Below are positions 1-64,000 of a DNA stretch of 64,000 nt, one piece after another. The notes under the pieces are model-generated. The model did no database searches. It was not told the DNA's origin and worked only from the letters and a program-made list of their open reading frames with translations. How positions within the stretch are numbered: the first letter of the stretch is position 1; each line of letters begins with the position of its first letter. The position numbers were made by a program, and so were the translations under genes. The DNA is from an uncultured Candidatus Saccharibacteria bacterium. Its GTDB lineage: Bacteria; Patescibacteriota; Minisyncoccia; Phycocordibacterales; UBA2100. The stretch is from contig CAZELA010000001.1 of NCBI GenBank assembly GCA_964512835.1, positions 105,372-169,371 of the forward strand, given 5' to 3'.

Positions 1-476
1 ACGCATATACCGCCACACAATCAATCGTCGACGCTCCTGCAGCAGACGACTTTCGCCGCGGTCGCGCGGGGGCGCATAACCTTGCACCGTCCTCGACCGG
101 GGCAGCAAAAGCGACCGCACTCGCATATCCCCAGCTTGCGGGTAAGTTCGATGGTATATCGATCCGTGTACCGGTCATTGCCGGTTCAATGGTGGACGTA
201 ACATTCGTCCCGAAACGCGCAACAACCGTTGAAGAAGTAAACAATGCCCTCAAAGCGGCTGCCGCGTCCGACCGCTGGAAACGAGTGTTTGCTGTCTCTG
301 AAGAGCCGTTGGTATCGTCCGACATCCTCGGGCTTCCGTACGGTTCAATTGCTGATCTTGCGATGACACGAGTCGTCGACGGTATGCTCGTGAAGGTGCT
401 TGCCTGGTACGACAATGAAATGGGGTATACGCACACGCTCGTCGAGCACGCGGTTTCTATAGCTTCACGAAAATAG
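1..476 (+). CDS. gap: glyceraldehyde-3-phosphate dehydrogenase, C-terminal part (5' end lies outside the window)
   Basis: Frame-3 translation from nt 3 reads ...APSSTGAAKA...IRVPV..GSMVDVTF...LAWYDNEMGY, the GAPDH catalytic-domain motifs; ORF is open at the window edge and stops at 474-476. Confidence 0.9.
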   Translation, partial: AYTATQSIVDAPAADDFRRGRAGAHNLAPSSTGAAKATALAYPQLAGKFDGISIRVPVIAGSMVDVTFVPKRATTVEEVNNALKAAAASDRWKRVFAVSEEPLVSSDILGLPYGSIADLAMTRVVDGMLVKVLAWYDNEMGYTHTLVEHAVSIASRK

Positions 477-477
477 A

Positions 478-984
478 ATGAAAATTTATTTCGCGGCAGA
501 CCATGCCGGATTCGATCTCAAGAACGTCTTGATGAATTACGTGCGCGGCGAACTCGGTCATGATGTCGAAGACTGCGGCGCGTTCGAAAAAGATCCGAAC
601 GACGACTATCCGGACATTATTGCGGGTGCGTGCCGCATGATTGTGCGTGATATTCACGACGGCATCGAATGTCGCGGCATCATTCTGGGTGCGTCCGGCC
701 AGGGTGAGGCAATGGCGGCCAATCGTTTTAACGAAGTACGCGCCGCCGTCTATTACGGTCCTACAGGTATGCAAACCGATAACGGCGGTTTGTCGCTGGA
801 TATGCTTGCATCGATCCGCGGACACAATGACTCAAACGTGTTGTCGCTCGGTGCACGATTTTTGTCGGAGAATGATGCAAAACGGGCAGTGAAAGCGTGG
901 CTCGAAGCGCCGTTTACGGGTGATGAGCGGCACGTGCGTAGGATCGGAATTCTGGATACACTGCAGGGAAATACCGGCATATGA
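478..984 (+). CDS. rpiB: ribose-5-phosphate isomerase B (RpiB/LacAB family)
   Basis: MKIYFAADHAGFDLK start; GIILGASGQGEAMAANRF and GHNDSNVLSLGARF motifs match RpiB. Confidence 0.85.
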   Translation: MKIYFAADHAGFDLKNVLMNYVRGELGHDVEDCGAFEKDPNDDYPDIIAGACRMIVRDIHDGIECRGIILGASGQGEAMAANRFNEVRAAVYYGPTGMQTDNGGLSLDMLASIRGHNDSNVLSLGARFLSENDAKRAVKAWLEAPFTGDERHVRRIGILDTLQGNTGI

Positions 985-1724
985 AATACCTTTGCGACCC
1001 GCACGTGTTACCCACGAACACCTGCCCGCCCGACCTTGCCGAACTTGAAAAGCGCACTGCCGCTGCCATGGGCTTCGCGCCGGAGATACAGCTCGACGCG
1101 GCAGACGGAGTATTTGCGCCGGTCACATCATGGCCATATTTGGAAGGGCAGTGGACTGGCCTCGAGGAGATGGCTGCTTCCGGAACGAAGCTCCCGCATG
1201 CCGACAAGATTCGATACGAGGCACATTTGATGGTGAATGATCCGCGTCCGTTGGGCACGCTCTTTGCAAAGATCGGTTGCATCCGCATTTTGCCGCACAT
1301 CGAGACCTTCAACGGGGTCGACGACGCGAAGACGATGTTCGCGGAGTGGAAAGCCGCGGGTGCAAGCGAGGTCGGTATATCACTGTTGCTTGATACACCG
1401 CTATCCGAGATCGACCAGTATGCGGACATGATCGACGTCGTGCAGCTGATGTCGATTGCAAAAGTGGGCGCACAGGGTCAACCGTTCGACGAAAGCATCT
1501 ATTCCCGTATCGAAGAGCTTCACGCAACGTATCCCGATATGATGGTGTCCGTTGACGGCGGAGTTGCCGAGAACAACGTGGAAATGCTGACTCGCGCGGG
1601 CGCCAATCGTCTGTGTGTCGGTTCAGCGATCTCGAAGGCAGAAGACCCGGCAGCCGCATACGCTGCTATCCACGCTCGCGCTATGAAAGGGTGTGCGCCT
1701 GTCACCATCGAAATGGGCATGTAG
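981..1724 (+). CDS. rpe: ribulose-phosphate 3-epimerase-like protein
   Basis: EAHLMV, LMSIAKVGAQGQ and VDGGV..VGSAIS motifs of RPE TIM barrel; 4-nt overlap (ATGA) with rpiB; the first metal-binding His is replaced by Gln. Confidence 0.7.
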   Translation: MKYLCDPHVLPTNTCPPDLAELEKRTAAAMGFAPEIQLDAADGVFAPVTSWPYLEGQWTGLEEMAASGTKLPHADKIRYEAHLMVNDPRPLGTLFAKIGCIRILPHIETFNGVDDAKTMFAEWKAAGASEVGISLLLDTPLSEIDQYADMIDVVQLMSIAKVGAQGQPFDESIYSRIEELHATYPDMMVSVDGGVAENNVEMLTRAGANRLCVGSAISKAEDPAAAYAAIHARAMKGCAPVTIEMGM

Positions 1725-1739
1725 CCGCCAACCGCGCGC

Positions 1740-1745
1740 TATACT
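1740..1745 (+). promoter_or_regulatory. -10 element TATACT 6 nt upstream of the tkt N-half ATG (leaderless-type promoter)
   Basis: gcgcTATACTtgtgcgATG; no SD present. Confidence 0.35.
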
Positions 1746-1751
1746 TGTGCG

Positions 1752-2612
1752 ATGGAACCGCTTACAGACGCCGAGGTCCGGGATCTGACCCTGAAGGCGA
1801 ATCAGATCCGTCAGACGGTCATCGAAATGTTGCTTGCTGCAGGATCCGGTCATACCGCCGGTCCGCTTGGCATGGCCGACATATTTACGGCGCTCTATTT
1901 CCGGGTACTCAAACACGATCCGAAAAATCCGAACTGGGCAGACCGCGACCGGCTACTGCTCTCCAACGGGCACATCACGCCCATTCGGTATGCCACGATG
2001 GCTCACGCGGGATATTTTCCCGTCGAGGAGTGTCTCACGCTGCGAAAATTCGGCTCACGACTCCAGGGTCATCCCGAGCGTCACATGTTGCCGGGAGTTG
2101 AAACAACATCAGGTCCGCTCGGTAGCGGGTTGTCACAGGCAGCGGGCATGGCATACGCCGCGCGTATGGACGACAAAAAGTTCCGTATTTTCTGTGCGAT
2201 GTCGGACGGGGAGCACAACGAAGGAAATCTGTGGGAGGCAATGATGTTCGCCGGCAAGAATCGCCTGTCCAATCTGACCGGTATCATCGACCGCAATAAT
2301 ATCCAGATCGACGGCATGACCGAAGACATTATGCCGCTCGAACCGTTCGCGGATAAATACAGAGCGTTCGGATGGCATGTACTCGAAGTGGACGGGCACA
2401 ATATTCCGCAGTTTATAGCGGCGTGTCACGAGGCGCAGGCAATATTTGAGAAACCGACCGTTATCATTGCCCATACAATCCCCGGAAAAGGCGTCAAAGA
2501 GATTGAGGGAGACTACCGCTGGCACGGCAAACCGCCGAGCAAAGACGAGGCAGCACGATTTTTGCAGGAACTACGGACCTTCGGCGGCCAGATGGCGGGT
2601 GAGCATCAGTAG
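1752..2612 (+). CDS. transketolase, N-terminal subunit (split transketolase, TPP-binding half)
   Basis: GSGHTAGPLGMADIF, LSNGH, GPLGSGLSQAAGMA, CAMSDGEHNEGNLWEA motifs of the transketolase N domain; 286 aa only. Confidence 0.9.
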   Translation: MEPLTDAEVRDLTLKANQIRQTVIEMLLAAGSGHTAGPLGMADIFTALYFRVLKHDPKNPNWADRDRLLLSNGHITPIRYATMAHAGYFPVEECLTLRKFGSRLQGHPERHMLPGVETTSGPLGSGLSQAAGMAYAARMDDKKFRIFCAMSDGEHNEGNLWEAMMFAGKNRLSNLTGIIDRNNIQIDGMTEDIMPLEPFADKYRAFGWHVLEVDGHNIPQFIAACHEAQAIFEKPTVIIAHTIPGKGVKEIEGDYRWHGKPPSKDEAARFLQELRTFGGQMAGEHQ

Positions 2613-2621
2613 GAGGGTTTT

Positions 2622-3704
2622 ATGAACATGCAGCGTCTATCCCGCCTCGTTTCCGGTATGCGGGCGGTGTATCTGGCAGCGGGCGCTGTAGCAATTTTTG
2701 CAGCGGTACTGATCGGTGGCACATACCTGCATGTACCGTCGTTCGACGACACATGGAAGATTGCTCAAAAGGAAGAATTTTGGTCCGCGCGTATCGAGCG
2801 GGTGGGGCCGGAGGCGGCCTACAAAGAGATGGTTGCGGACATGGAGGCGACCAAGCCGAAATTGTGGCATCTCAATGCGCATGTCTTCGGCGAAGCGCTC
2901 TATAAGCATGCGGGGACCGCCTCGATGAACGTGTGCGGATCGGAATTCGCATACGGGTGTTTGCACGAAGTATTCAAGTGGATCATTGCAGAACATGGGG
3001 TCGATCCGCTGGCGGCAGAGTACGAAAAGGGATGCGCCTTCGACAGCCACCGGGCACATCAATGTGAGCACGCGATCGGGCACGGTCTGCTTTCGTACTA
3101 CGGATACACACCGCCTGCGCTGCATACTGCGCTCGATATCTGTAAATCGTCGTTCTACAAGGATCCGATCAACGGTTGTGTCGGCGGCGTGTTCATGGAA
3201 TACAACTTATACACGACGCTGGGGCCCGAAGTAAGTGCGCGTGCAGTCACTCATGGTGAGTGGCATGCGCCGTGCACATCACTGCCCGACGAATATAAGA
3301 AGGCCTGTTATACGTGGCTCGCACAGTGGTGGAATGTTGTATTGACGCAACAGAAACTTCCGCGTTCTGATATTGCTGAGCGTTTAGGCGAACTCTGCAG
3401 AGAAGATCCGCACGAGTATATCCTTGATTGCTTTGAACGAGCGGGACAGCAGCTCTCCGACGGGGAGCGTTATGATCCCGCCCGTACTCGAGCAGACTGC
3501 AAACTGGCGGCTGGGGGCAATGCTGCGCAATATGTATCGTGCGTCACCTATGCCGCGTGGGTCACCAACTACGCGAATCCGCAGCTCCATGACGCCGCGC
3601 TTTCGATGTGCGAAGGGCTTCCGAGAGACGACGCTGCATATTGTGATGCCTACGCCCGTGGCGAAAATTCAAAGGGTAAGCCGCTTCCACAGCCTGTCGA
3701 GTGA
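2622..3704 (+). CDS. hypothetical membrane-anchored Cys/His-rich protein (14 Cys), inserted between the transketolase halves
   Basis: AGGAGG RBS 6 nt upstream; N-terminal TM helix, then a Cys- and His-rich soluble domain (e.g. SHRAHQCEHAIGHG); no family recognised. Confidence 0.6.
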   Translation: MNMQRLSRLVSGMRAVYLAAGAVAIFAAVLIGGTYLHVPSFDDTWKIAQKEEFWSARIERVGPEAAYKEMVADMEATKPKLWHLNAHVFGEALYKHAGTASMNVCGSEFAYGCLHEVFKWIIAEHGVDPLAAEYEKGCAFDSHRAHQCEHAIGHGLLSYYGYTPPALHTALDICKSSFYKDPINGCVGGVFMEYNLYTTLGPEVSARAVTHGEWHAPCTSLPDEYKKACYTWLAQWWNVVLTQQKLPRSDIAERLGELCREDPHEYILDCFERAGQQLSDGERYDPARTRADCKLAAGGNAAQYVSCVTYAAWVTNYANPQLHDAALSMCEGLPRDDAAYCDAYARGENSKGKPLPQPVE

Positions 3705-3728
3705 TTCGCGGTATACTTACGAATATCT

Positions 3729-4715
3729 ATGCTGAATCCCGACATGCACATACGTGATGACTGGGCCGCCGTAACCGAAAAGGGTGCCACCCGCGACGGC
3801 TTCGGGAAGGGGGTCGTTGAGGCGGGGCGCGCCGATGAGCGCGTTGTTGTGTTATCCGCAGACCTCGCGGAATCCACGCGGGCTGAATGGTTTCAAAAAG
3901 AATTTCCGAAGCGGTTCATAGAGATCGGCGTTGCAGAGCAGAATCTCGCGACCGTTGCGGCAGGAATGGCGAATTACGGAAAGATCCCGTTCTTTACTTC
4001 GTATGCCGCATTTTCTCCCGGACGTAACTGGGAACAAATCCGCACCACGATCGCACTCAATGATGTGCATGCGGTTGTATGCGGCATGCATGCAGGCATT
4101 TCCGTCGGTCCCGATGGTGCAACCCACCAGATGCTCGAAGATATAGCGATTATGCGAGCGCTACCGAATATGATTGTGATCTCCGCGTGTGACGTCGAAG
4201 AGGCACGAAAGGCAACCATTGCGGCTGCTACGGTAGGAAAGCCTGTCTATATGCGTTTCGGTCGCGAGAAAACGCCCGCGATCACGACCGCAGAAACGCC
4301 GTTTGTGATCGGGAAAGCAAACGTGCTCATATCGCACGATGCACCGAAGGTTGCACTGTTTGCGACCGGTCCGCTCGTGCATGCCGCACTTGTTGCCGCG
4401 TCCGCGCTCGAACAGGAGGGTATTCCGGCCAGCGTGACCAATGTTCATACGATTAAGCCGCTTGATGTGGAGACCATTGCTCGCGAGGCGTCGCGTGCCG
4501 GTGCTGCCGTCACTATAGAAGAGCATCAGACGACCGGAGGAATGGGTAGTGCCATAGCCGAAGCGCTCGCACGCACGACACCGGTTCCGATGGAATTCAT
4601 CGGCGTGCAGGACAAGTTCGGACAGTCCGGTACACCGGACGAGCTGTACACCCATTACAATATGGACGCTGCGCACATTATCGAAGCTGCAAAGAAAGTT
4701 ATTTCACGAATATGA
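3729..4715 (+). CDS. transketolase, C-terminal subunit (pyrimidine-binding and C-terminal domains)
   Basis: FIEIGVAEQNLATVAAGMA, PDGATHQMLEDIAIMRALPNM, FIGVQDKFGQSGT motifs. Confidence 0.9.
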   Translation: MLNPDMHIRDDWAAVTEKGATRDGFGKGVVEAGRADERVVVLSADLAESTRAEWFQKEFPKRFIEIGVAEQNLATVAAGMANYGKIPFFTSYAAFSPGRNWEQIRTTIALNDVHAVVCGMHAGISVGPDGATHQMLEDIAIMRALPNMIVISACDVEEARKATIAAATVGKPVYMRFGREKTPAITTAETPFVIGKANVLISHDAPKVALFATGPLVHAALVAASALEQEGIPASVTNVHTIKPLDVETIAREASRAGAAVTIEEHQTTGGMGSAIAEALARTTPVPMEFIGVQDKFGQSGTPDELYTHYNMDAAHIIEAAKKVISRI

Positions 4716-5737
4716 ATCTGATCCGTTCAGTCTGCTCAGTACTTTTGATCATGCTTGTTGTGCTGCCGCTCACCGCCGGGGCGCAAACATCCGACGAGAT
4801 CATCGCGGATCTGTTACGCACACTCGACGGTACGACGCCGGTCCGAGTTGTTTCTACATCGACGGCTTCCACCACAGCGCCGAAACCCGCGCCGAAGCCG
4901 GTCTCGTACTCAACAGCGGTTCCTACACCGACAAATCAGCCGGTCCTCGGTCCGATGTTTGTATTCGGTATCGACGGCAATGCTCCCCAGGTAGACCCGC
5001 AGGTATCAGGATTGAAGGGGACTGTAGAGCTTCTCATGGTGCAGCTGGAGGCGCTCAGGGCTCCCGCTGCCCCCGCAACGACCACAGCAACGACGACCGC
5101 AACCACGACACCCGTGAAAAAAATGTTCAGTCGCGACCTCACGATCGGTTCCCGCGGCGAAGACGTGTCCCGTTTGCAGACACTCCTTATCGCTCAGGGA
5201 TTTCTTTTTGGTGAGGCGACAGGCTACTACGGCATTCTCACAAAAACAGCGGTGATAGCGTTCCAGACGGAGCATTCGCTGCCGCCGGTCGGGAATGTGG
5301 GCCCGCGTACACGAGTCGTGTTAAATGAGATGCCGACTGAGCCGGGACAAGAATCCGCGCAGCTCATCATCGGTCCGCCTGCGCGCCCGTTCATTGCGTC
5401 GTCCACCAGTGCGATATTGTCCGCATCGTCGACTGCAACATCTACGACCGGTATGGCCTCAACGTCGGTTTCGTTCGATCCGTTCTATCCGCCGGTGTCA
5501 GTTTTTATGTCGGTGCTTCCTCCTGAGGCGCCTGTTGGCGGGTCGTCCGCCGTTACATGGATCTCACAGAACGCGACCAGTTGTCAGGCAAGCGACGGAT
5601 GGGACGGACCCAAGGCAACACTCGGCGCTGCACGCATTGAGCCGCTGCAGTTCACATTGAATCTCGTGCTTACGTGCACCGGTCCGGGCGGAATCGCCAG
5701 CACGACCGCTGTAATTGTGGTTGGTGGGGAGCAATAA
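4712..5737 (+). CDS. secreted Pro/Thr-rich protein with a peptidoglycan-binding domain (PG_binding_1-like)
   Basis: Signal peptide; ATTTATTTATTTP low-complexity segment; LTIGSRGEDVSRLQTLL..GYYGILTKTAVIAFQ matches the PG-binding repeat; ATGA overlap with the upstream gene. Confidence 0.6.
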   Translation: MNLIRSVCSVLLIMLVVLPLTAGAQTSDEIIADLLRTLDGTTPVRVVSTSTASTTAPKPAPKPVSYSTAVPTPTNQPVLGPMFVFGIDGNAPQVDPQVSGLKGTVELLMVQLEALRAPAAPATTTATTTATTTPVKKMFSRDLTIGSRGEDVSRLQTLLIAQGFLFGEATGYYGILTKTAVIAFQTEHSLPPVGNVGPRTRVVLNEMPTEPGQESAQLIIGPPARPFIASSTSAILSASSTATSTTGMASTSVSFDPFYPPVSVFMSVLPPEAPVGGSSAVTWISQNATSCQASDGWDGPKATLGAARIEPLQFTLNLVLTCTGPGGIASTTAVIVVGGEQ

Positions 5738-5756
5738 ATAAGTCAACTCAAACACG

Positions 5757-5786
5757 TAAAATACGGCTCTACAGAGCCGTATTTTA
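5757..5786 (+). terminator. rho-independent terminator (AAAATACGGCTCT-aca-GAGCCGTATTTT)
   Basis: Perfect 12-bp inverted repeat whose T-run is built into the descending arm, immediately after the stop at 5737. Confidence 0.7.
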
Positions 5787-5809
5787 CTATGGACACAGCG
5801 TTGTATAAG

Positions 5810-5818
5810 TGGTATAAT
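5810..5818 (+). promoter_or_regulatory. extended -10 promoter TGgTATAAT
   Basis: TGGTATAAT lies 50 nt upstream of the 5869 ATG, which has a GGGGGT RBS. Confidence 0.4.
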
Positions 5819-5868
5819 AGCGACAGGTTAACTATCGAGTTTCATCCATCAACAACGGGGGTTACCGA

Positions 5869-6552
5869 ATGCAGAAATGGATTCAAAATACCTGGCTCGT
5901 CATCTTGGCGATGTGGGAACCATTCCACCGGCTGCTCGTGTCGTTCAAGTGGCCGATCGCATTTGCGGTCGCCGCTATCGGATCGGTCGCGGCGCTCGCG
6001 ATCGTTGGATTCATGTGGTGGGAGGATGCCTTCAAGCACAAGAAGACCGTCGACGAAAAGCGTATCGAGACCGTGCAGAAGCTGAGGGATGATGAGCGGA
6101 CGTATCTCGCGACCGCCATCATTCGCGATGCGATGCTGACATCGGAACCGATCCGCGTACAGGAAGGTGTCGGTTGGGCTGTCTTGAACTATCGCAAGAA
6201 GTTCAACGTAGATATCCCGACCATCGTGAAAAATTCACTCACGATGCTGCCGTTGAATCACAAAGGCGGCGGACCGTTACTCCCGACGAGCAGTCGCTTC
6301 GTGATGAAAGAGGCGAGCGACGGGCAAATCACCGAAGCGTACGCCTTGGCTGACCGCCTCGTCGCGATGCAGGCCGCTGTCCTTTCGGATCCGGCACTTT
6401 CGTGCGCAACACAATATGTGCGCAAGAAGCGGATCACCTGGTCGCCCTCGAAGGAAATCGTCGAGAAATTCGAGTCATCCGAATACAAGGAGGTGCCGAA
6501 GAGCAACGCTCCGAACCCGGGTGACGGCAGGTTCTTCTGCTACGCAAAGTGA
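5869..6552 (+). CDS. hypothetical membrane protein
   Basis: RBS gggggt; two N-terminal TM helices; no recognisable domain. Confidence 0.55.
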   Translation: MQKWIQNTWLVILAMWEPFHRLLVSFKWPIAFAVAAIGSVAALAIVGFMWWEDAFKHKKTVDEKRIETVQKLRDDERTYLATAIIRDAMLTSEPIRVQEGVGWAVLNYRKKFNVDIPTIVKNSLTMLPLNHKGGGPLLPTSSRFVMKEASDGQITEAYALADRLVAMQAAVLSDPALSCATQYVRKKRITWSPSKEIVEKFESSEYKEVPKSNAPNPGDGRFFCYAK

Positions 6553-6573
6553 TCTGACTCACGCTCTTTGATC

Positions 6574-6607
6574 GAGACCGCTACGGTGTAGCGGTCTCTT
6601 TCTTTTG
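6574..6607. terminator. bidirectional terminator between convergent genes
   Basis: GAGACCGCTAC-ggt-GTAGCGGTCTC followed by TTTCTTTTG; it overlaps the stop codon of the minus-strand gene. Confidence 0.65.
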
Positions 6608-7390
6608 TATGAGTTCTGTTTCCAGAAATTGCAGGATGAGCGCCTGTACATCAGCGCGGCCCTCGCCGTAAAAGATGCCGTGACTTTTGTTATCCAGTAT
6701 AACGGCTTTGTTGCGCGGATTCCGTGCGGTCTGCTCCAGAATCGCATTGCCGCTGTCAGGCCATGCAAGCGAATCCGAGTTGCCGTGCACCGTAAGTACC
6801 GGGGCTTTGATCGTATGCAAAATCTCGTGCACGCGCTGCTTACCCTCAAGCAGAAGCCACAGCGCCTTGCCGGGCATATGTTGATAATAAAACTTTCCGA
6901 CGCGTTCGTTCATTTCTTTCTCAGACAGTTTTTTCTCCCAGGTCCTTTTCAGTCTAAGTAGGTAGGACATGAGCGGCAGATTGAACGGGAATCGCATGTG
7001 ATACGGCATAACGGTTATCACGACGGCTTTCGGAGGGAATTCTGCGGCACACAATAGCGCCAAGTATCCGCCGAAACTATGACCGATCAGCGTGAGCGGT
7101 TTGCCGCTTTGGTACGCCTCGCGCACATGCGCCTGCGCTGCGGAATAGATATCGTCGAACGACAAGGGGAGAAGATCGTCGATAGCGGTTCCGTGTCCTG
7201 GCAAGAGCGGCGCTGTCACGTACGCATTCAGTCGTGTTGCAAGATCCTTCGCAAAATCCCTGAACTCATCGGGGGAGCCCGTATAACCGTGGAGAATAAC
7301 AACGCGATTATCCGCGTCGGGATCGCCGACCGCTATCGGGGACGACATCATCATGCAGGGTAGTGTATGGCTGCGCTCATAGCTCAGCAA
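6581..7390 (-). CDS. alpha/beta-hydrolase fold esterase/lipase
   Basis: HGYTGSPDEF and the GHSFGG nucleophile elbow; a later Asp/His is plausible; the true start may be the internal MMMSSP. Confidence 0.75.
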   Translation of the reverse strand: MLSYERSHTLPCMMMSSPIAVGDPDADNRVVILHGYTGSPDEFRDFAKDLATRLNAYVTAPLLPGHGTAIDDLLPLSFDDIYSAAQAHVREAYQSGKPLTLIGHSFGGYLALLCAAEFPPKAVVITVMPYHMRFPFNLPLMSYLLRLKRTWEKKLSEKEMNERVGKFYYQHMPGKALWLLLEGKQRVHEILHTIKAPVLTVHGNSDSLAWPDSGNAILEQTARNPRNKAVILDNKSHGIFYGEGRADVQALILQFLETELIQKKETATP

Positions 7391-7402
7391 TACCGATGTT
7401 CA

Positions 7403-8398
7403 TTAAGCAAGCGGTGATGCCTTGAAGTCCGCGGGGCGCTTTGCGTACCACTCTTCGATCTGCTCGGGAGTCAGCAGTCCTTTTTGTGCACCGATTTCCT
7501 GTACAACAGACGCAGAATTGATCTGGCCGCGAAGTAATGACTCTTCGAGATTCATACCTTTGTTGAGATACGCGACGCAGGTCGACGCACTCGCGTCGCC
7601 CGCGCCGGTTCGCTCAAGCGGCGGCTTCGGGTCCGGATACATCGGTGCGTGCCACATGGCACCGTCTCGTTCACGGGCATAGCTGCCTTCGCGACCGTCG
7701 GTTATGACTACAAGTTTCGGTCCGAGTGCGGCGAGACCGTTGAGAAGTTCCTTGATGTCGTGCGTTTCCGTCTTGAGGATACGCTGCGACTCTTCTTTGT
7801 TGCAGAAAAATATCTCGGTGTGGCCGTAAATTTCCGCGAGGGCCTCGGTGCCCATTTTCATTTGGAATGTGCCCGGCTGGAACGCGACTTTTACATTCGG
7901 GTGCGCAGCAAGATACTTGCCGAGTTCCTGGTGGTAGGGAAGCGTGCCGTCGGCCATCGACGAGAGGTAGATCCATGCGGGCTCTTCGTCGAGCTGCGGC
8001 ATCGCGTAGTCGAACACCTCGTGCTTGATGAGAATCGTGCGTTCGGATTCGAACCACAATACGTAGTGGTAGTTCGTGATCTTGCCGTCCTGCTTGACGA
8101 TCAGTTCCGTATGCACACCGTTTTTCTCGAGTGCCTTTATGCAGCGCTCGCCGTCTTCGTCGTTGCCCACGTAGGTGCGCAATCCGGAATTCACTCCCAA
8201 GCGTGCGCACGCGACGGCGGCGTTGGCTGAATTGCCGACTCCGTAAATGACCTCGGCGAATTCAAAGGGGATCTTGTCGCCGAACCGCATGGAGATCATG
8301 CAGTTCTCGTTGTTGATATCGCAGGTAACTCGCGCGTCCTTCAATCGGATAAATGCGTCGACGACGGTGTCGCCGAGCGCGAGAATGTCATATTTCAT
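7403..8398 (-). CDS. PfkB-family carbohydrate kinase (ribokinase-like)
   Basis: DILALGDTVVD N-terminal motif and a C-terminal TGAGDA anion hole; start trimmed to MKYDIL (8398), which lies 6 nt after a TATAAT. Confidence 0.75.
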   Translation of the reverse strand: MKYDILALGDTVVDAFIRLKDARVTCDINNENCMISMRFGDKIPFEFAEVIYGVGNSANAAVACARLGVNSGLRTYVGNDEDGERCIKALEKNGVHTELIVKQDGKITNYHYVLWFESERTILIKHEVFDYAMPQLDEEPAWIYLSSMADGTLPYHQELGKYLAAHPNVKVAFQPGTFQMKMGTEALAEIYGHTEIFFCNKEESQRILKTETHDIKELLNGLAALGPKLVVITDGREGSYARERDGAMWHAPMYPDPKPPLERTGAGDASASTCVAYLNKGMNLEESLLRGQINSASVVQEIGAQKGLLTPEQIEEWYAKRPADFKASPLA

Positions 8399-8438
8399 GA
8401 GCGAATTATACCGTATATGGCGCCCGTAAATTACAAAA

Positions 8439-8463
8439 CCGAGACTTTCTGTCTCGGTTTTTG
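8439..8463. terminator. hairpin terminator (CCGAGAC-tttct-GTCTCGG), flanked by A-run and T-run
   Basis: Sits downstream of the minus-strand gene 8507..9091; on the minus strand it reads hairpin + TTTTGTAATTT. Confidence 0.55.
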
Positions 8464-8506
8464 TAAAGAACTTTTCGGCATCCACATTCTGTGTAGCCGT
8501 ACCCGT

Positions 8507-9091
8507 TCAGACGCTGGTCCGCATCGGGGTAACGCATCCTTTTTTGTCGCGATACGCAGTATGCGACCCGAATGTGCCGACGGGCACGAGCGCGCGGTCG
8601 AACCATTTCTGACTCTTTTCGCTGACACCCTTGTTATCGGTCCGCTTGTAGTACCGAACGCACTGCCAACCTTTCGGCATGACGAGCGAGTTGTCCGGAT
8701 CGTTCACGATAGAACGTGCGATCTGAAGAGCGGTTTCCCACTTTTCTTTTTCGCCGCGCTTGGTCGCGATCTTGTGATCGAGTACCCAGCTAAACGCACG
8801 ATCCTGCGCGATGGTTGCGATGACCGACTTCGGCCATTGCTTGTCCTGATCGGCCGCACGCGCGAGCGTGATGAGCGCGATCTTTCGCTGACTGTCGACG
8901 GACTCACCACGACCTTCGTGGTAAATATTTTCGCCGAGCACATACTCCAGCTTTTCGCGCTTACTCGTCATCGTGAAGCTGAAACACAGCAGCGCGATAC
9001 AGAGTGAGCCGGTGAAGGCAGAGGACGCCTTGCTGACCGAAACACGACGGGCGAGGGAAGGGATAGCCTTCAGATATCCAAGGATACGCAT
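8507..9091 (-). CDS. cell-wall hydrolase, SleB/CwlJ (Hydrolase_2) family, membrane-anchored
   Basis: N-terminal TM; HEGRGES...KIALITLAR motif resembles the EARGE..AVA.VVLNR signature; GGAGAAG RBS. Confidence 0.5.
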   Translation of the reverse strand: MRILGYLKAIPSLARRVSVSKASSAFTGSLCIALLCFSFTMTSKREKLEYVLGENIYHEGRGESVDSQRKIALITLARAADQDKQWPKSVIATIAQDRAFSWVLDHKIATKRGEKEKWETALQIARSIVNDPDNSLVMPKGWQCVRYYKRTDNKGVSEKSQKWFDRALVPVGTFGSHTAYRDKKGCVTPMRTSV

Positions 9092-9210
9092 CAGTCTTCT
9101 CCGTACTGGTTACAAATCGGAGGACACTATTGTCCGACTGCAATAGTACCACAAACTGTGGATAAGTCAATACGCGAATTATGAAGCAGGAGAGCCGTGT
9201 TTTGGTCGTT

Positions 9211-9235
9211 TTGACACTTTGTAGCGTGGTAAAAT
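9211..9235 (+). promoter_or_regulatory. promoter with extended -10 TGgTAAAAT; fba ATG 6 nt downstream (leaderless)
   Basis: TTGACActttgtagcgTGGTAAAATcggggcATG. Confidence 0.45.
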
Positions 9236-9241
9236 CGGGGC

Positions 9242-10102
9242 ATGAAGACACTCAGAGAGACAGTCTCGGAAGCCCGAGAAAAAGGCATAGCAATCGGTCA
9301 CTTTAATATTTCGGATTCAAATCAGATCAAAGCGATAGCTGATGCGGCGCACGAAACCGGCATGCCGGTCATCATCGGATTATCCGAAGGCGAGCGCGAT
9401 TACTTTCCGCTTGCGCACGCACGCGCGCTCGTGACCGAATATCAGAAGGCCGGACTCCCCTTGTATCTGAATGCTGATCACACCTACTCTATAGACAAAG
9501 TCCGTGCCGCAATCGATGCGGGTGTGGATTCGGTGGTCGTCGACGGGGCCAAACTCCCCTTCGACCAGAATGTGCAATTTGCCAAGGATTCAGTCGCCTA
9601 TGCCCGCGCAAGCGGACGCGACGTCATCATCGAAGGTGAACTGGGCTACATCGGTTCATCGAGCAAGGTATTGGATGCGTTGCCGGAAGGCGCACAGGTT
9701 ACCGAGGAGCTCATGACCAAGGTGGACGAGGCAAAGGCGTTTATGGAACAGACGGGCGCTGACATGCTCGCGCCGGCTGTCGGTAACGTGCATGGGATGG
9801 TCAAAGGCGGTGACCCGAAGCTCTCGATCAGTCGTATCGCGGAAATTTCCGCGGCGGTCGGGAAGCCGCTCGTTTTGCACGGCGGATCGGGGAACTCGAA
9901 TGAGGAATTCATCAACAGTGTAAAAAACGGTATTGCGATAATTCATATCAACACTGAGCTGCGTTTGGCATACCGCGAGGGTCTGGTGCAGTCGCTCGCA
10001 CATAATCCCGACGAAACAACGCCGTATAAGTTTGTTTCGCCGGCGGTTTCCCACATGAAAGACTTTCTGGTACAAAAGATCCGGCTGTTTGCAGGTCAAT
10101 AA
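9242..10102 (+). CDS. fba: fructose-bisphosphate aldolase, class II
   Basis: GIAIGHFN, LNADH, DSVVVDG, GELGYIG, HGGSG motifs of class II FBA/TBP aldolases. Confidence 0.9.
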   Translation: MKTLRETVSEAREKGIAIGHFNISDSNQIKAIADAAHETGMPVIIGLSEGERDYFPLAHARALVTEYQKAGLPLYLNADHTYSIDKVRAAIDAGVDSVVVDGAKLPFDQNVQFAKDSVAYARASGRDVIIEGELGYIGSSSKVLDALPEGAQVTEELMTKVDEAKAFMEQTGADMLAPAVGNVHGMVKGGDPKLSISRIAEISAAVGKPLVLHGGSGNSNEEFINSVKNGIAIIHINTELRLAYREGLVQSLAHNPDETTPYKFVSPAVSHMKDFLVQKIRLFAGQ

Positions 10103-10114
10103 CAGGAGGCGCAG

Positions 10115-10414
10115 ATGCGCTCGCAAGCCCCCTTTTTCTCCGCGCCGCATCATTCGGCCTGGTTTATCGTGACCGCGTTCATGTTCGTGCTCGCGGGATT
10201 CCGTCTCTGCGAGGGAGAAACAGACGTATCCGCTCTCTTTCTCGTTTTGCACGGCCTTATCCTGAACAACGCGCTTTCTGCATTGCAGTACGGCCGTATC
10301 GAACGCACCGAGATCTACACGATCGACTGTGTCTGGTACAACCTTGTTATGGTCGAGATGCACGCCCTTTCGATGCTTATGTTTGCACTCGCCAAACGCC
10401 CGGTCGGACTCTGA
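10115..10414 (+). CDS. small hypothetical membrane protein (99 aa)
   Basis: Two predicted TM helices; AGGAGG RBS 8 nt upstream. Confidence 0.5.
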   Translation: MRSQAPFFSAPHHSAWFIVTAFMFVLAGFRLCEGETDVSALFLVLHGLILNNALSALQYGRIERTEIYTIDCVWYNLVMVEMHALSMLMFALAKRPVGL

Positions 10415-10426
10415 CCGGGCGTTCTG

Positions 10427-10454
10427 TTGCAAAATCGGAATAAATCCGTATACT
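10427..10454 (+). promoter_or_regulatory. sigma70-type promoter TTGCAA-16-TATACT for rplY (10-nt leader, no SD)
   Basis: TTGCAAaatcggaataaatccgTATACTtcgcggcgatATG. Confidence 0.55.
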
Positions 10455-10464
10455 TCGCGGCGAT

Positions 10465-11097
10465 ATGATCATGACGTTGAACGTAGAGAAGCGCGACTCA
10501 AACGAGAGCGCAGCAGACATCCGATCGCGCGGTTTTGCGCCGGCTGTTTTTTATGGACCGAAAGAAGAGGCTACATCCGTTGTGATCAATGCCCGCAAGC
10601 TTGCTTCCGTATGGAAGGAGGCGGGCGAAACCACCATCATCAAGCTCGAAGGAGCCGGTGAAGGCATTGATACGCTCATCAAAGACGTACAAATCCACCC
10701 AGTAACGGGCGAAATCCTGCACGCGGACTTTTACGCCCTCGAAAAGGGTAAGAAGATCGAGATCTCCGTACCGCTCCACTTCGTGGGCGAGGCGCCGGCT
10801 GAAAAGCTCGGTCATGTGATCTCCAAGGCGCTGCACGAAGTCGAGATCGAGGTATCGGCCGCAGAACTCCCCCATGCTCTCGACGTCGACCTCTCGGTAC
10901 TTGCCGATATCGGTGCGCACATCACCGCAGGCGACATCAAGCTCCCGCCGAGCGCATCATTGAAAACCCCGGCAGACGAGATCGTTGCATCGGTCACGTC
11001 GCACGAGGACGAACCGGAGCCGACCACGACAGAAGGCGAAGTCCCGAATCCGATCGTCGAAGGCGAGGAGAAGAAGGAAGAGGCTCAGGCTGAGTAA
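10465..11097 (+). CDS. rplY: 50S ribosomal protein L25 / general stress protein Ctc form
   Basis: VFYGPKEEATSVVI...VQIHPVTGEILHADF with an acidic C-terminal tail, typical of Ctc-type L25. Confidence 0.85.
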   Translation: MIMTLNVEKRDSNESAADIRSRGFAPAVFYGPKEEATSVVINARKLASVWKEAGETTIIKLEGAGEGIDTLIKDVQIHPVTGEILHADFYALEKGKKIEISVPLHFVGEAPAEKLGHVISKALHEVEIEVSAAELPHALDVDLSVLADIGAHITAGDIKLPPSASLKTPADEIVASVTSHEDEPEPTTTEGEVPNPIVEGEEKKEEAQAE

Positions 11098-11112
11098 TCC
11101 AAATTACAGATC

Positions 11113-11141
11113 AAAAAAGGACCGCGGCGCGGTCCTTTTTT
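11113..11141 (+). terminator. rho-independent terminator
   Basis: AAAAAAGGACCGC-ggc-GCGGTCCTTTTTT. Confidence 0.7.
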
Positions 11142-11198
11142 CATTCACGGGGAAAGATGAACGGCAGCGGACCGTCTTGGTATAATCGAAAGACGGAT

Positions 11199-12551
11199 AT
11201 GCGACTACGGTTCGTAACGAAACAGAGTGTGTTCGCTGTGCTCGCTGCACTGATCGGGATTTTTATGGTATTCGGGCAGTCCGTATACGCCCTGTCGAAC
11301 GAAGAGCGCGCCGCACTCGAGCGTCAGCTCGCCGAAGTGGAGGCTCAGATCGAAAAGAATAAAAGCGACCTCACGGTCACGCAGCGCGAGCGCACGTCGC
11401 TCGAGCGCGATGTGGCCGTGCTTAACGCAAAGATCCAGGCGGCGCAGCTTGGTATCAAGCAGCGCGATCTTGCCATCAAAAAAATCAACGGCGATGTCGG
11501 TGATCTGAAGGCCGGCATCGGAAACCTTGATAGTAAGGTCGTTGCAGGTCAGCAGTCGCTTGCGCAGATTTTGCGTCGGACCCGCGAGATCGACGACATG
11601 ACGCTTGTCGAGCTTGCGCTCGGCCAGTCGCTCACGGACCTGTTCGAAGATATCGACGACTTCGAACGAATCCAGATGGAGCTGGATTCGTCGTTCAAAG
11701 AAATTGCCGTAACACGATCGGATCTCGCCGCCCGTAAATCCGCACTGGAAGACAAGAAGCGCGAAGAGGCCGATATGCTGCAGCTGCAACAGCTCCAAAA
11801 GAAGGATCTACAGTCGACCGAATCCGAAAAGAAAACGCTCGTAAGCGCCGCCAAGGGCAAGGAGTCGACCTACCAAAAAATCATCGCTGAACAGGTGCGT
11901 ACCGCGACACAGATCAAGAACGCGCTGTTCGGTCTGCGCGACGGCGGGGCAATCCCCTTCGGTACGGCATATCAGTATGCAAAAGAAGCCGAGGCAAAGA
12001 CGGGCGTAAATGCCGCGCTTACGCTCGGCGTGTTGCGTCAGGAGACAAATTTGGGCGAGAACGTAGGGAAGTGTCTCGTAACAAATACGCCCAACAAGGG
12101 GGACGGCATCGGCAAAAATTCCGGCACACTCATTCGCGGGGTGATGAAGCCCGACCGCGACGTTGATCCGTTCATGGCTATAACCGCAGAACTTGGTATC
12201 GATCCTGCCTCACAAGTCGTGTCATGTCCGCAGTCGGTCGGATACGGCGGGGCAATGGGACCCGCGCAGTTCATTCCGTCGACCTGGGTTTTGTATAAGG
12301 CGAGGCTTGCAGCGGCGACGGGCGATAACCCGCCAAACCCGTGGCAGGCGCGCACTGCAATTTTTGCGACCGCGATGCTCATGGCGGATAACGGCGCGGA
12401 TCAGGGAACGCGCGAATCGGAACGCAGAGCAGCGCTCCGATACTTTGCAGGCGGGAACTGGAGCAAGCCGTCGTACGCCTTCTACGGCGACGGGGTCATG
12501 AAATACCGCGACCAGTATCAGGCGGACATCAACGTGCTCCTCGGTAAATAG
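11199..12551 (+). CDS. secreted coiled-coil protein with a C-terminal lytic-transglycosylase-like (MltB/Slt) domain
   Basis: Signal peptide from MRLRF; long coiled coil; the C-terminal GAMGPAQFIPSTW resembles the MltB GAMG.QFMPST motif; an alternative upstream start is 11157. Confidence 0.5.
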   Translation: MRLRFVTKQSVFAVLAALIGIFMVFGQSVYALSNEERAALERQLAEVEAQIEKNKSDLTVTQRERTSLERDVAVLNAKIQAAQLGIKQRDLAIKKINGDVGDLKAGIGNLDSKVVAGQQSLAQILRRTREIDDMTLVELALGQSLTDLFEDIDDFERIQMELDSSFKEIAVTRSDLAARKSALEDKKREEADMLQLQQLQKKDLQSTESEKKTLVSAAKGKESTYQKIIAEQVRTATQIKNALFGLRDGGAIPFGTAYQYAKEAEAKTGVNAALTLGVLRQETNLGENVGKCLVTNTPNKGDGIGKNSGTLIRGVMKPDRDVDPFMAITAELGIDPASQVVSCPQSVGYGGAMGPAQFIPSTWVLYKARLAAATGDNPPNPWQARTAIFATAMLMADNGADQGTRESERRAALRYFAGGNWSKPSYAFYGDGVMKYRDQYQADINVLLGK

Positions 12552-12573
12552 CGCATAAAAAATGTAAAAAAAG

Positions 12574-12603
12574 AAGGGGAGCCGCGGTGATGCGACTCCC
12601 CTT
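12574..12603. terminator. hairpin between convergent genes (stronger on the minus strand)
   Basis: AAGGGGAG-14 nt-CTCCCCTT; the minus-strand reading is followed by CTTTTTTTACATTTTTT. Confidence 0.45.
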
Positions 12604-12627
12604 GTGACTTCCCTGTTTTCCAGGTGT

Positions 12628-13062
12628 TCAGATCTTGCCGTCGTCCTTCTCCCCTTGTTTCTTTTCGAGCTCCTCGTCCTCGGCATCCGCCATTTCGCGG
12701 AGTTTGATTGAGGCCGCGTCCATGCAGCCGTCGAGCGCCCTCCGGTAGAGGAAGTTCGTAAAGAACGACGGTGCCTCGAGCTCATATGAGTAGCTCACTG
12801 CCACGACGCCACCGATATCGGTGATGGCGCTCGTCATATGGCAGCGAATACTCGGCGCATACGTGAGCGACGACACGAGCTCGACCTTTTCGAGCGACTG
12901 CGACCGTGCGTTCTTGGTCTCGTGGACTTCGTCGACCTGCCACAGATCGCCGCGGAACGGCATCGACGCAATGTCGATGAAGTCGAGCCAGAACCACAGT
13001 CCGAATATGACGCTCACGACACTGAGTGCTGCGATCTTCGTCACGCGAATGAGCCTATCCAT
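12628..13062 (-). CDS. hypothetical membrane-anchored protein
   Basis: N-terminal TM; acidic C-terminus; no plausible overlapping gene. Confidence 0.45.
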   Translation of the reverse strand: MDRLIRVTKIAALSVVSVIFGLWFWLDFIDIASMPFRGDLWQVDEVHETKNARSQSLEKVELVSSLTYAPSIRCHMTSAITDIGGVVAVSYSYELEAPSFFTNFLYRRALDGCMDAASIKLREMADAEDEELEKKQGEKDDGKI

Positions 13063-13190
13063 CGGAACCCCCGGGTTGCTATCTGATGTCTATCAATCTG
13101 TGCGGATACTGCGTATAAATCGGTCCCGGGTCAAGGCGTTGCATGGCCAGGATTTGCCCTGAAAGCGTCGCTATGTTACAGTGCCGCGAC

Positions 13191-13442
13191 ATGAAAAAGG
13201 ATCTGCACCCGGAAGAATATCGCATGGTCATCTTCGAGGACGTAACCTCGGGGAAGCGTTTTTTGATCGGATCCACAATCGAGACCTCCAAAACCGACAA
13301 GTGGGAAGACGGTAAGGAATACCCGGTCTTCCAGGTAGAAATCTCATCCGCTTCGCACCCGTTCTACACCGGCCAGTCCAAGACGATCGACACCGCAGGA
13401 CGCGTCGAGAAGTTCAAGCAGCGACTCGCTAAGAAGAAATAA
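13191..13442 (+). CDS. rpmE: 50S ribosomal protein L31 (type B, no Cys)
   Basis: [13 protein letters not shown]...[16 protein letters not shown]; start trimmed from the track ORF. Confidence 0.85.
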
Positions 13443-13455
13443 CGACCCTATATGA

Positions 13456-13492
13456 GCAGAGGCCCGCTTCGCGGGCCTCTGCTGTATGTTTT
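13456..13492 (+). terminator. rho-independent terminator
   Basis: GCAGAGGCCCGC-ttc-GCGGGCCTCTGC followed by TGTATGTTTT. Confidence 0.7.
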
Positions 13493-13507
13493 ACTTACTA
13501 CAACGCT

Positions 13508-14494
13508 ATGGCAGACAAACCTTTTGACCCGAAAGAATACGCGGATGACCCGCGTGTTTCGTACATGGTGGTGGAATGGAACCGTCTCACGCAGGCCGAA
13601 AAGGACGCCGAGGAGCTGGTCGAAGTCGATCCCTCGATGAAGGAGCTTGCCGAAAAGGAAATCCAAGAGATCGAGTCTCAGAAAGAGGCACTGATGAAGC
13701 AGATGAGCGATATTGTGGCATCGGATAACGAACGCGAATGGCCGAATGAAATCGTGCTGGAAGTCCGTTCCGGCGTCGGCGGAGACGAGGCGGCGCTCTT
13801 TGCGGAAGAGCTTGCGCGCGCATACCTGCGCTATGCAGAATCCAAGGGATGGAAGCACCGCATGCTCGACGAATCGCGCAGTGCGGGCGGCGGCTACAAG
13901 GAAGCCCAGTTCGAGATCAAAGGTCTCGATGTGTTCAAGGAATTGCAGTGGGAGACAGGCGTGCATCGCGTGCAGCGTGTACCGACCACAGAAAAGGCAG
14001 GGCGCATCCACACGTCCACCGCGTCGGTTGCGATCATGCCGATTTACAAGCGCACGAAGATTGTCATTAACCCGTCGGATCTTGAACGCGAGACATCGCG
14101 CTCGGGCGGTGCGGGCGGTCAGAACGTAAACAAAGTAGAAACCGCGGTGCGACTCATTCACAAGCCGACCGGACTCGACGTGCGCTGCACATCTGAGCGC
14201 TCTCAGAATGCGAACTATGAAAAAGCGCTCCAGCTCCTCACAAGCCGATTGCAGCTGTTGCAGGACGAACAAGAGGCTCGAGAACGAGCGGCTGACCGCA
14301 AGGCGCAGGTAGGCACCGGCGACCGCTCGGAAAAGATCCGTACCTACAACTTCCCGCAGGATCGTGTGACCGACCACCGCATCAAGCAGAACTGGTCGAA
14401 TTTGGAGGCAATCATGGAAGGCCGGCTGGGCCCGATCCTTGAGGCATTGGCCGCGGCAGACGGGGGAGACGGGACGGTTGCAGACGAGGATTAG
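13508..14494 (+). CDS. prfA: peptide chain release factor 1
   Basis: RVPTTE (PxT-type tripeptide), a GGQ motif in [20 protein letters not shown], and [14 protein letters not shown]. Confidence 0.85.
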
Positions 14495-14544
14495 GTGTAG
14501 TAGTATCCATCCACGCCGCAGACGCGGCATTTCATTTGTAATCT

Positions 14545-15246
14545 ATGTCAGCAAGCGATATCAAGACACTCTTTGAAGCCGGAGCACACTTCGGTTTCCC
14601 TCGCGCACGCCGACACCCGACAGCAGCACCGTACATTTTCTCTACTAAAGACCGAACCGATATCTTTGACCTCGAATTGACCGAGCAGCGCCTCGAGACC
14701 GCGAAGGCATTCGTAGCCTCGCTCGCAGGCACCGGCCGCCAGATCCTCTTTGTCGGCGGCAAGAACGAAGCAATTTCCGTTGTGCGATCGCTCGCAGAGC
14801 AGGTCGGCATGCCGTTTGTGGCAGGTCGCTGGATCGGTGGCACGCTCACGAACTTCAAGAACATCCGCAAGCGATTGGAGCGCCTTGAGCGCCTCACCAA
14901 GGAGCGAGAGAGCGGCGAGCTCGAAAAGTACACCAAGCGCGAGCGCCTCATGATCGATCGCGAGATCGATGAGTTGACCGCACGATTCGGCGGACTCATT
15001 TCCATGAGCGACCTCCCGGGTGCACTCTTTGTTGTCGACTCCCGACACGAAGACACTGCAGTGAAGGAGGCAAACCAGCTCGGTATTCCGGTTGTCGGTC
15101 TTGCATCATCTGACTGCGACTTCTCGCTCGTGCAGTATCCGATCCCGGCCAACGACACATCGGTCCGTTCCATTCGTCTCTTTGCGGAAGAAGTCGCTGC
15201 TGCGGTATCCGAAGGCAAGCGCGCTCCGGCGAAGACAACAGCGTAA
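14545..15246 (+). CDS. rpsB: 30S ribosomal protein S2
   Basis: LFEAGAHFGF..., WIGGTLTNFK, PGALFVVD motifs. Confidence 0.9.
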   Translation: MSASDIKTLFEAGAHFGFPRARRHPTAAPYIFSTKDRTDIFDLELTEQRLETAKAFVASLAGTGRQILFVGGKNEAISVVRSLAEQVGMPFVAGRWIGGTLTNFKNIRKRLERLERLTKERESGELEKYTKRERLMIDREIDELTARFGGLISMSDLPGALFVVDSRHEDTAVKEANQLGIPVVGLASSDCDFSLVQYPIPANDTSVRSIRLFAEEVAAAVSEGKRAPAKTTA

Positions 15247-15328
15247 GTGGCGGTACAGCCGCGTAGGGGAAGCGGCGTGTGGCCGCTTTTTTCTTAGAAA
15301 TAGTTAATAACGTATAATACGAATCCAT

Positions 15329-15916
15329 ATGGCAGAGATCACAACAGAACTTATCAAGGCACTCCGTGACGAGACCGGCATCTCGGTGATGCAGGTGAAA
15401 AAGGCGCTCGAAGAAGCGGGGGGCGACGTGGAGAAGGCGAAGGTCATCCTCCGCAAGACATCGGCTGCTATCGCCGCAAAGAAAGGCGACCGTGAGCTTG
15501 GTGCGGGTGTTGCATCGGCATACGTGCATGCAGGCGGTCAGGTAGTGGGCGCTGTTGTGCTTTCGTGCGAAACCGACTTCGTTTCGAAGAACGAGGAATT
15601 CGTAAAGCTCGCATACGACATCGCCATGCACGTGGCCGCGATGAAGCCGATTTACAAGTCCAAGGACGACGTGACCGAGGATTCGATCAAGGCAGCACGC
15701 GAAGTATTTGCATCCGAAGCGGCAAACGTGCCGGAGGCAAAGCGCGACATCGCGATCCAGGGCAAGCTCGATGCATACATCGCAGAGCGCGCGCTCATGG
15801 AGCAGCCGTTCGTAAAGAATGGTGATGTAACCATCCGCGAGCTCATCGATCAGGCAGTACAGAAGTTCGGCGAAAAGGTAGAAGTGACCCGATTCGCACG
15901 CTTCTCGGTCAAATAA
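15329..15916 (+). CDS. tsf: elongation factor Ts (short form)
   Basis: ITTELIKALRDETGISVMQVKKALEEAGGD UBA-like N-terminus; the ATG lies 10 nt after a TATAAT. Confidence 0.9.
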   Translation: MAEITTELIKALRDETGISVMQVKKALEEAGGDVEKAKVILRKTSAAIAAKKGDRELGAGVASAYVHAGGQVVGAVVLSCETDFVSKNEEFVKLAYDIAMHVAAMKPIYKSKDDVTEDSIKAAREVFASEAANVPEAKRDIAIQGKLDAYIAERALMEQPFVKNGDVTIRELIDQAVQKFGEKVEVTRFARFSVK

Positions 15917-15920
15917 CGAT

Positions 15921-16319
15921 ATGGTGCTCGCGACCGCAGCGTTCTTCGTGTCGCTTGTGCTCATCATCGGGCTCTTCGTGCTGCGCATGGTAGAAGAGCG
16001 ACGCGGCGCACGCTTCGGCGCACGCCCGCGACACCTGGCCGACAACGCGGCACTTAATCTGAAAGACGCGCTCGTGCACGGCCGCACGCAGTTGGAAAAG
16101 CTTCCGCCGGAAGTTGCCCATATGTCGATGCGCACCGCACACAAAGGCGCGCTCGGCGCAGCATCGCTTGCGCGATCGCTCGAGGCACAGGCGCACCGCT
16201 TTGCGGACTTTGTGTCATCGAAGGGGAGCTTTCAGCGCCGTGAACCGAAGAGTGAATTCCTGAATCAGGTGCAGAATTTCAAACAAACAAATACGGGAGG
16301 CGAGTCTGCGGACGAGTAG
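15921..16319 (+). CDS. hypothetical membrane protein (N-terminal TM helix)
   Basis: Starts 5 nt after the tsf stop; basic/Ala-rich; unknown function. Confidence 0.45.
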   Translation: MVLATAAFFVSLVLIIGLFVLRMVEERRGARFGARPRHLADNAALNLKDALVHGRTQLEKLPPEVAHMSMRTAHKGALGAASLARSLEAQAHRFADFVSSKGSFQRREPKSEFLNQVQNFKQTNTGGESADE

Positions 16320-16336
16320 CTACGTATTTGTTATAA

Positions 16337-16412
16337 GCCGCTTTAGCTCAGTTGGTAGAGCAACGCTTTTGTAAAGCGAAGGTCCCCGGTTCGAGTCCGG
16401 GAAGCGGCTCCA
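16337..16412 (+). tRNA. tRNA-Thr (anticodon TGT), CCA encoded
   Basis: Cloverleaf folded by hand: 7-bp acceptor GCCGCTT/AAGCGGC; D-arm GCTC..GAGC; anticodon loop TTTGTAA with U33, TGT at 34-36 and A37; T-arm CCCGG/CCGGG with a TTCGAGT loop; discriminator T; CCA. Confidence 0.75.
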
Positions 16413-16421
16413 AATAAAAAC

Positions 16422-16448
16422 CCGGCCAGTGGCCGGTGTTTTTATTTT
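16422..16448 (+). terminator. rho-independent terminator after the tRNA
   Basis: CCGGCCA-gt-GGCCGG followed by TGTTTTTATTTT. Confidence 0.7.
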
Positions 16449-16642
16449 GAGCACGCTTCAGGACAGTGCCTGCGCACTGTCCGTCCGGACTCGAAAGGCG
16501 GAGCCATGTCGCTCTGCGACGGGCGAGCCAGGGCAGGAGCCACTTAGTATTTTCGGCCCGTTAAGAGGCGAAAATACTTAGTGAGCTGCGCCGAGTCCTG
16601 AAGAGGCCGGGGAAACTGTAGTTTCCCCGCTATACTTCCACC
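16449..16642 (+). other. structured non-coding element (nested hairpins) between tRNA-Thr and the GNAT gene
   Basis: 9-bp long-range helix CTTCAGGAC/GTCCTGAAG encloses hairpins GGACAGTGC..GCACTGTCC, GTCGC..GCGAC, the 15-bp CACTTAGTATTTTCG..CGAAAATACTTAGTG stem, and GGGGAAAC..GTTTCCCC. Confidence 0.35.
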
Positions 16643-17179
16643 ATGTCCATCAAGATCGAGAACACCCGCCCCGAGCAAGTCGAAGAAGTGCAGGAGGTGT
16701 TTTACCGTACATGGCTCACTACGTATCCGAATGCCGAGGCGGGCATCACGGTCGAAGACATCCAAGACCGTTGGAAAGATCGCAATGCACCGGAGCGGCT
16801 TGCAAGACGGCGTGCGGAGATTGAGAAGAACGACCCCAATCAAAAATTCATCGTAGCGACCGACGACGACAAAGTCGTTGGCGTTTGTGTGGCAACCAAG
16901 AATGATGACGTTGGTCGCTTGAACGCGATCTATGTGTTGCCTGAATATCAGGGGCAGGGAATCGGCAGACTACTATGGAACGAGGTGAAGCGATTCTTTG
17001 ACCCCAACAAAGACATCGTTGTTGGCGTTGCCACCTACAACACTGACGCTATCGGTTTCTATACAAAGCTTGGATTCGTGGACTCCGGCCACCGCTATAC
17101 CGATGACCGGTTCAAAATGAAAAGCGGCACGGCCATTCCCGAAATGGACATGGTGCTTGTTGCTGGTGACACAGTCTAA
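16643..17179 (+). CDS. GNAT-family N-acetyltransferase
   Basis: Motif A IYVLPEYQGQGIGRLLW; the ATG lies 7 nt after a TATACT (leaderless). Confidence 0.85.
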   Translation: MSIKIENTRPEQVEEVQEVFYRTWLTTYPNAEAGITVEDIQDRWKDRNAPERLARRRAEIEKNDPNQKFIVATDDDKVVGVCVATKNDDVGRLNAIYVLPEYQGQGIGRLLWNEVKRFFDPNKDIVVGVATYNTDAIGFYTKLGFVDSGHRYTDDRFKMKSGTAIPEMDMVLVAGDTV

Positions 17180-17221
17180 TCCCTATGTTACTTTGCACTC
17201 CGCTCAACAAAGGAGGCAGAC

Positions 17222-17992
17222 GTGCCAGGCAGGAACATTCTCCATAACGAACCACCGTCGAAATCAGTAGCCGCGTACCTGAACAACGGCTCCCGAGCTT
17301 TCGTGGAGACGCGATGCGGCAAGGTGTTCTCGTACGACAACACCCGGCCCAAGGGCCAGCGGTTCAAGGAGGAGGCGCTTGGATTCCATCCGGGCTTCTT
17401 CATGCAGCCGGCGCTGAGCCGGCAGCTCGGCAACCCGGTCCTCACGGTGGACCCGGGTGAGTATCCGTTCACGGACTTCGAGAACCTCATGGAACTCAAG
17501 AGTCGAACGTACGAAGCGCTCACATTCTTCCTGCATTCGCTCAACATCGAGTTCGAGCCGGCAGATCGCGAGATGTATGCCCGCAAGGCGACGCATTTGC
17601 TGAAGGAGGACGCCGTTCGTGCGGAAGTCGAGCCAGTGCTCATCCGCAATCCGATGCCGCCGAACTTCGACACCACGTATGGTCCCAAGGAGGATCACGC
17701 GGGTCGCATTTTGCAGGCGATGATCGAGACCTGGCGTCCGGCCGATCCGAACGAACCGCGCGAATACGCAGTCTCGTTCCGTCGCGGCAAAAAGATCCAC
17801 GATCTTGCGCCGGGCGACGGCGCGTTGCTCGTCGATTATTTGCGAGCCCAGGGCATCGAGATCGTCGAGATCATGCAAACGCAGGAGATGGTGATCGTGA
17901 AGCTCACGGTCCAAGGCGCGAGCGATCTGTATGACGCGATTCACGCCACGTGCCACGTGGTCCTGCGCACGACCGGCACGGTCAAGGTCTGA
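17222..17992 (+). CDS. hypothetical protein (very high GC3 codon usage)
   Basis: GTG start with an AAAGGAGG RBS; composition is protein-like while the antisense ORF is Arg-rich; the stop is embedded in CTGATCTTTCAACTG. Confidence 0.6.
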   Translation: MPGRNILHNEPPSKSVAAYLNNGSRAFVETRCGKVFSYDNTRPKGQRFKEEALGFHPGFFMQPALSRQLGNPVLTVDPGEYPFTDFENLMELKSRTYEALTFFLHSLNIEFEPADREMYARKATHLLKEDAVRAEVEPVLIRNPMPPNFDTTYGPKEDHAGRILQAMIETWRPADPNEPREYAVSFRRGKKIHDLAPGDGALLVDYLRAQGIEIVEIMQTQEMVIVKLTVQGASDLYDAIHATCHVVLRTTGTVKV

Positions 17993-18007
17993 TCTTTCAA
18001 CTGTTTC

Positions 18008-18039
18008 AAAAGCCGGGTTCGCACCCGGCTTTTTGTTGT
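18008..18039 (+). terminator. rho-independent terminator
   Basis: AGCCGGGT-tcgc-ACCCGGCT followed by TTTTGTTGT. Confidence 0.7.
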
Positions 18040-18053
18040 ATACGGGTGTTACG

Positions 18054-19301
18054 ATGAGCGGCATCATGATGCTGTCGCTGACACAGTTCCGTGCGCTTCG
18101 TCCGCAGGTGCGGGCACTCGTGTACCTCTATTGGATCTACATGTTCGCTACCGCTGTGATCGGCGTGTTCACCCAGATCTACGTATATCAAACGTTCAGC
18201 AGCGTCTCGTTCAATATCGTTACCTCGATGCTCAGCTTTACCGGACTGATGCTCAGTTTCTGCGGGTACGGTGCGGTCGCTGCGCGCCTCGGTATCAGTT
18301 CTCGCTACGGGTTCCTCCTCAGCTTTTTGTTCACGAGCGTGGGCATCGTTATGCTTGCCGGAGCGGGGGATATTCCGGGCGCGGCGTCAGCAATGACCAT
18401 GATAGGCACGGGCGCGGGATTCTTTTGGCTCACGATTCATACGTATGAATTGGTCGAAACGCACGATCACGAACGCGACGTGTATTCTACGTACCTTTCT
18501 GCGGGTACGCAGATCATTTTTCTCGTCGGTCCTGCTGTTGCAACGGCGCTCATTTACACAGCTCACGTACTCGGTTGGTCCGAGCTCGTCCTTCTGTTCC
18601 TCGCAACGCCGTTTATATTCATATTGGGATTTTTCTTTTTTGACTCACTGTCGGATTACCGACCGGCCCCGATACGGGGAGTGGATGTCGCGCACTTTGT
18701 CTCCGATTCCCGTAATCGGGCTGCACAGCTCTACCTGTTCGGGGGAGCCGCCTCGCACATTCTCCAGGAATCACTCCTGCCGCTCGTACTCATTACCGTG
18801 CTCGGCACTACGCTACATGTCGGTAGTTTTAATACCGTCTTTGCTATCGTGGGTGCGGCTGCGCTCTTACTCGTCGGTGCGCATCGTCACTCGGGGAATC
18901 GGCTGCACATACTCGGTATCTGCGCAGGCGTGATCATGATCCTCAGTATTCTCCTCGGGCATGCACTCTCGGTCCTGATGCTCATTGTGTACGCATTCGG
19001 CACCAACATCGCGCAGCCGCTGTTGCGTGTGTCGGAGCACGTGATCGATCTGCAAACACTCGGTTCCGTCGGGCATCACGAAAGCGACTTTTATCCCACG
19101 ATGATTTTCCGCGATTTCTCGCTCTGGGCGTGGCGCATGGTGGCCGGCTTTGCGCTCCTTGCCGTTATTTCGTCGGTCGATGTCGATGCGCAGGCGCTCA
19201 CGATCGGTATGTACTTTATCGCCGGCTCGTTTGTACTGTTGTACGTGGGTGCTTCTATACTCCTCGCCGCACAGAAGCGCTCGCAGGGTGGCGCGGCATA
19301 G
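18054..19301 (+). CDS. polytopic membrane protein, possible MFS-type transporter (about 12 TM)
   Basis: Start trimmed to MSGIMML, past the upstream terminator; hydrophobic throughout. Confidence 0.5.
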   Translation: MSGIMMLSLTQFRALRPQVRALVYLYWIYMFATAVIGVFTQIYVYQTFSSVSFNIVTSMLSFTGLMLSFCGYGAVAARLGISSRYGFLLSFLFTSVGIVMLAGAGDIPGAASAMTMIGTGAGFFWLTIHTYELVETHDHERDVYSTYLSAGTQIIFLVGPAVATALIYTAHVLGWSELVLLFLATPFIFILGFFFFDSLSDYRPAPIRGVDVAHFVSDSRNRAAQLYLFGGAASHILQESLLPLVLITVLGTTLHVGSFNTVFAIVGAAALLLVGAHRHSGNRLHILGICAGVIMILSILLGHALSVLMLIVYAFGTNIAQPLLRVSEHVIDLQTLGSVGHHESDFYPTMIFRDFSLWAWRMVAGFALLAVISSVDVDAQALTIGMYFIAGSFVLLYVGASILLAAQKRSQGGAA

Positions 19302-19352
19302 GGGATGCGGTTTTTATGTACTCGCGAGTCGAAGGGGCGTAGTATTCCACGT

Positions 19353-19928
19353 ATGATCTCGGATTCGCAGATATTCATTGTGGTTGACATCGAGGCCGAC
19401 GGCCCCGATGTCGGCCTGCATTCCATGCTCAGTATTGCGGCGGTCGCCACGACCGAAACTTCAGAAGTATCGCGGTTTTATCGCAAGCTCGCGGTATTGC
19501 CGGGTGCGACCACGTTCCCGCAAACGATGGAGTTTTGGAGCGAATTTCCCGAGGCGTGGAAAGAGGCGACCACCGACCCCGAGCCGCCCGAAACCGTCAT
19601 GAAAGATTTTTATGACTGGGTCCAAGGCCACGGCCGCGAAGCGATATTTGTCGCAAATCCGACCAGTCTCGATTACGTATTTACCACGTGGTACCTCGCG
19701 CGGTTTGCACCGGGCAATCCCTTCCGCAGTTCAAACAACAGCATCCGCGCGCTCGACCTCAAGTCGTATGTCGCGGCCAGATACAACTTTACGTTCGATG
19801 AAGCCAAGCGCACCAACTGGCCGCCGGAGCTCACGCAGGGCATGCCGGAGCACACACACAATGCGCTTGACGACGCTGCCGGATACGCAATCGTGTTACG
19901 GAATCTTATCGCGCTCGGTGGTACGTAA
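19353..19928 (+). CDS. 3'-5' exonuclease, DEDDh (DnaQ-like) family
   Basis: Exo I motif IVVDIEADGP and Exo III motif HNALDDAAGYA; start trimmed to MISDSQ. Confidence 0.7.
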   Translation: MISDSQIFIVVDIEADGPDVGLHSMLSIAAVATTETSEVSRFYRKLAVLPGATTFPQTMEFWSEFPEAWKEATTDPEPPETVMKDFYDWVQGHGREAIFVANPTSLDYVFTTWYLARFAPGNPFRSSNNSIRALDLKSYVAARYNFTFDEAKRTNWPPELTQGMPEHTHNALDDAAGYAIVLRNLIALGGT

Positions 19929-19985
19929 GGCTGCTCTCTGAAAGCAACACAGGATACTCTGCGTTTTGCAGGCTAGAATATTCCG

Positions 19986-20795
19986 ATGCGAACCGGAGCA
20001 TTCCTCGAGGCAGGGGGCAACAAAGTCTTTTTTGTGAACGGCGTGCTTTCGGAATTGTCGCGCGTGGGTATATCGCTCGACTATCTGGCGGGCTTCAGCT
20101 CGGCAGCGCCTATCATCCTCGCGCATTTTGCGGGGCTGCACACACCTATACTCGAGGATTTTACGGGACGGCTCGACGCGAACAAAAAGAATTTCTACTG
20201 GTTCAAGCGCCCGCATTTTCCGCAGGATCGCATTTACGGCGGTGCTGTACACGCGCTCGTGCACGAATACCGCACACATCTGCCGTTCGGGAGCTTTGCG
20301 ATATATGGCGCCGCAACTAATCCCACGTATCCCGTACTCAAGAGCCTGACTGCATCCTTTTTTCTACTTGTGCGATATGGCCTCCGCATCAATCTGCTGC
20401 CGCTTGCACGATGGCTGCTCGGCATTGAACAAATAACGATCGACGAAGAAACCGATATGAGTCGCGAGCGACTCGCGCGGTTCATTATGGGTTCGTCGTC
20501 GCTGTATCCGTATATCAGTCACTATCGAGTCGGGCATCATCTGATCCTCGAGGGAGCGCTGCTCGAAGTTGATCCCATCCAGGCGCTTTCGGAGTGCGAA
20601 AAGAAAATCATTATCCATACCGAACGAGGAAAGACGGGGATTGAGAACGGTGTATTCCACATCTACGCGAGCGAACCAATTCCGGAAAATATCCTTGATT
20701 ACACGAACGGCGATGCGATCCGTGCGCTTCACGCACATGGCAAAGAGGTGGCCCATCGCCACCTCTTGGAAATCAAAGACTTTCTCTCCGCGTAA
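19986..20795 (+). CDS. divergent patatin-like phospholipase-domain protein
   Basis: LEAGGNKVFFVNGVLSEL...DYLAGFSSAAP parallels the patatin GGGxKG / GxSxG blocks with substitutions (GG-NK, GFSSA). Confidence 0.4.
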   Translation: MRTGAFLEAGGNKVFFVNGVLSELSRVGISLDYLAGFSSAAPIILAHFAGLHTPILEDFTGRLDANKKNFYWFKRPHFPQDRIYGGAVHALVHEYRTHLPFGSFAIYGAATNPTYPVLKSLTASFFLLVRYGLRINLLPLARWLLGIEQITIDEETDMSRERLARFIMGSSSLYPYISHYRVGHHLILEGALLEVDPIQALSECEKKIIIHTERGKTGIENGVFHIYASEPIPENILDYTNGDAIRALHAHGKEVAHRHLLEIKDFLSA

Positions 20796-21512
20796 CTATT
20801 TCTTCTTCGTTGTCGTCGTCGCTGCGGTGCTCGTCGATTGTTTGAGTGTCGAGAGTTCCGGCAGCACCTGCTCGATGTCGTCCATCGTGTGCAGTCCGTA
20901 ATAGACCTCGTTGTTAATCACGAGTGCAGGCATTTCGTCGCGGATGTTATTGATGTCGACGAGGGTGCGGAGTGCCGAGTTAGTGAGGTTGTAGTCAAAC
21001 GAGTAGATTCGCAGTGTCGGGTACTTCTGTGCGAGACCGGTCAGCACATAGCCCTGCTGCTCGCACTCTTTGCAGTCACCGGCGTTGGAATAGAAGTATA
21101 GGATGAACACCGGCTTCAGCTTGCACTTGTCGGCCACTTTTTGCATGAGCAGCAGGTCTTTGATCTGGAGCAGGGTGTAGTAGCGCTTGAGGCCCATCAG
21201 TTCATCCTGGTTTACCTGCGACTGTGATTCCAGATAGGAGAGTCGCTGTGCGAGCGGCTGGATTTCGGTCGACAGTACCGAATTCTCGGAAATGTCTTTG
21301 CATGAATGCTCGGCCAGCAGGTCGAACTGTGTTTCGAGCGATAGGATGTCGATCGAGATCTTATCTTGTGTCGCCTGGATATCAACGACACGGCGATTAT
21401 TGAAATAGTTCGACGCGTAGACCGCCGTCGCAAAAATAAATGCGGTGATCAAAAAGGCTACGATGTAGCTCGAAAGTCGGGCGGTGCGCGTGTTTACGAC
21501 AGGATCTTCCAT
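20796..21512 (-). CDS. membrane-anchored thioredoxin-fold protein with a CxxC (DCKEC) motif, possible thiol-disulfide oxidoreductase
   Basis: N-terminal TM; FILYFYSNAGDCKECEQQ resembles a Trx/DsbA active site; immediately follows the GT2 gene. Confidence 0.4.
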   Translation of the reverse strand: MEDPVVNTRTARLSSYIVAFLITAFIFATAVYASNYFNNRRVVDIQATQDKISIDILSLETQFDLLAEHSCKDISENSVLSTEIQPLAQRLSYLESQSQVNQDELMGLKRYYTLLQIKDLLLMQKVADKCKLKPVFILYFYSNAGDCKECEQQGYVLTGLAQKYPTLRIYSFDYNLTNSALRTLVDINNIRDEMPALVINNEVYYGLHTMDDIEQVLPELSTLKQSTSTAATTTTKKK

Positions 21513-21531
21513 AGAGACTATTCTATTCGAT

Positions 21532-22758
21532 TTAGCGCCACTTTACGCCAGTTTTCAGCGCAGCGCGAACGACAGCTGTGCCTAACCAAAACGGTACGAG
21601 AAAGCTGTAGAACAACAGGAATATCGGCGTGGACTTAGGCGGCGCCTTATGGCCGGTACCGATGAACGATCCGATTGAGATAAGCACGAGGATCATCGCA
21701 ACCGATACCCATACCAAAAACCAGATCGCGCTTGTATTTACATAAAACAGCTCAAACGACGGACTTCCGAAGTGGACACCGCCGTAATACACACGTTCGA
21801 TCAATCGGTATAAGCCCCTCAGCGCGTAAAACGCGATGCGGGTAAAGAAATAGATACCGGTAAAAATCGAAATGATTGCGGTCGGCAATACGATCAGCCC
21901 TAGATTTCCGTAGCGATGATTGCCGATCATGTACCAGTAGTCCATCGCATTGCGCAGCCAGCCGTACGTCCACCGCACGCGCTGATGGAACAACTTACGC
22001 AATGTTCGTGGCGTTGCAGTGTGCACGACCGCCTTCGGAGCATTCGCGATCAAGTGACCGGCAAGCTGAATGCGGAGTGCGAGCTCCATGTCTTCGGTGG
22101 AGTGTGCGTACTTCCAGCCTCCAAGCTCGTGCAATACGGATGATCGGAAGAATGAGAACGGACCGGGTGTGATGAACACGGAACCGAGTGCGGCAAAAAT
22201 CCACCGGTTGAATATCGAGAGCCGGTATTCCACATTCTGCATGTGCTGCAGCATTGTTTCCGGTGTTCGTACATGAATTCCCGGCGTGACGGCGGCGATT
22301 TTACGGTTCAAAAAGATCGGCACGATGCGCTTCAGCGCGTCGGGCTCGACAACCGAGTCGGCATCGAGGCATCCGATCAGATCGGCGTTTGTGTGCTCGA
22401 GGGCAAAGTTCATCGCAGTGTGCTTGCCGCCGTTTTCCTTGTGGAACAGACGCACGCGCGGATTGTTCGCATATGCCTGGAGATTTTTCCACGTGTTGTC
22501 GGTTGATCCGTCGTCGACGACGATGATCTGGAGCTTGTCGTCGGGGTAGTCGAGCTTGAGCAGCGAGTTCATGGTGAGCTGCACGGTGTTCTCTTCGTTG
22601 AAGCAGGGCACCACAACGGCGACCGTCGGGAGTTCACCCTCCATCATGACGACCGGCTCGATTCGGGTGAACCGTTTTTCAAGGTAGGCAACAAGCAAAA
22701 AAACCTCAAAATAGAGGGAAAAGAATAAAAGGACGTACATTACGCCTTCGCCGAACAT
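21532..22758 (-). CDS. family-2 glycosyltransferase, processive polysaccharide-synthase type, with TM helices
   Basis: VVVPCFNEE, VVDDGSTDNT, DADS, QRVRW (QxxRW) motifs; multiple C-terminal TM helices. Confidence 0.85.
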   Translation of the reverse strand: MFGEGVMYVLLFFSLYFEVFLLVAYLEKRFTRIEPVVMMEGELPTVAVVVPCFNEENTVQLTMNSLLKLDYPDDKLQIIVVDDGSTDNTWKNLQAYANNPRVRLFHKENGGKHTAMNFALEHTNADLIGCLDADSVVEPDALKRIVPIFLNRKIAAVTPGIHVRTPETMLQHMQNVEYRLSIFNRWIFAALGSVFITPGPFSFFRSSVLHELGGWKYAHSTEDMELALRIQLAGHLIANAPKAVVHTATPRTLRKLFHQRVRWTYGWLRNAMDYWYMIGNHRYGNLGLIVLPTAIISIFTGIYFFTRIAFYALRGLYRLIERVYYGGVHFGSPSFELFYVNTSAIWFLVWVSVAMILVLISIGSFIGTGHKAPPKSTPIFLLFYSFLVPFWLGTAVVRAALKTGVKWR

Positions 22759-22841
22759 AGTTCAGTATTATACCAAATTTTGGCCAAATTTCTACCCCCT
22801 GTGGCGCTTACAGTGTTCATGCGCGGGGTATACTAGCCCGA

Positions 22842-23573
22842 ATGGATACAGGCCATCTGCACCCGATATCGCATCTGATTCGCGAAGCAAATCGCATTTT
22901 TGGGGCGATGGGATTCACGATGGCCGAGGGTCCGCTCTTGGAGAGTGAGTGGTACAACTTTGATGCACTCAATGTGCCCAAGGATCATCCGGCGCGAGAC
23001 ATGCAGGACACGTTCTTCGTCAAAGACGAACCCGGCTACGTGCTTCGCACGCAAACATCGCCGGTGCAGGTACGCTACATGGAGGCGCAGATGAAAGCCG
23101 GTGTGCAGCCGCCGTACCGCGTGATCGTGCCGGGCAAGGTGTTCCGCAACGAAGCAACCGACATGACGCACGAAGCGGAATTCTTCCAGCTCGAAGGACT
23201 TGCGGTCGGTCCCGATGTTTCGCTCGCACAGCTTAAGGGCACCATCGATCGCTTTTACACGGAGCTTTTTCAGGGAGCCGATGTCGAAGTCCGATTCCGC
23301 CCGAGCTTTTTCCCGTTTGTTGAACCAGGCGTCGAAGTCGATGCGCGTATCAACGGCGAACACGTTCCGGAAAAATTGCGCGGTAAGTGGATCGAAATGA
23401 TGGGGGCCGGCATGGTGCACCCGAATGTGCTCAAAGCGGCAGGAGTAGATGCCGACAAACATCAGGGATTCGCCTTCGGTATGGGGCTCGACCGCTTGGC
23501 TATGCTTCGATGGGGGATCGACGACGTACGCCTGATGCACTCAGCAGACCTCCGGTTCATCAACCAATTTTAG
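22842..23573 (+). CDS. pheS: phenylalanine--tRNA ligase alpha subunit (short catalytic-core form)
   Basis: HPARDMQDTFF, class II motifs 2 and 3 (FRNEA..THEAEFFQLEG; GFAFGMGLDRLAML); the ATG lies 7 nt after a TATACT. Confidence 0.9.
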   Translation: MDTGHLHPISHLIREANRIFGAMGFTMAEGPLLESEWYNFDALNVPKDHPARDMQDTFFVKDEPGYVLRTQTSPVQVRYMEAQMKAGVQPPYRVIVPGKVFRNEATDMTHEAEFFQLEGLAVGPDVSLAQLKGTIDRFYTELFQGADVEVRFRPSFFPFVEPGVEVDARINGEHVPEKLRGKWIEMMGAGMVHPNVLKAAGVDADKHQGFAFGMGLDRLAMLRWGIDDVRLMHSADLRFINQF

Positions 23574-23575
23574 CT

Positions 23576-25375
23576 ATGAAAATCTCCCGCAATTGGTTGC
23601 AGCAGCATTTTGAACAACCGCTCCCGGATGCGGAGACACTTTCTACTGCACTCACGTTCCACGCCTTCGAGATCGACGGTGTCGAGCAGCACGGTGATGA
23701 TTTCGTACTCGATGTAAAAGTCACACCGAATCGCGGACATGATTGCCTATGTCATCGCGGCATTGCCAAAGAACTCTCGGCGATCCTCGAGATGCCGATG
23801 AAGGCCGATCAACTGAAGATCAAGCCGACACTCTCGCCGACGACAAGCAGGGTCTCCGTCGTTATTTCAGAACCTTCGCTCTGCGCGCGATATGTAGCCG
23901 GCCATATCAAGGGCGTCAAAGTCGGCCCGTCGCCCGCATGGCTCGTACAAATGCTCGAAGCGATCGGCCAGCGCTCGATCAATAACGTGGTCGATGCGAC
24001 GAATTTCGTTATGTTCAATCTGGGGCAACCGTTGCACGCATTCGACGCGAGCAAGCTCTCATCAGTGGGCGGGGAGTACGGCATTCAGGTGCGTCGCGCA
24101 CGTGCAGGCGAAAAAATTACAGCGCTTGATCACAAAGAATATACGTTGAGCGAAAGCATGCTTGTGATCGCCGAGGTGCACGCAGATGCTGCAATCGGCA
24201 TTGCCGGTGTAAAGGGCGGACTGCCTGCCGGTGTCGACGAAACAACGACCGACATCATCATTGAGTCGGCGAATTTCGACGGCGTATCCGTACGCAAGAC
24301 GGCGGCAGCGCTCAAGCTTCGCACCGATGCTTCGTCGCGTTACGAGCAGGTAATCTCGCCGGAACTTGCAGGCTACGGTATGCAGGCAGTCGTCGACATG
24401 ATCCGATTGCTCGCCGGCGGCGAACTCGTCGGCTTCACCGACGTGTATCTCGCGCCGCAGGCGATCAATCCGGTCTCTGTGACTGCAGCAAAAGTGAATT
24501 CCGTCCTTGGCACGCAATTTCCCGCAAGCGAGATGGAGAAAGCGCTCGTCCGATTGGATCTCGCCCATATGACGCAGAGCGACACTTTTACCGTCACGCC
24601 GCGCTTCGAGCGCCTCGACCTGACGATCCCCGAAGACCTCATAGAGGAGATCGGTCGCATCATCGGATACGACAAGGTAACGGCATCGGAACTTCCTGCG
24701 ATCCCGAACGCGGCGGCAGCAAACGACACATTCCAGCGCATCGAATACACGCGCGAACAGATGATACGGGACGGTTATTCCGAGGTGTATACATCGGTCT
24801 TTGCGGACAAAGGCGAACGCGCAGTGCTCAATAAAGTCGGCGGCGACCGGCCTTTCATGCGCAGTAACATAAAGGATTCGCTTGCCGATGCGCTCACGCG
24901 CAATGCCCGCATCAAGGATTCGCTCGGTCTCAAAAAAGTAAAACTGTTCGAGATCGGCACGGTGTGGAGCGCGGCCGGAGAAGAGATTCGAGTTGCCGCT
25001 GTCGAGGAAAAAGGCGAGGTCAAGGAGTACGCGCTTTCCGATGTTCCGAAACCGGATGAGCCGGTTGTCGGTGAGCGCTCCCGACTCGAGCAGTACAAAG
25101 CGTTCTCGAAATATCCGTTCATCTCACGCGATATTGCAATGTGGGTGCCGACCGGCACGACCCCCGAAACAGTATTCGGGATCATGGCTGAAATCGGCGG
25201 TCCGCTACTTACGCGGATTGATTTGTTCGACACGTTCGTAAAGGGCGACAAGACATCGCTCGCATTCCGACTTATCTTTCAGTCGTTTGATAAAACGTTG
25301 ACCGACGACGAAGTTGCGGCGATTATGACGCCGCTCACTGCGGCGCTTACTGAACACGGGTTCGAGATCCGCTGA
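23576..25375 (+). CDS. pheT: phenylalanine--tRNA ligase beta subunit (short, 599 aa)
   Basis: MKISRNWLQQHF start 2 nt after the pheS stop; B3/B4 and B5 region motifs; start trimmed from the track ORF. Confidence 0.85.
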   Translation: MKISRNWLQQHFEQPLPDAETLSTALTFHAFEIDGVEQHGDDFVLDVKVTPNRGHDCLCHRGIAKELSAILEMPMKADQLKIKPTLSPTTSRVSVVISEPSLCARYVAGHIKGVKVGPSPAWLVQMLEAIGQRSINNVVDATNFVMFNLGQPLHAFDASKLSSVGGEYGIQVRRARAGEKITALDHKEYTLSESMLVIAEVHADAAIGIAGVKGGLPAGVDETTTDIIIESANFDGVSVRKTAAALKLRTDASSRYEQVISPELAGYGMQAVVDMIRLLAGGELVGFTDVYLAPQAINPVSVTAAKVNSVLGTQFPASEMEKALVRLDLAHMTQSDTFTVTPRFERLDLTIPEDLIEEIGRIIGYDKVTASELPAIPNAAAANDTFQRIEYTREQMIRDGYSEVYTSVFADKGERAVLNKVGGDRPFMRSNIKDSLADALTRNARIKDSLGLKKVKLFEIGTVWSAAGEEIRVAAVEEKGEVKEYALSDVPKPDEPVVGERSRLEQYKAFSKYPFISRDIAMWVPTGTTPETVFGIMAEIGGPLLTRIDLFDTFVKGDKTSLAFRLIFQSFDKTLTDDEVAAIMTPLTAALTEHGFEIR

Positions 25376-25442
25376 TACTCCTGTTGCTTGCGTCGGGGTG
25401 GCCGTTTGCGCATAGTGCCGATAGGTACTGATGGAGGTCCGG

Positions 25443-25832
25443 ATGGATAGCATAACGCTGCTGCTCGGCATCGTGGTTGTTGTCGTAAGTTTGGTCGTTG
25501 TTCTCGCGCTGGTGTTTATGGTGGGGTCTCGTGTGTTCATTTCGCGGTGTCTCGGGCTCGTGCCGACGGACTCATTTACCTCACCGTGTCATGTCACCGC
25601 GATGTGCCATAGCGTGTACGGCCGAGGATTTTTCCCCGGGGATCCGATGGCGGATACGAAATTCCTACGCGAGGCATTCGTGTTCTACGAACAGCAGGGT
25701 GAATTGACCGGCATGCCCAACTACAGCGCCGAATGCGGCTGTCCGCGTCTCTTCAAACTTTCGCCGAGCGCATCGCTGCGTCGTGAAAAAGCAGGCGAGA
25801 TATTGGTGCGTTCGATCCAACCTTCGTCCTGA
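25443..25832 (+). CDS. small hypothetical membrane protein
   Basis: GGAGG RBS before the second ATG; N-terminal TM helix. Confidence 0.45.
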   Translation: MDSITLLLGIVVVVVSLVVVLALVFMVGSRVFISRCLGLVPTDSFTSPCHVTAMCHSVYGRGFFPGDPMADTKFLREAFVFYEQQGELTGMPNYSAECGCPRLFKLSPSASLRREKAGEILVRSIQPSS

Positions 25833-25882
25833 AAAAAGAAAGCTCCTGCACGGTTTCGTGCAGGAGCTTCGTTTCTGAAAGG

Positions 25883-26347
25883 TCAGCGCGGTTGTGCGGT
25901 CGCGTATGTCGGGTACGACCGTCCGCATGGAGCGAACATCTCGGTGAGCTGTCTGCCCTTGAGATTGATGAGCGTCGGCGTCAATCCGCCGTTCCGGCGG
26001 ATCCACTGTTGCACGTCGCTCGGGTACAGGCTGAAGAGCAGATTCGTTGCTTCGGAGTTGGTGAGTGCCGTCCCGTTCGGTCCCGGGTCCCACGCTGCGT
26101 GAAAGGCAAAGTCGGCCTTCGGTGTCACGCAGATGCGGTCACGCGGAATTGAGCCGAGGAGAATGGTGCACGCCGATGCGCAGAGGCCGTCCACGACGAC
26201 CAATAGATTCTGAGCACGCATCTCCTTGAACTTTTCCATATACGTTCCGATCTGGCCGCCGCGGTCACCGGCGACGACCACCTGTGCCTGGGCACAACAG
26301 TAGGTGAGGATGAGCATGGTCAGTGCCGTCAAAAGGCGATACGCCAT
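25883..26347 (-). CDS. hypothetical secreted protein
   Basis: Signal peptide MAYRLLTALTMLILTYCCAQA; no homolog recognised. Confidence 0.5.
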   Translation of the reverse strand: MAYRLLTALTMLILTYCCAQAQVVVAGDRGGQIGTYMEKFKEMRAQNLLVVVDGLCASACTILLGSIPRDRICVTPKADFAFHAAWDPGPNGTALTNSEATNLLFSLYPSDVQQWIRRNGGLTPTLINLKGRQLTEMFAPCGRSYPTYATAQPR

Positions 26348-26492
26348 CGTCCGCTCCCGTATGTACGAGGTATGTTGCCGCGGGCATTCTACTGCACGGT
26401 TTCATTTTATGCAACAAAAATCGGTATCTGTAAATGAAGCGCTCATACGTCTCAAAACCCCCAAAAAACCGATAGGCAAGCACGCCGAATTT

Positions 26493-26501
26493 TGGTATAC
26501 T
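26493..26501 (+). promoter_or_regulatory. extended -10 TGgTATACT upstream of gyrB
   Basis: TTTGGTATACT lies 14 nt before the ATG; no SD. Confidence 0.45.
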
Positions 26502-26515
26502 CAAACGACAAAAAT

Positions 26516-28546
26516 ATGGCTGAAAAGAAAGGAAAAACCAGCTCGTACGGAGCAAGTGACATTACCGTTTTGGAAGGGTTGGAAGCAGTCCGACGACGAC
26601 CGGGCATGTACATCGGTACCACCGGTCCCGATGGTTTGCATCACCTGATTTGGGAAATTTTTGATAACTCTCGCGACGAAGCGATGGGTGGCTTTGCCAA
26701 CGACATCGAGATTGCATTGTTACCGGACAACATGGTCCGTGTCGTCGACAACGGCCGCGGTATTCCCGTCGACATCCATCCGAAAACAAAAGTTTCGGCA
26801 CTCGAAACGATCATGACCACATTGCACGCCGGCGGTAAGTTCGGCGGCGAAGGTTACAAAGTATCCGGCGGTCTGCACGGCGTCGGTGCATCAGTCGTGA
26901 ACGCACTTTCTACGTATGCGCGCGTCGAGGTTCACCGCGACGGCGGTCAGCATGTGCAGGAATACAAGAACGGCGGCAAAGCAGTCGCAAAAGTAAAACA
27001 GATCGGCAAGTCCAAGTTCCACGGCACCATCACCGTATTTCAGGCCGACCCGTCGATCTTTCCGAGTGTTGAATACAACTGGGATCGTATCGTCTCGCAC
27101 ATGCGACAGCAGGCATACCTCGTCAAAGGGCTGCGCATCGCAATGTACGACCTGCGCCAGGCAGGCAAGGTAAAACACGAAGACACTATTTATCTGCGCG
27201 ACCTCGGACTCGATGCCCCGTCGTTCTCGTTCTATTTCGAAGGAGGTTTGCGCTCGCTCGTCGGATTCCAAAACCATCACCTCGAAGCGGTTCACAAGAC
27301 CATTTTCTACGTCGAAAAGGAGCAGGACGGGGTGCAGGTGGAAGTGGCGCTGCAGTACGTCGACGACATTTCCAGTCGTATTTCCGCATTCGCCAACAAC
27401 ATCTACACCGCAGAAGGCGGTACACACATCACCGGTTTCAAAACCGCGCTCACGCGAACGCTGAATGCGAAGAACGGCGGCGGCAAAGACTCAGACAACT
27501 TCACCGGCGACGACGTGCTCGAAGGGTTGACCGCGGTTGTCTCCGTGAAGCTCGCGGAAATCCAGTTCGAGGGCCAGACCAAGGGCAAGCTCGGCTCAAT
27601 GGAAGCGCGCGGCGCGACCGAAGCCGTGTTCGGCGAAGCGTTCAACACATTCCTCGAAGAGCATCCGGATGAGGCGCGCGCGATCATCGGCAAAATCACG
27701 CTCGCGATGAAGGCTCGCAAAGCCGCCAAAGCCGCCAAGGATTCGATCCTGCGAAAGGGGGCGCTCGACGGCATGACATTGCCGGGCAAGCTCGCTGACT
27801 GCCAAAGCAAATCAGCAGAGGAATCAGAGATATTCATCGTAGAGGGAGATTCCGCAGGCGGCACGGCCAAGATGGGTCGGGATCGCCGCACACAGGCGGT
27901 GCTTCCGCTTCGCGGAAAGATCCTCAACATCGAACGCGCTCGTCTTGATAAAATGCTTGCATCCGAACAGATCAAGAACCTGGTCGTTGCCATGGGTACC
28001 GCAATCGGCGACATCTTTGATCTCTCGAAACTCCGCTACCACAAGATCATCATCGCAACGGATGCAGACGTCGACGGAGCGCACATCCGTACGCTATTGC
28101 TGACGCTCATGTATCGACATTTCCGACCGGTCGTTGACGGCGGATTCCTGTACATCGCACAGCCGCCGCTCTTTAAGATAAAAAAGGGTAAGGAAGTGCA
28201 CTACGCATATTCTGATGCAGAGCGCATCAAATACGCGGGCGTAGAGACCCCGATCGAAGCCGAAGAAGGCGGCGAGGAGCCCGAAGAGGGCGCGGAAGAA
28301 ACGCCGGAAGTCGCAAAGAAAAAGGCGAACAAGGTATCAGTACAGCGATACAAGGGTCTCGGCGAAATGAACTCGGAAGAATTGTGGGAGACCACCATGG
28401 ATCCGACGCGGCGCATTCTCAAACAAGTGCGTATTGAAGACGCTGTCGAAGCGGACATCGTGTTCGACATGCTCATGGGTACCGACGTACCGGCACGTAA
28501 GAGCTTTATCCAAAGCCACGCCAAGGAAGCTACGCTCGATATTTAG
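26516..28546 (+). CDS. gyrB: DNA gyrase subunit B
   Basis: YGASDITVLEGLEAVRRRPGMYIG, GHKE ATPase, Toprim (EGDSAGG), QRYKGLGEM tail; start trimmed to MAEKKG. Confidence 0.95.
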   Translation: MAEKKGKTSSYGASDITVLEGLEAVRRRPGMYIGTTGPDGLHHLIWEIFDNSRDEAMGGFANDIEIALLPDNMVRVVDNGRGIPVDIHPKTKVSALETIMTTLHAGGKFGGEGYKVSGGLHGVGASVVNALSTYARVEVHRDGGQHVQEYKNGGKAVAKVKQIGKSKFHGTITVFQADPSIFPSVEYNWDRIVSHMRQQAYLVKGLRIAMYDLRQAGKVKHEDTIYLRDLGLDAPSFSFYFEGGLRSLVGFQNHHLEAVHKTIFYVEKEQDGVQVEVALQYVDDISSRISAFANNIYTAEGGTHITGFKTALTRTLNAKNGGGKDSDNFTGDDVLEGLTAVVSVKLAEIQFEGQTKGKLGSMEARGATEAVFGEAFNTFLEEHPDEARAIIGKITLAMKARKAAKAAKDSILRKGALDGMTLPGKLADCQSKSAEESEIFIVEGDSAGGTAKMGRDRRTQAVLPLRGKILNIERARLDKMLASEQIKNLVVAMGTAIGDIFDLSKLRYHKIIIATDADVDGAHIRTLLLTLMYRHFRPVVDGGFLYIAQPPLFKIKKGKEVHYAYSDAERIKYAGVETPIEAEEGGEEPEEGAEETPEVAKKKANKVSVQRYKGLGEMNSEELWETTMDPTRRILKQVRIEDAVEADIVFDMLMGTDVPARKSFIQSHAKEATLDI

Positions 28547-28595
28547 TCCAGTCCCAGTCACGCATAAATCGCTGCTGCGATTTTGTAAGATCCGA

Positions 28596-28621
28596 AAAAC
28601 AGGACTAACGTCCTGTTTTTC
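28596..28621 (+). terminator. rho-independent terminator after gyrB
   Basis: ACAGGAC-taac-GTCCTGT followed by TTTTT. Confidence 0.7.
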
Positions 28622-28644
28622 AATGACGCCGACGCGCTCGGGCC

Positions 28645-29814
28645 TTGCGACCAGGGCCCACCCCCAGTCTCACTAAATCAGCTACACTCGACATCGAGCG
28701 AGGCGATATACTGAGGGCTGTGCGGAATGCCCTCGAATTTTTCAAAAAGAAAAAACGCGAAGAACTTCTGAAAGCAGAAGAATCTTTGACTGCGCCCACG
28801 CCGGAACCGCTCATCGAAGAAGAGATTGTTGATCAGGGGAGGCGCTCACTGTTGTTCGGTCTCGGTGCGACTGCTGCCGTCGCTGCGATGCCGACGGTGC
28901 TATCGAGTACCGAAGCGGTCGCGGCGTCACTCGACCCAATCAGAAAGAACGAGAAATTCATCAGCGAGACAATGGCACATTTCAAGCGCGACCTTGCGAC
29001 ACCGGAGCTTCGCGATGCCCGTTCAGGCAAAGGTCCGCTCATCGGTACCATGATGCGCACACTCAAGCGTTTTGATCCGAAGGAGGTGATCGGTACCTCC
29101 TATGACTGCACGAGGGAACTCATGCAGCACTGCGTACAATATGCGTACGGCAAGAACCGGGAAGGAAAGCACGTCAGCGTGTGTATCCCCGCATCCGCCG
29201 GTCCCGAGCGCTATATGCCGCCGACCGTCGGCTACGGCAACGGATTTTTTTGGGGCGCAAAGAATATATTCGTCACCGCCCACCACGTATACGACTTCGC
29301 TATGGGTCGGCAAGACTCGAAAAAGAAAGCCGATATTTATATTCAGCGGATGGCTCCCGAGTTCGAGGCACGACCGGAACAGGTGATCCGCGATTGCCCG
29401 TCGATAACAGACGCAGATGTCGACGGCGCATTCGTGTCGATCGTCGGTATCGACAAGGACGCGACGGCTATGAAGGAGGGTGCGGTCGGCTGCAAAATGT
29501 ATTCGGGCGGGGCAGTGCGACTTACGCGTGAATGGGTAGATGTTGCGTTCGGTAAAGCCGATGACTATTTCAAGGAGCGACTCTATCGATCTTTCATTGT
29601 GGAGATTCCGCGCGGCGAAGCGATCGAAGCGCCGGGCGTCGAGAAGCCGAGCGCGGGCATGTCCGGCGCACCGGTATTCATGGTCAAGGACGGCATAAAA
29701 GTGTTCGCCGGATTCATCCACGCAGTAAAGCAGGGACCCGATAAAGACTTTGCGATATTCTACGGACCTGAGTTCGTACGCGAGTCGTTCGCACAATTCA
29801 ACCGGACCGCATAA
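28645..29814 (+). CDS. trypsin-like (S1) serine protease with a Tat-like RR motif; start uncertain
   Basis: His motif VTAHHV and Ser motif GMSGAPVF; GRRSLLFGLGATAAVAA resembles a twin-arginine signal but sits about 65 codons into the TTG-initiated track ORF; a nearer TTG start exists around 28783. Confidence 0.55.
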   Translation: MRPGPTPSLTKSATLDIERGDILRAVRNALEFFKKKKREELLKAEESLTAPTPEPLIEEEIVDQGRRSLLFGLGATAAVAAMPTVLSSTEAVAASLDPIRKNEKFISETMAHFKRDLATPELRDARSGKGPLIGTMMRTLKRFDPKEVIGTSYDCTRELMQHCVQYAYGKNREGKHVSVCIPASAGPERYMPPTVGYGNGFFWGAKNIFVTAHHVYDFAMGRQDSKKKADIYIQRMAPEFEARPEQVIRDCPSITDADVDGAFVSIVGIDKDATAMKEGAVGCKMYSGGAVRLTREWVDVAFGKADDYFKERLYRSFIVEIPRGEAIEAPGVEKPSAGMSGAPVFMVKDGIKVFAGFIHAVKQGPDKDFAIFYGPEFVRESFAQFNRTA

Positions 29815-29816
29815 AC

Positions 29817-29846
29817 AAACAGGCCACCCTGCGGTGGCCTGTTTTG
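29817..29846. terminator. bidirectional terminator
   Basis: CAGGCCACC-ctgc-GGTGGCCTG, flanked by AAAA and TTTT. Confidence 0.7.
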
Positions 29847-29861
29847 TAGTTCGTACCGATC

Positions 29862-30875
29862 CTAGTACTGGTACGGGTACTGCGGGTAGCTCGGGTAGGG
29901 ATTGTATGCGCCGGTCACCCAACGGCTCGCCGTATTGTTCGACTGATTGTTGTCGTAGGCTCGGACAGTGACGGAGAATGTTCCGTCGACTGCGGGTGTG
30001 AAGCGAAGCGTGTTGATCACATGCGCTCCTGCGCCAAGCGACGGTTGCAGTTGTGAGCTGAACACGTACGGCTGTGACGTCGGGATGTTCGCTTCAAACG
30101 TGTACGAACCGGATGCGGTGCCGCCGACGTTCTGAATGTCGAACTGCACGGCAGATACGTCAGACGGTGAGTATGCCGGGCGCGATACGAATGCGCCGGT
30201 GTACGGATCGATCACACCCACTGCAACGACACGGACCGAAAGGTCTGCGGGCGTTACCGGTTTCGGGCTCGAGGATCCGGTATTCGACGTGGTCGGCTTC
30301 GGCTTCGTGACGACCGGAGTTTCTTCATGGGGTGCCGGGGATTCTTCAACAGGAGTCGGCTGCGTAACAACCGGTGCGCCCTTTACGATTTTTACCGCGG
30401 TGTTGCCGGTCGCTTCAGGTCCCGTGGTGCCGGCCGCGCTCGGAATAAAGAGGACCGAGATCTGACTTTGGACCGACGTTGTACCGGTGAGCGTCGGGAG
30501 GATCGATGCGGAGCCTGTTGCGTTACCGAGTGTGTATGCGGCGCCGCAGGGGATCGGGTTACCGTCGACCGAGATTTTGAGTCCGGTCACGCACTGGTAC
30601 AAGACTGCGTACGTACCGCGGCTTGAGGTGTTGTACTTCCACGACACCGTGAACGGCTGTGACGCCGTTGCGGTGGATGGCGCGCTCACGGAAATCTCCT
30701 TTTTTGAAGAGAACATGCCCGAGAACCACGGGGTAGAGAGGTTGATGATATGGAGCAGACCCCAGATCACGATGATGATCAAAATGACGAATCCGATGAT
30801 CGCGAGAATGTTCGCAACCACACCCGGCTTACGTGCGGGTCCTTTCGGTCGAATTTCCGGTGCTGCATCTGCCAT
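29862..30875 (-). CDS. membrane-anchored surface protein with a CARDB-like beta domain and a Tyr/Pro-rich C-terminal tail
   Basis: N-terminal TM; Thr/Pro-rich linker; ...QYPYQY end. Confidence 0.5.
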   Translation of the reverse strand: MADAAPEIRPKGPARKPGVVANILAIIGFVILIIIVIWGLLHIINLSTPWFSGMFSSKKEISVSAPSTATASQPFTVSWKYNTSSRGTYAVLYQCVTGLKISVDGNPIPCGAAYTLGNATGSASILPTLTGTTSVQSQISVLFIPSAAGTTGPEATGNTAVKIVKGAPVVTQPTPVEESPAPHEETPVVTKPKPTTSNTGSSSPKPVTPADLSVRVVAVGVIDPYTGAFVSRPAYSPSDVSAVQFDIQNVGGTASGSYTFEANIPTSQPYVFSSQLQPSLGAGAHVINTLRFTPAVDGTFSVTVRAYDNNQSNNTASRWVTGAYNPYPSYPQYPYQY

Positions 30876-30988
30876 ATATCTTTTGTAAGTGAAGAGTTAA
30901 CCTCAAAAATTAGTAAAAATCTATGAGGCCGCAATTGTAACATCTAATACCGCATTGTCAAGTATTAGAGCGACGCATGAGTGGTTCA

Positions 30989-31050
30989 TTGACACTTCAC
31001 CTGTGCGACGGTAGCGTCGCCCGTAGCGACACTGTCGAATGTGGCAGGTC
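30989..31050 (+). promoter_or_regulatory. TTGACA -35 plus overlapping alternative hairpins upstream of 31068
   Basis: TTGACA at 30989; GCGACG-gtag-CGTCGC (31005-31020) overlaps GTCGC-ccgta-GCGAC (31016-31030). Confidence 0.3.
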
Positions 31051-31067
31051 GAACAGAGGAGGATCCG

Positions 31068-31418
31068 ATGAAGCGTTTACTCACTGCACTCCTCGGTCTC
31101 GGCACGTTCCTCGTGCTCGCGACCGATGCGTCTGCCGGCGGGTACCCCGGCTGCAACTGCTACAGGCCGCGTCCCGCGGTGCGGCAGTACTCGCCGCCGC
31201 CGCCTCGCCCCGCTCTCGTCTGTCAGACGCTGCGTATGGCGGATGCAGACTGGGCTGCCTGTCAGACCAAGTCCTGGTCGCTCTCGAGTAAGGACGAGCG
31301 GATCTGGACCCACAGCTACCGGTCGCAGGTCATCCAGGTCTGTCGACCCGCGGGGCATCCGAACCTCGGATATCGGGGCAAGGCGACGGGTGCGCAGTAC
31401 GTCGTGCGGTTCCAGTAG
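31068..31418 (+). CDS. small secreted cysteine-rich protein (6 Cys)
   Basis: AGGAGG RBS; signal peptide MKRLLTALLGLGTFLVLATDASA; high GC3. Confidence 0.6.
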   Translation: MKRLLTALLGLGTFLVLATDASAGGYPGCNCYRPRPAVRQYSPPPPRPALVCQTLRMADADWAACQTKSWSLSSKDERIWTHSYRSQVIQVCRPAGHPNLGYRGKATGAQYVVRFQ

Positions 31419-31439
31419 TTCATTCCGCGGATGCGGATA

Positions 31440-31483
31440 CAAAAAAGGCGGCAACACTCGTGTGTTGCCGCCGATCTTTTTAT
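31440..31483. terminator. bidirectional terminator
   Basis: GGCGGCAACAC-tcg-TGTGTTGCCGCC, with AAAAAA upstream and GATCTTTTTAT downstream. Confidence 0.7.
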
Positions 31484-31494
31484 GCTGGTGCAGT

Positions 31495-32823
31495 CTAGTT
31501 CTGCAGCATGTTGTTCTTTGTCCAATAGTCGTATCGCCATTTGTACGACATGATCGGAAACCGTCGCCCCACCCACGCGAACATGCTGTGATTGTCCATA
31601 TAGAGAGCGTACTTTACATAGTTTGCATCAGTCGAGAGTAGTCGTTCTTCGCCGAGTGCACGACCCACGTAGATCGCGCATACGAGCAAGAACAAAATGC
31701 CTGACTGGATCGGATTCACGACACCTACCGCGTTCAGTACGGGGAAGTACAGGAGCGCCCACTGAAAACATTTTGATACATAGATGGGATGTCTGGTGAA
31801 CGCGAACGGTCCCGTTGTGATGATGCCGCGCATCGAGATGTTTGCTGCGCGGATACCCACGATCGCTTCGCCCCATAAGTGGATGATTGCGAAGAAAATG
31901 ATGAGCGCCGCGACGGCAAAAAGGATCATCGGTTGCGACAGTGTGTGATATGCCCACGCCGGAGTGCCGTTGTAGATCGCATCGGTTTCCGACGCGGGAA
32001 CGTAGCGCACCCATCCGCCGAAGAGCGCATTGTTGATCGGCGGATAGCAGGAGAGGTTGATCGCCCACGCAAACCACGTGCGGTCGACCTTTTTGAGTTC
32101 GGTGCCGATCAAGCGCGACGCAAAAATGTAGCCCGGCAAGATTGATCCGACGATCATGCCGAAGATCGCAAGATCAAGGCGTGAGACGAACGTGACGAAG
32201 TCGCCGGAGATATCGGGCAAACCGAATGCGCGAAGGTAATGGATGTACCATACGATCGCGTAGAAGTTGATCAGCAGGAAAAAGCATCGCAAGAGCCATT
32301 CACGAACGCCGTCAAAGAATATTTTCCATTCGATCTCGCGCACGCGCAGGCGTGCCAACAATCCGATCTGGAATGTGCCGTCGCGCTTTTCGCCGAGGAT
32401 ATATTCGGTCACGTAGATCAGAATGAACGACGCCGGTATAACGAACGTGAGTGTCGGAACAATCGCTTCGAAGAGGCGACGGAGGTTCGTTTGGTTATCG
32501 TACGCAGGGAATAGCCACACGAGAAAAAAGATGAATCCGATACCGACGAGCACTCCGAGGAATTTGGTGACGGTCGATTCGAGAACCTCTGTATGAGTGC
32601 GCTTCGGCCGATCGGCGACCTTCCACGGCGCCCGCATGATCTCGGAGGTGAAGAGGTAGGCGCATGTCAGCAGTGCGATTATGAGTGCGATGTAGACATC
32701 TGACGTTCCTGTCCGGTAGAGGGCCAGAAACACCGCATTGATGATGCCGACGGAAACGATCGGGTCGAACCATCGACCGACCGACATTCGGTAGATTTCC
32801 TGTTTCGTAGGCTGTGCTTCCAT
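31495..32823 (-). CDS. polytopic membrane protein with a C-terminal ICMT/PEMT-like methyltransferase domain
   Basis: GIITTGPFAFTRHPIYVS matches the isoprenylcysteine carboxyl / phospholipid methyltransferase motif; more than 8 TM helices. Confidence 0.5.
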   Translation of the reverse strand: MEAQPTKQEIYRMSVGRWFDPIVSVGIINAVFLALYRTGTSDVYIALIIALLTCAYLFTSEIMRAPWKVADRPKRTHTEVLESTVTKFLGVLVGIGFIFFLVWLFPAYDNQTNLRRLFEAIVPTLTFVIPASFILIYVTEYILGEKRDGTFQIGLLARLRVREIEWKIFFDGVREWLLRCFFLLINFYAIVWYIHYLRAFGLPDISGDFVTFVSRLDLAIFGMIVGSILPGYIFASRLIGTELKKVDRTWFAWAINLSCYPPINNALFGGWVRYVPASETDAIYNGTPAWAYHTLSQPMILFAVAALIIFFAIIHLWGEAIVGIRAANISMRGIITTGPFAFTRHPIYVSKCFQWALLYFPVLNAVGVVNPIQSGILFLLVCAIYVGRALGEERLLSTDANYVKYALYMDNHSMFAWVGRRFPIMSYKWRYDYWTKNNMLQN

Positions 32824-33009
32824 AGACGTGTCGGGACTACACCATAAGCTGCTTTTTAAAGCAAGTTGTCCCCGAGGGCGTAAGGGCGTATCGTTGCCCC
32901 GGAAACGTGATGAGGCCCTCTCATGCGGCCTTCATCAAACCGGACGTAGTCTACGACCGGACAAGCGTTCGCTCTCATTTATTTAATTTCAGTAGTACCG
33001 CACCCTGTT

Positions 33010-34977
33010 ATGGCAGCTCAATCCCGCACGAAGGGAATCGGATTTTCATTTTTGCAGACACTCGGCACGGCGTTCATCGCGCTCGTGCTCTTCGGATTTG
33101 CGATGTTGCTTGTGATGCGCGCGAATGCGCAGTTTTCTATGAATGATTCGCATGGCATCGCGAAACTTTTTACCGCGCGCGCAGACGGCGGAGGCGGCGA
33201 CTCGGGCGGCGGTGGTGACTCAGGTGGTGGAGGAGACAGCGGCGGCGGAGGGGATTCCGGCGGCGGAGGGGATTCCGGCGGAGGCGGCGACTCGGGCGGC
33301 GGCGGTGACTCAGGTGGTGGAGGAGACAGCGGCGGCGGCGACGGCGGCGGTTGTTCAGGCTGTGGCTGCGGCGGCTTCTGCTACCCGCAGTGTCCGGCGG
33401 GAACGACCGGTGTGTATCCCATCTGCATTCCGCAGACATGCCCGGCAGGAACAACCGGCACGTACCCGAACTGCACAACCATTCAGTGTCCGGCGGGAAC
33501 AACCGGCACCTACCCGAATTGCACGACGCTGCATTGTCCTGAAGGAACAACCGGCACGTACCCGAACTGCACGACCATTCAGTGCCCGGCGGGAACCACC
33601 GGTACCTATCCGAACTGCACGACGATCCAATGCCCGGCGGGAACGACGGGAACCTACCCGAACTGCACGACGATCACATGCCCTGCAGGTACAACGGGAA
33701 CGTATCCGAATTGCACACCAAACACGGGATGCATCGACGTGCTGAAGGAAACGTACAACACGCTCGGTCTTCCGATCATGCCGGTTGCACAGTTCTCGTT
33801 TAAGCTCGATGGGGGAACGCAGACCGTGTTCAACAACTCTGCCGGTAACGCACGATTCACCGGCGTCTCGGTCGGTGCACACACCGTAACGGAAACTCCG
33901 GTTGCCGGATGGGCACTTATTTCCACGACGCCGCAGGGCGGCATCGTAAATGTGCTTGCTGGTTCGCAGTGCGTGACGGTTGTATTCAAAAACAAGCAGG
34001 TTATCAACGAATGCCCGGCAGGAACGACAGGCACGTACCCGAACTGCACGACCATTCAGTGCCCGGCGGGAACCACCGGTACCTATCCGAACTGCACGAC
34101 GATCCAATGCCCGGCGGGAACGACGGGAACGTATCCGAATTGTGTTTCTATCCAGTGTCCGTCGGGTACAACGGGAACGTATCCTAATTGCGTCTCGATC
34201 CAATGTCCGGCAGGAACATACGGCACGTACCCGAACTGCATCCAAATCCTGTGCCCGGCCGGGTCAACCGGCACGTACCCGAACTGCTACACGCAGCAGT
34301 GTCCGGCAGGGACGTACGGAACCTATCCGAACTGCTACACGCAGCAGTGTCCGTCGGGAACCACCGGGACGTACCCGAATTGTTACTCGCAGCAGTGCCC
34401 CGCAGGAACCTACGGAACCTACCCGAACTGCGTCCAGATCTTGTGTCCTGCAGGTTCAACGGGAACCTACCCGAACTGCCTCACGCCGCAGGCTCCGTAC
34501 TGCACACTGACCGCAAACCCGACATTCGTTTCGCACGGTCAGAGCTCAACGCTGTTCTGGTCGTCGCAGAATGCGATCAACGCGCAGCTCTCATCGTTCG
34601 GAACGGTCGGTGTGAACGGCTCGACGAACGTATCGCCGTACCAGACGACGACGTACACACTCACCGTGTGGAACAATCAGGGCCAGCAGGCAACCTGCCA
34701 GACGACGGTGCAGTTGAACTATCAGCCGCCGTATAATCCGCCGACCTACTACCCGCCGCAGCCTCCGACGATTTATCCGCCGATCACGTACTACCCGCCG
34801 AGCATTCCCGTTTCAAACATCCCGTACACGGGAACGGGTTCGACGACCGGCAACGTGATCCTCATGAGTCTCATCGTTCTTGCATCAATCTCCGGTGCAT
34901 ACTTGATTCTGTACTCACGGGGCGGTGCACGGAACATGCTTGTCGAAGCGGGCATCCTGCAAACCTCGCGACTCTAG
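33010..34977 (+). CDS. repetitive cell-surface protein: (GGGGDS)x8 linker, 17 copies of a 16-aa CPAGTTGTYPNCTTIQ repeat, and a C-terminal IPYTG sorting signal
   Basis: N-terminal TM/signal; repeats read directly; C-terminal IPYTGTG + hydrophobic helix + YSRGG tail; adjacent to the sortase gene. Confidence 0.8.
   Translation: MAAQSRTKGIGFSFLQTLGTAFIALVLFGFAMLLVMRANAQFSMNDSHGIAKLFTARADGGGGDSGGGGDSGGGGDSGGGGDSGGGGDSGGGGDSGGGGDSGGGGDSGGGDGGGCSGCGCGGFCYPQCPAGTTGVYPICIPQTCPAGTTGTYPNCTTIQCPAGTTGTYPNCTTLHCPEGTTGTYPNCTTIQCPAGTTGTYPNCTTIQCPAGTTGTYPNCTTITCPAGTTGTYPNCTPNTGCIDVLKETYNTLGLPIMPVAQFSFKLDGGTQTVFNNSAGNARFTGVSVGAHTVTETPVAGWALISTTPQGGIVNVLAGSQCVTVVFKNKQVINECPAGTTGTYPNCTTIQCPAGTTGTYPNCTTIQCPAGTTGTYPNCVSIQCPSGTTGTYPNCVSIQCPAGTYGTYPNCIQILCPAGSTGTYPNCYTQQCPAGTYGTYPNCYTQQCPSGTTGTYPNCYSQQCPAGTYGTYPNCVQILCPAGSTGTYPNCLTPQAPYCTLTANPTFVSHGQSSTLFWSSQNAINAQLSSFGTVGVNGSTNVSPYQTTTYTLTVWNNQGQQATCQTTVQLNYQPPYNPPTYYPPQPPTIYPPITYYPPSIPVSNIPYTGTGSTTGNVILMSLIVLASISGAYLILYSRGGARNMLVEAGILQTSRL
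33187..33342 (+). repeat. 18-bp tandem repeat encoding (GGGGDS)n
   Basis: About 8.5 imperfect copies of ggcggNggNggNgaYtcN. Confidence 0.8.
33391..33729 (+). repeat. 48-bp tandem repeat array 1 (7 copies, CPAGTTGTYPNCTTIQ module)
   Basis: In-frame coding repeats. Confidence 0.8.
34012..34491 (+). repeat. 48-bp tandem repeat array 2 (10 copies of the same module, more diverged)
   Basis: In-frame coding repeats. Confidence 0.8.
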
Positions 34978-35044
34978 GCAAACCTGCCGCTTTCCGAAAA
35001 GGGAAGCGGCTTTTGCTTTGAGCGGATCGTCTGCTTGACAGCCT

Positions 35045-35072
35045 TGACAAATGTGTCGTAATGGCTTATAAT
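35045..35072 (+). promoter_or_regulatory. consensus sigma70 promoter TTGACA-16-TATAAT (second TTGACA copy at 35035)
   Basis: ccTTGACAaatgtgtcgtaatggctTATAATatggctATG; the first ATG overlaps the -10, so the transcript is probably leaderless from ATG 35079. Confidence 0.6.
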
Positions 35073-35822
35073 ATGGCTATGAATAAGGGTTTTCACCCCA
35101 AAGAGACAGGAAATAAGCCCCCGTTCGCCGTGTACCTCTCGGTGACGGTGATTCTGTTTGTGCTCACCCTTTCCGTTGCCGACTCCATCGGTCTCGTGCC
35201 CGACTACATCGACGGTACTCAGTCAGAACACATGGCAGTATCGGATTCACAGTCGAATTCTCCGGATGGTGATTGGAGCGAATTCGATCAGTCAGTCTCG
35301 GTTTCAAATCTGCCTGAGCTCGGCGAAGCGGTGTCGGCACCGACTCCCGTCGTAGAGCAGCAGCACTCAGCGGCGCTTTCGAAGCCGACGAAGATCCTGA
35401 TCCCGGCGATCGATATGAATCTTCCGGTACAGAATCCGTCGACCCGCGATCTCTCTGCGCTCGATACGCTGTTGCAGAAAGGTCCGGCTCGATACGTCGA
35501 TTCCGCAAAGCTTAACGAGCGGGGAAACGTCATCATCTTTGCTCACTCGTCGCATCTTCCCGTCGTACACAACCAGATGTACAAGGCGTTCAATCGTGTG
35601 CCTGAGCTCGTAAAGGGTGACACCATCACGCTCGTGGGAGACGACGGTCAAAAGTATCTCTACAGCGTGACATCGGTCCGAAAGGCGGATGCAAATGATG
35701 CAACGATCGACCTGTCTCCGCTCCACGGCACAAAGCTCACACTCGTCACGTGCGACACGCTCACGGGCAAAAGCGCACGCTTCATCTTAGAAGCAGACTT
35801 TATCGGCACCGTCGACCTGTAA
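35061..35822 (+). CDS. sortase (transpeptidase), membrane-anchored
   Basis: N-terminal TM; IFAHSSH His motif; TLVTCDTL catalytic Cys motif near the C-terminus; KILIPAIDMNLPV start of the beta-barrel; likely true start 35079 (MNKGF). Confidence 0.8.
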   Translation: MAYNMAMNKGFHPKETGNKPPFAVYLSVTVILFVLTLSVADSIGLVPDYIDGTQSEHMAVSDSQSNSPDGDWSEFDQSVSVSNLPELGEAVSAPTPVVEQQHSAALSKPTKILIPAIDMNLPVQNPSTRDLSALDTLLQKGPARYVDSAKLNERGNVIIFAHSSHLPVVHNQMYKAFNRVPELVKGDTITLVGDDGQKYLYSVTSVRKADANDATIDLSPLHGTKLTLVTCDTLTGKSARFILEADFIGTVDL

Positions 35823-35840
35823 TTACGTTTAAAAAAATAT

Positions 35841-36467
35841 ATGAAAAATCTCACCATCGCATTCGTAACCGTTTTCGCGCTCGCACTTCCTGCAATTGCA
35901 GATGCCGCATCGTATCCGACGGGTGGCTCGTACCGGACCGGTGTCTCGGCTCAGACCGGGGTACCGTGCTACTACGGCGGCTCTGCATTCACCGGCAGTT
36001 CCTATGCGACCGGAGTCTCGTATGACACAGGGGATTCGTATTCAACGGGATCGTCCTATCAGACCGGCTACTCCTATCCGACCGGTATGTCTGCCGGCCC
36101 GGTGGGCACGTCGTACACAACTGGTGTCTCTGCCGGCCGTGTCGGCACATCGTATGCGGTCGGTGTTTCGTACCCGACCGGATACTCCATGGCAACCGGC
36201 TCATCGGTTCCGACCGGATACTCGAGCGCAACATCACACCCGAAGGGAACGAAGTACGGTACACCAAACTACGCACAGTATTCGTATCCGAACTACTACA
36301 ACGAAACGCCTACGTACATGCAGGACTACACCGGCTACATGTATAACTCGTACTACCCGCAGCAGAATCAGTACACGGAGACTGTGGGTGGCATGGGCTA
36401 CGCGTACATGAACACCGCGCACTACGCATACGATCAGGTGACTGGTGTCTACTACATCAGCTACTAA
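35841..36467 (+). CDS. secreted Tyr/Gly/Ser/Thr-rich low-complexity protein
   Basis: Signal peptide; (S/T)Y.TG(V/Y)S repeats; Y-rich C-terminus; 18 nt after the sortase stop. Confidence 0.55.
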   Translation: MKNLTIAFVTVFALALPAIADAASYPTGGSYRTGVSAQTGVPCYYGGSAFTGSSYATGVSYDTGDSYSTGSSYQTGYSYPTGMSAGPVGTSYTTGVSAGRVGTSYAVGVSYPTGYSMATGSSVPTGYSSATSHPKGTKYGTPNYAQYSYPNYYNETPTYMQDYTGYMYNSYYPQQNQYTETVGGMGYAYMNTAHYAYDQVTGVYYISY

Positions 36468-36539
36468 GCAAAACGTTTGACGCATCCACGTAAGCGATGT
36501 ATTGCTTACGGCGGGTCAACAAGCAGAAAGGGGGCAATC

Positions 36540-37007
36540 ATGCCCGATCCGGATACCTCGGCTCAACCGGGGAAGGTGAAGCTATTCTTTCGCGGGTGCC
36601 GCACCGTCATTGGTGCGGTCTCGTGGGTGATTCCGTTTGTCATCATGGGAGGTGCGTACTACCTCTTCCCGGCGCTACGAGTCAACATTACATTCGACGG
36701 CAACGTGCCGCACGAAGTCGCGTGGGGACTCCTGGCATCACTTGCCTCCGTCGGTGTTTGGCTCGGCTACGAGATGTGGTTTGCGGTCAGTCGCAAGACA
36801 TCGGTCGGCCAACTCCAGGCTGACGGACTCATCAGCACCTTCTTTGCTATCGTGCTGACGGGCATCGGCGTACGCTGGGCGACACTTGGCACCTTGCCAT
36901 ATTGGTTCGTGCTGCCGTGGATCGGCACACTCATCGATGCGCTCGGCTCCGGGTTCCTCGCCATCAACAACGCCGCCCAGAAGCCGATCATCCAGCAGGA
37001 CCGCTAG
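36540..37007 (+). CDS. hypothetical membrane protein (4 TM)
   Basis: AAAGGGGG RBS before ATG 36540; start trimmed. Confidence 0.55.
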   Translation: MPDPDTSAQPGKVKLFFRGCRTVIGAVSWVIPFVIMGGAYYLFPALRVNITFDGNVPHEVAWGLLASLASVGVWLGYEMWFAVSRKTSVGQLQADGLISTFFAIVLTGIGVRWATLGTLPYWFVLPWIGTLIDALGSGFLAINNAAQKPIIQQDR

Positions 37008-37030
37008 GGTCGATCACGCACTTTTACGAA

Positions 37031-37072
37031 TAAGCGCCGCAGACAAAGCGGCGCTTATTTATTTGCTATTTT
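37031..37072 (+). terminator. rho-independent terminator
   Basis: TAAGCGCCGC-agacaaa-GCGGCGCTTA followed by TTTATTTGCTATTTTC. Confidence 0.7.
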
Positions 37073-37097
37073 CATGAAAAGGGGGTTAGAGAATCAT

Positions 37098-37128
37098 TTG
37101 ACAAATGCGTCAAATGTGATAGTATATT
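37098..37128 (+). promoter_or_regulatory. sigma70 promoter TTGACAAA-N16-TAGTAT(ATT)
   Basis: TTGACAaatgcgtcaaatgtgaTAGTATatt. Confidence 0.55.
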
Positions 37129-37188
37129 AGCGGTTAATCAACCGTCCCGCCAATTCCGGTCGGGTCCATGCCAAACAGGAGTTATCCC

Positions 37189-38109
37189 ATGGCAATCGAA
37201 GTCATCGCACGCGGCAAGATCCACGCCGGCAAGAAAAGCGGCAACAACTTCCGCTTTCAGCCCGGCAGGACGCAGGGTATCGGCAAAACCGCCAATCAGA
37301 CCCTGTTCCGCTCGCTGACGTACGTTCGCGGCACGATCGCCGGGACCGACGACGGCTCGTTCAAGTACGGTGCGGTGATGGGACCCAACCAGGTGGTGTC
37401 GGGATCGGGTAATCACGCGATCCTCGATCCCAACTCCAAGGTCATCCCGGTCGTTGCGAGCAACGACACGCAGCTCGTGCCGATCCGGAAGTTCTACACG
37501 CCGGAGGAGCTCAAGAAGCCGCATCACCAGCGCGTCGCCAAGACGTTCATCGACTGGGCATCGTTCCAGTCGCAGCAGAACGGCGAGGCCAGCCTCGTGA
37601 AGTATCTCGGCAACAACACGGTGAACGTCGAGATCTGGACCGGCCTGTTCGAGAAGATGACCGAGGAAATGTACCAGCTCATCTTCGGGCTGGAGCATGG
37701 ATCGATCAACTACTCGGGCAGCAAGACTGTCGCCAGGGCCAAGAAGAAGTTGGTCGTCGACGAAACTGCGCCGGAAGGCGAGGCGATCGTCGAGGCGAAG
37801 GCGAAGTTCTCGGCCAACCTCGTGCTCGAGGATCACGCGACCGTCGTCAACAACAACGACGTCCCGCTCTGGTCCGTGCGTACGTGGGAGATCGAGTACT
37901 CGCCCGGCGACAGCGCGATCGTGCTGGTGCGTCACTTCGACGCGTTCTACGTCGTCGAAGTGAAGAAGGGCGAAGAGCTCGTCATCACCAAGTACACCGA
38001 CAAGGACGCCGCGGTCTGGAAGCGTCGCTTCCTCAAGGACTGGTCGGCGGCGCTCGCGGCGGAACGCACGAAGGCGGAAATCGACGCCAAGCTCGCTTCG
38101 GCAGCCTGA
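37189..38109 (+). CDS. hypothetical protein, 306 aa, no signal peptide, very high GC3 / expression-optimised codons
   Basis: AGGAG RBS; strong promoter and terminator; the stop is embedded in CTGATCTTTCAACTG. Confidence 0.65.
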   Translation: MAIEVIARGKIHAGKKSGNNFRFQPGRTQGIGKTANQTLFRSLTYVRGTIAGTDDGSFKYGAVMGPNQVVSGSGNHAILDPNSKVIPVVASNDTQLVPIRKFYTPEELKKPHHQRVAKTFIDWASFQSQQNGEASLVKYLGNNTVNVEIWTGLFEKMTEEMYQLIFGLEHGSINYSGSKTVARAKKKLVVDETAPEGEAIVEAKAKFSANLVLEDHATVVNNNDVPLWSVRTWEIEYSPGDSAIVLVRHFDAFYVVEVKKGEELVITKYTDKDAAVWKRRFLKDWSAALAAERTKAEIDAKLASAA

Positions 38110-38133
38110 TCTTTCAACTGGGTCTATGACCCG

Positions 38134-38172
38134 CGCGCGGCAGTGTGAACTGCCGCGCGTTTTCTATTTTTT
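38134..38172 (+). terminator. rho-independent terminator of the hairpin-TTTTCTAT type
   Basis: CGCGCGGCAG-tgtgaa-CTGCCGCGCG followed by TTTTCTATTTTTT. Confidence 0.75.
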
Positions 38173-38190
38173 GTAAGCTATCATGAATGC

Positions 38191-40323
38191 ATGTCCGCAG
38201 AGGGCCCTCAGGAACCCAAACAAAGCTGGGAGAAAGTTCGATTACTGAAAACGAATGCGGGGCTGCTTTGGTATCGCACAAAAACGGGCGAAGTGGTCGT
38301 TCTCGACGATGCCGCAGAAATGGAGCGTGACCGACAGAACGATGAACCGGGCACTCCGCCGCAGGAAGGTTATCCGGAATTTTCCGGGCGTATCGGTACC
38401 GAGGAGTTGCCGGTTACCGACGCAAATGAGATTGAGCAGAAACGCGCCGACCTCCATACGCTCGTCAATAACCTCGTCGATATTTCTACCGACTTGCGTA
38501 CGAACCTGGTGGAAGAGATCGTTGCCGCGGAGGACGACGGCGACCTCGAAGCAATTCGGCAGGGTATTGATCAATTGCTGAAAGACAAGCGCGATGCAGC
38601 GCGAGCGGCAGGTTCGGCTGCAGGACCCGCCGGTGGTGCGGCAGGGGGAGCAGCGGGCGCGGGTGCACAGACTGTGGACCAGCTGTACGACGAAACGAAG
38701 CAGAAGCACAAAGATAAGACCGCGCGTAAGCGCGCGATGCAGCGTGCGGAGCGCGATGCGATAGCGGAGCTCGATGCCGAAGAATCGGCTGCGAATCCGC
38801 TTGTGCCGAAGACTGACGACGAGGTCTTTACCGATATAGAAAAAGCAGAGGCCGATAGACTCTCCAAGCGGGATCTTGAGGATCGTGCAAAGAAAAAGGC
38901 AAAAGATGCATTCGATGCCGCGAAGGCCGCGGCACGCGTGCAGGCTGAGCAGGACGCTCAAGCAGAGAATGCGGCGAAGGTTGCGGCTGAGTTAGCGTTG
39001 GACAAGGATTACTACAACGCCCGGTTCGATAACCTCCGGCTCCACGGCATCATAGATGACACGAACGCAGTTTTTGCGCAGGACGAGGTCGCGAACGCGC
39101 AGACGAGCGAAGCGCTACGCGAGCGGTTTGATACGGAGCTCCAGGGATTAGAGTCGCGACTGCCCGAAAACCCTGCGCCGCCGGATCATGGGATCAACGC
39201 TGTCCGCAATGATACGGAATTTGCACAAATGACCGTCGAAGCGATACGCAACATCGAAGCGGTGATCGCGGTGGGCGGCAATGCAAACAGTTTGTACCAG
39301 CGGTACCGCAAACGTCTCCGTGCAGGCGATTTGAAACAGTTCGATACGAGTCTTGCACGACGCGAGAAACTGACGGGCAAACAGTTCGGTATTGATTACC
39401 GCACTATGACTCCGGCAGAGCGATTGCGAATCATGAATCCGCCCCCTGGCTTTGCAAACAGATACACGGCTAACGGTCGGATTGATCGCATCTGGATGGC
39501 GCACGATTCTGCGAAATATAAAGATCTCGTGCCGTTTTCGATGGAGGAGATACGAACGGACGATAAGAAAAAGGTCCTCTACGACCGCTTTATGAAAGCG
39601 ATCGAATACGATAATTCGCTCAAAGCCACAGTCGAGGCGGGGCAACCGTTTGATGATGCACAGCGGCAACTGCAGGAGTATTCGCAGTATGAGTTCACGT
39701 ATCAGTACAAACGTGCCGAAGTGTTGAGCGAGATGTTCACGCCGGAATTCACGAAAAAGCTCATTTATCAGAATGAATTTGTGAACTCGATCGCGGTCAT
39801 GTACGGCGTCGAGAAAACAGCCGCATTTTTGAAAGACGACGTGTTTCGTATCGCGGTTGAAGATCTCGGAACCTTTGATCGGCTCGCGCTTGCGGCCTCG
39901 CGCCTCCAGCATCTGGGTAGTGGACGATTCACAGCGATGAGTCGGGGTGAAGAGCAATTCGACATGGCTGAGATTTTTGAAACGCGGCTTCGCGATGCGG
40001 ATATACAAACCGCCATTCAGAAGGAGGCTGCGACCGGTACGAAGACGGTGGAGATGCTACCGCCCGCAAAAGAAATGAAAGACGAATTTTCTGCGGCGAA
40101 CCTGCAGAAATATTTCGACCGCGACAAAATGAAGGCAAAGATCGGCGACCGGGGCTGGGACAAGTGGACTGCGGCGGAGCGCGCAGACTTTAAGCGCAAG
40201 TGGGAGCCGGAAGAGGTCGTTAAGCGACGCGAACACAAAGAAGCGGGGCTCTACGCGCAGCTGAAGGCGGTTCTTATGGAGTCACTGTTCGGAGAGCAAA
40301 AGAAGCAGGTGAAGGCTCACTAA
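38191..40323 (+). CDS. large acidic hypothetical protein (710 aa), coiled-coil rich, Ala/Gly-rich linker
   Basis: Long ORF with protein-like composition; no TM; no recognised domain. Confidence 0.6.
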   Translation: MSAEGPQEPKQSWEKVRLLKTNAGLLWYRTKTGEVVVLDDAAEMERDRQNDEPGTPPQEGYPEFSGRIGTEELPVTDANEIEQKRADLHTLVNNLVDISTDLRTNLVEEIVAAEDDGDLEAIRQGIDQLLKDKRDAARAAGSAAGPAGGAAGGAAGAGAQTVDQLYDETKQKHKDKTARKRAMQRAERDAIAELDAEESAANPLVPKTDDEVFTDIEKAEADRLSKRDLEDRAKKKAKDAFDAAKAAARVQAEQDAQAENAAKVAAELALDKDYYNARFDNLRLHGIIDDTNAVFAQDEVANAQTSEALRERFDTELQGLESRLPENPAPPDHGINAVRNDTEFAQMTVEAIRNIEAVIAVGGNANSLYQRYRKRLRAGDLKQFDTSLARREKLTGKQFGIDYRTMTPAERLRIMNPPPGFANRYTANGRIDRIWMAHDSAKYKDLVPFSMEEIRTDDKKKVLYDRFMKAIEYDNSLKATVEAGQPFDDAQRQLQEYSQYEFTYQYKRAEVLSEMFTPEFTKKLIYQNEFVNSIAVMYGVEKTAAFLKDDVFRIAVEDLGTFDRLALAASRLQHLGSGRFTAMSRGEEQFDMAEIFETRLRDADIQTAIQKEAATGTKTVEMLPPAKEMKDEFSAANLQKYFDRDKMKAKIGDRGWDKWTAAERADFKRKWEPEEVVKRREHKEAGLYAQLKAVLMESLFGEQKKQVKAH

Positions 40324-40325
40324 GT

Positions 40326-40538
40326 ATGGACGAAAACGACATCAAGGAAATCGTACAGAAATTCGAAGCGACCGTACCGCCGGGGGATGATGAGGCGGCG
40401 CGCGTGTTTTTTGAAGAAGTGTTCCCGAATTTCTCGCAGGATTTGAAAGACGCGTTTTTGCGCGAGGCACTCGTGAGCGCCATCGAGCAATCCGCCGAAG
40501 AACTCATGGCGGGGCGAAAGGGTGATTCCGAGGCTTGA
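40326..40538 (+). CDS. small acidic hypothetical protein (70 aa), translationally coupled
   Basis: ATG lies 2 nt after the upstream TAA; its stop TGA lies inside the downstream TTGACA. Confidence 0.45.
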   Translation: MDENDIKEIVQKFEATVPPGDDEAARVFFEEVFPNFSQDLKDAFLREALVSAIEQSAEELMAGRKGDSEA

Positions 40539-40626
40539 CAGAGCCGTATTTTTATGAATTAATATTGCCGGCATCCGATCGGAGGATCGGTATAGTCGTA
40601 GTACGAACAAACCTGCGGAGGGCACC

Positions 40627-41508
40627 ATGGCGGACATCGCCGCGGCGCTTGCCGCTTTCACGCTCGCTCTATGGTCGCTCGGTATCGTGCTCATGAGCAC
40701 GGTGTATCAAGAGACCGGTGTACTGCTTGCGGCACTCGGGTTTCTGACCGGAGTGATGCACGCGATACTGCAATGGCGATCGGCGAACTCGGAATCGCAA
40801 CTTCAACCTGAACGTACAGAAAGGAATGAAACCATGACTGCACCCGAAGCTTCGGCTGCACAGCCGGTCCACATTCACCCGATGGTGGGGAAGGAGAGTC
40901 ACTTCGTCGCGTGGGTCGGATTCTTTTCGACCCTGTTGGTGAGCTTGCTCATCTTCTCGATCCTGACCGGCAACTGGATCCCGCCGACGTTCGCCATCGG
41001 TGACGCGTCGGTCGGCCCGGAGACGTACATCCCGATCATGGCGATGATCGTCTATCACTACCAGGTCAAGGTCTCGCTCGAACGTCCGGACACGCTCTTC
41101 TACGCGTGGCTGGATCTCATCGGCTCCGTGCTTCCGTTCGCGATCGCATTCATCGCGATCATGTCGTGGTTCCCGGCGGTCCGTTGGATCTTGGAGACCA
41201 TGCGGCTCTGGATCACGCCGTACACCACGCTGACACTGGTGACCGCCGGCACGTATCTCATCCTCTCGGCATGGGACGTGTTCTGGAATCACTGGCGTCG
41301 GTCGCGTGTGTTTGGGCATGGCGGCGGCGCGAGCAATGCGTTCATCGATGATGTCATCATCGGGCAGGGGGTCTCGCGCAAGCGCGTCATGCCGCTCGAG
41401 ATCATCTGGGAACCGCAGCACTTCGTGCAGCAGCCCGACGGCACGCTTCGTCGCGTGCAGCCCGAGCTGATCGAGCAGCAGACCGGTCCGGCGCCGGAGA
41501 CCCACTAA
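40627..41508 (+). CDS. hypothetical polytopic membrane protein (high GC3)
   Basis: GGAGGG RBS; 6-7 TM; flanked by the split halves of the 5757 hairpin. Confidence 0.6.
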   Translation: MADIAAALAAFTLALWSLGIVLMSTVYQETGVLLAALGFLTGVMHAILQWRSANSESQLQPERTERNETMTAPEASAAQPVHIHPMVGKESHFVAWVGFFSTLLVSLLIFSILTGNWIPPTFAIGDASVGPETYIPIMAMIVYHYQVKVSLERPDTLFYAWLDLIGSVLPFAIAFIAIMSWFPAVRWILETMRLWITPYTTLTLVTAGTYLILSAWDVFWNHWRRSRVFGHGGGASNAFIDDVIIGQGVSRKRVMPLEIIWEPQHFVQQPDGTLRRVQPELIEQQTGPAPETH

Positions 41509-41536
41509 ATACGGCTCTACGACGAGCTCTTTCGAC

Positions 41537-41572
41537 CCGGCGGCACAGCGATGTGCCGCCGGTTTTCTATTT
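41537..41572 (+). terminator. rho-independent terminator of the hairpin-TTTTCTAT type, abutting a TTGACAAA promoter
   Basis: CCGGCGGCACA-gcga-TGTGCCGCCGG followed by TTTTCTATTTGACAAAAG. Confidence 0.75.
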
Positions 41573-41599
41573 GACAAAAGTGATTTTATATGATACTTT
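41571..41599 (+). promoter_or_regulatory. promoter TTGACAAA-N17-TACTTT
   Basis: TTGACAaaagtgattttatatgaTACTTT. Confidence 0.45.
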
Positions 41600-41659
41600 A
41601 TCTGCGGTCTCTTTCCGTACAGGAGAGGGTTTTACAGTCACACAAACATGGGAGGCGTA

Positions 41660-42301
41660 ATGGCCGCTCCGGTATCACCGGGATCGCGATGGCGTATCCC
41701 GATCGTCACACCGCAGCCGTATGTCGTGCCACCTCGGCCCGTGCATGCAGCTGCTCCGGTAGTTTCCAACCAACAGCCTTCCTCGCACGAAGATGCGCGT
41801 ATGCGCGGCTTCGAGGACGGCAGGGCATATCAACGAAATGGAGGTCAGAATATGTCTGCGAAGGCCGACGACCACGGACATCACGGCAGCGGTCCGCCCG
41901 AGGGGGTAAAAAAGGCCCTCTGGTGGATCGGGGTGATCCTGATTGCGTTCCTGTTGTTCAATTGGTTCACGACCGCCTGGGATCGGTTCACCGATCCTGT
42001 CGGCTTCCGCGCCAATGAACAGCAGCGCGTGATCGACGATCTGAAGGATCGTCTGCGCGCGTACCAAAGCGGCGATGTCGGTCCGAGCCCTCGCGGTGGC
42101 ACGGGCGGCAACATCTCGCGGCTCGGAAACAACAATGCGCCTCGTCAACCGACGGCACAGGAGATCTGGGATCGTACGTTCCATCGCACGACCAGTACCT
42201 GCGCCCCGTGCGATCAGACCAGGGGATGGAATTACATCCAGGACCCCGAAACCTGTCAGTGCGATGCGGCTCGGTGGCGGCCTGGTCCGCCCCCGCGCTA
42301 A
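41660..42301 (+). CDS. single-pass membrane protein with a C-terminal Cys4 domain (CAPCDQTRGWNYIQDPETCQCD), paralog A
   Basis: GGGAGG RBS before ATG 41660; central TM helix; the last 34 aa are identical to 42482..42979. Confidence 0.6.
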   Translation: MAAPVSPGSRWRIPIVTPQPYVVPPRPVHAAAPVVSNQQPSSHEDARMRGFEDGRAYQRNGGQNMSAKADDHGHHGSGPPEGVKKALWWIGVILIAFLLFNWFTTAWDRFTDPVGFRANEQQRVIDDLKDRLRAYQSGDVGPSPRGGTGGNISRLGNNNAPRQPTAQEIWDRTFHRTTSTCAPCDQTRGWNYIQDPETCQCDAARWRPGPPPR

Positions 42302-42342
42302 GTGATCTTTCGTCCTCAAATCGAAACAATTGCGGGGACATG

Positions 42343-42375
42343 CAGACGGCTAGCGATAGCCGTCTGTTTCTTTTG
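42343..42375 (+). terminator. rho-independent terminator
   Basis: CAGACGGCTA-gcga-TAGCCGTCTG followed by TTTCTTTTG. Confidence 0.7.
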
Positions 42376-42381
42376 TAGCCC

Positions 42382-42409
42382 TTGACAAAAAGGGTAAATA
42401 TGGTAATAT
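42382..42409 (+). promoter_or_regulatory. promoter TTGACAAA-N16-TGGTAATAT
   Basis: TTGACAaaaagggtaaataTGGTAATAT. Confidence 0.55.
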
Positions 42410-42481
42410 TCTCATTAGAAGGGAGGTACCATTCGGTGCTTTCCGCTTCACATCACACAATTACAGAAAGAGGAGTGGCCA

Positions 42482-42979
42482 ATGAACAGGCTTATCGTTG
42501 CTCTCTGTGCGATTGCGTTCTTCGCATTCGCATCGCTCGGCACGGCGTCCGCGCAATACGGAGCCGGTGTCGGCACCGGCGGTACCATGGCTCTTCGCCA
42601 GGGCGTTCCGCATGCCCAGACTGTCTACGAGGACCAATGTCGGCGCATCGGTGCATATAACCATCCGATGTGCATGACCGGTCAGCGTCGTGGTCACGGC
42701 CATGGTGTTCAGGGCCGTCGCGTGATCCCGGTTTTCGCGACCGGCGCACACTACGACCGTCGCGTGGCAGCTGGGCACTACGGCCGCACAGCCGTGGTTC
42801 GCCCCGTGGCACCCCCGCCGCCCCCGCCTTCGGCACAGCAGATCTACTCTGCAGTGCCGCACAAGACGGTCAGCGTCTGCGCCCCGTGCGATCAGACCAG
42901 GGGATGGAATTACATCCAGGACCCCGAAACCTGTCAGTGCGATGCGGCTCGGTGGCGGCCTGGTCCGCCCCCGCGCTAA
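42482..42979 (+). CDS. secreted protein with a C-terminal Cys4 domain, paralog B
   Basis: AAGAGGAG RBS; signal peptide; His/Arg/Gly-rich middle; Pro7 linker; identical C-terminal 34 aa. Confidence 0.65.
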   Translation: MNRLIVALCAIAFFAFASLGTASAQYGAGVGTGGTMALRQGVPHAQTVYEDQCRRIGAYNHPMCMTGQRRGHGHGVQGRRVIPVFATGAHYDRRVAAGHYGRTAVVRPVAPPPPPPSAQQIYSAVPHKTVSVCAPCDQTRGWNYIQDPETCQCDAARWRPGPPPR

Positions 42980-43019
42980 GTGATCTTTCGTCCTCAAATC
43001 GAAACAATTGCGGGGACAT

Positions 43020-43052
43020 GCAGACGGCTAGCGATAGCCGTCTGTTTCTTTT
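43020..43052 (+). terminator. rho-independent terminator (duplicate of 42343)
   Basis: Same hairpin within repeat copy 2. Confidence 0.7.
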
Positions 43053-43059
43053 GTAGCCC

Positions 43060-43087
43060 TTGACAAAAGGGGTAAATATGTTAATAT
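43060..43087 (+). promoter_or_regulatory. promoter TTGACAAA-N16-TGTTAATAT (duplicate)
   Basis: Within repeat copy 2. Confidence 0.55.
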
Positions 43088-43147
43088 GGCAGAGGAAGGT
43101 AATCACATCCGTGATCTACCCGAAATGGCAACCATCGGAGGAATACC

Positions 43148-43537
43148 ATGCAGATTCGTATCGCCCTTGCCCTCGTGCTCGCTCTCGCCACGACCTCGGT
43201 CTACGCTCAGGCGCCCAAGAGCTACAATCCGGGACGTGTCGAGGTCGCTGCTCCTCAGCAGCAGGTGCCGCCCGCGATCGCGAAGGCGAACGCCCAAGCT
43301 GCTCCCGCTGCTCCCGCTGCTCCCGCTGCGCCGGCCCCCAAGGTCGACCGCGCCGAGGAAGCTCGCCAGGAGATCGCGCAGTGGCACAAGGCCCGCAAGG
43401 ACTGCTACAACGCGCTCGGCCTCAAGGAAGGTGTGCACTATCGTCTGAATCCGGCGGATGCGAACAACTACCAGGTGCTGAAGCAAGCGCACTTGATGTT
43501 CAACTCGGCCGGCATCACGAAGTGCGACGCCATCTGA
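43148..43537 (+). CDS. small secreted protein (129 aa, 2 Cys, PAA repeats)
   Basis: GGAGG RBS; signal peptide; high GC3; the stop is inside CTGATCTTTCA. Confidence 0.6.
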   Translation: MQIRIALALVLALATTSVYAQAPKSYNPGRVEVAAPQQQVPPAIAKANAQAAPAAPAAPAAPAPKVDRAEEARQEIAQWHKARKDCYNALGLKEGVHYRLNPADANNYQVLKQAHLMFNSAGITKCDAI

Positions 43538-43552
43538 TCTTTCACTACCGGA

Positions 43553-43630
43553 GGGGTGTGTCGGCAACGACACACCCCACCACACTTCTCGTTGAGATCT
43601 CTGTGTCCGCGTACAACGTGCACACAGAGA
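43553..43630 (+). terminator. two consecutive stable hairpins (no clean U-tract)
   Basis: GGGGTGTGTCG-gcaa-CGACACACCCC, then TCTCTGTGT-15 nt-ACACAGAGA. Confidence 0.4.
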
Positions 43631-43668
43631 CCCCAGTGAGGGTCGGATAGCACACAAGGGAGCAATCA

Positions 43669-44172
43669 ATGCGTGCGATCAAAAATGTTCTTTGCGTCGT
43701 TGCTCTTGCGCTGTTCAGCCTCACCTCCATGGTGAACGCCGCATGCGTCGAGCAATCAAAGCGGGGCCCGTTGCCCAGTGGATACGAACCTGTGCGGATC
43801 GTGTTCGCTGCGGCACAGGACGATCGCGTGTCGGATGACACGAAGGAATCGACCCTGCGCTTCCTTGTCGACGGCCTCGTTCGCGTGGCATTCGACAAAC
43901 TCGGACACGTCAAACAGGTCCATCAGTGCAGCTTCGGAAATGGGTCTGTGCTGAAGAATCAGACGTTCGTCCAGGTCCGGTACGTCAAAGTGCCGGGGAA
44001 TGATGATCTGATTCACGGGGAATCGTGGATCGGCCTGCCGAAACAGGCGATCGCGTCTAAACCGAATGTGGGCGTCGAGCTCACCTCGGGCACCGAACTC
44101 AAGGGTGTCTGGGGGAGGTCGAATGCTCACGGCCGTGAGGTCGCGACCATCACCATCAGTCCGGTCGACTGA
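43669..44172 (+). CDS. hypothetical secreted protein (167 aa)
   Basis: AAGGGAG RBS; signal peptide MRAIKNVLCVVALALFSLTSMVNA. Confidence 0.6.
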   Translation: MRAIKNVLCVVALALFSLTSMVNAACVEQSKRGPLPSGYEPVRIVFAAAQDDRVSDDTKESTLRFLVDGLVRVAFDKLGHVKQVHQCSFGNGSVLKNQTFVQVRYVKVPGNDDLIHGESWIGLPKQAIASKPNVGVELTSGTELKGVWGRSNAHGREVATITISPVD

Positions 44173-44197
44173 TTTGACCAACGGCCGAAACCATTGT

Positions 44198-44241
44198 GCG
44201 GGAGGGCAAAGTCGTGTACTTTTGCCCCCCGCATTTTCTAT
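44198..44241 (+). terminator. rho-independent terminator of the hairpin-TTTTCTAT type
   Basis: GCGGGAGGGCAAA-9 nt-TTTGCCCCCCGC followed by ATTTTCTAT. Confidence 0.7.
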
Positions 44242-44250
44242 AAGAATTGC

Positions 44251-44279
44251 TTGACAAACTAGGAATCGTGTGGTAATAT
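44251..44279 (+). promoter_or_regulatory. promoter TTGACAAA-N17-TGGTAATAT
   Basis: TTGACAaactaggaatcgtgTGGTAATAT. Confidence 0.55.
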
Positions 44280-44340
44280 AAACGGGTCGAAAATTATTCA
44301 CTTTTTATTGGAGATTTAGAAGACGTTAAACAAAAAAGTT

Positions 44341-45840
44341 ATGACAAATGTATCGAAAAACATGCTCTTTGCCTTCTTGGTCGCCGTAAGTGCAACAGTG
44401 CTTTCATTGGGTGCATTTGCCACGACTGTTCACGCAGCTGACTTCGACGGAGGTTCCTTCGACGGAGGCGGCTGGTACGACGCCGGCTCATTCGGCGGCG
44501 GTGGTTTCTACGACGCGGGTTCGTACTCCGGTTCCGACTGGTACGATGCCGGTTCGTACAACAATGGCGGTTTCTACGACGCGGGTTCGTACAGCGGCGA
44601 TTTCTACGACGCTGGCTCACAGAACAGCGGTTGGTATGACGCCGGTTCACCGAATGGCGGCTGGTACGATGCCTCGACCGGTTACTGGGAGACTGACTCG
44701 TACAATCCGGGCTACTATGAAAAGGATTCGTACAACCCTGGGTATTATGAGACTGACTCCTACAATCCTGGTTACTACGAAACTGATTCGTACAACCCTG
44801 GTACCTATCAGACTGATTCGTACGTAAGCTCGTACATGGATCAGTACGCAGCAGGCAACCCGATCATGTCGGGCGGCAGCTACGGAGGTGGTTCGTACGG
44901 CGGTGGCTACACCACCGGCGGTGGGTACAGCATGCCGAGCATCAGCACCGGCGGCTGCACGACCTGCCACTCACAGAGCTACCCGAAGCCTGTTCCGACT
45001 CCGGTCTGCACAACCTGCAATCATCCAGTCCCGACTCCGACCTGCACGACCTGCGGCGGATCAAGCGTGACTAACACGAACATGTGGATCGATAACTCGA
45101 TCATCGACAACTCGATCAACGGTTCGTTCAACACCACGATCAAGGACAGCTACAACACGACCATGCTTACTCCGGTCGTACCGCAGCAGCCGATCGTGTA
45201 CACCCAGCCGGCACCGTACTGTGTGATCACCTTGCAGAATGCGGGTGCATACACGGCACAGGCAACGCTCGTATGGTCCTCGACGAATGCACAGTCCGCG
45301 TACATTACGCAGGTGGGTTCTGTAGCTCCGAACGGCACTCGAGTTGTTACCGGCTTCGCGAATCAGATGTACTCGCTCACGGTTACCGGTCAGGGCGGCA
45401 CCTACACGTGCAATACCCAGCCGTACACCCCGACGTACATCCCGCAGGCTCCGATCACACCGTCTGTCTCGCTCACGCAGATCCCGTACACGGGTCTCGC
45501 ACTGAGCCCGATGGCACAGGCGATGTACTGGCTCGCGCTCCTCTCGGTCGCAGCAGCAGGTGGTTACTTGCTCGTCTACTACAAGGGAGGCGCACTTGCT
45601 CTCGCAGGTGCAATGAACCGCCTGACTGCGCAGGCAGGCCGACAGAATCACTTCGTCGTCTCTGAACAGGAGACCGAGGAAGTGATTACTCCGGAAGCAG
45701 TTGAGACCGAAGAGGTCGCAGCTCCGACCGTAGACGCAATGAGCTTCCTCCCTGCGATGCAGGAAATGAAGACCCGAGATGTCATGTCGGTCATGCACTC
45801 GGAAGACGGAACCCCGCGACTCGTCATCGCACGCGCGTAA
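44341..45840 (+). CDS. secreted repeat protein with an IPYTG sorting-signal-like segment, a TM helix and an about 80-aa C-terminal tail
   Basis: Signal peptide; (F/W)YDAGS and DSYNPGYYET repeats; Cys/Pro/Thr spacer (CTTC x3); a domain alignable to the C-terminal domain of 33010..34977; TQIPYTGLALSP + TM + YYKGG. Confidence 0.75.
   Translation: MTNVSKNMLFAFLVAVSATVLSLGAFATTVHAADFDGGSFDGGGWYDAGSFGGGGFYDAGSYSGSDWYDAGSYNNGGFYDAGSYSGDFYDAGSQNSGWYDAGSPNGGWYDASTGYWETDSYNPGYYEKDSYNPGYYETDSYNPGYYETDSYNPGTYQTDSYVSSYMDQYAAGNPIMSGGSYGGGSYGGGYTTGGGYSMPSISTGGCTTCHSQSYPKPVPTPVCTTCNHPVPTPTCTTCGGSSVTNTNMWIDNSIIDNSINGSFNTTIKDSYNTTMLTPVVPQQPIVYTQPAPYCVITLQNAGAYTAQATLVWSSTNAQSAYITQVGSVAPNGTRVVTGFANQMYSLTVTGQGGTYTCNTQPYTPTYIPQAPITPSVSLTQIPYTGLALSPMAQAMYWLALLSVAAAGGYLLVYYKGGALALAGAMNRLTAQAGRQNHFVVSEQETEEVITPEAVETEEVAAPTVDAMSFLPAMQEMKTRDVMSVMHSEDGTPRLVIARA
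44452..44821 (+). repeat. in-frame tandem repeats (about 21-24 bp YDAGS units, then 30-bp DSYNPGYYET units)
   Basis: Read directly from the sequence and its translation. Confidence 0.7.
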
Positions 45841-45891
45841 CACGATAGACTCCAAGTCCGCCGCCTCGCGCAGCTCCAAAAAGTGAAACGA

Positions 45892-45926
45892 AACGACCCG
45901 CCGAAAGGCGGGTCGTTCTCGTTTTG
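45892..45926. terminator. bidirectional terminator between 44341..45840 (+) and thrS (-)
   Basis: AACGACCCGCC-gaaa-GGCGGGTCGTT followed by CTCGTTTTG. Confidence 0.7.
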
Positions 45927-45940
45927 CGTCTCTGCAAATG

Positions 45941-47680
45941 CTAGAGACGTCGCGATGCGATATCGTTCTTCAATTTCTCGATGAACGGCCCGATCGTTTC
46001 GGTTTGCTTGTCACCGGAACGATTCTCGATGGTTACGGTGTTGCCGTTCACTTCTTCGTCGCCCACGACGATGTAGTACGGCACCTTGTGGAGTTTTACG
46101 TTGCGGATGCGCTTACCGAGGCTGTCTGCATAGTCGAGTTCGGCACGGATGCCGCTTTGCAATAGTGTGTCGACAACACCAGCGGCGTAATCGGTGTGTT
46201 TTTCAGAAACGGGGAGCACGCGCACCTGTGTGGGCGCCATCCAGAGCGGGAACGCGCCTGCGTAGTGTTCGATGAGGATTCCCATAAACCGGTCCGGGGA
46301 GCCGATAAGTGCGCGGTGGATCATGACCGGCGTTTTCTTCGTGCCGTCTTCGCCCTGGTATTCCAGTTCGAATCGTCCCGGCATGGTGCGATCCACCTGG
46401 ATCGTCGAGATCTGCCACTCGCGGCCGAGCGCATCCACTGCCATGATGTCGAGCTTCGGTCCGTAGAACGCCGCTTCGCCTTCGACTGCTTTGAACTCCA
46501 CGTCGCTCTTTTCAAGAATGTCGCGCAGCTGCGATTGCGACTGCTCCCACGCCTCGTCCGAACCCAAATATTTTTCCTTGTTGTTCGGGTCGCGAAGTGA
46601 CAAGCGGATCCAGTAGCCGACGCCGTATGTGTTCAGGGTTTCCTTGATGATTGCGAGCACGTTCAACAGTTCGCCCTCTACCTGGTCTTCGCGGCAAAAG
46701 ATGTGGCCGTCGTCCTGTGCGAACGAGCGAAGGCGAGTGAGTCCCGAGAGCTGTCCCGGACGCTCATCGCGATAGAGGTTCGCGAAGTCTGCGTAGCGCA
46801 GCGGCAGGTCGCGGTAACTGCGCGGACGCGACGCATAGATCTGTGTGTGCTGCGGGCAGTTCATGGGCTTCAGGAACATTTCGTCGTCCACGTACTGCGA
46901 ACGCACGGTCATCATGTCTTCCTTATACGCGTCGTAGTGGCCGGAGAGTTTGAACAGCTCGGCTTTGTTCACGTTCGGGGTGTGTACTTCACCGAAGCCG
47001 AGCTTCGCGTTCTGCTCACGCGAGTAGTTGATGATTGCATTTCGGATTATGTTTCCTCGTGGCGTATAGAGCGGCATACCGGAGCCGACGAGGTCCGAAA
47101 AGGTGAACAGATCCTGTTCGACGCCCACTTTGCGGTGGTCGCGCTTGATCGCTTCTTCGCGCTGTATGATGTAGGTGTCGAGTTCCTCGGCCGTATTGAA
47201 CGCGAGTCCGTAGATGCGGGTGAGCATTTTATTTTTCTCATCGCCGCGCCAGTATGCGCCCGCGAGTCGATCGAGCTTGAATGCGTCCGCGCTGATCTCT
47301 TTGGACGGGTTTTCCGCGTGGCCGCCGCGGCACAGGTCGGTGAACCCGCCGCACGTGTAGAGTGTGATCTTCTCGCCGCGCTCTGCGATCTCATTGATGA
47401 GTTCAGTCTTGTAGGGGTTGCCCTCGAAGCGCTTGAGGGCTTCGTCTTTCGAGACTTCCTCGTGGGTGAACTCGGTCCACTTGCTCAGCGATTTGCGCAT
47501 GGTTTTCTGGAATCCTTTCAGGTGATCCTCGGTGACTTTGTCGTCGCCGAAATCGATGTCGTAGTAGAAACCGTTGTCGATCGCCGGGCCGAGCGTAAGG
47601 ATCGCGTTCGGAAACTGCTCCAGCACCGACTGTGCGAGCAGGTGAGCGAGCGTGTGTCGAATGTGTTCGATGTGTGCCAT
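45941..47680 (-). CDS. thrS: threonine--tRNA ligase (short form without the N-terminal TGS/editing extension)
   Basis: HRDLFTF-like, FRNE...HQF class II motifs, C-terminal anticodon-binding domain; start trimmed to MAHIEHIRHTLAH, directly after the leader terminator. Confidence 0.9.
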   Translation of the reverse strand: MAHIEHIRHTLAHLLAQSVLEQFPNAILTLGPAIDNGFYYDIDFGDDKVTEDHLKGFQKTMRKSLSKWTEFTHEEVSKDEALKRFEGNPYKTELINEIAERGEKITLYTCGGFTDLCRGGHAENPSKEISADAFKLDRLAGAYWRGDEKNKMLTRIYGLAFNTAEELDTYIIQREEAIKRDHRKVGVEQDLFTFSDLVGSGMPLYTPRGNIIRNAIINYSREQNAKLGFGEVHTPNVNKAELFKLSGHYDAYKEDMMTVRSQYVDDEMFLKPMNCPQHTQIYASRPRSYRDLPLRYADFANLYRDERPGQLSGLTRLRSFAQDDGHIFCREDQVEGELLNVLAIIKETLNTYGVGYWIRLSLRDPNNKEKYLGSDEAWEQSQSQLRDILEKSDVEFKAVEGEAAFYGPKLDIMAVDALGREWQISTIQVDRTMPGRFELEYQGEDGTKKTPVMIHRALIGSPDRFMGILIEHYAGAFPLWMAPTQVRVLPVSEKHTDYAAGVVDTLLQSGIRAELDYADSLGKRIRNVKLHKVPYYIVVGDEEVNGNTVTIENRSGDKQTETIGPFIEKLKNDIASRRL

Positions 47681-47870
47681 AGAAAAAAATAAGGTAAATA
47701 AAAACGCCCGAGTGAACACACGATCGTTCGTGTACTCACTCGGGCGATTCAAGTAAAACCGCGGTTCCACCGAGCTTTTCCCTCTGCAGGGCAGTGGGAC
47801 TCATTCAGTATCGGCTTGGGCCTGATGGCGCAGTGTGCTCCCGGTTGGTGGCCGAGACGTTCACCGATAG
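47681..47870 (-). promoter_or_regulatory. T-box riboswitch leader of thrS (Thr specifier candidate ACC-A), with terminator 47704..47745
   Basis: The minus strand reads ...AGCTCGGTGGAACCGCGG (T-box consensus GGUGGNACCGCG) immediately 5' of CGCCCGAGTGAGTACACGA..TCGTGTGTTCACTCGGGCG + TTTTTATTT, then the ATG; GCCACCAACC lies in a stem-I-like region. Confidence 0.6.
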
Positions 47871-47873
47871 CGG

Positions 47874-47901
47874 AATGATAACGCCCGCACTCGTGAAGTC
47901 A
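47874..47901 (-). promoter_or_regulatory. thrS promoter TTGACT-16-TATCAT (minus strand)
   Basis: Reverse complement reads gtcaTTGACTtcacgagtgcgggcgtTATCATtcc. Confidence 0.5.
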
Positions 47902-47956
47902 ATGACACATACAACAGAACCGCGCCTTGGGAGGCGCGGTCGGTGAGTAGCGGCAC

Positions 47957-48310
47957 TTACGCGGCCGCAACGTTCTCGAGAAAAGTTCCGATTCGACCGC
48001 GACGGTCCGGCTCCGCATGGTGCGGCCGATTCGTTGCGCCGAACGCTTCTGAGAGAAAGTTCAGGAGCATGCTGTCATTGCGGGAGAATCGGGGATTCAC
48101 CGTCCCCGCCGCGATGCGCAGCTTTTCTCTGGCACTGTCTTCCAGTCGTTCAAAGTTCTCGCGGTCCCTGATGCGTTTGAGAATGCGCGCGACCTCTCCG
48201 CACGGGGCGAGATCGGGCGACTCTCCGTCATTCAGTTTCTTGAGGACTTCTCCGGCCTTCGCGAATGTTTCCGGTGTCAAAGCGACTTCCGGCACATCTG
48301 CTTTTGTCAT
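47957..48310 (-). CDS. hypothetical protein (117 aa)
   Basis: AAGGA RBS 8 nt before ATG 48310; the minus frame looks more protein-like than the overlapping plus ORF. Confidence 0.4.
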   Translation of the reverse strand: MTKADVPEVALTPETFAKAGEVLKKLNDGESPDLAPCGEVARILKRIRDRENFERLEDSAREKLRIAAGTVNPRFSRNDSMLLNFLSEAFGATNRPHHAEPDRRGRIGTFLENVAAA

Positions 48311-48429
48311 CAGTTTTGTCCTTGTGTACGCGCACCCCATCGGTACGTGCGTGTACCTTAAATCCTGTGCAGACGATGTCAATACTTTTATGTGAAAATC
48401 GCGGCGGGAGCGTGTCCCGCCGCGATGAG

Positions 48430-48822
48430 TCATCTCGGTCCGTTACCGGTCTCCGGTCCGGGTTCCGCAAGGTGCATACAGAACGAATGTGCTTCCAAGA
48501 TCTTGATCTCGTCGGATCTCGATTTGTTCACGAGGAGACGCTCGAGCGTGACGACCACGTCGGCGACGTCACGAACAATCAGGAGCGCGTGTGCATACGG
48601 AACATCCGGGTGCATCTCGCGTAGTGCCGCGCGAAGTACCTCGACCGTTTTGGTGGGAGGGTCGGTGTTCAATAGTTCGCGCAGATAATCGCGCAGTGTG
48701 GTGCACGCGACACGGATAGACTCCTGTTCTTCGTCGGTCGCGTTGTCGGCGCCCCTCCCGTGAACCGTAAGGATTGCCTTCATGCACCGCCCGAAGACGT
48801 GCCGGTGGATTTCATTCGTCAC
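48430..48822 (-). CDS. hypothetical protein (start uncertain: GTG 48822 with an AGGAG RBS, or ATG 48783)
   Basis: The track ORF starts with TTG; an internal AGGAG-9nt-GTG is present. Confidence 0.35.
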   Translation of the reverse strand: MTNEIHRHVFGRCMKAILTVHGRGADNATDEEQESIRVACTTLRDYLRELLNTDPPTKTVEVLRAALREMHPDVPYAHALLIVRDVADVVVTLERLLVNKSRSDEIKILEAHSFCMHLAEPGPETGNGPR

Positions 48823-48878
48823 TACAGATAACTCCTGGTTACGCCCGTTCTCTTTTAAACACAAAAAAGCGGCCGGCG

Positions 48879-51800
48879 CTAGAGCGCCTTCGCTTTCTCG
48901 GCAACAAAGCTGTCCTCTCCGTTTCGCTCCGATATCTTGCCTTTGAGCATGATGCAGTTCCCGGAGACGATGAGTTTTTCGTTTTCCTTGAGGAGATTGG
49001 GAAATATCACGACCTCGATCGAGTCGGATAGGTCCGATATCTTGAGGAATGCCATTTTCTCGCCCTTTTTGGTGAGAATAGTCTGCACCGTTTCTACATA
49101 TCCGGCGATCACGGTCTCGACGTTCTTTAGGTGTTCCTTTGCATGTTTGATCGAATTCTTTGCGTTCGCGAGTTTTGCTTTGTGCTTATCGAGCGGGTGG
49201 CCGGAGATGTAGAGACCGAGCAGCTCCTTTTCCCACGCGAGCTTTGTGTCCTGGTTTGCAGCGGGCGAGGGATCGAGCTTGAGTTTTGCGAGTGCGGGTG
49301 CTGCGGCGAGACCGCCGAACAAATTACCCTGATCAACGGGGGCTTTGTTGAGTTCGCGGTGGAACTCGAGCAGACGTTCGATATTCGTGAGCAGCTGACC
49401 GCGTTCACTGAGCTCGTCGAGCGCGCCGGACTGAATAAGCGACTCCATCGATTTTTTGTTGAGGTTTTTGTCTGCGATGCGCGAGACAAAGTCCGAAATA
49501 TCTTCAAACGGTCCTTTTTTCTCGCGATCGGCGCGGATAGAGTCGCCGACTCCAGTGCCGAAGTTCTTGATCGAATAGAGACCAAATCGGATCGTGCTTT
49601 CGTCGACGACCGTAAAGTTGCCGCGGCTTTCATTGACTGACGGCGGCAGAATCTGAATACCCATGCGCTTACATTCGTTCACAACCTCGGAAATCTTTTC
49701 GGTATCACCCGCATCCGCGGTGAGTACTGCAGCCATGTAGTCGACGGGGTAATTCGCCTTCATATACGCAGTCTTGTACGCGAGGTTGCCGTAGGAAGCC
49801 GCATGCGCCTTATTGAAACCGTACGCGGCAAACGTTTCGATCTGTTCCCAGAGTGTTTGTACGACCGCCGGCTTCATGCCGCGTTCCAGACAGCCTTTTT
49901 GAAACTTTTCTTTTTGTGCGGCCATTTCCGCGGGGACTTTTTTACCCATCGCTTTGCGGAACTTGTCGGCCTCGAGCCATGAGTACCCCGCCAGATCGAT
50001 TGCAATCTGGAGCACGTCGTCCTGATACGTAATGACGCCGTAGGAATTCTTGAGGATTGCTTCCATTCTCGGATCCAGATAGCTGACGAGCGCCGGGTTC
50101 TTTTTGCGCTCGATGTACTGCGGGATGAAGTTCATCGGTCCCGGGCGGTAGAGTGCAACCATCGCGTTGATGTCGTGGATCACCGTCGGTTTGAGGTCTA
50201 CGAGGTATGCGGTCATGCCGCCGCCAGCGAGTTGGAATACACCGAGTGTTTCGCCGCGCGAGAGCATCTCGAATGTTTTTTTGTCGTCGAGCGGAAAGTT
50301 ATCGAGATCAATGTCGATCCCGAGGCGTTCTTTTACACGCGCGACGGCGTCGGCGAGGATCGAGAGGTTCGTGAGTCCAAGGAAGTCGAACTTCAATAGA
50401 CCCGCGTCTTCGACCGCGTGCATGTCGTACTGTGTGATTTTCTTGCCGCCTTTCGGGTCGGGTTGAATCGGTACGAAGTCGGTTACCGGTGTCGGTGCGA
50501 TGACGACGCCTGCGGCGTGCACACCGACGTGACGCGCGTTACCCTCTACCTTTACCGCAAGATCAAGCACTTCGCGCGCATCGGCGTCGCGTTTGTAGAG
50601 TTCTGCCAATTCAGGCACCTCTTCGAGCGAACCTTTGATGGTTACGGGAAATCCCTGTTTGCCGAACGGAATGATTTTTGCAATTGCATCACCGAGCGCA
50701 TAGGGGTGACCGAGTGCGCGTGCTACGTCGCGTACCGCCGCGCGCGCCATCATGGTGCCGAACGTGCCGATCTGCGCCACGTGGTCATCGCCGTATTTTT
50801 CGCGCACGTAATCGATCATGTCGTCGCGTCGGTTATCGGCATAATCCATGTCGATATCCGGTGCAGACGGTCGCTCAGGGTTAAGGAATCGCTCGAACGG
50901 CAGACCGTATTCGAGGGGATTCACGTTGGTGATCCCGGAGAGATAGGTAACGAGCGATCCGGCGACTGAGCCTCGGATGTTCGTCAGAATACCGTTCTCT
51001 TTAGCGTGACGGAGCAGATCGGATACGACGAGGAAGTACGGTGAATAGCCCTTGTTCTTGATGACGGATAGCTCGTAATCCACACGGGTGAGCGTCGCAT
51101 CGTTTTTCTCTACGCCGCGCTTTTCAAATCCCGCATAGGTCAGTTCGCGGAGCACGTCGTCGGCGTTTGCGTTATTCGGCAGTTTGAAATCGGGAAAGAG
51201 CCACTTACCCAAAACGAGCTCCACATTGCATTCTTCGGCGATCTTCATGGCGTTGTCGAGGGCCTCCGGTAAGTCCTTGAAAAGATCGATGGCTTTTGCG
51301 CGCGAGATGAATGAAAAATCGTTCGCCGTGCCTTCAAAATCGCGGTTGAGCGTTCCGCCGCTTCTGATCTTGGTGACAAGTTCGCGTGCAATGGCATCCG
51401 ACTGCGTGAGGTAGTAGGTATCGTGGGCGGCTACGAGCGGTATGTCTGCGTCCCGGGCGAACGAAATGATCCGCTGCATCCGCTCCTCGTGTCCTTCAAT
51501 TTCATGGTGCCGGGTTATTTCGGCATAGCAATCGGATCCGAATGTTTTCTTGTACCAGTCGAGCGATTCGCGAGCGCGGTCGTCGACACCGTCTTTCAAA
51601 GCTTTTGCATGTTCGCCGCCGAAGCTCGGGAGGATTGCGATCAGGCCTTCTTTGTATTCGTTGATAAGCTCGCGATCGAGACGAGGACGATAATAAAATC
51701 CTTCGATATACGCCCGGGAAACCACTTTCAGGAGATTTTTGTACCCCGTCTCGTTCTTCGCGAGGAGAACCAGGCGAGATGTCTTGTCGTCGATACGGTG

Positions 51801-52043
51801 CTCTTTGTCGTGGCGACTGCGCGGCGCGACAAAGAAGTCGACGCCAAGGATCGGTTTTATGCCCGCGGATTTACACTCTTTGTAAAACTCGATTGCCGCA
51901 TACATGTTGCCGGCGTCCGTAAGTGCAAGGGATGTTTGGCCGTCCGCTTTGGCTGCAGCGACCAGATCTTCGATCTTCGGGATGGCCTCTAGGAGAGAAT
52001 AGTGCGAATGCGTATGGAGGTGTACGAAATCGCGCTCGCTCAT
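48879..52043 (-). CDS. dnaE: DNA polymerase III subunit alpha
   Basis: PHP domain FVHLHTHSHYSLL, polymerase core, OB fold; start trimmed to MSERDF, which lies 7 nt after a TACAAT (leaderless). Confidence 0.95.
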   Translation of the reverse strand: MSERDFVHLHTHSHYSLLEAIPKIEDLVAAAKADGQTSLALTDAGNMYAAIEFYKECKSAGIKPILGVDFFVAPRSRHDKEHRIDDKTSRLVLLAKNETGYKNLLKVVSRAYIEGFYYRPRLDRELINEYKEGLIAILPSFGGEHAKALKDGVDDRARESLDWYKKTFGSDCYAEITRHHEIEGHEERMQRIISFARDADIPLVAAHDTYYLTQSDAIARELVTKIRSGGTLNRDFEGTANDFSFISRAKAIDLFKDLPEALDNAMKIAEECNVELVLGKWLFPDFKLPNNANADDVLRELTYAGFEKRGVEKNDATLTRVDYELSVIKNKGYSPYFLVVSDLLRHAKENGILTNIRGSVAGSLVTYLSGITNVNPLEYGLPFERFLNPERPSAPDIDMDYADNRRDDMIDYVREKYGDDHVAQIGTFGTMMARAAVRDVARALGHPYALGDAIAKIIPFGKQGFPVTIKGSLEEVPELAELYKRDADAREVLDLAVKVEGNARHVGVHAAGVVIAPTPVTDFVPIQPDPKGGKKITQYDMHAVEDAGLLKFDFLGLTNLSILADAVARVKERLGIDIDLDNFPLDDKKTFEMLSRGETLGVFQLAGGGMTAYLVDLKPTVIHDINAMVALYRPGPMNFIPQYIERKKNPALVSYLDPRMEAILKNSYGVITYQDDVLQIAIDLAGYSWLEADKFRKAMGKKVPAEMAAQKEKFQKGCLERGMKPAVVQTLWEQIETFAAYGFNKAHAASYGNLAYKTAYMKANYPVDYMAAVLTADAGDTEKISEVVNECKRMGIQILPPSVNESRGNFTVVDESTIRFGLYSIKNFGTGVGDSIRADREKKGPFEDISDFVSRIADKNLNKKSMESLIQSGALDELSERGQLLTNIERLLEFHRELNKAPVDQGNLFGGLAAAPALAKLKLDPSPAANQDTKLAWEKELLGLYISGHPLDKHKAKLANAKNSIKHAKEHLKNVETVIAGYVETVQTILTKKGEKMAFLKISDLSDSIEVVIFPNLLKENEKLIVSGNCIMLKGKISERNGEDSFVAEKAKAL

Positions 52044-52105
52044 GCGGGGCATTGTAACAAAACGGTACGGCGGTAGAGTGGTATCAGGAAACGGAGGATA
52101 ACCGG

Positions 52106-52570
52106 ATGTCTACAGTGTATGAGGCGCCGTCCATCGACGGATTTATCGACTTGTTTCTCGCGGCGCTTGTGATGCGCGGTAAGCGCGAGGTGTGGGTGCG
52201 CACTGATGCCGCCTATGCGGAGCGTCGGCGGATGTACGCGATGTACGAGTACCTTGATCGAGCAGTCGACGAGTACAAGGAAACGCCGAAGGACGAGGTT
52301 GAAAAAGATTATCTCTACTTCCTGGTGCGACTGCGCAATCACGTTGCGCCGGGCCTCATCGGCTCGTTCGATGAACTGTACGGTTCGATACTGCGAAAGA
52401 TGGCAACTATTGTGTCGGTCGACCTTGTGTACTGCTGGTACTACAAGATCGATCTGCAGAAAGTGACTGCACAATGCTGGCTCGAGCGGGCGCCGGAGCG
52501 CATCCGGAAACTCGCCGAGGAAGCGGCCGACGAATACATGAAGCCGCTCGAAAAGGAACGTGCCGCCTAA
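52106..52570 (+). CDS. hypothetical protein (154 aa)
   Basis: AACGGAGGA RBS; transcribed divergently from dnaE; no domain recognised. Confidence 0.5.
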   Translation: MSTVYEAPSIDGFIDLFLAALVMRGKREVWVRTDAAYAERRRMYAMYEYLDRAVDEYKETPKDEVEKDYLYFLVRLRNHVAPGLIGSFDELYGSILRKMATIVSVDLVYCWYYKIDLQKVTAQCWLERAPERIRKLAEEAADEYMKPLEKERAA

Positions 52571-52581
52571 ACGACACACGC

Positions 52582-52615
52582 AGGACCGCTCAAAAGGGCG
52601 GTCCTTCTATATATT
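52582..52615 (+). terminator. rho-independent terminator
   Basis: AGGACCGC-tcaaaagg-GCGGTCCT followed by TCTATATATT. Confidence 0.55.
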
Positions 52616-52689
52616 GACTGCGTACACGGGTCGGCCTAGAGTGGTAACGGAATTACGACACACAGAAACTCGTAACGGGAGGACACTCG

Positions 52690-52845
52690 ATGCTCAACAA
52701 AGTGCGTCACCTTCGTAAGGAGGGCACCTACAAGCTGGTCGCGTTGTGCGGCCTTGTCTGCACGGCAGTCGTGTTCGGGATCATGATGGTCGGCGGCCTC
52801 GTTTTGCAGGGCATTGCCACCCTGGGACACCGCCTGTCCACATGA
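52690..52845 (+). CDS. small membrane protein (51 aa), below the ORF-track length cutoff
   Basis: GGGAGG RBS 7 nt upstream; MLNKVRHLRKEGTYKLVALCGLVCTAVVFGIMMVGGLVLQGIATLGHRLST; TTGACT-17-TAGAGT upstream; terminator downstream. Confidence 0.4.
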   Translation: MLNKVRHLRKEGTYKLVALCGLVCTAVVFGIMMVGGLVLQGIATLGHRLST

Positions 52846-52873
52846 AGTTCGTGCCTATTTATGCACTGTTCGG

Positions 52874-52905
52874 GGCCGCGCACTTGCGCGGCCTTTGCTA
52901 TTATT
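52874..52905 (+). terminator. rho-independent terminator
   Basis: GGCCGCGC-actt-GCGCGGCC followed by TTTGCTATTATT. Confidence 0.65.
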
Positions 52906-52913
52906 AGTTGGTA

Positions 52914-53546
52914 ATGAGATACGTGATCGGCATCGACGAAGCGGGTCGCGGCGCACTTGCCGGGCCGGTTTGTGTCGGGGCGGTCATGATGCCCTTGGAT
53001 CTTGATTGGCGGGTCGCGTATGCCCTCGTAACGGCGCGGGGTGAACCGCGGCTCCGGGACTCAAAACAGCTCTCGGCGCAGCAGCGAGAGATACTCTACG
53101 AATACATCATCACTCACGGCCGCCTGAAACATGCGGCCGCGTTCGTTGATGCCCCGGTCATTGATTCCATCGGTATCGTGAACGCTGCGCACGAGGCGGC
53201 GGCCGTTGCGCTTTCGCGACTGGGTATCGGTCATGACAAGGCGGAAGTATTGCTCGATGCGGGCCTGCGCGTGCCTGATATGTGGCAGCAGCGCTCGTTT
53301 ATCCGCGGCGACGAAACAGTCCCGGCAATATCGTTTGCGTCGATCATCGCAAAGGTAACGCGCGACCGCCTGATGGAGAGCTTGCCGGAGAGTTTTTCCG
53401 AATATCAATTCAATGAGCACAAGGGCTATGGGACGCTCGCGCACCGTAAAGCGATCGCACGGTCGGGATTGTCGGTACTGCACCGGGCGTCGTTCTGCAC
53501 CCGGCTCACGGGATCTGCCCGAGAGGCCGTTTCGTCCGAGGAATAG
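52914..53546 (+). CDS. rnhB: ribonuclease HII
   Basis: YVIGIDEAGRGALAGPV DEDD motif; a GTG at 52908 is an alternative start. Confidence 0.9.
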   Translation: MRYVIGIDEAGRGALAGPVCVGAVMMPLDLDWRVAYALVTARGEPRLRDSKQLSAQQREILYEYIITHGRLKHAAAFVDAPVIDSIGIVNAAHEAAAVALSRLGIGHDKAEVLLDAGLRVPDMWQQRSFIRGDETVPAISFASIIAKVTRDRLMESLPESFSEYQFNEHKGYGTLAHRKAIARSGLSVLHRASFCTRLTGSAREAVSSEE

Positions 53547-53584
53547 CCCCGCGCGACTCCCGGCGCCCCTGCATCGCGACCGTG

Positions 53585-53612
53585 TTGCAAAAGGGCTGAT
53601 TATCTGTATAAT
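53585..53612 (+). promoter_or_regulatory. promoter TTGCAA-16-TATAAT, 10 nt before the rpmF ATG
   Basis: TTGCAAaagggctgattatctgTATAATcggccgcactATG. Confidence 0.55.
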
Positions 53613-53622
53613 CGGCCGCACT

Positions 53623-53892
53623 ATGGTAGTACGAATGCGTCGTAACCGATCCCAGACCGCCAAGCGGCGTTCTCATCATGGGCTCACAACCTCCCGCGTC
53701 ACCGCGGACAAGCAGGGCAATACGCACCTGCGACACCGCGTTGATCCTGAGACCGGCATGTACCGCGGCAAAATGATCATAGATGTCGTGGCTCGCGCAA
53801 AGCGACAGCAGCGCCGAGACAAGCGCAAGGAGCAGGAGCTCCGTGCAAGCGGTCAGATCAAGGAAGACAAGGCGACCGAAGCAACCAAATAA
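53623..53892 (+). CDS. rpmF: 50S ribosomal protein L32 with a Lys/Arg-rich C-terminal extension (89 aa)
   Basis: MVVRMRRNRSQTAKRRSHHGL...HLRHRVDPETGMYRGKMII matches the L32 R.RRSH / HLRH..P.TG.YRGK signature; it is hidden inside the longer track ORF 53413..53892. Confidence 0.7.
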   Translation: MVVRMRRNRSQTAKRRSHHGLTTSRVTADKQGNTHLRHRVDPETGMYRGKMIIDVVARAKRQQRRDKRKEQELRASGQIKEDKATEATK

Positions 53893-53897
53893 CAAAC

Positions 53898-53935
53898 AAG
53901 AACAGACCGGCGAAAGCCGGTCTGTTCTTTTAAAT
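53898..53935 (+). terminator. rho-independent terminator
   Basis: AAGAACAGACCGG-cgaaa-GCCGGTCTGTTCTT followed by TTAAAT. Confidence 0.7.
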
Positions 53936-54010
53936 CCACAGTTTTCGGTCCATTCATACGCTGTTTATGTTTTTGCGTGTACACTAGTGAGGTGTCCAGT
54001 TCCTTCGCTT

Positions 54011-54931
54011 ATGGCAAATAGACATCTCGCACGATCAGTAGCACTTCAAGTGCTCTTTGAACGCGACTCCGCGGGCGGGCAGTTGTCTATGGATGATTGT
54101 TTCGGACGATTGGCAGACTATGCCAAGGAGTTCGGTGCGCGAGAGTCCGACATGCCGTTTATGAAGAACCTCCTCCAGACGGCCTGCGCGAAGCAGGGCG
54201 AGATTGACGATGTTATCGTGCGTGCCGCACCGGAGTGGCCGCTCGAGAAAATTGCGGCGATTGATAGAAATATTTTACGCATCGGTCTGACTGAGCTGTT
54301 ATTTGCAGACCGCACACAGGTGCCGGCAAAAGTAGCGATCAATGAAGCGATCGAGCTTGCAAAGGCATTCGGCAGTGCTTCATCGGGCCGCTTCGTAAAC
54401 GGTGTGCTCGGCGCGGTGTATGTGGAACTCGGTGAACCGGGTAAAAACGAAGGCGGGTCGCGCAAAGCACCGATGAATACCGCGAAGATGCCGCTCGAAG
54501 AGCTTGCGGGAGCGGTTGTATTTGCGGAACAAGACGGAGAATACTATCTCGCATTCGTTCACGACATTTTCGGTCACTGGACCATCTCGAAAGGCAAGGT
54601 GGAAGCCGGTGAAGACGTGCAGCAGGGAGCGATTCGCGAGATCAAAGAAGAAATGGGATTGGATATCGAAATTGTCGAAGAGATCGGCGTCAATGAATAC
54701 ATCGCCAATGACTCCAAGATCCAGGGCGGCAAAAAGAAAAAACGCGTCACGTACTTCCTTGCGAAATCACCCTTCACGGATATTAAGCTCGGGCCATCAG
54801 GAGGCCTCGACGATGCACAGTGGTTTCCGCTTGCAGCTGTGGGCGACCTTAACTTTTACGATGACTCGCTGACGAAGATCGTCATTCCGGCGATCAAGGC
54901 GCTCGCAAAGATCCGCGAAGGAAAGAAGTAG
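54011..54931 (+). CDS. nusB: NusB antitermination factor fused to a C-terminal NUDIX hydrolase domain
   Basis: The N-terminal half carries [33 protein letters not shown] (NusB); the C-terminal half carries the Nudix box [23 protein letters not shown]; start trimmed to MANRHLARS. Confidence 0.75.
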   Translation: [306 protein letters not shown]

Positions 54932-54932
54932 G

Positions 54933-55625
54933 GTGCGTATGGATTTCGCACCCTTTGAAGCGAGAATCGGCTACACATTTCGCCGGAAAGAACTGCTTGA
55001 GCAGGCGTTTACGCACCGCTCCTATCTCAACGAGCATCGCGGCAGCGGTCGCGAACATAACGAACGACTCGAATTTTTGGGCGACGCTATTTTGGAACTG
55101 GTCGTTACTGAATTTTTGTTCAATAAATATCCGGACAAACCGGAAGGGGAGCTGACTGCGTTTCGAGCGGCGCTCGTAAATACGGTATCCATTTCCGACG
55201 CGGCACAGTCGCTTGGGATGAATGATTTTTTGCTTCTCAGTAAAGGAGAATCGCGCGATACCGGGCGTGCACGACAGATTATTCTTGCCAATGCGTTTGA
55301 GGCGGTGATCGGTGCGATCCATCTCGATGCAGGTTATCCAGCCTCGCGCGACTTTATTTCGAAACAACTGTTCCATAAAGCCGATGCTGTGGTTGAGCAA
55401 AAGTTGTGGCAGGACGCAAAAAGCAAACTGCAGGAGCTTTCACAAGAAAAGCTGGGCATTACACCCATCTACGAGGTTGTAAGTCAGACCGGGCCTGATC
55501 ACAACAAAGTGTTCGTAACGGGTGTGCGTCTCGGTGCTGAGCGCGTTGCTATCGGCGAAGGACGTTCCAAGCAGGAGAGTGAGCAGGCAGCGGCGGAAAA
55601 GGCGATTGCTGCAAAGGGGTGGTAG
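54933..55625 (+). CDS. rnc: ribonuclease III
   Basis: ERLEFLGDA signature, catalytic domain plus a C-terminal dsRBD. Confidence 0.9.
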   Translation: MRMDFAPFEARIGYTFRRKELLEQAFTHRSYLNEHRGSGREHNERLEFLGDAILELVVTEFLFNKYPDKPEGELTAFRAALVNTVSISDAAQSLGMNDFLLLSKGESRDTGRARQIILANAFEAVIGAIHLDAGYPASRDFISKQLFHKADAVVEQKLWQDAKSKLQELSQEKLGITPIYEVVSQTGPDHNKVFVTGVRLGAERVAIGEGRSKQESEQAAAEKAIAAKGW

Positions 55626-55930
55626 GGCGCTCGCGACCCGTATTATTTTTTGGGTACGAAATTTCCCTGCTGGGAAATTTCTCCGTTCTCGTTTCGCCAA
55701 ACTCGAAAGCCCCAAAAATAATACGGATTCACTCGCTTCTATATGACTCGCTCGGGCCGTCGCGCTCGCGAGCCTCAAAAAAGTACCTATACGCTCGCTG
55801 CGAGTGGTGGATTCGGGTGACATAAAACGTAGCTGCATGCCCGCGTGGGTCTGCGAGCACTTCCTTGTGATTCCGGGCTAGCGGTGGCAGAGTGCCGAAA
55901 GTGTATCGGATGTAGCTAACTGAGGAGGAG
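55626..55930 (+). other. structured non-coding region after rnc
   Basis: 17-bp long-range helix CCGTATTATTTTTTGGG/CCCCAAAAATAATACGG (55636-55653 with 55709-55725) encloses GAAATTTCCC-tgct-GGGAAATTTC; GC palindromes GCTCGCGAGC lie downstream. Confidence 0.3.
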
Positions 55931-55932
55931 TC

Positions 55933-56307
55933 ATGTCACCGATAAGTAAGGACTATCTCGGCGAGGTAATCGCCACGGCGTACCTATTGTTTCTAGGGCT
56001 CTTGTTCAGCGGCCTTGTGGCGGTGTTCGCACCGCGCGATGTCTCGCCGCTCGGGCTGTTTCAGGTCGGGTTTGCATTGTATTTCGTTGCGATCGCGACG
56101 GTGAACAAGACAACGTTCGACCTCTCGGCGCTCGCCGTCACGATTGGCGGCCTTGCCATCAACGATTATGGGCTCAAGATCGTCACCGGCATGACTACCG
56201 AACAGTGGTGGGGCATGTTGCTGATCGCTCACGGAATGCCCGTGGCGATCGTGACCATGATCACGCACTACCGTGACGGCATTTTCAAGCGTTCACCGAT
56301 ATTCTGA
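55933..56307 (+). CDS. hypothetical membrane protein (4 TM)
   Basis: GAGGAGGAG RBS. Confidence 0.6.
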   Translation: MSPISKDYLGEVIATAYLLFLGLLFSGLVAVFAPRDVSPLGLFQVGFALYFVAIATVNKTTFDLSALAVTIGGLAINDYGLKIVTGMTTEQWWGMLLIAHGMPVAIVTMITHYRDGIFKRSPIF

Positions 56308-56321
56308 CCCGGAGGAGAAAA

Positions 56322-56636
56322 ATGATGAGAATTGCTAAGATCGTCGGATTGTTCGCGGCGGTGCTCGCCACTGCGTGGGTCGCGTATGCGTTCTCTGCAT
56401 TGAATCAGCCGAGTGCGTCGTGCCGTGCATACGGCGGCGTCGCCGGGGAACGCGCCTGGAATCAGACTACGCCGACTTGTACCTGGACCGAGGCCGGTAA
56501 CAAGGACCTTCCGCCGGTATTCATGGACGGTCACTCGATGAAGCCCGCGATCCATGCGTTTCGCTGGTGCACCGAGCGGAAAGGCAGGTACACGCTCACC
56601 GGCAACAGCATCACCTGCTACCTGCCGAAGGTCTGA
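56322..56636 (+). CDS. small secreted protein (104 aa, 6 Cys)
   Basis: GGAGGAG RBS; signal peptide MMRIAKIVGLFAAVLATAWVAYA. Confidence 0.55.
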   Translation: MMRIAKIVGLFAAVLATAWVAYAFSALNQPSASCRAYGGVAGERAWNQTTPTCTWTEAGNKDLPPVFMDGHSMKPAIHAFRWCTERKGRYTLTGNSITCYLPKV

Positions 56637-56722
56637 ATCGCGCTTCTATCAGCTCTTTGAAACGTCCCGTAAGCCCAGGCTTGCGGGCGTTTTGCTTTGT
56701 TACAATGAGCGGAACATAGGAT

Positions 56723-58924
56723 ATGTATCTGAAGTCCATCGAACTCGCGGGTTTTAAATCGTTCGGCAAAAAGTCCGAGCTTGTTTTTACGTCGTCCATC
56801 GCGAGTATCGTCGGACCAAACGGCAGCGGTAAATCTAACGTGGCCGAAGCATTTCGGTTCGTCTTGGGCGAACAATCGATGAAGAGTATGCGCTCGAAAA
56901 AGGGCGAGGATCTTATTTGGGGCGGTTCGCCAACGCTTCCGCGCGGAAATCGTGCGGGCGTCAAAGTCACGTTCGACAATTCCACTCGACTGTTGGATAT
57001 CGATTTTAAAGAAGTTGCGATTGAACGCATTGTGTACCGCGACGGTCAGAACGAATATCTGATGAACGGCACCGCGGTCCGCTTGAAAGATGTTATCCGC
57101 CTTCTTGCAGGTGCGAACATCGGCGGCTCGGGCTATCAGATTATCTCGCAGGGAGAAGCAGATCGTATCTTGAATGCATCGCCGCGCGAACGTCGCGAAA
57201 TGGTGGAAGATGCGCTCGGCCTCAAGCTCTACCAGCACAAAAAAGCCGAAAGCGAACGCAAGCTCGAGGAAACAGGCATCAATATTGATAAGACGCGTTC
57301 ACTGCGCCGCGAGATTGCACCGCACCTCAACTTTTTGCGTGTGCAGGTAGAAAAGATCGAGAAGGCGCGCGAAATGAAAGAAGAGCTTGCCGCAAAGCTC
57401 GCGGACTACCTTTCTCGAGAGCACGCGTATCTTACCCAGGAAGACGCGCGGCTGTTAGAAGACGCGCGGGCACACGAACATGAGCTGAAGGCGCTCAACG
57501 AGCGTTTGCGTGAGGCATCGGGCAAAAGCGGACGCGCGGGAGACGATGCCGCACAGGAATTGCAGCGTCGCGTACAGGAACTCACGCAGCGTGTGCAGGA
57601 GACGCGCCGCCGTCGCGAAGAGATCACGCGTGAACTCGGCCGTGCCGAAGGGGCGCTTGAAGCAACCAACATCACGGTAGAGAGCATCGTGCCGGTGCCG
57701 CACGTGCGTCAGTTTGTGCACGAGGTAGACGACTCGCTCTCGGGTGCTGAGCGCTCGGGTGATGTGTCGACGATGCGCACGGTCATTACCGACGTGCGCG
57801 GCCGAATCAAGGCATTCGTCGAAGGACTCTCCGGCACCGCCCCCGAAACAAATCAGGAGGTACAGCAGCAGATCGAACGATTGTCAGCGTCGCTGAAGCA
57901 GGTCAATGAAGAAGAAGCACATCTGACAACCGATATCGAAATGGCGCGGGCCGGTATTGCACAGAGCCGCGAAGCGTCGTTTGCCGCTGAACGTGAATCT
58001 GTGGAATTGCAGGGCAAGGTGCGCGAAGTGCGCCAGATGCTCGATTCTGCAAATGCGGCACGCGGACAGCTTTCGGGGCTGCGCCAGCGCTTTGAAGAAG
58101 AAGTGCGCGAAGGTATCGCGCTGATCGGTGCGGCGGTCCACGCGTGGGACAAAAATTCGATACCGGACGGTGCGCTTTCCGAAGAGCGAAACGTGCAAGA
58201 AAAGCGCCGCCGCGAGATCGAACGACTGAAGATCAAGATCGAAGAGAGCGGTATCGGCAACGGCGACGCGATCGTCAAAGAATTTACGCAGACCAAAGAG
58301 CGTGACGAATTTCTGACGCGCGAGCTCGCTGATCTGGAAAAGAGTGCAGAATCCCTCAAAGACATCATTGTCGAACTGGAAAAAACCATCGACGCGCGGT
58401 TCCACGACGGACTCAAGGACATCAACGTGGCACTCAACACCTTTTTTGCAAAGCTGTTCAACGGCGGGGAAGCGAAGTTTATGGTGGAGAAACCGAAGCG
58501 CGCCTCGCGCAAGGACCTCGATGACGACGAAGAACTCGAGGATACTGTTCCCGAAGAAGAGGAGATCTATGCGGGACTTACGGTATCAGTGCATTTGCCG
58601 CGCAAAAAAGTACACGGACTCGAAGTGCTCTCCGGCGGTGAGCGCGCGCTCACATCGATCGCGATGATCTTTGCGATGTCGCAGGTGAATCCGCCGCCGT
58701 TTTTGATCCTGGACGAAACCGATGCTGCACTCGACGAGGCGAACAGCAAGCGCTACGCCGACATGATCCGCGAATTGGGTCAGAAGTCGCAGCTGATTGT
58801 CATCACGCACAACCGCGCAACTATGGCGGCTGCGGGTGAGCTCTACGGCGTCACGATGGGAAGCGACGGCGTATCGAAACTTCTTTCAGTTAAATTTGAA
58901 GAGGCGACCAAGGTTGCAAAGTAG
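56723..58924 (+). CDS. smc: SMC-type chromosome segregation ATPase, short form (733 aa)
   Basis: N-terminal GFKSF...VGPNGSGKSNV Walker A; C-terminal LSGGERALTSIAMIFA..LILDETDAALD signature/Walker B; a coiled-coil middle about 400 aa shorter than canonical SMC. Confidence 0.7.
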   Translation: MYLKSIELAGFKSFGKKSELVFTSSIASIVGPNGSGKSNVAEAFRFVLGEQSMKSMRSKKGEDLIWGGSPTLPRGNRAGVKVTFDNSTRLLDIDFKEVAIERIVYRDGQNEYLMNGTAVRLKDVIRLLAGANIGGSGYQIISQGEADRILNASPRERREMVEDALGLKLYQHKKAESERKLEETGINIDKTRSLRREIAPHLNFLRVQVEKIEKAREMKEELAAKLADYLSREHAYLTQEDARLLEDARAHEHELKALNERLREASGKSGRAGDDAAQELQRRVQELTQRVQETRRRREEITRELGRAEGALEATNITVESIVPVPHVRQFVHEVDDSLSGAERSGDVSTMRTVITDVRGRIKAFVEGLSGTAPETNQEVQQQIERLSASLKQVNEEEAHLTTDIEMARAGIAQSREASFAAERESVELQGKVREVRQMLDSANAARGQLSGLRQRFEEEVREGIALIGAAVHAWDKNSIPDGALSEERNVQEKRRREIERLKIKIEESGIGNGDAIVKEFTQTKERDEFLTRELADLEKSAESLKDIIVELEKTIDARFHDGLKDINVALNTFFAKLFNGGEAKFMVEKPKRASRKDLDDDEELEDTVPEEEEIYAGLTVSVHLPRKKVHGLEVLSGGERALTSIAMIFAMSQVNPPPFLILDETDAALDEANSKRYADMIRELGQKSQLIVITHNRATMAAAGELYGVTMGSDGVSKLLSVKFEEATKVAK

Positions 58925-58970
58925 TTCAAAGAACAGGTAGTCTCTCGGTAGGAAACAGGGAGAACATCGC

Positions 58971-59780
58971 ATGAACTCGGGAAGAGTTGTGTGGGTCATT
59001 TCGGACTCATCGGGTGAGACAGGCCATCACTTGGCAGAAGCGTGCTTGGAGCAGTTCAGCTCCGTTCATGTTCGAGTGCAGCGCGTGGCACATGTTCGTA
59101 CGACGGAAATGGTGGCGCCGGTGTTTGCACAGGCAGCCGACGCGAAAGCGCTTGTTTTTTATTCGTTCGTGAAAGATCGAATGAGAGAGGCGGCGAAAGA
59201 GAGTGCGGAACATTTCGGAGTGTTTGCGGTTGATGTAATCGGCGGTCCGATGCAGATCGTGGGACAGTGGCTGCAGATGGAACCGTCGCACAAGCCCGGC
59301 CGTGTGCTCGATAAGCAGTACTTTACCCGCATCGAGGCGCTTGCATTTGCGCAAAAACACGACGACGGGCAGCGGCCCGAAGATCTGCCGCTCGCCGATG
59401 TGGTCTTGCTCGGGCTCTCGCGGAGCGGGAAAACGCCGCTCATGCACATGCTTGCGGATCACGGATTGCGGGCGGCGAATATTCCGCTTGTTACGGAGGT
59501 CCCGCCTCCCGAACAGCTTTCGCTCGTGGAGCCGAATCGTGTGTTCCTGCTTCGCATCCAGCCGGAAAGACTCCGTAGTATTCGTATGCAGCGACTGAAA
59601 AAACTCGGCCTAGACGAAAGCTCACCGTACGTGAACCCGCGACTCATTCAAGAAGAGGTGCGGATGATCGAGCGTTTGCATGCGGATCACCCCGAATGGC
59701 GTACCGTCGATATGACACGTCGCGCGGTTGAAGAGGCTGCCGGCGAGATCATTCAGTTGCTCGGTCCGATCGAGGTGTAA
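58971..59780 (+). CDS. PEP synthetase / pyruvate-phosphate dikinase regulatory protein (PSRP/PDRP, DUF299 kinase-pyrophosphorylase)
   Basis: VWVISDSSGETG and the LLGLSRSGKTPL P-loop match YdiA/PpsR. Confidence 0.75.
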   Translation: MNSGRVVWVISDSSGETGHHLAEACLEQFSSVHVRVQRVAHVRTTEMVAPVFAQAADAKALVFYSFVKDRMREAAKESAEHFGVFAVDVIGGPMQIVGQWLQMEPSHKPGRVLDKQYFTRIEALAFAQKHDDGQRPEDLPLADVVLLGLSRSGKTPLMHMLADHGLRAANIPLVTEVPPPEQLSLVEPNRVFLLRIQPERLRSIRMQRLKKLGLDESSPYVNPRLIQEEVRMIERLHADHPEWRTVDMTRRAVEEAAGEIIQLLGPIEV

Positions 59781-59787
59781 AAGGAAC

Positions 59788-59824
59788 GAAGGCCGGTGAG
59801 ATTCACCGGCCTTCTTTGTTTTTT
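59788..59824. terminator. bidirectional terminator
   Basis: GAAGGCCGGTG-agatt-CACCGGCCTTC followed by TTTGTTTTTT. Confidence 0.7.
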
Positions 59825-60398
59825 AGGATGAGGGTCGTTCGCGCTTACGCTTTTCGACTTCGCGCGCCCATGCCTCGTTTGCTTTTTTAGCTAAAGCCGC
59901 GGCAAGGGCTTCGCGTTCGGCTTTGCGGGCGCGCATGACCTCTATCGGAGCGATGTCGCCGATTCCGGCCTCGTACGCGAGATCGGAATTCACGTCTTCC
60001 TGCGATGGGGCAAATGCCTGCTTTGGGTTCTCGTATGCATGGCCGGCTTCACCCACATTAGTCGCACGTCGGTCTTCGATGTTCTTTGAGCGGCGCCAAT
60101 CGGGAAATGAATGTGTTTTGTGTATGTCTGCGTCTTTGAGTTCCTGCGCGGCTTCGGTTGTGCGGCGGGCGATCTCGCCGTCTGTCGCACCCAACAGAAT
60201 GCCTGTACCGAATACGGCAGCGCGAGCCGCGTCTTTGAGGCGGGCCTTCTTTTCCTTTATGTCCTTCTTCTTTCGCTCTAAGCTCACGACCCCATAATAC
60301 CGCACGCGGAGAGTCGCATCGCTGCGTATTTCAAAAGAAAAGGACCGGACGAATCTGTGTTCGCTCCGGTCCCAAGGATCATCGGCTGTTCGCGGCAT
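59823..60398 (-). CDS. hypothetical protein (191 aa)
   Basis: GGAGGA RBS 6 nt before ATG 60398 (MPRTADDPW); the track ORF extends to 60440. Confidence 0.45.
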   Translation of the reverse strand: MPRTADDPWDRSEHRFVRSFSFEIRSDATLRVRYYGVVSLERKKKDIKEKKARLKDAARAAVFGTGILLGATDGEIARRTTEAAQELKDADIHKTHSFPDWRRSKNIEDRRATNVGEAGHAYENPKQAFAPSQEDVNSDLAYEAGIGDIAPIEVMRARKAEREALAAALAKKANEAWAREVEKRKRERPSS

Positions 60399-60642
60399 GT
60401 CGCTCCTCCACGTCGACGGTACATTCGGAAATTTTTTCACCGAGGATGCTCGTTACCACACCCTCAATGTCGGCTTTCTGCTTACACGTGTGCAGGTATG
60501 CACTCGCGAGCGTGATCGCCGCTTCTACAACACACATGGAGTTGTAGATTGCGCCGATCCGCTCAAGCGCATCGCAGAGTTGCCGGTACTCGTCGTGAGT
60601 GAACGTGCCGCGGAGCATAATGCTCGCGCGGGGTCTGTGCAC
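60379..60642 (-). CDS. small hypothetical protein (about 88 aa); start uncertain (GTG 60642 with an AAGGAGG RBS, or TTG 60672)
   Basis: Strong SD; 20-nt overlap with the downstream gene; a competing plus-strand ORF 60397..60678 cannot be excluded. Confidence 0.35.
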   Translation of the reverse strand: MHRPRASIMLRGTFTHDEYRQLCDALERIGAIYNSMCVVEAAITLASAYLHTCKQKADIEGVVTSILGEKISECTVDVEERHAANSR

Positions 60643-60773
60643 CTTTACCACCTCCTTTCGACCTTCACTCAATCATGAATCGGCTGTGGTGCAAATGAAG
60701 GGCGGATGGAGGCCGAAAGGGCAAGATTGGACCACGATTTGACGGTCGATGCCAACTTTGCTAAAGTCCTGCC

Positions 60774-61154
60774 ATGTTGAAAATTCGTATGCAGCGAGTG
60801 GGCCGCATTAACATGCCGTCATACCGCATTATCGTGGTGGAACACACCGAAGGACCGAAGACCGGCAATATAGTCGAGAAGGTAGGTACCTATAATCCCC
60901 GCTCAAAGGAGCGCGCGATCGATGCCGATCGTGTGAAGTACTGGATGTCAGTCGGCGCACAGCCGTCGGACACCGTGCACAATATGTTGGTCAGCCTTGG
61001 TATCTTGAATGCCAAGAAGATCAACGTACTTCCGAAGTTTGTAGAGCCGGAGAAGCCGGCAGAGGAGGTAAAGGAGGAACCGAAGGCAGCAGCACCGGCA
61101 GCCGCTGAAGAAGCAGCACCGGAAGCAGCAGCTGAGGAAACTCCGGCCGCTTAA
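60774..61154 (+). CDS. rpsP: 30S ribosomal protein S16 with an Ala/Glu/Pro-rich C-terminal tail
   Basis: MLKIRMQRVGRINMPSYRIIVV...EKVGTYNP. Confidence 0.9.
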   Translation: MLKIRMQRVGRINMPSYRIIVVEHTEGPKTGNIVEKVGTYNPRSKERAIDADRVKYWMSVGAQPSDTVHNMLVSLGILNAKKINVLPKFVEPEKPAEEVKEEPKAAAPAAAEEAAPEAAAEETPAA

Positions 61155-61230
61155 CCACACAAGGGTTTTGACCCGACGCTCTCCGAGCGTTACTCTGTAG
61201 GTAATTACCTCTAACGACTGTACGACTGAT

Positions 61231-61620
61231 ATGGAACGCGACCAGCAATTTTTGGACTACGTGATCAAGGCGCTCGTAGATCATGCGGAAGATGTAAAAA
61301 TCACCCGTGTTGTCGACGAGATGGGAGTGCTGTTGACGCTTTCGGTCCACAAGGACGACATGGGCAAGGTGATCGGACGCTCGGGTGCAACCGCCAAGGC
61401 GATCCGCACCATCCTGCGCGTGGTCGGCATGAAGTACGACGCCCGCGTGAACCTCAAGATCGAGGAGCCGGAAGGAAGCGAGCGCGGTAACGGGCGCGAC
61501 ATGGCAAGCTCTGACGACGAATCAGACACGCCGGAAGATCCGGGAGCGTCCGCAGGTAGCTACCAGCGAGACACGACCGTAGACGACGTGATCAACGACC
61601 TCAAAGAGGGTCGAATGTAA
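61231..61620 (+). CDS. KH-domain RNA-binding protein (KhpA/UPF0109-like) with an acidic tail
   Basis: VIGRSGATAKAIRTIL KH GxxG loop; sits in the conserved position after rpsP. Confidence 0.8.
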   Translation: MERDQQFLDYVIKALVDHAEDVKITRVVDEMGVLLTLSVHKDDMGKVIGRSGATAKAIRTILRVVGMKYDARVNLKIEEPEGSERGNGRDMASSDDESDTPEDPGASAGSYQRDTTVDDVINDLKEGRM

Positions 61621-61635
61621 TCAAGCCTCAAAACA

Positions 61636-61673
61636 AAAACACCGCCCGAAGTAAAAATCGGGCGGTGTTTTTA
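61636..61673 (+). terminator. rho-independent terminator
   Basis: AAAACACCGCCC-11 nt-GGGCGGTGTTTT. Confidence 0.7.
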
Positions 61674-61738
61674 ATTGCTCGACAGGGTAGGTACAAGGTC
61701 TATACTCAGGGTCCTTTAGAGGAACTTATTTCATATAT

Positions 61739-62518
61739 ATGAATCCGCAGATTCCGACCCGTCGCATCGCGCAGGCTATTGCGCTCCTTATCATTGTTGT
61801 TCTTGGATACGCGTTTTTCCCGTTCACCATCATCAATGCGGGTGAGCGCGGTGTGGTAACGCGCCTCGGCGCATACGTGCGCACCGTGGATCCGGGTATC
61901 AACTGGGTCACACCCATCATCGAACGCGTGAGTGTGTTCGACGTTCGTACGCAGAAAGAGCAGACCGACGCATCAGCAGCATCGAAGGACCTGCAGACCG
62001 TAAACGCTGTTGTGGCGGTGAACCACAATGTGGACCCGCAGAAGGTGGGCGAACTCTATGTAAAAGTCGGTCCGGAATACAAGACTCGCATCATCGACCC
62101 GGCAGTACAGGAAGTCGTGAAAGCGGTAACTGCACGCTATACGGCGGAGGAGTTGCTTACCAAGCGCGCTATCGTGACCGAAGAAATTCAGTCGCTCCTT
62201 TCGAATCGCTTGTCGACCAACGACATAGAGGTAACGGCTGTGTCGATCGTGAACTTCAACTTCTCGCCCACGTTCAATGCGGCGATCGAAGCAAAGGTAA
62301 CGGCAGAACAGAACGCGCTCGCCGAAAAGAACAACCTTGCCGCGGCGCAGTACCAGGCACAGGCGATCCGCGTAAAGTCCGAAGCGGCGAACAACGAGAA
62401 ATACATTCAGCTTCAGCAGCTCGAGGTGGAGCGAGCCGCGATCGAAAAGTGGAACGGCGTGTTGCCGACTCAGATGATTCCGAACGCTACGCTCCCGTTC
62501 ATCAACCTGACGAAATAG
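61739..62518 (+). CDS. SPFH/band-7 (prohibitin/HflK-like) membrane protein
   Basis: N-terminal TM; ERGVVTRLG...V.PG.NW..P; a coiled-coil C-terminus. Confidence 0.8.
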   Translation: MNPQIPTRRIAQAIALLIIVVLGYAFFPFTIINAGERGVVTRLGAYVRTVDPGINWVTPIIERVSVFDVRTQKEQTDASAASKDLQTVNAVVAVNHNVDPQKVGELYVKVGPEYKTRIIDPAVQEVVKAVTARYTAEELLTKRAIVTEEIQSLLSNRLSTNDIEVTAVSIVNFNFSPTFNAAIEAKVTAEQNALAEKNNLAAAQYQAQAIRVKSEAANNEKYIQLQQLEVERAAIEKWNGVLPTQMIPNATLPFINLTK

Positions 62519-62530
62519 GGAACGTCTCCG

Positions 62531-62563
62531 AAAGCACCGCCGAACGGCGGTGCTTTTTATTTG
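62531..62563. terminator. bidirectional terminator
   Basis: AGCACCGCC-gaac-GGCGGTGCT followed by TTTTATTTG. Confidence 0.7.
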
Positions 62564-62739
62564 TTGCGAAGGCGACTGTCCGGGGTGTCCATGGGGATGG
62601 TGATGTCTGCACCGTTGTCGGAAAGCGACATGTCGTCAATCGGATTCCGTATTGCTGCTGCGGGGTTTGCCGATAGCAGCATCGCCGCGAGAATCGGGAT
62701 TGTTGAAATGTGCTGAAGTCGCCGAAACTTCTTTGCCAT
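62557..62739 (-). CDS. possible small secreted peptide (60 aa)
   Basis: Signal-peptide-like MAKKFRRLQHISTIPILAAMLLSANPAAA; no SD; weak support. Confidence 0.25.
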   Translation of the reverse strand: MAKKFRRLQHISTIPILAAMLLSANPAAAIRNPIDDMSLSDNGADITIPMDTPDSRLRNK

Positions 62740-62797
62740 ACCTGTAATACACCGAGGCATCGTTGTTTATTTCATGGGCCTACAGTAAGGTGGCCGC

Positions 62798-63481
62798 ATG
62801 GCCTCAGCCAAAACTCAAAAACCTACCCATTTTCATATCGTCACGTTGTTTGCCGAGAGCATCGAGCCGTATTTGAACAGCTCTATTTTGGGACGCGCGG
62901 TGAAGGACAAGAAGATCAAGGTCTCGTACTACGATCCCAAGGACGTTACCCGTGACCGCTACGGTCGCGTGGACCGCCGTCCGTACGGCGGGGGCCCGGG
63001 CATGGTGCTTGAACCGGATGCAATGCTCCGCGCAGTAGAGAAGGCGCAGAAAAAGTGTGCCAAGGGCAAGAAGCCCGAGATTGTGTTCTTTGCGACCGAC
63101 GGGGAACAGTTCGATGAACCAATGGCGCAGAAATTGTCGAAGAAAAAAGACATTATTTTTATCTGCGGTCGCTACGAAGGAATTGACGCACGTGTGCAGA
63201 AAATTCTGAAAGCAAAAAAGGTGACTGTGGGCCCGTATGTGCTCACCGGCGGCGAATTGCCGGCGGCGACCATGATCGATGCAATCGCGCGATTCATTCC
63301 CGGCGTGCTCGGCAAGGCCGAATCGCTTGAGCGCTCGCGAGTATCTGCGCCCGAGGTCTACACCCGACCCGAGGTATTGGAGTGGAAGAAAAAGAAATAC
63401 AAAGTTCCGTCTGTGCTTCTGAGCGGTAATCACGCCGAAATGGATAAGTGGAAGCAGGGAAAACAGCCCGGTGACAAATGA
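62798..63481 (+). CDS. trmD: tRNA (guanine37-N1)-methyltransferase
   Basis: FHIVTLFAE..., GGGPGMV, ICGRYEGIDARV SPOUT-knot motifs; AAGGTGG RBS. Confidence 0.9.
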   Translation: MASAKTQKPTHFHIVTLFAESIEPYLNSSILGRAVKDKKIKVSYYDPKDVTRDRYGRVDRRPYGGGPGMVLEPDAMLRAVEKAQKKCAKGKKPEIVFFATDGEQFDEPMAQKLSKKKDIIFICGRYEGIDARVQKILKAKKVTVGPYVLTGGELPAATMIDAIARFIPGVLGKAESLERSRVSAPEVYTRPEVLEWKKKKYKVPSVLLSGNHAEMDKWKQGKQPGDK

Positions 63482-63820
63482 GGTGAATATCTCAATTGAC
63501 CTCTGCGCAAAGCGGGCGTAGTGTTTTGGCAGACTTAAGCTGTGGTGCGGTATCGCAGTACGGTCTCTTCGCATGGGGTTATTTGCGATGACTGATGAGA
63601 CGGGAACGGAAACTCCCAAAGTGGTGAGATGCAGCGACATTCCGACATCCACGTGGCCGTTCGGCCACAAGGGGGGTGGGGGCACGCTGGATCCGCTGAG
63701 TCCGGCAGCACTTGCCGGACAACCGGCCGGGCGATTCCGCCAGGGATCGCCGGGGGTGTCGCAGCGGATGCATCCGCTGCCGAAGAAGTCGTAGACTTCG
63801 AAATAGTTCTGCGTAATGGG

Positions 63821-63856
63821 GGCCTGGAACCTTGAATTCCAGGCCTTTTCATCTTG
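63821..63856 (+). terminator. rho-independent terminator
   Basis: GGCCTGGAA-ccttgaa-TTCCAGGCC followed by TTTTCATCTTG. Confidence 0.6.
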
Positions 63857-63958
63857 TGAGAATGCGACAGACCAGCCACGTGCTGTACAGTCTCTAGGCG
63901 GATACAGGGTCCAAAATCGCCCCAAAAGCCCCCAATATGGGCTTCATAGAGCCTTAAT

Positions 63959-63987
63959 TTGACAGGTCACCGGAATCCGACTATATT
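63959..63987 (+). promoter_or_regulatory. promoter TTGACA-17-TATATT at the window edge
   Basis: TTGACAggtcaccggaatccgacTATATT; the target gene lies beyond the window. Confidence 0.45.
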
Positions 63988-64000
63988 ACGCACACATTTG

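Follow-up and report, generated by a model that had tools for sequence, protein, structure and literature searches.

The genes followed up here belong to a native, vertically inherited cell-envelope locus that is specific to its lineage. It lies between gyrB and thrS of a Paceibacterota (CPR) bacterium, in a window of 64 kb (the whole stretch of DNA that was analysed). The locus is centred on a sortase: the sortase and two IPYTG-tagged repeat proteins flank a run of small secreted and membrane proteins, and its genes appear to form about eight short transcription units. One orphan gene, at 37189, carries every sequence hallmark of encoding one of the cell's most abundant proteins. As an account of the whole, we favour, at slightly better than even confidence, a native envelope locus in which this orphan is an abundant subunit with an adaptor, exchanged as an allele cassette. 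The initial annotation had described the interval from 37.0 to 44.3 kb as a coherent unit of separately transcribed envelope genes that resist annotation, a description which our analysis supports while placing the real limits wider, at ~28.6-45.9 kb, from gyrB to thrS. The features of the locus mapped below all lie on the + strand.

A native sortase locus between gyrB and thrS

The gyrB-to-thrS gene order recurs in the longer ones of eleven related contigs. Read as far as each relative's contig extends, the same interval and order are found in L005, L008, L010 and L012, and partly in L011, L013, L014, L016, L018, L019 and L021. The shared order runs from gyrB to the sortase, a ~210-aa secreted protein, a ~155-aa membrane protein, the 306-aa protein, a large protein of 586-710 aa, a small one of 70-100 aa and a membrane protein, and on to thrS; L018, a distant relative at ~32% identity, has the same gene order. 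One of the two readings offered initially, a horizontally acquired island of surface-protein cassettes, is refuted by the very comparison proposed for judging it, the block occupying an unchanged place, with an unchanged gene order, in related genomes, and we now give it a very nearly negligible probability. What could be said for an island is that GC3 is raised in 37189 and mildly in 40627 and 43148, and that database families are absent for the block products. These points are outweighed by the gyrB-thrS position and order kept in several relatives, by the maintenance of high GC3 in the measured orthologs despite the saturation of synonymous sites that 48% protein identity implies, by the rank of 37189 in codon adaptation (CAI rank 2 of 68) and by an ordinary oligonucleotide signature: in tetranucleotide distance the block ranks 21 of 57 same-size windows, its dinucleotide delta* is below the window mean, and its GC of 0.53-0.61 is the same as in the rest of the window. 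Nor is there a mobile-element boundary; integrase and transposase families searched in Pfam, PHROGs and NCBIfam matched nothing in the block, the sole tRNA of the 64-kb window lies at 16337 (Rfam found nothing but tRNA), and no direct repeat bounds the block, the only long repeat being internal.

Searches of all block products against Pfam, PHROGs, NCBIfam and PADLOC recognised the sortase only; weak VEGF_C, Rz-like, DedD and PTS matches were rejected, being below their cut-offs. The earlier statement that the products have no recognisable homologs is wrong in one sense, since orthologs are present in related CPR genomes, and holds in the sense of families in these four databases. That most of the products are secreted or membrane-bound is borne out by a signal peptide or membrane segment in all but the 306-, 710- and 70-aa proteins.

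The module begins with a 655-aa predicted sortase substrate (33010..34977; ortholog in L005 79% identical), which has an N-terminal membrane/signal segment, ~20 Cys-bounded 16-aa repeats (CPAGTTGTYPNCT) and, in its C-terminal part, the sorting motif IPYTG (nt 34819-34833), then a hydrophobic stretch and a tail of basic residues. Next comes a perfect consensus promoter, TTGACA-17-TATAAT (35044..35072), with the same spacing in L005, L008, L010, L012 and L013, and then the sortase itself (35079..35822; Pfam PF04203, E = 1.7e-17; TLVTC active-site motif at nt 35739-35753). Because this promoter ends 6 nt from the ATG, with no Shine-Dalgarno sequence, the sortase mRNA is predicted to be leaderless; a start at 35061 would fall inside the promoter and was revised to 35079. 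The sortase gene is always followed by that of a secreted Tyr/Gly/Ser-rich repeat protein, here of 208 aa (35841..36467). A small membrane protein of 155 aa (36540..37007) is the upstream neighbour of the 306-aa gene wherever the flank is readable, with BLAST-detectable orthologs in L010, L012, L013 and L014 and a small gene of similar size at its position in L011, L018, L019 and L021. An intrinsic terminator hairpin (37028..37060, -21.7 kcal/mol) closes the sortase operon. The second predicted sortase substrate, of 499 aa (44341..45840), has a signal peptide, repeats, IPYTG (45481-45495) and a hydrophobic segment, so that the 655- and 499-aa products share the predicted substrate architecture of N-terminal signal, IPYTG, hydrophobic stretch and R/K residues.

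The arrangement resembles the housekeeping sortase loci of monoderm bacteria, with their LPXTG-type substrates, in its sortase domain with TLVTC and in the two flanking proteins with signal peptide, repeats, [I]PxTG, hydrophobic segment and basic tail. By analogy, the small membrane protein genetically linked to the sortase may recall SafA of Actinobacteria (PMC9282373). Unlike in those loci, the motif here is IPYTG and not LPXTG, the substrates have long C-terminal tails beyond the hydrophobic segment, and three cytoplasmic-looking orphan proteins are present for which described sortase loci have no counterpart.

Promoters, terminators and the downstream genes

Each transcription unit would start from a sigma-70 promoter close to consensus, in many cases of the extended -10 type, and end at a strong intrinsic terminator, and in this compact genome the U-tract of one terminator would directly abut the -35 element of the next unit. 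The form TTGACA-N15-19-TAnnnT occurs at 11 sites in the window, 9 of them within 30.9-44.3 kb (binomial P = 3e-5), and the extended -10 versions of TTGACA promoters, six in number, are all within this range. Exact TTGACAAA occurs six times in the 64 kb, always on the + strand (35044, 37098, 41571, 42382, 43060 and 44251), against ~2.1 expected, and six or more copies arise in 2/100 shuffles. The initial annotation overstated its case in assigning a promoter of this type to seven genes; five have it (37189, 41660, 42482, 43148 and 44341), 40627 has TTGACAGA instead and 43669 has none, while the sortase gene, outside the range then considered, also has one. The extended -10 that was said to mark most of them is exactly TGGTAATAT in two promoters (42382 and 44251), with TGTTAATAT at 43060 and TGATAGTAT at 37098. 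In L008, TTGACA promoters stand at matching positions and several junctions have nearly the same reading.

The sequence TTTTCTAT, thought to follow the hairpin at the end of every gene, is present in six copies against 1.0 expected (0/100 shuffles reach 6), but only three copies come directly after strong hairpins, at 38160, 41563 and 44234; TTTCTTTTG closes the terminators at 42342 and 43020, and behind 43148 the hairpin lacks a U-tract. The hairpins all fall between -20 and -28 kcal/mol (z -4.6 to -5.9). As a functional motif TTTTCTAT was dropped: two of the sites read TTTCCTAT in L008 and the third also differs there, so we take TTTTCTAT to be simply the shape of a terminator tail.

Downstream of the 70-aa gene the units follow each other closely. 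The promoter of the 293-aa gene, TTGACAGA... (40535..40563), is almost identical in L008 and serves a polytopic membrane protein (40627..41508, GC3s 0.78). The compact junction behind it (41537..41599) consists of a hairpin, TTTTCTAT, one base and then TTGACAAAA...TGATACTTT, leading to a 213-aa single-pass membrane protein (41660..42301) with a C-terminal 4-Cys module (42200-42301); a start at 41852 was rejected for this gene, as the N-terminal MAAP region is conserved in L008. Its secreted paralog of 165 aa (42482..42979) ends in the same module (42878-42979). Module coding sequence, terminator and promoter together make up the internal repeat, copy 1 at 42188..42409 (terminator 42342-42367, promoter 42382-42409) and copy 2, 97% identical, at 42866..43087 (terminator 43020-43045, promoter 43060-43087). 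There follow a secreted 129-aa protein (43148..43537, GC3s 0.78) and a secreted 167-aa protein (43669..44172), which is without a promoter of its own and is probably co-transcribed with 43148. The last junction (44198..44279), before the 499-aa gene, has a hairpin of -24.7 kcal/mol, TTTTCTAT and then TTGACAAAC-...-TGGTAATAT.

An orphan 306-aa protein and its codon usage

The gene of the 306-aa protein (37189..38109) has a promoter TTGACA-16-TAGTAT with the TG of an extended -10 (37098..37125), conserved in 7 lineages and containing the palindrome TTGACAAATGCGTCAA (37098-37113), a 5'UTR of ~55-60 nt as estimated from the -10 position, and its own terminator (38133..38167), a hairpin of -25.6 kcal/mol with TTTTCTAT behind it. 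Such a promoter and terminator, both strong, the long 5'UTR and the pronounced codon bias together are sequence signals suggestive of a monocistronic gene.

Its GC3s of 0.878 (ENC 34) is a clear outlier (z = 3.3) against a window mean of 0.663 (sd 0.065). Very high GC3 had been attributed to a whole group of genes; 37189 alone deserves the description, 40627, 43148, 17222 and 31041 being only upper-normal (0.77-0.79, z ~1.6-1.9) and 41660 (0.66) and 42482 (0.68) ordinary. The companion claim, that codon usage is unlike that of the housekeeping genes, is not supported: 37189 ranks 2nd of 68 genes when the S2, EF-Ts, L25, L31 and release factor genes of the window are taken as the CAI reference set and shows the strongest codon adaptation of the non-reference genes. 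The notion of extremely highly expressed envelope genes fits 37189 only, as judged by sequence signals, the other block genes ranking 12th-63rd. Orthologs of 37189 in L005, L008, L010 and L011 have GC3s of 0.80-0.84, with neighbours down to 0.35, and the distant L018 member, at 0.75, is still the highest among four neighbours. These values point to selected codon bias and not to foreign origin as the likely source of the high GC3. At four-fold sites 37189 departs from the ribosomal-protein genes, avoiding GCA, GTA and GGT that they prefer, and part of the excess may come from another cause, for example mRNA stability or biased gene conversion. An antisense ORF at 37138-37935 was rejected as a gene, being an artefact of the high GC3.

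The protein itself was correctly said to have no signal peptide; it has no membrane segment either, and its N-terminus, MAIEVIARGKIHAGKKSGNNFRF, is polar and basic. Its family comprises 26 clusters among 1.84 billion representative proteins. A scan of genome contigs gave two loci, a metagenome scan one useful locus (L018), and the search with a wide alignment at least one distant member, P0022, on a contig too short to use. The core of the protein is well conserved over its full length. An Ala-Ala C-terminus, encoded here at 38101-38106 and usually preceded by small or hydrophobic residues, is found in 33/37 members, and the family is poor in Cys (0.29%, the window proteome having 1.08%). The AF2 model, of only moderate quality (pLDDT 67), predicts a mostly beta fold with one long C-terminal helix. 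No family or fold match was obtained for the protein, Pfam was also empty for 22 family members, and a literature search found no description of the family. The capsid-, encapsulin- or pilin-like nature suggested initially gained no support from remote homology or structure: there was no similarity in sequence or fold to viral structural proteins (HK97 capsid/encapsulin), no relative in viral contigs or phage records, and neither the class III signal nor the hydrophobic N-terminal helix of a type IV pilin. With regard to S-layer export, the protein has no hydrophobic N-terminus or membrane segment and the locus no ABC or MFP genes; Pfam and NCBIfam found no cell-wall anchoring domain (SLH, CWB2 or similar).

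The coiled-coil partner and the allele cassette

The constant downstream partner is an acidic, all-alpha coiled-coil protein of 710 aa (38191..40323), with an N-domain (aa 1-135; 38191-38595), an Ala/Gly linker (38596-38667), a helix of 76 residues predicted at aa 209-284 and, towards the C-terminus, a hydrophobic/amphipathic segment (40249-40290); its structural model is poor (pLDDT 52) and a homology search with it returned four proteins. A -10-like TATCAT (38179..38184), 6 nt 5' of the ATG and without a Shine-Dalgarno sequence, is a candidate weak promoter for a leaderless transcript, and TATCAT or TACCAT is found 6-9 nt before the partner ATG in L008, L010, L011 and L018 also. In all eight relatives with a readable start, L018 included, a 306 member is followed by a large protein with a WY..VVLD..GYP.FS N-domain. 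Two nt after the 710-aa stop begins the gene of an acidic helical 70-aa protein (40326..40538, pI 4.1), whose L008 ortholog is 72% identical.

Between two relatives, L010 and L012, the flanks show 97-100% identity and the sortase 99%, yet over ~1.7 kb between these near-identical flanks identity falls to 37-75%, with the 306-aa proteins 52% and the partner N-domains 34% identical. The divergent segment consists of the 306-aa gene, its promoter and the first ~155 partner codons, with boundaries at the upstream terminator and in the partner linker. For this one pair, both members of which are metagenome assemblies, promoter, 306-aa gene and partner N-domain behave as one allele cassette swapped between strains by homologous recombination. 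Co-variation is imperfect, L008 having a class-A-like N-domain with a divergent 306-aa protein. In comparison with L014, dN is 0.128 in the 306-aa gene and 0.028 in the adjacent gene, dS being similar. We note that exposed proteins, more typically than cytoplasmic ones, evolve fast and undergo allele replacement, yet the 306-aa protein has no export signal.

One might instead regard the locus as a set of unrelated lineage-specific genes, its promoters and terminators reflecting compact CPR organisation, the 306-aa protein being cytoplasmic with an unrelated function and the L010/L012 difference an assembly artefact. The sortase is, indeed, the only gene with an established function, the small genes turn over fast (27-34% identity to L008, unrecognisable in L005) and allele replacement is known from a single contig pair. 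However, micro-synteny holds down to ~32% identity, the divergence boundaries are common to the 306-aa gene and the partner N-domain, consensus promoters cluster in the locus instead of spreading across the window (P = 3e-5), and a chimera would still need a very close relative with the other allele; we consider this alternative improbable.

We propose that the 306-aa protein is a structural subunit, abundant and associated with the envelope, which has its own matching adaptor. Lacking an export signal, it would be made at a very high level, which we infer because of its conserved strong promoter, its own terminator and the top non-reference codon adaptation. The subunit would dock on the coiled-coil protein of 710 aa, at its N-terminal domain, and this partner would be held at the cytoplasmic face of the membrane via its C-terminal hydrophobic/amphipathic helix. 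The conserved Ala-Ala C-terminus would act as a docking peptide or as an ssrA-like degron clearing unassembled subunits. In ssrA-type degrons, ...LAA-COOH is recognised by ClpX and other AAA+ proteases; the Ala-Ala-COOH of 33/37 members is similar, but it is genomically encoded on a full-length, apparently abundant protein and not tmRNA-added.

Known exchange systems offer partial analogies. In Clostridioides difficile, slpA, a very highly expressed structural-protein gene, is exchanged between strains with neighbouring genes, and the present case may be alike in that recombination in conserved flanks swaps a structural gene of an envelope cluster, as a block of divergent alleles, among genomes that are otherwise near-identical. 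SlpA carries a Sec signal peptide and CWB2 anchoring domains, in contrast to the 306-aa protein, which has neither of them and no sequence or fold in common with SlpA; the block swapped here is only ~1.7 kb. Pilin alleles are exchanged with cognate accessory genes (Pseudomonas aeruginosa pilA/tfp), and flagellin, without a Sec signal, has a small acidic chaperone (FliS). Here too a subunit gene seems to have its own strong promoter and terminator, and its alleles, as with pilA/tfp, may be swapped along with the part of a neighbour that must match. Unlike in these systems, the locus has no class III signal, hydrophobic N-terminus, or flagellar or type IV pilus machinery, and a mostly beta fold, with a single long helix at the C-terminus, is predicted.

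Alternatively, the 306-aa protein might be exported by an unrecognised non-Sec route as a surface subunit, in an S-layer-like lattice or fibre, with the 710-, 70- and polytopic 293- or 155-aa proteins as pilot, chaperone and channel and with phage/host surface selection driving allele replacement. The gene has traits like those of S-layer protein or flagellin genes (strong conserved promoter, ~55-60 nt 5'UTR, own terminator, top codon bias), in relatives with a contig covering that side it sits among envelope genes and next to the sortase, its product evolves quickly and undergoes allele replacement, and its small acidic helical neighbour resembles a secretion chaperone. The depletion of Cys would fit as well, but several cytoplasmic proteins here likewise have none. 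Against export, signal peptide, membrane segment, sorting motif and known wall-anchoring domains are all absent from the protein, the locus yielded neither an ATPase nor any component that could be recognised as part of a secretion system, and the co-replaced partner domain belongs to a protein also without an export signal. We judge export unlikely, at about one chance in a handful.

A decidedly improbable alternative is that the 306-aa protein and the partner N-domain form a polymorphic effector/immunity- or toxin/antidote-like pair, exchanged as a matched cassette and used in parasitic interaction with host cells. The sharp boundaries of the cassette and the fast evolution of the 306-aa protein would agree with it, and so would the episymbiotic life of CPR bacteria and the high expression of unknown extracellular proteins in Paceibacteria (PMC10936435). 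Yet PADLOC, Pfam and NCBIfam detected no toxin, immunity or defence family, extreme codon bias suggests bulk abundance, unusual for effectors, and the 306-aa protein keeps a well-conserved core from end to end. Moreover, the variable part lies at the N-terminal end of the 710-aa protein; in known polymorphic toxins it is at the C-terminal end.

Returning to the abundant subunit with its adaptor, we can tentatively extend the proposal, with the chances rather against the extension: the 306 family and its coiled-coil partner might constitute a structural system not described before and limited to one small CPR group, with a bulk-abundant subunit of new fold and obligatory Ala-Ala C-terminus that assembles on, or is exported through, a membrane-tethered adaptor, and is swapped as a matched subunit-plus-adaptor-domain cassette under phage/host-cell selection.

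For genome scans, our findings carry the caution that very high GC3 together with a 'hypothetical' annotation is not evidence of foreign origin. The CPR may account for a large part of bacterial diversity, one estimate being about 25% (PMC11452946), and all cultivated members, according to PMC11623550, live attached to other cells. Their envelope proteins are mostly unannotated, and the present locus is a concrete target that can be ranked for follow-up: a 306-aa gene whose linkage to a sortase and a single partner protein is constant, and which is cassette-replaced in at least one near-identical strain pair. If the 306-aa protein does form a surface or cortical lattice, it would represent a new structural family and would likely be a determinant of phage or host specificity in this lineage.

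Gene order and codon usage

The locus lies between gyrB and thrS, and one arrangement is common to the related contigs L005 (497 kb), L008, L010, L011, L012, L013, L014, L016, L019 and L021, each within its reach. After gyrB come envelope genes, a sortase (35079), a ~210-aa secreted repeat protein (35841), a ~155-aa membrane protein (36540) and the gene for a 306-aa protein (37189..38109, + strand), followed by a gene for a protein of 586-710 aa (710 aa in the window, at 38191), a 70-100-aa gene (40326), a polytopic membrane protein, small secreted proteins and a ~500-aa repeat protein, with thrS on the opposite strand at the end. Because related contigs share this order, the proposal in the initial annotation that the block is a horizontally acquired island fails, conserved synteny being the observation which that annotation had itself set against the idea. 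Even L018, a member of a distant subfamily (~32% identity), has the same micro-synteny: sortase, secreted repeat protein and membrane protein stand upstream of a family member ending AAVAA, and downstream of it a terminator and TATCAT are followed by a large protein that shares the N-domain motif of the 710-aa protein. The locus is native and syntenic, with conserved promoters and terminators. Divergence is much faster in the small secreted proteins than elsewhere: identity to L008 is 27-34% for them, 73% for the sortase and 87% for ThrRS.

Gene content of the locus also differs between lineages; the three genes at 31041-34977 (a 125-aa secreted protein, a 442-aa polytopic ICMT-like protein and a 655-aa sortase substrate) are present in L005 and not in L010 or L012.

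The window has a GC content of 56% and gene content typical of a small genome, and its housekeeping genes encode L25, L31, S2, EF-Ts, a release factor, PheRS-beta, GyrB, ThrRS, DnaE and SMC. Over the 68 genes of the 64-kb window, GC3s averages 0.663 (sd 0.065). The very high third-position GC ascribed to a set of these genes stands strongly for gene 37189 (GC3s 0.878, z = 3.3, ENC 34), and genes 40627, 43148, 17222 and 31041 reach 0.77-0.79, but 41660 and 42482 are ordinary. With S2, EF-Ts, L25, L31 and the release factor as the CAI reference set, gene 37189 ranks 2/68, exceeding most of the reference genes themselves, and the other block genes rank from 12th to 63rd. At two-fold sites it has the same preferences as the translation genes in more extreme form (NNC, AAG, CAG); at four-fold sites GCA, GTA and GGT are avoided, though the translation genes like them. 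Because of this pattern, its codon bias is one of native direction with an extra pull towards G/C. Tetranucleotide and dinucleotide signatures of the block were nothing unusual compared with the window.

In the four orthologs of gene 37189 that were measured (L005, L008, L010, L011), GC3s is 0.80-0.84 whatever the local background, which for the adjacent gene in L011 is as low as 0.35; the distant ortholog of L018, at 0.75, is the top among its four neighbours. Synonymous sites should be saturated at the 48% protein identity found between orthologs, and since high GC3s is kept despite this, the bias appears to be maintained and not a relic of transfer.

Outside the envelope locus, 17222-17992 encodes a 256-aa soluble hypothetical protein (GC3s 0.785) with a GTG start and a good Shine-Dalgarno sequence, belonging to no Pfam family; the gene overlaps the start of an MFS transporter gene by ~60 nt.

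Promoters, terminators and transcription units

Exact TTGACAAA occurs six times in the window (35044, 37098, 41571, 42382, 43060 and 44251), always on the + strand, with ~2.1 copies expected. By these positions, five of the seven genes said to carry the same promoter do so; gene 40627 has TTGACAGA instead, and 43669 has no promoter of this kind. With the looser pattern TTGACA-N15-19-TAnnnT, 9 of the 11 window sites fall within 30.9-44.3 kb (P = 3e-5), as do all six extended -10 sites. TTTTCTAT is likewise over-represented in the window (6 copies, 1.0 expected), three of the copies being directly preceded by strong hairpins, and all terminator hairpins, at -20 to -28 kcal/mol, are far better than shuffled sequence. 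Promoter and terminator signals combined predict a series of + strand transcription units: sortase with 35841 and 36540; 37189 alone; 38191 with 40326; 43148 with 43669; and 40627, 41660, 42482 and 44341 singly. Given these predicted units, the description of the block as separately transcribed cassettes is broadly right. L008 has TTGACA promoters at matching positions, several of its junctions being nearly the same sequence, and the promoter of the 306-aa gene is kept in seven lineages.

Several further signals accompany these units. The palindrome TTGACAAATGCGTCAA (37098-37113) overlaps both the -35 element and the spacer of the 306-aa gene promoter; it reads TTGACAATCCTGTCAA in L005, is kept in six of seven lineages, is seen in none of the block's remaining promoters, and might serve a dimeric regulator as its operator. 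At 35044-35081, a perfect TTGACA-17-TATAAT ends 6 nt 5' of the sortase ATG (35079) with no Shine-Dalgarno sequence, a layout kept in six lineages (the window, L005, L008, L010, L012 and L013), and the sortase gene is apparently leaderless; an alternative start at 35061, which would lengthen the ORF, was rejected, as it falls inside the promoter. At 38179-38193, the 710-aa gene also lacks a Shine-Dalgarno sequence and has a conserved TATCAT or TACCAT 6-9 nt upstream of its ATG, as in L008, L010, L011 and L018, and in the window TATCAT immediately follows the 306-aa gene's strong terminator. This gene is a second candidate for a leaderless transcript, or it might be translated from read-through.

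In the long 5'UTR of gene 43148 (43094-43147), an SD-like GGAGG...CACATCCGTGA lies ~35-45 nt upstream of the real start. The element recurs in the long 5'UTRs of both L008 paralogs (upstream of 8070 and 8705), shows no conservation as coding sequence, and might stabilise the mRNA or act as a standby site for ribosomes. Between 43148 and 43669, a strong hairpin without a U-tract (43550-43581, -28 kcal/mol), kept in L008, may be a processing or stabilising element and not a terminator.

Likely sortase substrates and a tandem repeat

Among the products encoded at 28.6-45.8 kb, only the 306-, 710- and 70-aa proteins lack both a signal peptide and a membrane segment. Two long repeat proteins with a homologous C-terminal region in common stand on either side of the sortase (PF04203, TLVTC motif). 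Because each ends with IPYTG, a hydrophobic segment and basic residues, both are likely sortase substrates, and this part is an ordinary sortase-substrate locus in which the sorting motif is the IPYTG variant. The 655-aa substrate carries, at 33400-34550, two arrays that together comprise ~20 Cys-bounded 16-aa repeats (CPAGTTGTYPNCT). The membrane protein gene at 36540-37007 is linked to the sortase in several lineages, others having a small gene there; by genetic linkage to a sortase, its product recalls SafA, described as a sortase-protecting membrane protein of Actinobacteria (PMC9282373).

Downstream, 41660 and 42482 are tandem paralogs with a 222-nt segment in common at 97% identity (42188-42409 and 42866-43087); the segment encodes a C-terminal 4-Cys module and also includes terminator and promoter. 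The pair recurs in L008, where the repeat is 251 nt long and 86% identical (7802-8052, 8478-8728), and L012 carries a matching repeated segment (12687-12867, 13362-13532) at a spacing of about 675-676 nt. Since copies within a genome (window, L008) resemble each other more than their orthologs, gene conversion is indicated, module, terminator and promoter evolving in concert. Of two metagenome contigs from the window's own population, L001 ends inside the repeat and L004 lacks one 678-bp unit, either as a real deletion polymorphism or through assembly collapse. The 4-Cys modules resemble single units related to the CPAGTTGTYPNCT repeats.

The 306-aa protein and its partner

Only 13 close relatives of the 306-aa protein were found among 5.8 billion sequences, and 26 clusters emerged when 1.84 billion representatives were searched exhaustively by profile; one relative is named Candidatus Pacebacteria, and a GTDB record reads Candidatus Paceibacterota. 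The protein is basic (pI 9.0) and has zero Cys; its AF2 model, of moderate confidence (pLDDT 67, pTM 0.64), is largely beta and has a C-terminal helix of 35 residues. It has no match among sequence families, solved structures or viral structures, and no relatives in phage collections. An Ala-Ala C-terminus is conserved in the family (33/37 members, down to ~22% identity), and the extreme codon bias of gene 37189 is conserved in the orthologs measured. In relatives whose context was read, the gene is always linked to that of the partner, an acidic, all-alpha protein (AF2 model poor) composed of a conserved N-domain (~135 residues), an Ala/Gly linker, a long predicted helix and a C-terminal part in which hydrophobic and aromatic residues cluster ahead of basic ones. 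Relatives of the partner have the N-domain and C-terminal tail in common, their middle and C-terminal regions being largely unrelated.

L010 and L012, from independent metagenome assemblies, are 97-100% identical in flanking DNA on both sides (sortases 99%); between the terminator that precedes the 306-aa gene and roughly codon 155 of the partner, identity falls to 37-75%. Here the 306-aa proteins are 52% and the N-domains 34% identical; past the linker the partners are nearly identical again. The L012 allele is of the window's class (306-aa protein 76%, N-domain 67% identical to the window). On these alignments, the difference in this one contig pair is a recombinational replacement of a matched cassette, and because the two parts were replaced together, we infer that 306-aa protein and N-domain have to be mutually compatible. 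Co-variation is imperfect, with L008 having a class-A-like N-domain alongside a divergent 306-aa protein. Other comparisons agree with cassette replacement less firmly. Against L014, dN is 0.128 for the 306-aa gene and 0.028 for its upstream neighbour at similar dS, and since dS of the partner gene is saturated, the locus is mosaic here too. For L011, L019 and L021, blastn similarity is confined to the 306-aa gene and the start of the partner, which is consistent with a unit that has had a separate history, though stronger constraint on these segments could also account for it.

In its predicted strong monocistronic expression and its allele cassettes the 306-aa gene is like S-layer, pilin and flagellin loci, while its product has neither export signal nor anchoring domain, and its fold matches none of theirs. 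Because the likeness is one of behaviour and none of the family features tested was found, we class the block as a variant form of a locus type already known, with a protein family not previously described at its centre. An exposed location of the 306-aa protein is favoured by its fast evolution and by the replacement of its alleles, and the lack of an export signal in it and in its co-varying partner favours the cytoplasmic face of the membrane. We propose that the product of 37189 would be among the most abundant proteins of the cell and would bind the N-domain of the 710-aa protein, whose C-terminal segment might tether the complex to the membrane, and that the Ala-Ala end perhaps serves as a docking peptide or as a degron for unassembled subunits.

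Follow-up and report, generated by a model that had tools for sequence, protein, structure and literature searches.

Why does gene 40627..41508 stand between two short sequences that match the two sides of a hairpin found intact at 5758..5785 of the same 64,000-nucleotide stretch of DNA (the window) from a tiny, Saccharibacteria-like member of the Patescibacteria? A sequence-only reading had taken the flanks for the two halves of a terminator hairpin, left by a circular element that had been opened or integrated within the hairpin loop or, alternatively, by a terminator module that had been split and reused. The features around the two hairpin loci are as follows.

5758..5785, + strand: intact hairpin of the family (H), AAAATACGGCTC-TACA-GAGCCGTATTTT, 3' of the PG_binding gene 4712..5737
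5790..5818, + strand: promoter-like TGGACA-17-TATAAT with a TG extension, which would drive gene 5869..6552
40532..40552, + strand: left site (L), GGCTT-GACA-GAGCC with a GTATTTT tail, a complete small hairpin
40555..40565, + strand: AT-rich −10-like block TGAATTAATAT, preceded by TG, of the putative promoter of gene 40627
40569..40598, + strand: 5'-leader stem-loop with the core CCGATC-GGAG-GATCGG at 40575..40590
40627..41508, + strand: flanked gene, encoding a predicted multi-pass membrane protein of 293 aa assigned to no Pfam family
41507..41528, + strand: right site (R), AAATAC followed by GGCTC-TACGAC-GAGCT, probably a local 5-bp hairpin, just past the stop codon
41537..41569, + strand: strong intrinsic terminator CCGGCGGCACAGCGATGTGCCGCCGG followed by TTTTCTA, likely the real 3' end of the transcript
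41571..41576, + strand: −35 TTGACA of the promoter of the next gene, in the conserved module of R, terminator and promoter, invariant in 6 lineages

The left match, the 15-mer ACAGAGCCGTATTTT of H, was found at 40538..40552, exactly as had been described. The right match, the 14-mer AAATACGGCTCTAC, corresponds to the 5' side of H and forms the first 14 nt of R; it had been placed at 41510..41523 and lies at 41507..41520, its first two A's being the last two bases of the TAA stop codon (41506-41508). Joining of 41520 to 40538 does rebuild the hairpin with an AC overlap. Practically no weight is given to coincidence, that is, to unrelated AT-rich promoter and terminator words matching by luck. 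No 14- or 15-mer of H recurred in any of 300 second-order Markov simulations of the window (0/300), the word AGAGCCGTATTT with at most one mismatch was present 6 times against 0.21 expected, and the family core GGCT-N6-AGCC 5 times against 0.63 expected. The earlier estimate that each match alone is near the chance level was therefore too cautious, and its judgement that the joint configuration is not due to chance agrees both with these counts and with the occurrence of the motifs at the same positions in relatives; statistics and conservation together refute coincidence. One copy of the word, GAGCCGTATTT at 62864 in a coding region, does look like a chance match, and apart from it the word is restricted to intergenic DNA.

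L is a complete local hairpin and R probably another, neither being a true half. L extends beyond the half assigned to it, with 19 of 21 positions identical between GGCTtgACAGAGCCGTATTTT and GGCTctACAGAGCCGTATTTT of H. As a whole hairpin it reads GGCTTGACAGAGCC, folds alone as GGCUU-GACA-GAGCC (−6.8 kcal/mol) and carries a conserved TTGACA in its loop (40535..40540), within which the TGA stop codon of the 70-aa ORF (40536..40538) is also found. L was almost unchanged in the related loci L008, L009, L010, L033 and L072, and consensus folding showed every pair kept or wobble-compatible in 4 lineages; in L035, the most distant relative, the stem is swapped for GCCAT/ATGGC around TTGACA. A block ATG(A/T)ATT(A/T)ATAT lies 14-25 nt past TTGACA in all relatives and, although it is absent from the consensus-scan list, its conservation argues for the promoter of gene 40627 that had been proposed at this site. 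All pairs of the 5'-leader stem-loop at 40569..40598 were kept in 4 lineages by consensus folding, and L035 keeps the structure with the sequence changed to CCGGTC/GACTGG.

R probably forms a local hairpin of 5 bp, for which covariation is limited. The predicted fold GGCUC-UACGAC-GAGCU has an energy of −6.1 kcal/mol, its core (A)CGGCT was present in all 7 lineages, and its closing pair covaries (C-G / U-A / A-U), the 3' arm having diverged to GAGCT relative to H. In the alignment 76.7% of the cells were paired, as compared with 13-60% when the partner was slid; the hairpin score was reached by 43 of 500 shuffles, and in L008 and L011 a 2-nt longer loop and one mismatch each have to be accepted. 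No promoter adjoins R on either strand, so that a promoter-linked constraint does not explain it. On direct reading, a stop-codon read-through frame across R was rejected because the frame is not conserved, as was an ECF-sigma −10 (CGTAT) or antisense promoter, which had no conserved partner hexamer. Both L and R resemble intrinsic terminators only weakly, with stems of 5 bp. The terminator at 41537 has an energy of −24.5 kcal/mol and shows two compensatory pair changes in relatives; in L072 a different stem occupies its position.

The surroundings of the gene were then compared among relatives. In seven related lineages the order 710-aa gene, 70-aa gene, flanked gene and strong terminator recurred, and the two motifs kept their positions. 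Nine loci contain the neighbouring 710-aa gene or a homologue of gene 40627 (L008-L011, L033-L035, L072); all of them carry a gene at this position, and an empty site was found in none. The flanks were the same in all of these except L035, which keeps the position and the hairpin with the −35 in its loop around a gene without detectable homology; L034 is identical to L033. Two observations by which the circle proposal might have fallen at once, half-sequences that are frequent words of the window and unrelated flanks in relatives, were thus not made. The constancy of the locus nevertheless speaks against it.

Integration of an ancient circle, or active excision, at the hairpin by an attC-like, Xer-exploiting or IS200/IS605-like route, with L and R as the junctions, is distinctly improbable. 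An integron recombination site is an imperfect hairpin, a linear cassette is bounded by parts of two such sites, and the circle restores one; the split-site geometry described for this locus, with the order 3' half, gene, 5' half and a 2-nt overlap, is the same. The 28-bp palindrome in the format of a recombinase core site, the exchange of the flanked gene between lineages and the inversion in place of the asymmetric hairpin (L017 versus L027) would also fit. Against this, the gene has the same flanks in every relative found, there is no empty site, and Pfam scans of about 67 ORFs of the window revealed no integrase, no HUH transposase and no recombinase of the tyrosine or serine type. The hairpins are whole, L still matching H (GGCT) to the left of the supposed breakpoint. 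No sharp junction was found, since L is 19/21 identical across it and R has the 3' arm GAGCT; the only direct repeat common to L and R is GGCTnnAC, and the identity between close relatives declines gradually across the modules, not sharply in the loop. Neither a GC-skew switch at the hairpin nor matches in viral contigs were found. Unlike in an integron, no attI or cassette array was found, the gene is fixed in place in all relatives, and the hairpin is devoid of attC-like extrahelical bases and R/L boxes. A phage or mobile-element origin was rejected on the same search of viral contigs, which found no copy of the motif, and on the absence of mobile-element genes from the window. H as a dif site was likewise rejected, the skew having the same sign on both sides in the window, L017, L024, L029 and L030.

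The gene itself is hypervariable. Its product is 26-59% identical across the relatives that keep synteny and motifs (including L008-L011, L033 and L072), and two deeply divergent allele classes can be distinguished, class A in the window and L008-L011 and class B in L033 and L072. The comparison of L010 with L033 displayed a mosaic. Over 1160 nt upstream the two were 97.5-100% identical per 40-nt window, with one mismatch in each of four windows; identity then fell to 72-93% over the 70-aa gene and L, the drop beginning about 180 nt before L, close to where the 70-aa gene starts. Across the flanked ORF the sequences were unalignable (35% amino-acid identity), and from about 35 nt before the stop codon, through R, the terminator, the promoter and the leader, they were again 93-97% identical, up to the first 25 nt of the next gene, after which they diverged again. 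L072 has the closest 710-aa gene (75%) yet a 26% allele of the flanked gene. Next door, some strains have and others lack a 678-bp unit bounded by 222-nt repeats, in which a terminator and a promoter are included. The flanked gene behaves like a cassette, by allele replacement between conserved flanking modules. The intuition of a movable gene behind the circle proposal was sound in this respect, and its mechanism, strand exchange in the loop, is not supported; the alternative, reuse of a terminator module, comes close to the evidence.

The complementarity of L and R could also act in RNA. In a read-through transcript their pairing would give a 12-bp long-range helix around the gene, for processing or stability, as with the stems flanking rRNA genes and the 5'-3' fold-back of hok mRNA. 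For the window the duplex energy is −18.2 kcal/mol, and the helix belongs to the minimum-energy fold of the 1023-nt RNA (pair probability 0.996), and RNase III is encoded at 54933..55625. The helix was, however, predicted in the window only and not in L008, L009, L010 or L033; L009 and L033 have a weaker duplex of about −10 kcal/mol and L072 has lost most of it, the C-to-A change in R and the G-to-A change in L breaking pairs without compensation. With transcription starting at the L promoter, the 3' arm of L would be absent from the mRNA, and H and the site at 9191 (see below) would be left unexplained. Such a helix is considered highly improbable.

H has the properties of an intrinsic terminator in that its stem-loop (14-bp stem, −21.2 kcal/mol) is followed by a UAUUUU tail and lies 20 nt past the stop codon of 4712..5737. 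Its sequence is kept in the relatives L012, L013, L015-L019 and L027, and the surrounding intergenic DNA is not; in L013 the identity is 27/27, and the downstream protein is only 53-75% identical in the relatives that keep H. Intrinsic terminators are expected to conserve structure rather than sequence, and those after 5869..6552 and at 41537 covary, the former showing compensatory substitutions in the same genomes that keep the sequence of H. H does not behave in this way: no compensatory change was detected among 7 lineages, the sequence itself being kept. The promoter-like site at 5790 begins 11 nt past the GAGCC of the H core, and within it TAGACA and TGGTATAAT are unchanged in 7 lineages with a variable spacer. 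At the H locus of L027 only a 55-nt island, the hairpin and the promoter, is common with the window; the genes on either side are unalignable, and the downstream one has no detectable homology to that of the window. On direct reading H is a 28-bp palindrome whose two 11-nt arms enclose a centre of 6 nt, as in the core site of a recombinase, and between L017 and L027 the asymmetric hairpin has changed its orientation at an unchanged position. The genes beside H and L are not paralogues, the 227-aa and 293-aa proteins being unrelated, and Pfam gave no support for the 227-aa protein as a SleB-like cell-wall hydrolase.

Three further sites in the window belong to the same family or carry its word.

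9191..9202, + strand: single motif copy AGAGCCGTGTTT, 14 nt before a TTGACA
42348..42361, + strand: terminator apex GGCTAGCGATAGCC with the full stem GCAGACGGCTAGCGATAGCCGTCTGT and the core ACGGCT-N6-AGCCGT; an identical copy is at 43026..43039
63940..63964, + strand: family member GGCTTCATAGAGCC, followed after 5 nt by TTGACA (63959..63964), a 17-nt spacer and TATATT

All five copies of GGCT-N6-AGCC are at gene boundaries and fold as stem-loops or form the apex of one; four of them count as independent copies in the 64 kb. With 14-21 nt in common, the copies offer little length for homologous recombination between loci to act on. The copy at 9191 is between the divergent genes 8507..9091 (− strand, cell-wall hydrolase) and 9242..10102 (+ strand, aldolase), and L017 has ACAGAGCCGTCTTTT at the equivalent of this site. 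The distance from the hairpin to the −35 is 11 nt for H and 5 nt for the 63940 member; spacings of 10-11 nt were found in L021, L052, L064 and the second L015 site, and 10 nt in L051, with the −35 hexamers of these loci picked by eye from the sequences.

The 19-mer AATACGGCTCTAYAGAGCC gave 13 matches in species-representative genomes, 11 of the 13 in Patescibacteria, with at most one exact copy per representative genome; the canonical hairpin occurs about once per 64 kb. Many of the instances in other Patescibacteria consist of the 14-bp core and one flank, and with a 5-bp stem and no U tract they would be poor terminators. A metagenome scan gave 36 matches, in which real intergenic hairpins are mixed with probable chance or coding ones, several being inside ORFs. 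Many matches outside this lineage may be independent hairpins, chance matches in the limited sequence space of terminators. Rfam scans at the gathering threshold of the window and 12 loci gave only tRNA and rRNA, no published report of the core sequence was found, and the literature on LexA motifs of Patescibacteria and on terminators of Saccharibacteria yielded nothing relevant.

Conservation of the hairpin sequence itself would be accounted for if AGAGCCGTATTT(T), a 12-13-nt word, were the half-site of a DNA-binding regulator. H would then serve as a complete palindromic operator, placed about 54 nt before gene 5869 starts, with L as an operator over the −35 and spacer of gene 40627 and with R and the 9191 copy as auxiliary half-sites, possibly for looping. 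H is kept without compensatory changes, unlike the adjacent terminator, and the word is enriched and, but for the single coding copy, intergenic. The copy at 9191 and its L017 counterpart are in a region of divergent promoters, which needs no terminator, many Patescibacteria instances are poor terminators, and the spacing of 10-11 nt to the −35 (read by eye) recurs. Several neighbours are cell-wall genes, namely Hydrolase_2 at 8507..9091, PG_binding at 4712..5737 and M23/LysM in L028, with a weak SLT match in L021 and L030; this link, however, comprises few cases and weak matches. No regulator gene was found in the window or beside the motif, and the position relative to the promoter is inconsistent (−54, overlapping the −35, or past a stop codon). 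Moreover, the variation of the L and R stems obeys the rules of RNA pairing, with G-U tolerated and the closing pair covarying, which points to a structure at the transcript level. An operator is therefore regarded as unlikely, although it could coexist with the explanation in terms of boundary modules given below.

The explanation that we favour, as a probable one, is that L and R are old separate hairpins in conserved terminator-promoter modules around a hypervariable gene. From the sequences we infer the terminator and promoter function of these modules and the common descent of H, L and R. The canonical form of the family would be AAAATACGGCTC-TAYA-GAGCCGTATTTT, and L and R would be two separate members at gene boundaries. 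L appears to have been retooled, its loop serving as the −35 TTGACA of the promoter of gene 40627 and its 3' arm with the T tract as the spacer, and would probably be left as a weak, leaky terminator for the upstream 710-aa and 70-aa genes. R keeps the canonical 5' side, and termination has probably passed to the strong hairpin at 41537. If L and R are adjacent copies that have each diverged on one side, L would match the 3' side and R the 5' side of H without any hairpin having been cut. The ORF between the modules is swapped among lineages as a cassette, and homologous recombination in the modules or beyond them is the most likely means.

Terminator and promoter function alone is not sufficient for three hairpins that keep up to 15 identical bases. 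Ordinary terminators drift freely in the same genomes, and either gene conversion or a putative factor that reads the sequence, be it a protein or an RNA partner, has to be assumed in addition. It is conceivable, though rather improbable, that the 28-bp hairpin (core GGCTCTAYAGAGCC) is the site of a putative sequence-specific Patescibacteria factor that marks the borders of envelope-gene cassettes. The factor could then be a recombinase directed to hairpins or a protein that binds DNA or RNA; L and R would function as cassette borders, and a gene-swapping system resembling chromosomal integrons or PeSLs would exist in ultra-small bacteria.

PeSLs (promoter-early stem-loops) of T4-type phages are composite terminator/promoter cassettes that bring about the shuffling of modules and are able to form mini-circles (Arbiol et al. 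2010, PMC2839356; Comeau et al. 2014, PMC4122927). The boundary modules resemble them in that, in a hyperplastic region, gene boundaries are occupied by a short conserved stem-loop next to a sigma-70-like promoter, a combination found, with predicted promoters, at H, L and 63940 and, past the intervening terminator, at R. Small ORFs of unknown function between modules are swapped among close relatives in both, as indicated here by the L010/L033 mosaic, the incongruence of L072, L027 and the 678-bp variant, and in both a repeat-bounded unit is gained or lost between strains. The present locus differs in being on a Patescibacteria chromosome and not in a phage, with few copies in 64 kb; the hairpin precedes the promoter or contains the −35 in its loop, and the short copies have diverged, L and R each matching the canonical hairpin on one side only. 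The hairpin sequence is here conserved well beyond one species. A module of the PeSL kind would be expected in many near-identical copies per genome, as homology for exchange between different loci, and to give rise to mini-circles.

With ordinary intrinsic terminators, among them bidirectional ones that have an A tract and a U tract, H has in common a stem of 12-14 bp, a 4-nt loop, A/T tracts, the position past a stop codon and an energy similar to that of the other terminators of the window. It differs from them in that its sequence is fixed, whereas ordinary ones change compensatorily; L and R have stems of only 5 bp, and some members of the family occur where no terminator is needed. Short conserved words, often in inverted pairs that double as terminators, are also known as the DNA uptake sequences of Neisseria and Haemophilus and as REP elements. 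The likeness is that of a sequence-conserved inverted repeat at gene ends, found across contexts within one clade; an element of this high-copy type was rejected because the copies here are far too few, and no RAYT-type transposase is encoded in the window.

For the reading of such loci, a striking split-site geometry can come about when two members of one family lie close together and have diverged. Patescibacteria, which live attached to other cells, rely on the proteins of their envelope, and to our knowledge almost nothing has been established about how their envelope genes are regulated or diversified. At the present locus, hypervariable ORFs for membrane or secreted proteins are found between near-constant short intergenic modules even when the ORFs are replaced, and across lineages the hairpin is preserved in its sequence and not in its fold alone. 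Should the modules provide transferable homology or be recognised by proteins, this would account for the reshuffling of the surface repertoire in a genome of 0.5-1 Mb, and the genetic tools for Patescibacteria now in development would gain a handle in the form of a promoter, a terminator or an insertion site.

The window, with 56% G+C, belongs to a bacterial chromosome. It encodes DnaE, GyrB, ThrRS, SMC, RNase III, ribosomal proteins, a sortase, a split transketolase and numerous ORFs assigned to no family; its nearest relatives among public genomes carry the labels Saccharibacteria or Paceibacterota, i.e., Patescibacteria. The features compared were:

5758..5785, intact hairpin (H), AAAATACGGCTC-TACA-GAGCCGTATTTT
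40532..40552, left site (L)
40627..41508, plus strand, flanked gene, encoding a predicted multi-pass membrane protein of 293 aa
41507..41528, right site (R)

The 15-mer ACAGAGCCGTATTTT of H was found again at 40538..40552, where the sequence-only reading had placed it, and the 14-mer AAATACGGCTCTAC at 41507..41520, starting within the TAA stop codon of the flanked gene (its earlier coordinates were 3 nt too high). No 14- or 15-mer of H turned up in any of 300 Markov-simulated windows, and AGAGCCGTATTT with at most one mismatch occurred six times in the window against 0.21 expected; the matches flanking the gene are thus real and not due to chance. The sequence GAGCCGTATTT is also present at 62864-62874 within a coding region, the plus-strand reading of which (...IEPYL...) seems to belong to a TrmD-like protein, the strand assignment being provisional since a simple ORF caller gave a minus-strand ORF; this copy is probably fortuitous.

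L was identical to H at 19 of 21 positions (GGCTtgACAGAGCCGTATTTT), and the two substitutions make its loop TTGACA. RNA folding showed that L alone can form GGCUU-GACA-GAGCC, and R GGCUC-UACGAC-GAGCU. In seven lineages the closing pair of R was C-G, U-A or A-U, with other pairs changing to G-U, and 76.7% of the cells were paired, as compared with 13-60% when the partner was slid. The pairing score of R was matched in 43 of 500 shuffles, and the evidence for this hairpin is therefore moderate. L and R are not halves of one hairpin. A conserved RNA helix between L and R was rejected, as it was predicted in the window only.

Homologs of the 293-aa product were few. In every locus recovered for gene order (L008-L011, L033/L034 and L072; 26-59% identity) a 710-aa gene, a 70-aa gene, the flanked gene, a strong terminator and a TTGACA promoter followed one another. 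L was nearly invariant in the relatives (GGCTTGACAGAG[C/T]C[G/A]TAT) and lies within a 65-nt conserved block, together with a -10-like, AT-rich element and a stem-loop in the 5' leader, next to unconserved coding DNA. This stem-loop (40569-40598; CCGATC-GGAG-GATCGG plus outer pairs), which comes directly after the inferred promoter of gene 40627, was strongly conserved in all relatives, had no match in Rfam and may serve as a 5' mRNA stabiliser. The most distant relative (L035) keeps it with altered sequence, and again has TTGACA in a hairpin loop, but with the stem GCCAT/ATGGC. At R, (A)CGGCT was kept in all lineages and the intact form (ATACGGCTCTA) only in the nearer ones, decaying with distance. 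An identical stretch of 18 nt, AGCTGAATACGGCTCTAT, including a TGA stop codon, follows two unrelated genes, clpP in L029 (1655-1676) and the flanked-gene homolog in L008 (about 2000-2020). The conserved cluster of 313-aa, 710-aa, 70-aa and variable genes lies downstream of the sortase gene; the 313-aa ORF heading it (37168-38109) has no Pfam family and a third-position G+C of 0.87 versus about 0.65 in its neighbours, and it may encode a surface-structure protein that is expressed at high levels.

Since gene order and motifs are kept in the relatives, the position of the flanked gene is occupied in every locus recovered (no empty site), and no recombinase or transposase is encoded by the ORFs of the 64-kb window, the opening of a circle in the hairpin loop, which was proposed from the sequence alone, is unsupported as a recent event; the sequence observation itself holds, with another interpretation. 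An ancient site-specific event is an unlikely source of the arrangement of L and R, their geometry being the one observation in its favour. Given two copies that had each drifted on one side, the probability of this arrangement is roughly one in four, so that it is no longer remarkable.

H has a PG_binding gene on one side and a 227-aa ORF on the other, and precedes TGGACA-17-TATAAT by 11 nt. In relatives with a 227-aa homolog of 53-75% identity H was identical or almost so, and the intergenic DNA flanking it, the promoter spacer and the leader all varied. The terminator after the 227-aa gene differed in its stem from one of these genomes to the next, with compensation, and that at 41537 also showed compensatory changes in relatives. 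That H stays nearly unchanged while these terminators change by compensation shows a constraint on its sequence as well as its structure. A dif site (chromosome dimer resolution) was rejected for H, because no GC-skew switch occurs there. In its asymmetric version, AAAATACGGCTCTATAGAGCCTCTTTTT, the hairpin is reversed at the same syntenic position between L017 (9889-9918) and L027 (6660-6689), the two matching at 29/30 positions and only as reverse complements; the difference is a micro-inversion, possibly the result of exchange involving the outer A and T tracts.

The motif GGCT-N6-AGCC occurs five times in the window versus 0.63 expected, each copy being a stem-loop or stem-loop apex at a gene boundary:

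5765, GGCT-N6-AGCC
40532, GGCT-N6-AGCC
42348, GGCT-N6-AGCC
43026, GGCT-N6-AGCC
63940, GGCT-N6-AGCC, followed after 5 nt by TTGACA-17-TATATT

A single AGAGCCGTGTTT at 9191, in a divergent promoter region, has a counterpart in L017. L015 and L016 each have another copy of the core, with a TTGACT 11 nt after it. The 19-mer AATACGGCTCTAYAGAGCC matched 13 species-representative genomes, once per genome, 11 of them Patescibacteria (36-55% G+C). Its contexts in these 11 varied: after clpP, rpsA or an exonuclease gene, overlapping a sigma-factor stop codon, or within divergent regions. In three related genomes, L020 (492-510), L025 and L049, an ECF-type sigma-factor gene has its last codons and stop (CTA TAG) covered by the core, 89 nt upstream of a gene for an RRM RNA-binding protein. 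A metagenome scan gave 36 further loci; several of these matches fall in ORFs and may be due to chance. The 43 sequence contexts pooled from all sequences collected showed non-random flanks, AAA 5' and RTATTTT 3' of the motif. Viral contigs contained no matches, and no paper on the hairpin core sequence was found in the literature.

Identity was traced along loci L010 and L033, which derive from different samples.

Identity between L010 and L033 along the locus
710-aa gene, 1160 nt: 97.5-100% per 40-nt window, four windows having one mismatch
70-aa gene and L module: 72-93%
ORF between L and R: no alignment possible; products 35% identical
R, terminator, promoter and leader, with about 35 nt ahead of the stop and the next gene's first 25 nt: 93-97%
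Remainder of the next gene: divergent again, about 60%

This pattern indicates a within-species mosaic, the variable ORFs being interspersed with conserved intergenic modules. The flanked ORF has two deeply divergent allele classes, A in the window and L008-L011 and B in L033 and L072. L072 combines the most similar 710-aa gene (75%) with a class B allele at 26%, an incongruence that requires recombination, and the flanked gene behaves as a cassette after all. At the H locus, L027 and the window share only a 55-nt island (hairpin core and promoter) between non-alignable regions, and the L027 ORF downstream has no detectable homology to that of the window. A 222-nt direct repeat (42188-42409 and 42866-43087; 97% identical, spacing 678 nt) spans the coding sequence for the Cys-rich C-termini of two small secreted proteins, together with a terminator (identical in both copies) and a TTGACA promoter. 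The 678-bp unit bounded by these repeats, immediately downstream of R, occurs in the window and in L006 but not in L002 or L003, which is copy-number variation via recombination between terminator-promoter modules. The two secreted proteins (41648-42301 and 42482-42979) have a common C-terminal Cys-rich motif, CAPCDQTRGWNYIQDPETCQCDAARW, whose matches to the VEGF heparin-binding domain are weak and fall below threshold.

The best-supported explanation is that hypervariable ORFs for envelope proteins are enclosed by conserved terminator-promoter modules at gene boundaries, which hold members of a single hairpin family, and that these ORFs undergo replacement by recombination, presumably homologous. 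L and R would be neighbouring members of this family, each keeping one side of the canonical sequence; H and L would act in termination, and L would have promoter activity. The most attractive addition to this module picture would be a DNA-binding regulator with AGAGCCGTATTT as its half-site; no such protein was found, and the stems of L and R vary in accordance with RNA pairing rules. A module-and-variable-ORF architecture has been described for the promoter-early stem-loops (PeSLs) in the hyperplastic regions of T4-type phages (PMC2839356, PMC4122927). On this explanation the window has the same architecture, but in a bacterial chromosome.

Follow-up and report, generated by a model that had tools for sequence, protein, structure and literature searches.

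Two neighbouring genes, referred to here as A and B, share an almost identical 210-bp tract across their 3′ ends in a 64-kb stretch of DNA (the window) from an uncultured CPR bacterium, and this tract most probably (a probability of roughly 0.8) reflects recent gene conversion within an old pair of tandem paralogs. In the proposed event, non-reciprocal homologous recombination would have replaced the 3′ end of one gene (33 codons), its terminator and the promoter that follows with the homologous stretch of the other. The tract would begin inside a C-terminal protein module and end exactly at a predicted –10 box, each gene keeping its own, orthologously conserved sequence beyond these ends, and the module and its terminator-promoter would evolve in concert within each genome. 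The process itself is ordinary concerted evolution.

Organisation of the locus

The features of the locus, with the basis for each in brackets, are as follows.

41537-41562: terminator of the upstream 293-aa gene, just before the promoter-like site of gene A (terminator search)
41571..41599, + strand: promoter-like site of gene A, TTGACA-N17-TACTTT, preceded by TGA (read from sequence)
41660..42301, + strand: gene A, 213 aa (ORF and GGGAGG Shine-Dalgarno read from sequence; hydropathy)
42149..42298, + strand: C-terminal module of A, 50 aa, comprising a PTAQEIW helix, H, C1-AP-C2, x14, C3-Q-C4, W and PGPPPR (family alignment; AlphaFold2 pLDDT 88.8)
42200..42409, + strand: identity tract copy 1, the last 33 codons of A, TAA, terminator and promoter of B (repeat search, in-register comparison, BLAST)
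42342..42367, + strand: predicted intrinsic terminator of A, 11-bp stem, GCGA loop and UUUCUUUU tail (sequence; stem covariation)
42382..42409, + strand: predicted promoter of B, TTGACA-N16-(TGG)TAATAT (sequence; boxes invariant in relatives)
42417..42450, + strand: predicted stem-loop at the 5′ end of the B mRNA, in its leader; it is conserved with B orthologs and not part of the identity tract (folds of orthologous leaders)
42482..42979, + strand: gene B, 165 aa (ORF, homologs, hydropathy)
42827..42976, + strand: C-terminal module of B, 50 aa, the last 33 as in A (in-register comparison; family alignment)
42878..43087, + strand: identity tract copy 2, the last 33 codons of B, TAA, terminator and promoter of the 129-aa gene (repeat search, in-register comparison, BLAST)
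43020..43045, + strand: predicted intrinsic terminator of B, 11-bp stem, GCGA loop and UUUCUUUU tail (sequence)
43060..43087, + strand: predicted promoter of the 129-aa gene, TTGACA-N16-(TGT)TAATAT (sequence)
43148..43537, + strand: downstream 129-aa signal-peptide gene, preceded by the copy-2 promoter (ORF; syntenic neighbour in all relatives)

Gene A encodes a conserved N-terminal cytoplasmic part, a DDHGHH motif, a single hydrophobic, transmembrane (TM) helix (residues 86-104 by hydropathy), a short coiled segment, a Gly-rich linker and the C-terminal module; its product is identical to NCBI protein P0005/P0009 and has a full-length ortholog of 40% identity (P0021, contig L090). Gene B starts with a signal-like helix that ends at ASA, directly before Q, followed by a conserved two-Cys N-domain (VYEDQCRRIGAYNHPMCMTG), a His/Arg/Gly-rich linker, six prolines (previously counted as seven) and the module. 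A would be a bitopic membrane protein with an extracellular C-terminus and B a Sec-exported soluble protein; in both, the shared C-terminal module of ~50 aa would be displayed outside the cell. The first-pass annotation had described unrelated N-terminal parts, with a TM helix in one protein and a signal peptide in the other, and sequence and hydropathy bear this out. The two genes probably belong to a cluster of monocistronic genes for envelope or secreted proteins, made up of a 293-aa membrane protein, A, B, the 129-aa gene and a 167-aa gene, in conserved order.

The predicted terminators consist of a G+C-rich hairpin and a following U tract, located downstream of the stop codon. The stem of the terminator of A covaries across eight homologous intergenic regions, and the –35 and –10 boxes of the B promoter are likewise unchanged in eight. 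Judged as sigma-70-type promoters (a –35 TTGACA and a –10 TATAAT-like hexamer at a spacing of 16-18 nt), the predicted promoters match 10 of 12 positions and carry the TGn extension; five such sites are observed in the window against 0.01 expected. In single-sequence folds, five orthologous B leaders adopt a similar structure, in which the sequence of the apical stem differs from one leader to the next. No Rfam family was found in 41400-44400.

Extent and contents of the repeat

In-register comparison of 42200-42409 with 42878-43087 gives two mismatches in 210 nt (99.0% identity), 42391 A vs 43069 G and 42403 G vs 43081 T, the first 191 nt being a perfect match; the repeat search of the window scored the same repeat as 222 nt at 97%. 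This agrees well with the earlier description of a repeat of 212 bp and about 98% identity that carries a gene 3′ end, a terminator and a promoter. Each copy holds the last 33 codons (CAPC...PPPR), the TAA stop with GTGATCTTTC directly 3′ of it, the intrinsic terminator and a TTGACA-N16-TGnTAATAT promoter. Two further details of the earlier description need correcting, in that the identical coding part is 33 codons rather than 34 residues, the residue just before it being T in A and V in B, and the cysteine spacing is C-x2-C-x14-C-x-C rather than C-x2-C-x17-C-x-C.

Identity within the tract covers synonymous and non-coding sites, and its edges are sharp, the flanks falling to approximately random-level DNA identity. 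Homology between A and B continues upstream of the tract for ~17 more codons in a weaker form, at ~47% amino-acid identity (PTAQEIWDRTFHRTTST vs PSAQQIYSAVPHKTVSV). A mobile repeat of the MITE or REP-like kind was considered and rejected, as BLAST finds only two copies in the 64-kb window, both at homologous gene ends. The repeat search found no terminal inverted repeats at the repeat apart from the terminator palindrome.

The arrangement in independent metagenome contigs

It is extremely improbable that the repeat is an assembly artefact, whether through collapse or expansion of a repeat or through a chimeric join within the metagenome-assembled genome (MAG). Metagenome assemblies do go astray at this point: L002 and L003 skip gene B via a single repeat copy, L089 begins exactly at the repeat edge and L095 is a chimera with its break inside the repeat. 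However, JGI contigs from four other samples hold the unique junctions, with A, copy 1 and the B leader joined in L004, L005 and L088, and B, copy 2 and the leader of the 129-aa gene joined in L088 and L089; L088 spans the entire arrangement. The copy-specific SNPs, 6 and 18 nt from the right edge, each occur with the correct flank in independent contigs, and the gene order is the same in relatives. The misassembly that the first-pass annotation had wanted excluded is thus countered at both junctions by independent metagenome contigs.

Recombination between the 210-bp copies could in addition excise gene B, a functional use of the direct repeats that would produce a population polymorphism of B+ and B– cells and change the secreted partner. 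L002 (sample 3300045394) and L003 (sample 3300045378) represent exactly the predicted deletion product, namely a single repeat copy with the copy-2 SNPs between the A-specific left flank and the copy-2 right flank. The short path of a de Bruijn assembler through the 191-nt exact repeat gives an identical product, however, and a deletion, being irreversible, would not amount to classical phase variation; excision is unlikely. Its product would put A, with the same tail as B, directly upstream of the 129-aa gene. Near-identical repeats in MAGs call for caution, as they can lead to skipped genes (L002, L003) and chimeric contigs (L095).

Gene conversion within an old paralog pair

The A-B pair occupies the same syntenic position in the diverged relatives L001, L086, L087 and L090 (the B gene lies off the L090 contig), all of them Patescibacteria contigs in which each gene ends in the module, with a homologous hairpin and a TTGACA promoter coming next. 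A orthologs with the module and a homologous terminator-promoter behind it are present in L001, L086, L087, L090 and L092, and B orthologs of the same kind in L001, L086, L087 and L091. Because pair, module and terminator-promoter are already syntenic in these relatives, A and B are, to judge from the few, short contigs compared, old tandem paralogs that predate the divergence of these lineages. Scans of genome contigs and of metagenome contigs with the B alignment gave no matches, nor did a homologous-protein search with an eight-module alignment; the same search with protein A returned only A itself, a metagenome scan with the four-Cys modules gave one marginal locus, and 0 of 80 loci in a ThrRS-based genome scan had A/B homologs. 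The best match in the ThrRS scan, at 68% identity, belongs to Ca. Paceibacterota, and the window is assigned to a Paceibacterota-like member of the Patescibacteria with a small genome.

The relatives contradict the earlier view that the two paralogs arose through a recent tandem duplication of 212 bp. Such a duplication, or a cassette insertion, would have newly provided an unrelated gene with the Cys domain and its terminator and promoter, and is suggested by a 99%-identical tract beside unrelated N-terminal parts; the module also sits on diverse N-termini, and twice in one protein (P0028), which implies that shuffling occurred at some time in the family. It is nevertheless very unlikely as the origin of this paralogy, given that A and B orthologs already bear the module in the same place, and the ~17 weakly conserved codons upstream of the tract imply that an older shared module received it.

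The tract is read as gene conversion because in the window, L086 and L001, three lineages of the four, module and intergenic sequences group with those of their own genome and not with those of the same gene elsewhere. Over the last 50 codons, A and B of the window are 84% identical to each other and at most 52% to any other sequence, and those of L086 are 80% identical, each being the other's closest match. Intergenic identity within a genome is 77% in the window, 73% in L001 and 63% in L086, each again the best pair, and neighbour-joining (NJ) bootstrap values are 100 for the window pair, 100 (coding) and 87 (intergenic) for the L086 pair and 100 (intergenic) for the L001 pair. The pair in L087 does not cluster, so conversion would be episodic rather than universal. 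Near-identical sub-tracts of ~85 nt in L001 and ~60 nt in L086 were found, and partial homogenisation appears to have happened independently in related lineages; the homogenised tract is also present in strain L088 (99.4% identical). Grouping by genome could in principle stem from repeated independent replacement via another route.

The direction of copying was probably from A to B. Only three members, window A, window B and the A ortholog P0021, have a four-residue insertion (C2-x14-C3), and x10 is seen in the remaining A- and B-type members; copying towards B is suggested since the single A ortholog shares x14 and the B orthologs have x10.

A comparable unit has been described in the tandem lpl cluster of Staphylococcus aureus, where an ORF 3′ end, the intergenic region and the next 5′ end evolve as one unit (Tsuru & Kobayashi 2008, PMC2568036). 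In both cases tandem genes encode exported, host- or envelope-related proteins, an ORF 3′ end moves or co-evolves with the downstream intergenic region, and recombination between paralogs makes similarity within a genome exceed orthology. In contrast to lpl, the pair in the window consists of only two genes, with unrelated N-terminal halves and only the 50-aa C-terminal module shared, the tract stops at the –10 box without the 5′ end of the next ORF, and the host is an uncultured CPR bacterium.

The C-terminal module

A family in which the N-termini vary and a conserved, exported Cys module forms the C-terminus, as proposed earlier, does exist: HMMER gives 28 hits, on signal-peptide and TM-anchored architectures, export being predicted. 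In the family alignment the module is ~50 aa long and always at the extreme C-terminus, with varied N-termini; P0028 carries the module twice, and at one locus three consecutive genes encode it. Neither Pfam nor NCBIfam has a family that matches the module above threshold.

Cysteines follow one of two patterns among 30 modules, CCCC in 15 and -C-C in 15, and Cys1 and Cys3 are always lost together (0 of 30 lose just one). Because the two are lost only together, the pattern argues for two disulfides (a putative C1-C3 and C2-C4 pairing) on a β-hairpin rather than for zinc. Of the three natures proposed for the domain in the first-pass annotation, the disulfide form is therefore the one supported by the cysteine pattern. 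A zinc knuckle is disfavoured, half of the family (15 of 30) being without Cys1 and Cys3 and the proteins being predicted to be extracytoplasmic. An AlphaFold2 model of the module from 28 sequences (pLDDT 88.8) has a helix at residues 5-11 and strands at 31-33 and 40-42, and full-length B, from four sequences, was modelled poorly (pLDDT 54). The module would consist of a short helix, then a β-hairpin stapled by the two disulfides, and a PGPPP tail.

A sorting tag, the third nature proposed, would be in keeping with LPXTG, PEP-CTERM and GlyGly-CTERM signals, which, like the module, are lineage-restricted and occur strictly at the C-terminus of exported proteins whose N-termini vary. Unlike these, the module has neither a hydrophobic helix nor a basic tail after the motif, and has a predicted helix and hairpin fold (pLDDT 89). 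A sortase- or exosortase-type signal was rejected, as the end ...WRPGPPPR is without a hydrophobic stretch and has no NCBIfam match.

Resemblance to the VEGF heparin-binding domain

The sole Pfam match for A (E 2e-4) and B (8e-5) is VEGF_C (PF14554), which the isolated module also matches (1e-5); the scores of 21.6, 23.0 and 25.8 bits are below the gathering threshold of 40 bits, and the match is limited to positions 2-27 of the 54-position profile. A BLASTP comparison with residues 111-165 of human VEGF165 gave 10 identities in 21 positions, with the same C-x2-C-x14-C-x-C spacing and QDPxTCxC in both, hhalign of the module with the VEGF domain a probability of 56%, and Foldseek against the PDB two VEGF heparin-binding domain structures (4DEQ, 1VGH) as top matches. 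The VEGF N-lobe disulfides are reportedly Cys117-135 and Cys120-137, a pairing that the putative C1-C3/C2-C4 of the module would share. The linkers are strongly basic.

Window proteins thus resemble the VEGF N-lobe in their C-x-P-C ... QDP-x-T-C-x-C motif and spacing, two-stranded hairpin, putative disulfide pairing, predicted extracellular C-terminal position and basic context. These likenesses would fit a true homolog of the N-terminal lobe that binds polyanionic glycans, but this is a very doubtful reading. The VEGF domain has two lobes with eight Cys and four disulfides, whereas the module matches half of it, has four or two Cys and no C-terminal lobe; the resemblance depends on the lineage-specific four-residue insertion, many members would have a single disulfide, and the PF14554 model matches 4 of 30 modules. 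Being below threshold and confined to the insertion-bearing subgroup of the window, the resemblance is probably convergent.

The PDB profile search returned only EGF-like hairpin peptides, which were not significant (E = 0.2). The two-Cys members (PC-I-x-GY-x-K/Q-N-P-x-x-x-C) resemble insect growth-blocking peptide (PDB 2EQH, 1BQF), in which CVAGYMRTPDGRC forms a disulfide-closed β-hairpin with a G-Y turn. This likeness spans only 16 residues, and the module, unlike EGF-like C-loop hairpins, adds an N-terminal helix and a W-x-PGPPP tail.

Implications

Gene conversion between tandem paralogs is a known process; the probable case described here, from an uncultured bacterium with a small genome, has unusually clean boundaries, and the tract indicates that a terminator-promoter junction can travel along with a protein module. 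The module may serve A and B as a common unit for binding or anchoring, and the two carriers would then have to stay matched. A more specific proposal, and an improbable one, is that the module is a fast-evolving adhesion or ligand-binding hairpin, an analog of the VEGF N-lobe (conceivably related to it), anchored in A and secreted in B on a CPR episymbiont; conversion would keep the carriers matched to one partner, and in some of the cells repeat recombination would turn off the secreted form (the B-less L002 and L003).

More useful is that the analysis defines a predicted extracytoplasmic module, unannotated and lineage-restricted (~50 aa, C-terminal, with one or two predicted disulfides), set in a conserved cluster of surface and secreted protein genes with strong predicted promoters. 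CPR bacteria depend on cell-cell contact, and to our knowledge almost none of their surface or secreted proteins of this kind have been characterised; such proteins are candidates for mediating that contact.

The repeat and its contents

Genes A and B end in the same Cys-containing C-terminal module of about 50 residues, and their 3' ends are embedded in two copies of a 210-nt identity tract.

Features of the locus
41660-42301, forward strand: gene A, 213 aa, TM-anchored
42200-42409: copy 1 of the repeat
42482-42979, forward strand: gene B, 165 aa, signal peptide
42878-43087: copy 2 of the repeat
43148-43537, forward strand: 129-aa gene, behind the copy-2 promoter

Compared in register at an offset of 678 nt, the two copies are identical except at 42391 (A/G) and 42403 (G/T), both of which lie in the promoter spacer; the repeat search gave 222 nt at 97% identity for this pair, and BLAST across the 64 kb detected these two copies and no other. 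Identity is lost abruptly ahead of the Cys1 codon on the left and past the −10 hexamer on the right. This comparison bears out the near-identical repeat of gene 3' end, terminator and promoter described in the first-pass annotation, with the corrections that the shared peptide is 33 rather than 34 aa, that the Cys pattern is C-x2-C-x14-C-x-C rather than one with C-x17-C, and that the proline run of the linker is six residues long, not seven.

Elements of each repeat copy, in order
Final 33 codons, CAPCDQTRGWNYIQDPETCQCDAARWRPGPPPR
TAA stop codon, then GTGATCTTTC
First hairpin, weak
11-bp hairpin with GCGA loop and U-rich tail
TTGACA-N16-TAATAT promoter with TGn extension

The 83-nt stretch containing both hairpins has a folding energy of −26.9 kcal/mol, and the functional contents predicted for the repeat agree with consensus sequences and are backed by covariation in related loci.

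The motif TGATCTTTC[A/G] overlaps the stop codon, or comes right after it, in five forward-strand genes (17991, 38108, 42304, 42982 and 43536), with an intrinsic terminator 15-35 nt downstream of the motif, and the window contains 12 occurrences of GATCTTTC where 3.2 are expected. The variants TGATCTTTC, TGATCTTTG, TGATCCTTG and TGATCTATG follow most orthologous stops in the loci compared from other assemblies (L001, L086, L087, L091, L092 and L094).

Just past the duplicated promoter, the B mRNA leader starts with a conserved 5'-terminal stem-loop (42417-42450), which is also found in the B-gene leaders of L001, L086, L087 and L090. The basal stem GAAGGG/CCGCUUC is kept, and each lineage has its own apical stem sequence (z-scores −2.1 to −4.3); a CATCCG-type loop is present in several leaders of the gene cluster. 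The stem-loop has no match in Rfam; as a 5' hairpin it probably stabilises the mRNA or has a regulatory role.

Independent assemblies

Near-identical JGI metagenome contigs were recovered from six other samples. A, copy 1 and B are continuous in L004 and L005, copy 1, B, copy 2 and the 129-aa gene are continuous in L089, and L088, from a strain 99.4% identical, covers A, B, the 129-aa gene and the 293-aa gene upstream of A. Copy-specific SNPs sit with their proper flanks in the contigs from other samples. The repeat is a real feature of the genome, and the misassembly that the first-pass annotation had allowed for is contradicted by independent contigs carrying both junctions.

Two contigs, L002 (JGI 3300045394, 4323-4532) and L003 (JGI 3300045378, 6349-6558), lack gene B, so that one repeat copy with the copy-2 SNPs connects A with the 129-aa gene, reflecting either a real allele in which B was deleted by recombination or a short path taken through the assembly graph via the exact 191-nt repeat. 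L095 (JGI 3300045395, 533-1315) breaks within the repeat, beyond which an unrelated gene for a TPR protein follows, and its module portion shows numerous G->A substitutions as well as a premature stop codon; this is likely a chimeric, low-coverage assembly.

Probable gene conversion within an old gene pair

B orthologs (proteins P0002-P0004) are 45-51% identical to B in a MAFFT alignment and 41-50% by BLASTP. The gene order is preserved on the contigs of the relatives: in L001 a TM protein is followed by A-type, B-type, 118-aa and 173-aa genes; L086 and L087 contain the end of an A-type gene, then a B-type gene and the following genes; and on L090 genes of 677, 70 and 196 aa are followed by P0021, a full-length ortholog of A (213 aa), and by the beginning of B. 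Both genes of every relative's pair end in the same module (...PSPEEIAxRVxHKxTRTPVPCIxGYVKNxAxxQCDxVxWVPGPDPE in L001, L086 and L087), and a homologous hairpin terminator and TTGACA promoter lie behind both. The shared domain is therefore not a product of the 210-bp event, as the recent 212-bp duplication first proposed would have it, and the A-B pair is shown to be old.

The last 50 codons of A and B are 84% identical in the window and at most 52% identical to those of any relative; in L086 the pair is 80% identical, above the identity of either gene to its ortholog. The within-genome pair is also the best match for the intergenic regions in the window (77%), L001 (73%) and L086 (63%), and pairwise alignments reveal sub-tracts that are almost identical over about 85 nt in L001 and over about 60 nt in L086, and a diverged pair in L087. 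In neighbour-joining trees paralogs cluster by genome, with support of 100% for the window, 100% (coding) and 87% (intergenic) for L086 and 100% (intergenic) for L001. Since the N-terminal parts are orthologous between genomes and unrelated between A and B, this clustering points to repeated gene conversion of the module, terminator and promoter only, which appears to be the only economical explanation, the window holding the freshest tract. Gene conversion within an old pair thus replaces duplication as the probable mechanism.

Upstream of the tract, A and B remain homologous yet diverged over 17 codons (8/17 amino-acid identity), indicating that the tract was copied into a shared module of greater age. 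The homogenised tract is common to strain L088, whose copy 1 differs from that of the window at two bases, one of them in the copy-2 state, so that the event is older than the 0.6% strain split or exchange is ongoing. A 4-residue insertion (x14 spacing) is confined to window A, window B and P0021, and all B orthologs and every other A-type protein have x10; on the simplest reading, A would have been the donor.

The C-terminal module

A module profile search of 1.8 billion representatives (E <= 1e-3) returned 28 proteins, among them P0036, rejected as an unrelated repeat protein. The module lies at the extreme C-terminus in all members and is carried by signal-peptide proteins with R/H/G/Y/P-rich linkers as well as by TM-anchored, N-in proteins in which a conserved Dx(D)HGH motif stands ahead of the helix, a pattern that upholds the earlier description of variable N-termini on a conserved Cys domain. 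L094 (1146-2579) has three consecutive module genes, the first (P0028, 239 aa) with two modules in a single protein, the second a 106-aa TM-anchored form and the third a B-type gene resembling P0023. In P0019 and P0026 a B-type N-domain is joined to different C-termini (...GWSWM and ...GFSWK), so the parts can be combined in different ways. The N-terminal domain of B (42557-42682, residues 26-67; GTGGTMALRQGVPHAQTVYEDQCRRIGAYNHPMCMTG) is almost invariant though the C-modules of the lineages differ by 60%, and is a predicted second, separable two-Cys module.

The module consensus is xxPSPxQIAxRVPHxTTRV-C1-VP-C2-xxGYxQ[DN]PxT-C3-x-C4-xRxxWVPGPPP[RQ]. Four Cys are present in 15 modules, another 15 lack both Cys1 and Cys3, and none has three; this paired loss argues for C1-C3 and C2-C4 disulfides and disfavours a Cys4 zinc site. 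An AlphaFold2 model from 28 sequences (pLDDT 88.8) predicts a helix spanning 5-11 followed by a hairpin formed by 31-33 and 40-42. The module lacks a hydrophobic tail and matches no NCBIfam model, and is therefore not a known sorting signal; of the zinc knuckle, disulfide knot and sorting tag originally suggested, only the disulfide option is supported. The module is an undescribed, clade-restricted domain.

Its sole Pfam match is the VEGF heparin-binding domain PF14554, scoring 22-26 bits where the gathering score is 40 and aligning to positions 2-27 of the 54 in the profile. CxPC-x14-CxC and QDPxTCxC are common to the window module and human VEGF165, with 10/21 identities, and hhalign gives a probability of 56%; however, just 4 of the 30 modules match the model, the VEGF-like spacing is a derived insertion, and the remaining weak matches are generic EGF-like or Cys-rich hairpins such as growth-blocking peptide (E = 0.2). 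Fairbrother et al. in 1998 reportedly placed VEGF disulfides at 117-135 and 120-137. The VEGF domain has four disulfides and two lobes (PMC12439592). The module is not assigned to the VEGF family; the resemblance is treated as convergence on a small double-disulfide hairpin, and an extracellular binding hairpin in a basic context is a possible working analogy.

Genomic context

The window codes for DnaE, GyrB, PheT, ThrRS, SMC and one tRNA, and its ThrRS is nearest to Candidatus Paceibacterota and other Patescibacteria MAGs (<=68% identity). The bacterium is accordingly placed in the CPR, where GTDB offers no close representative. A and B sit among short genes for membrane or signal-peptide proteins, each with its own promoter and terminator, and the proteins of this run have no Pfam or NCBIfam matches. 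Promoters of the TTGACAAA type, close to consensus and with an extended −10 (35044, 37098, 41571, 42382, 43060 and 44251), cluster within 9 kb of monocistronic small envelope-protein genes; the promoter scan gave 5 matches against 0.01 expected, the 41571 site being read by eye outside the scan.

The 499-aa protein encoded at 44341-45840 has the look of a CPR-style surface protein: it starts with a signal peptide, contains GGWYDAGS and DSYNPGYYE in tandem repeats and CTTC three times, and has a C-terminal IPYTGL motif ahead of a TM helix. Antisense ORFs over A (41675-42319, reverse strand, 214 aa) and B (42461-42997, reverse strand, 178 aa) are probably spurious products of a G+C-rich region; JGI annotates an 80-aa minus-strand gene across the B start.

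Proposed mechanism and biological meaning

RecA-type non-reciprocal recombination would begin in existing homology, the module on the left and the promoter on the right, and purifying selection would remove tracts that overwrite the gene-specific leader or N-terminal parts. The process resembles the known concerted evolution of bacterial tandem paralog clusters, with the nearest precedent in the lpl cluster of S. aureus, in which the 3' end of one ORF, the intergenic region behind it and the 5' end of the next ORF evolve as a unit (PMC2568036). A and B would both expose the module extracellularly, A in anchored and B in released form, and homogenisation may keep both fitted to one common partner, for which an envelope or host-surface polymer is our best, low-confidence guess.
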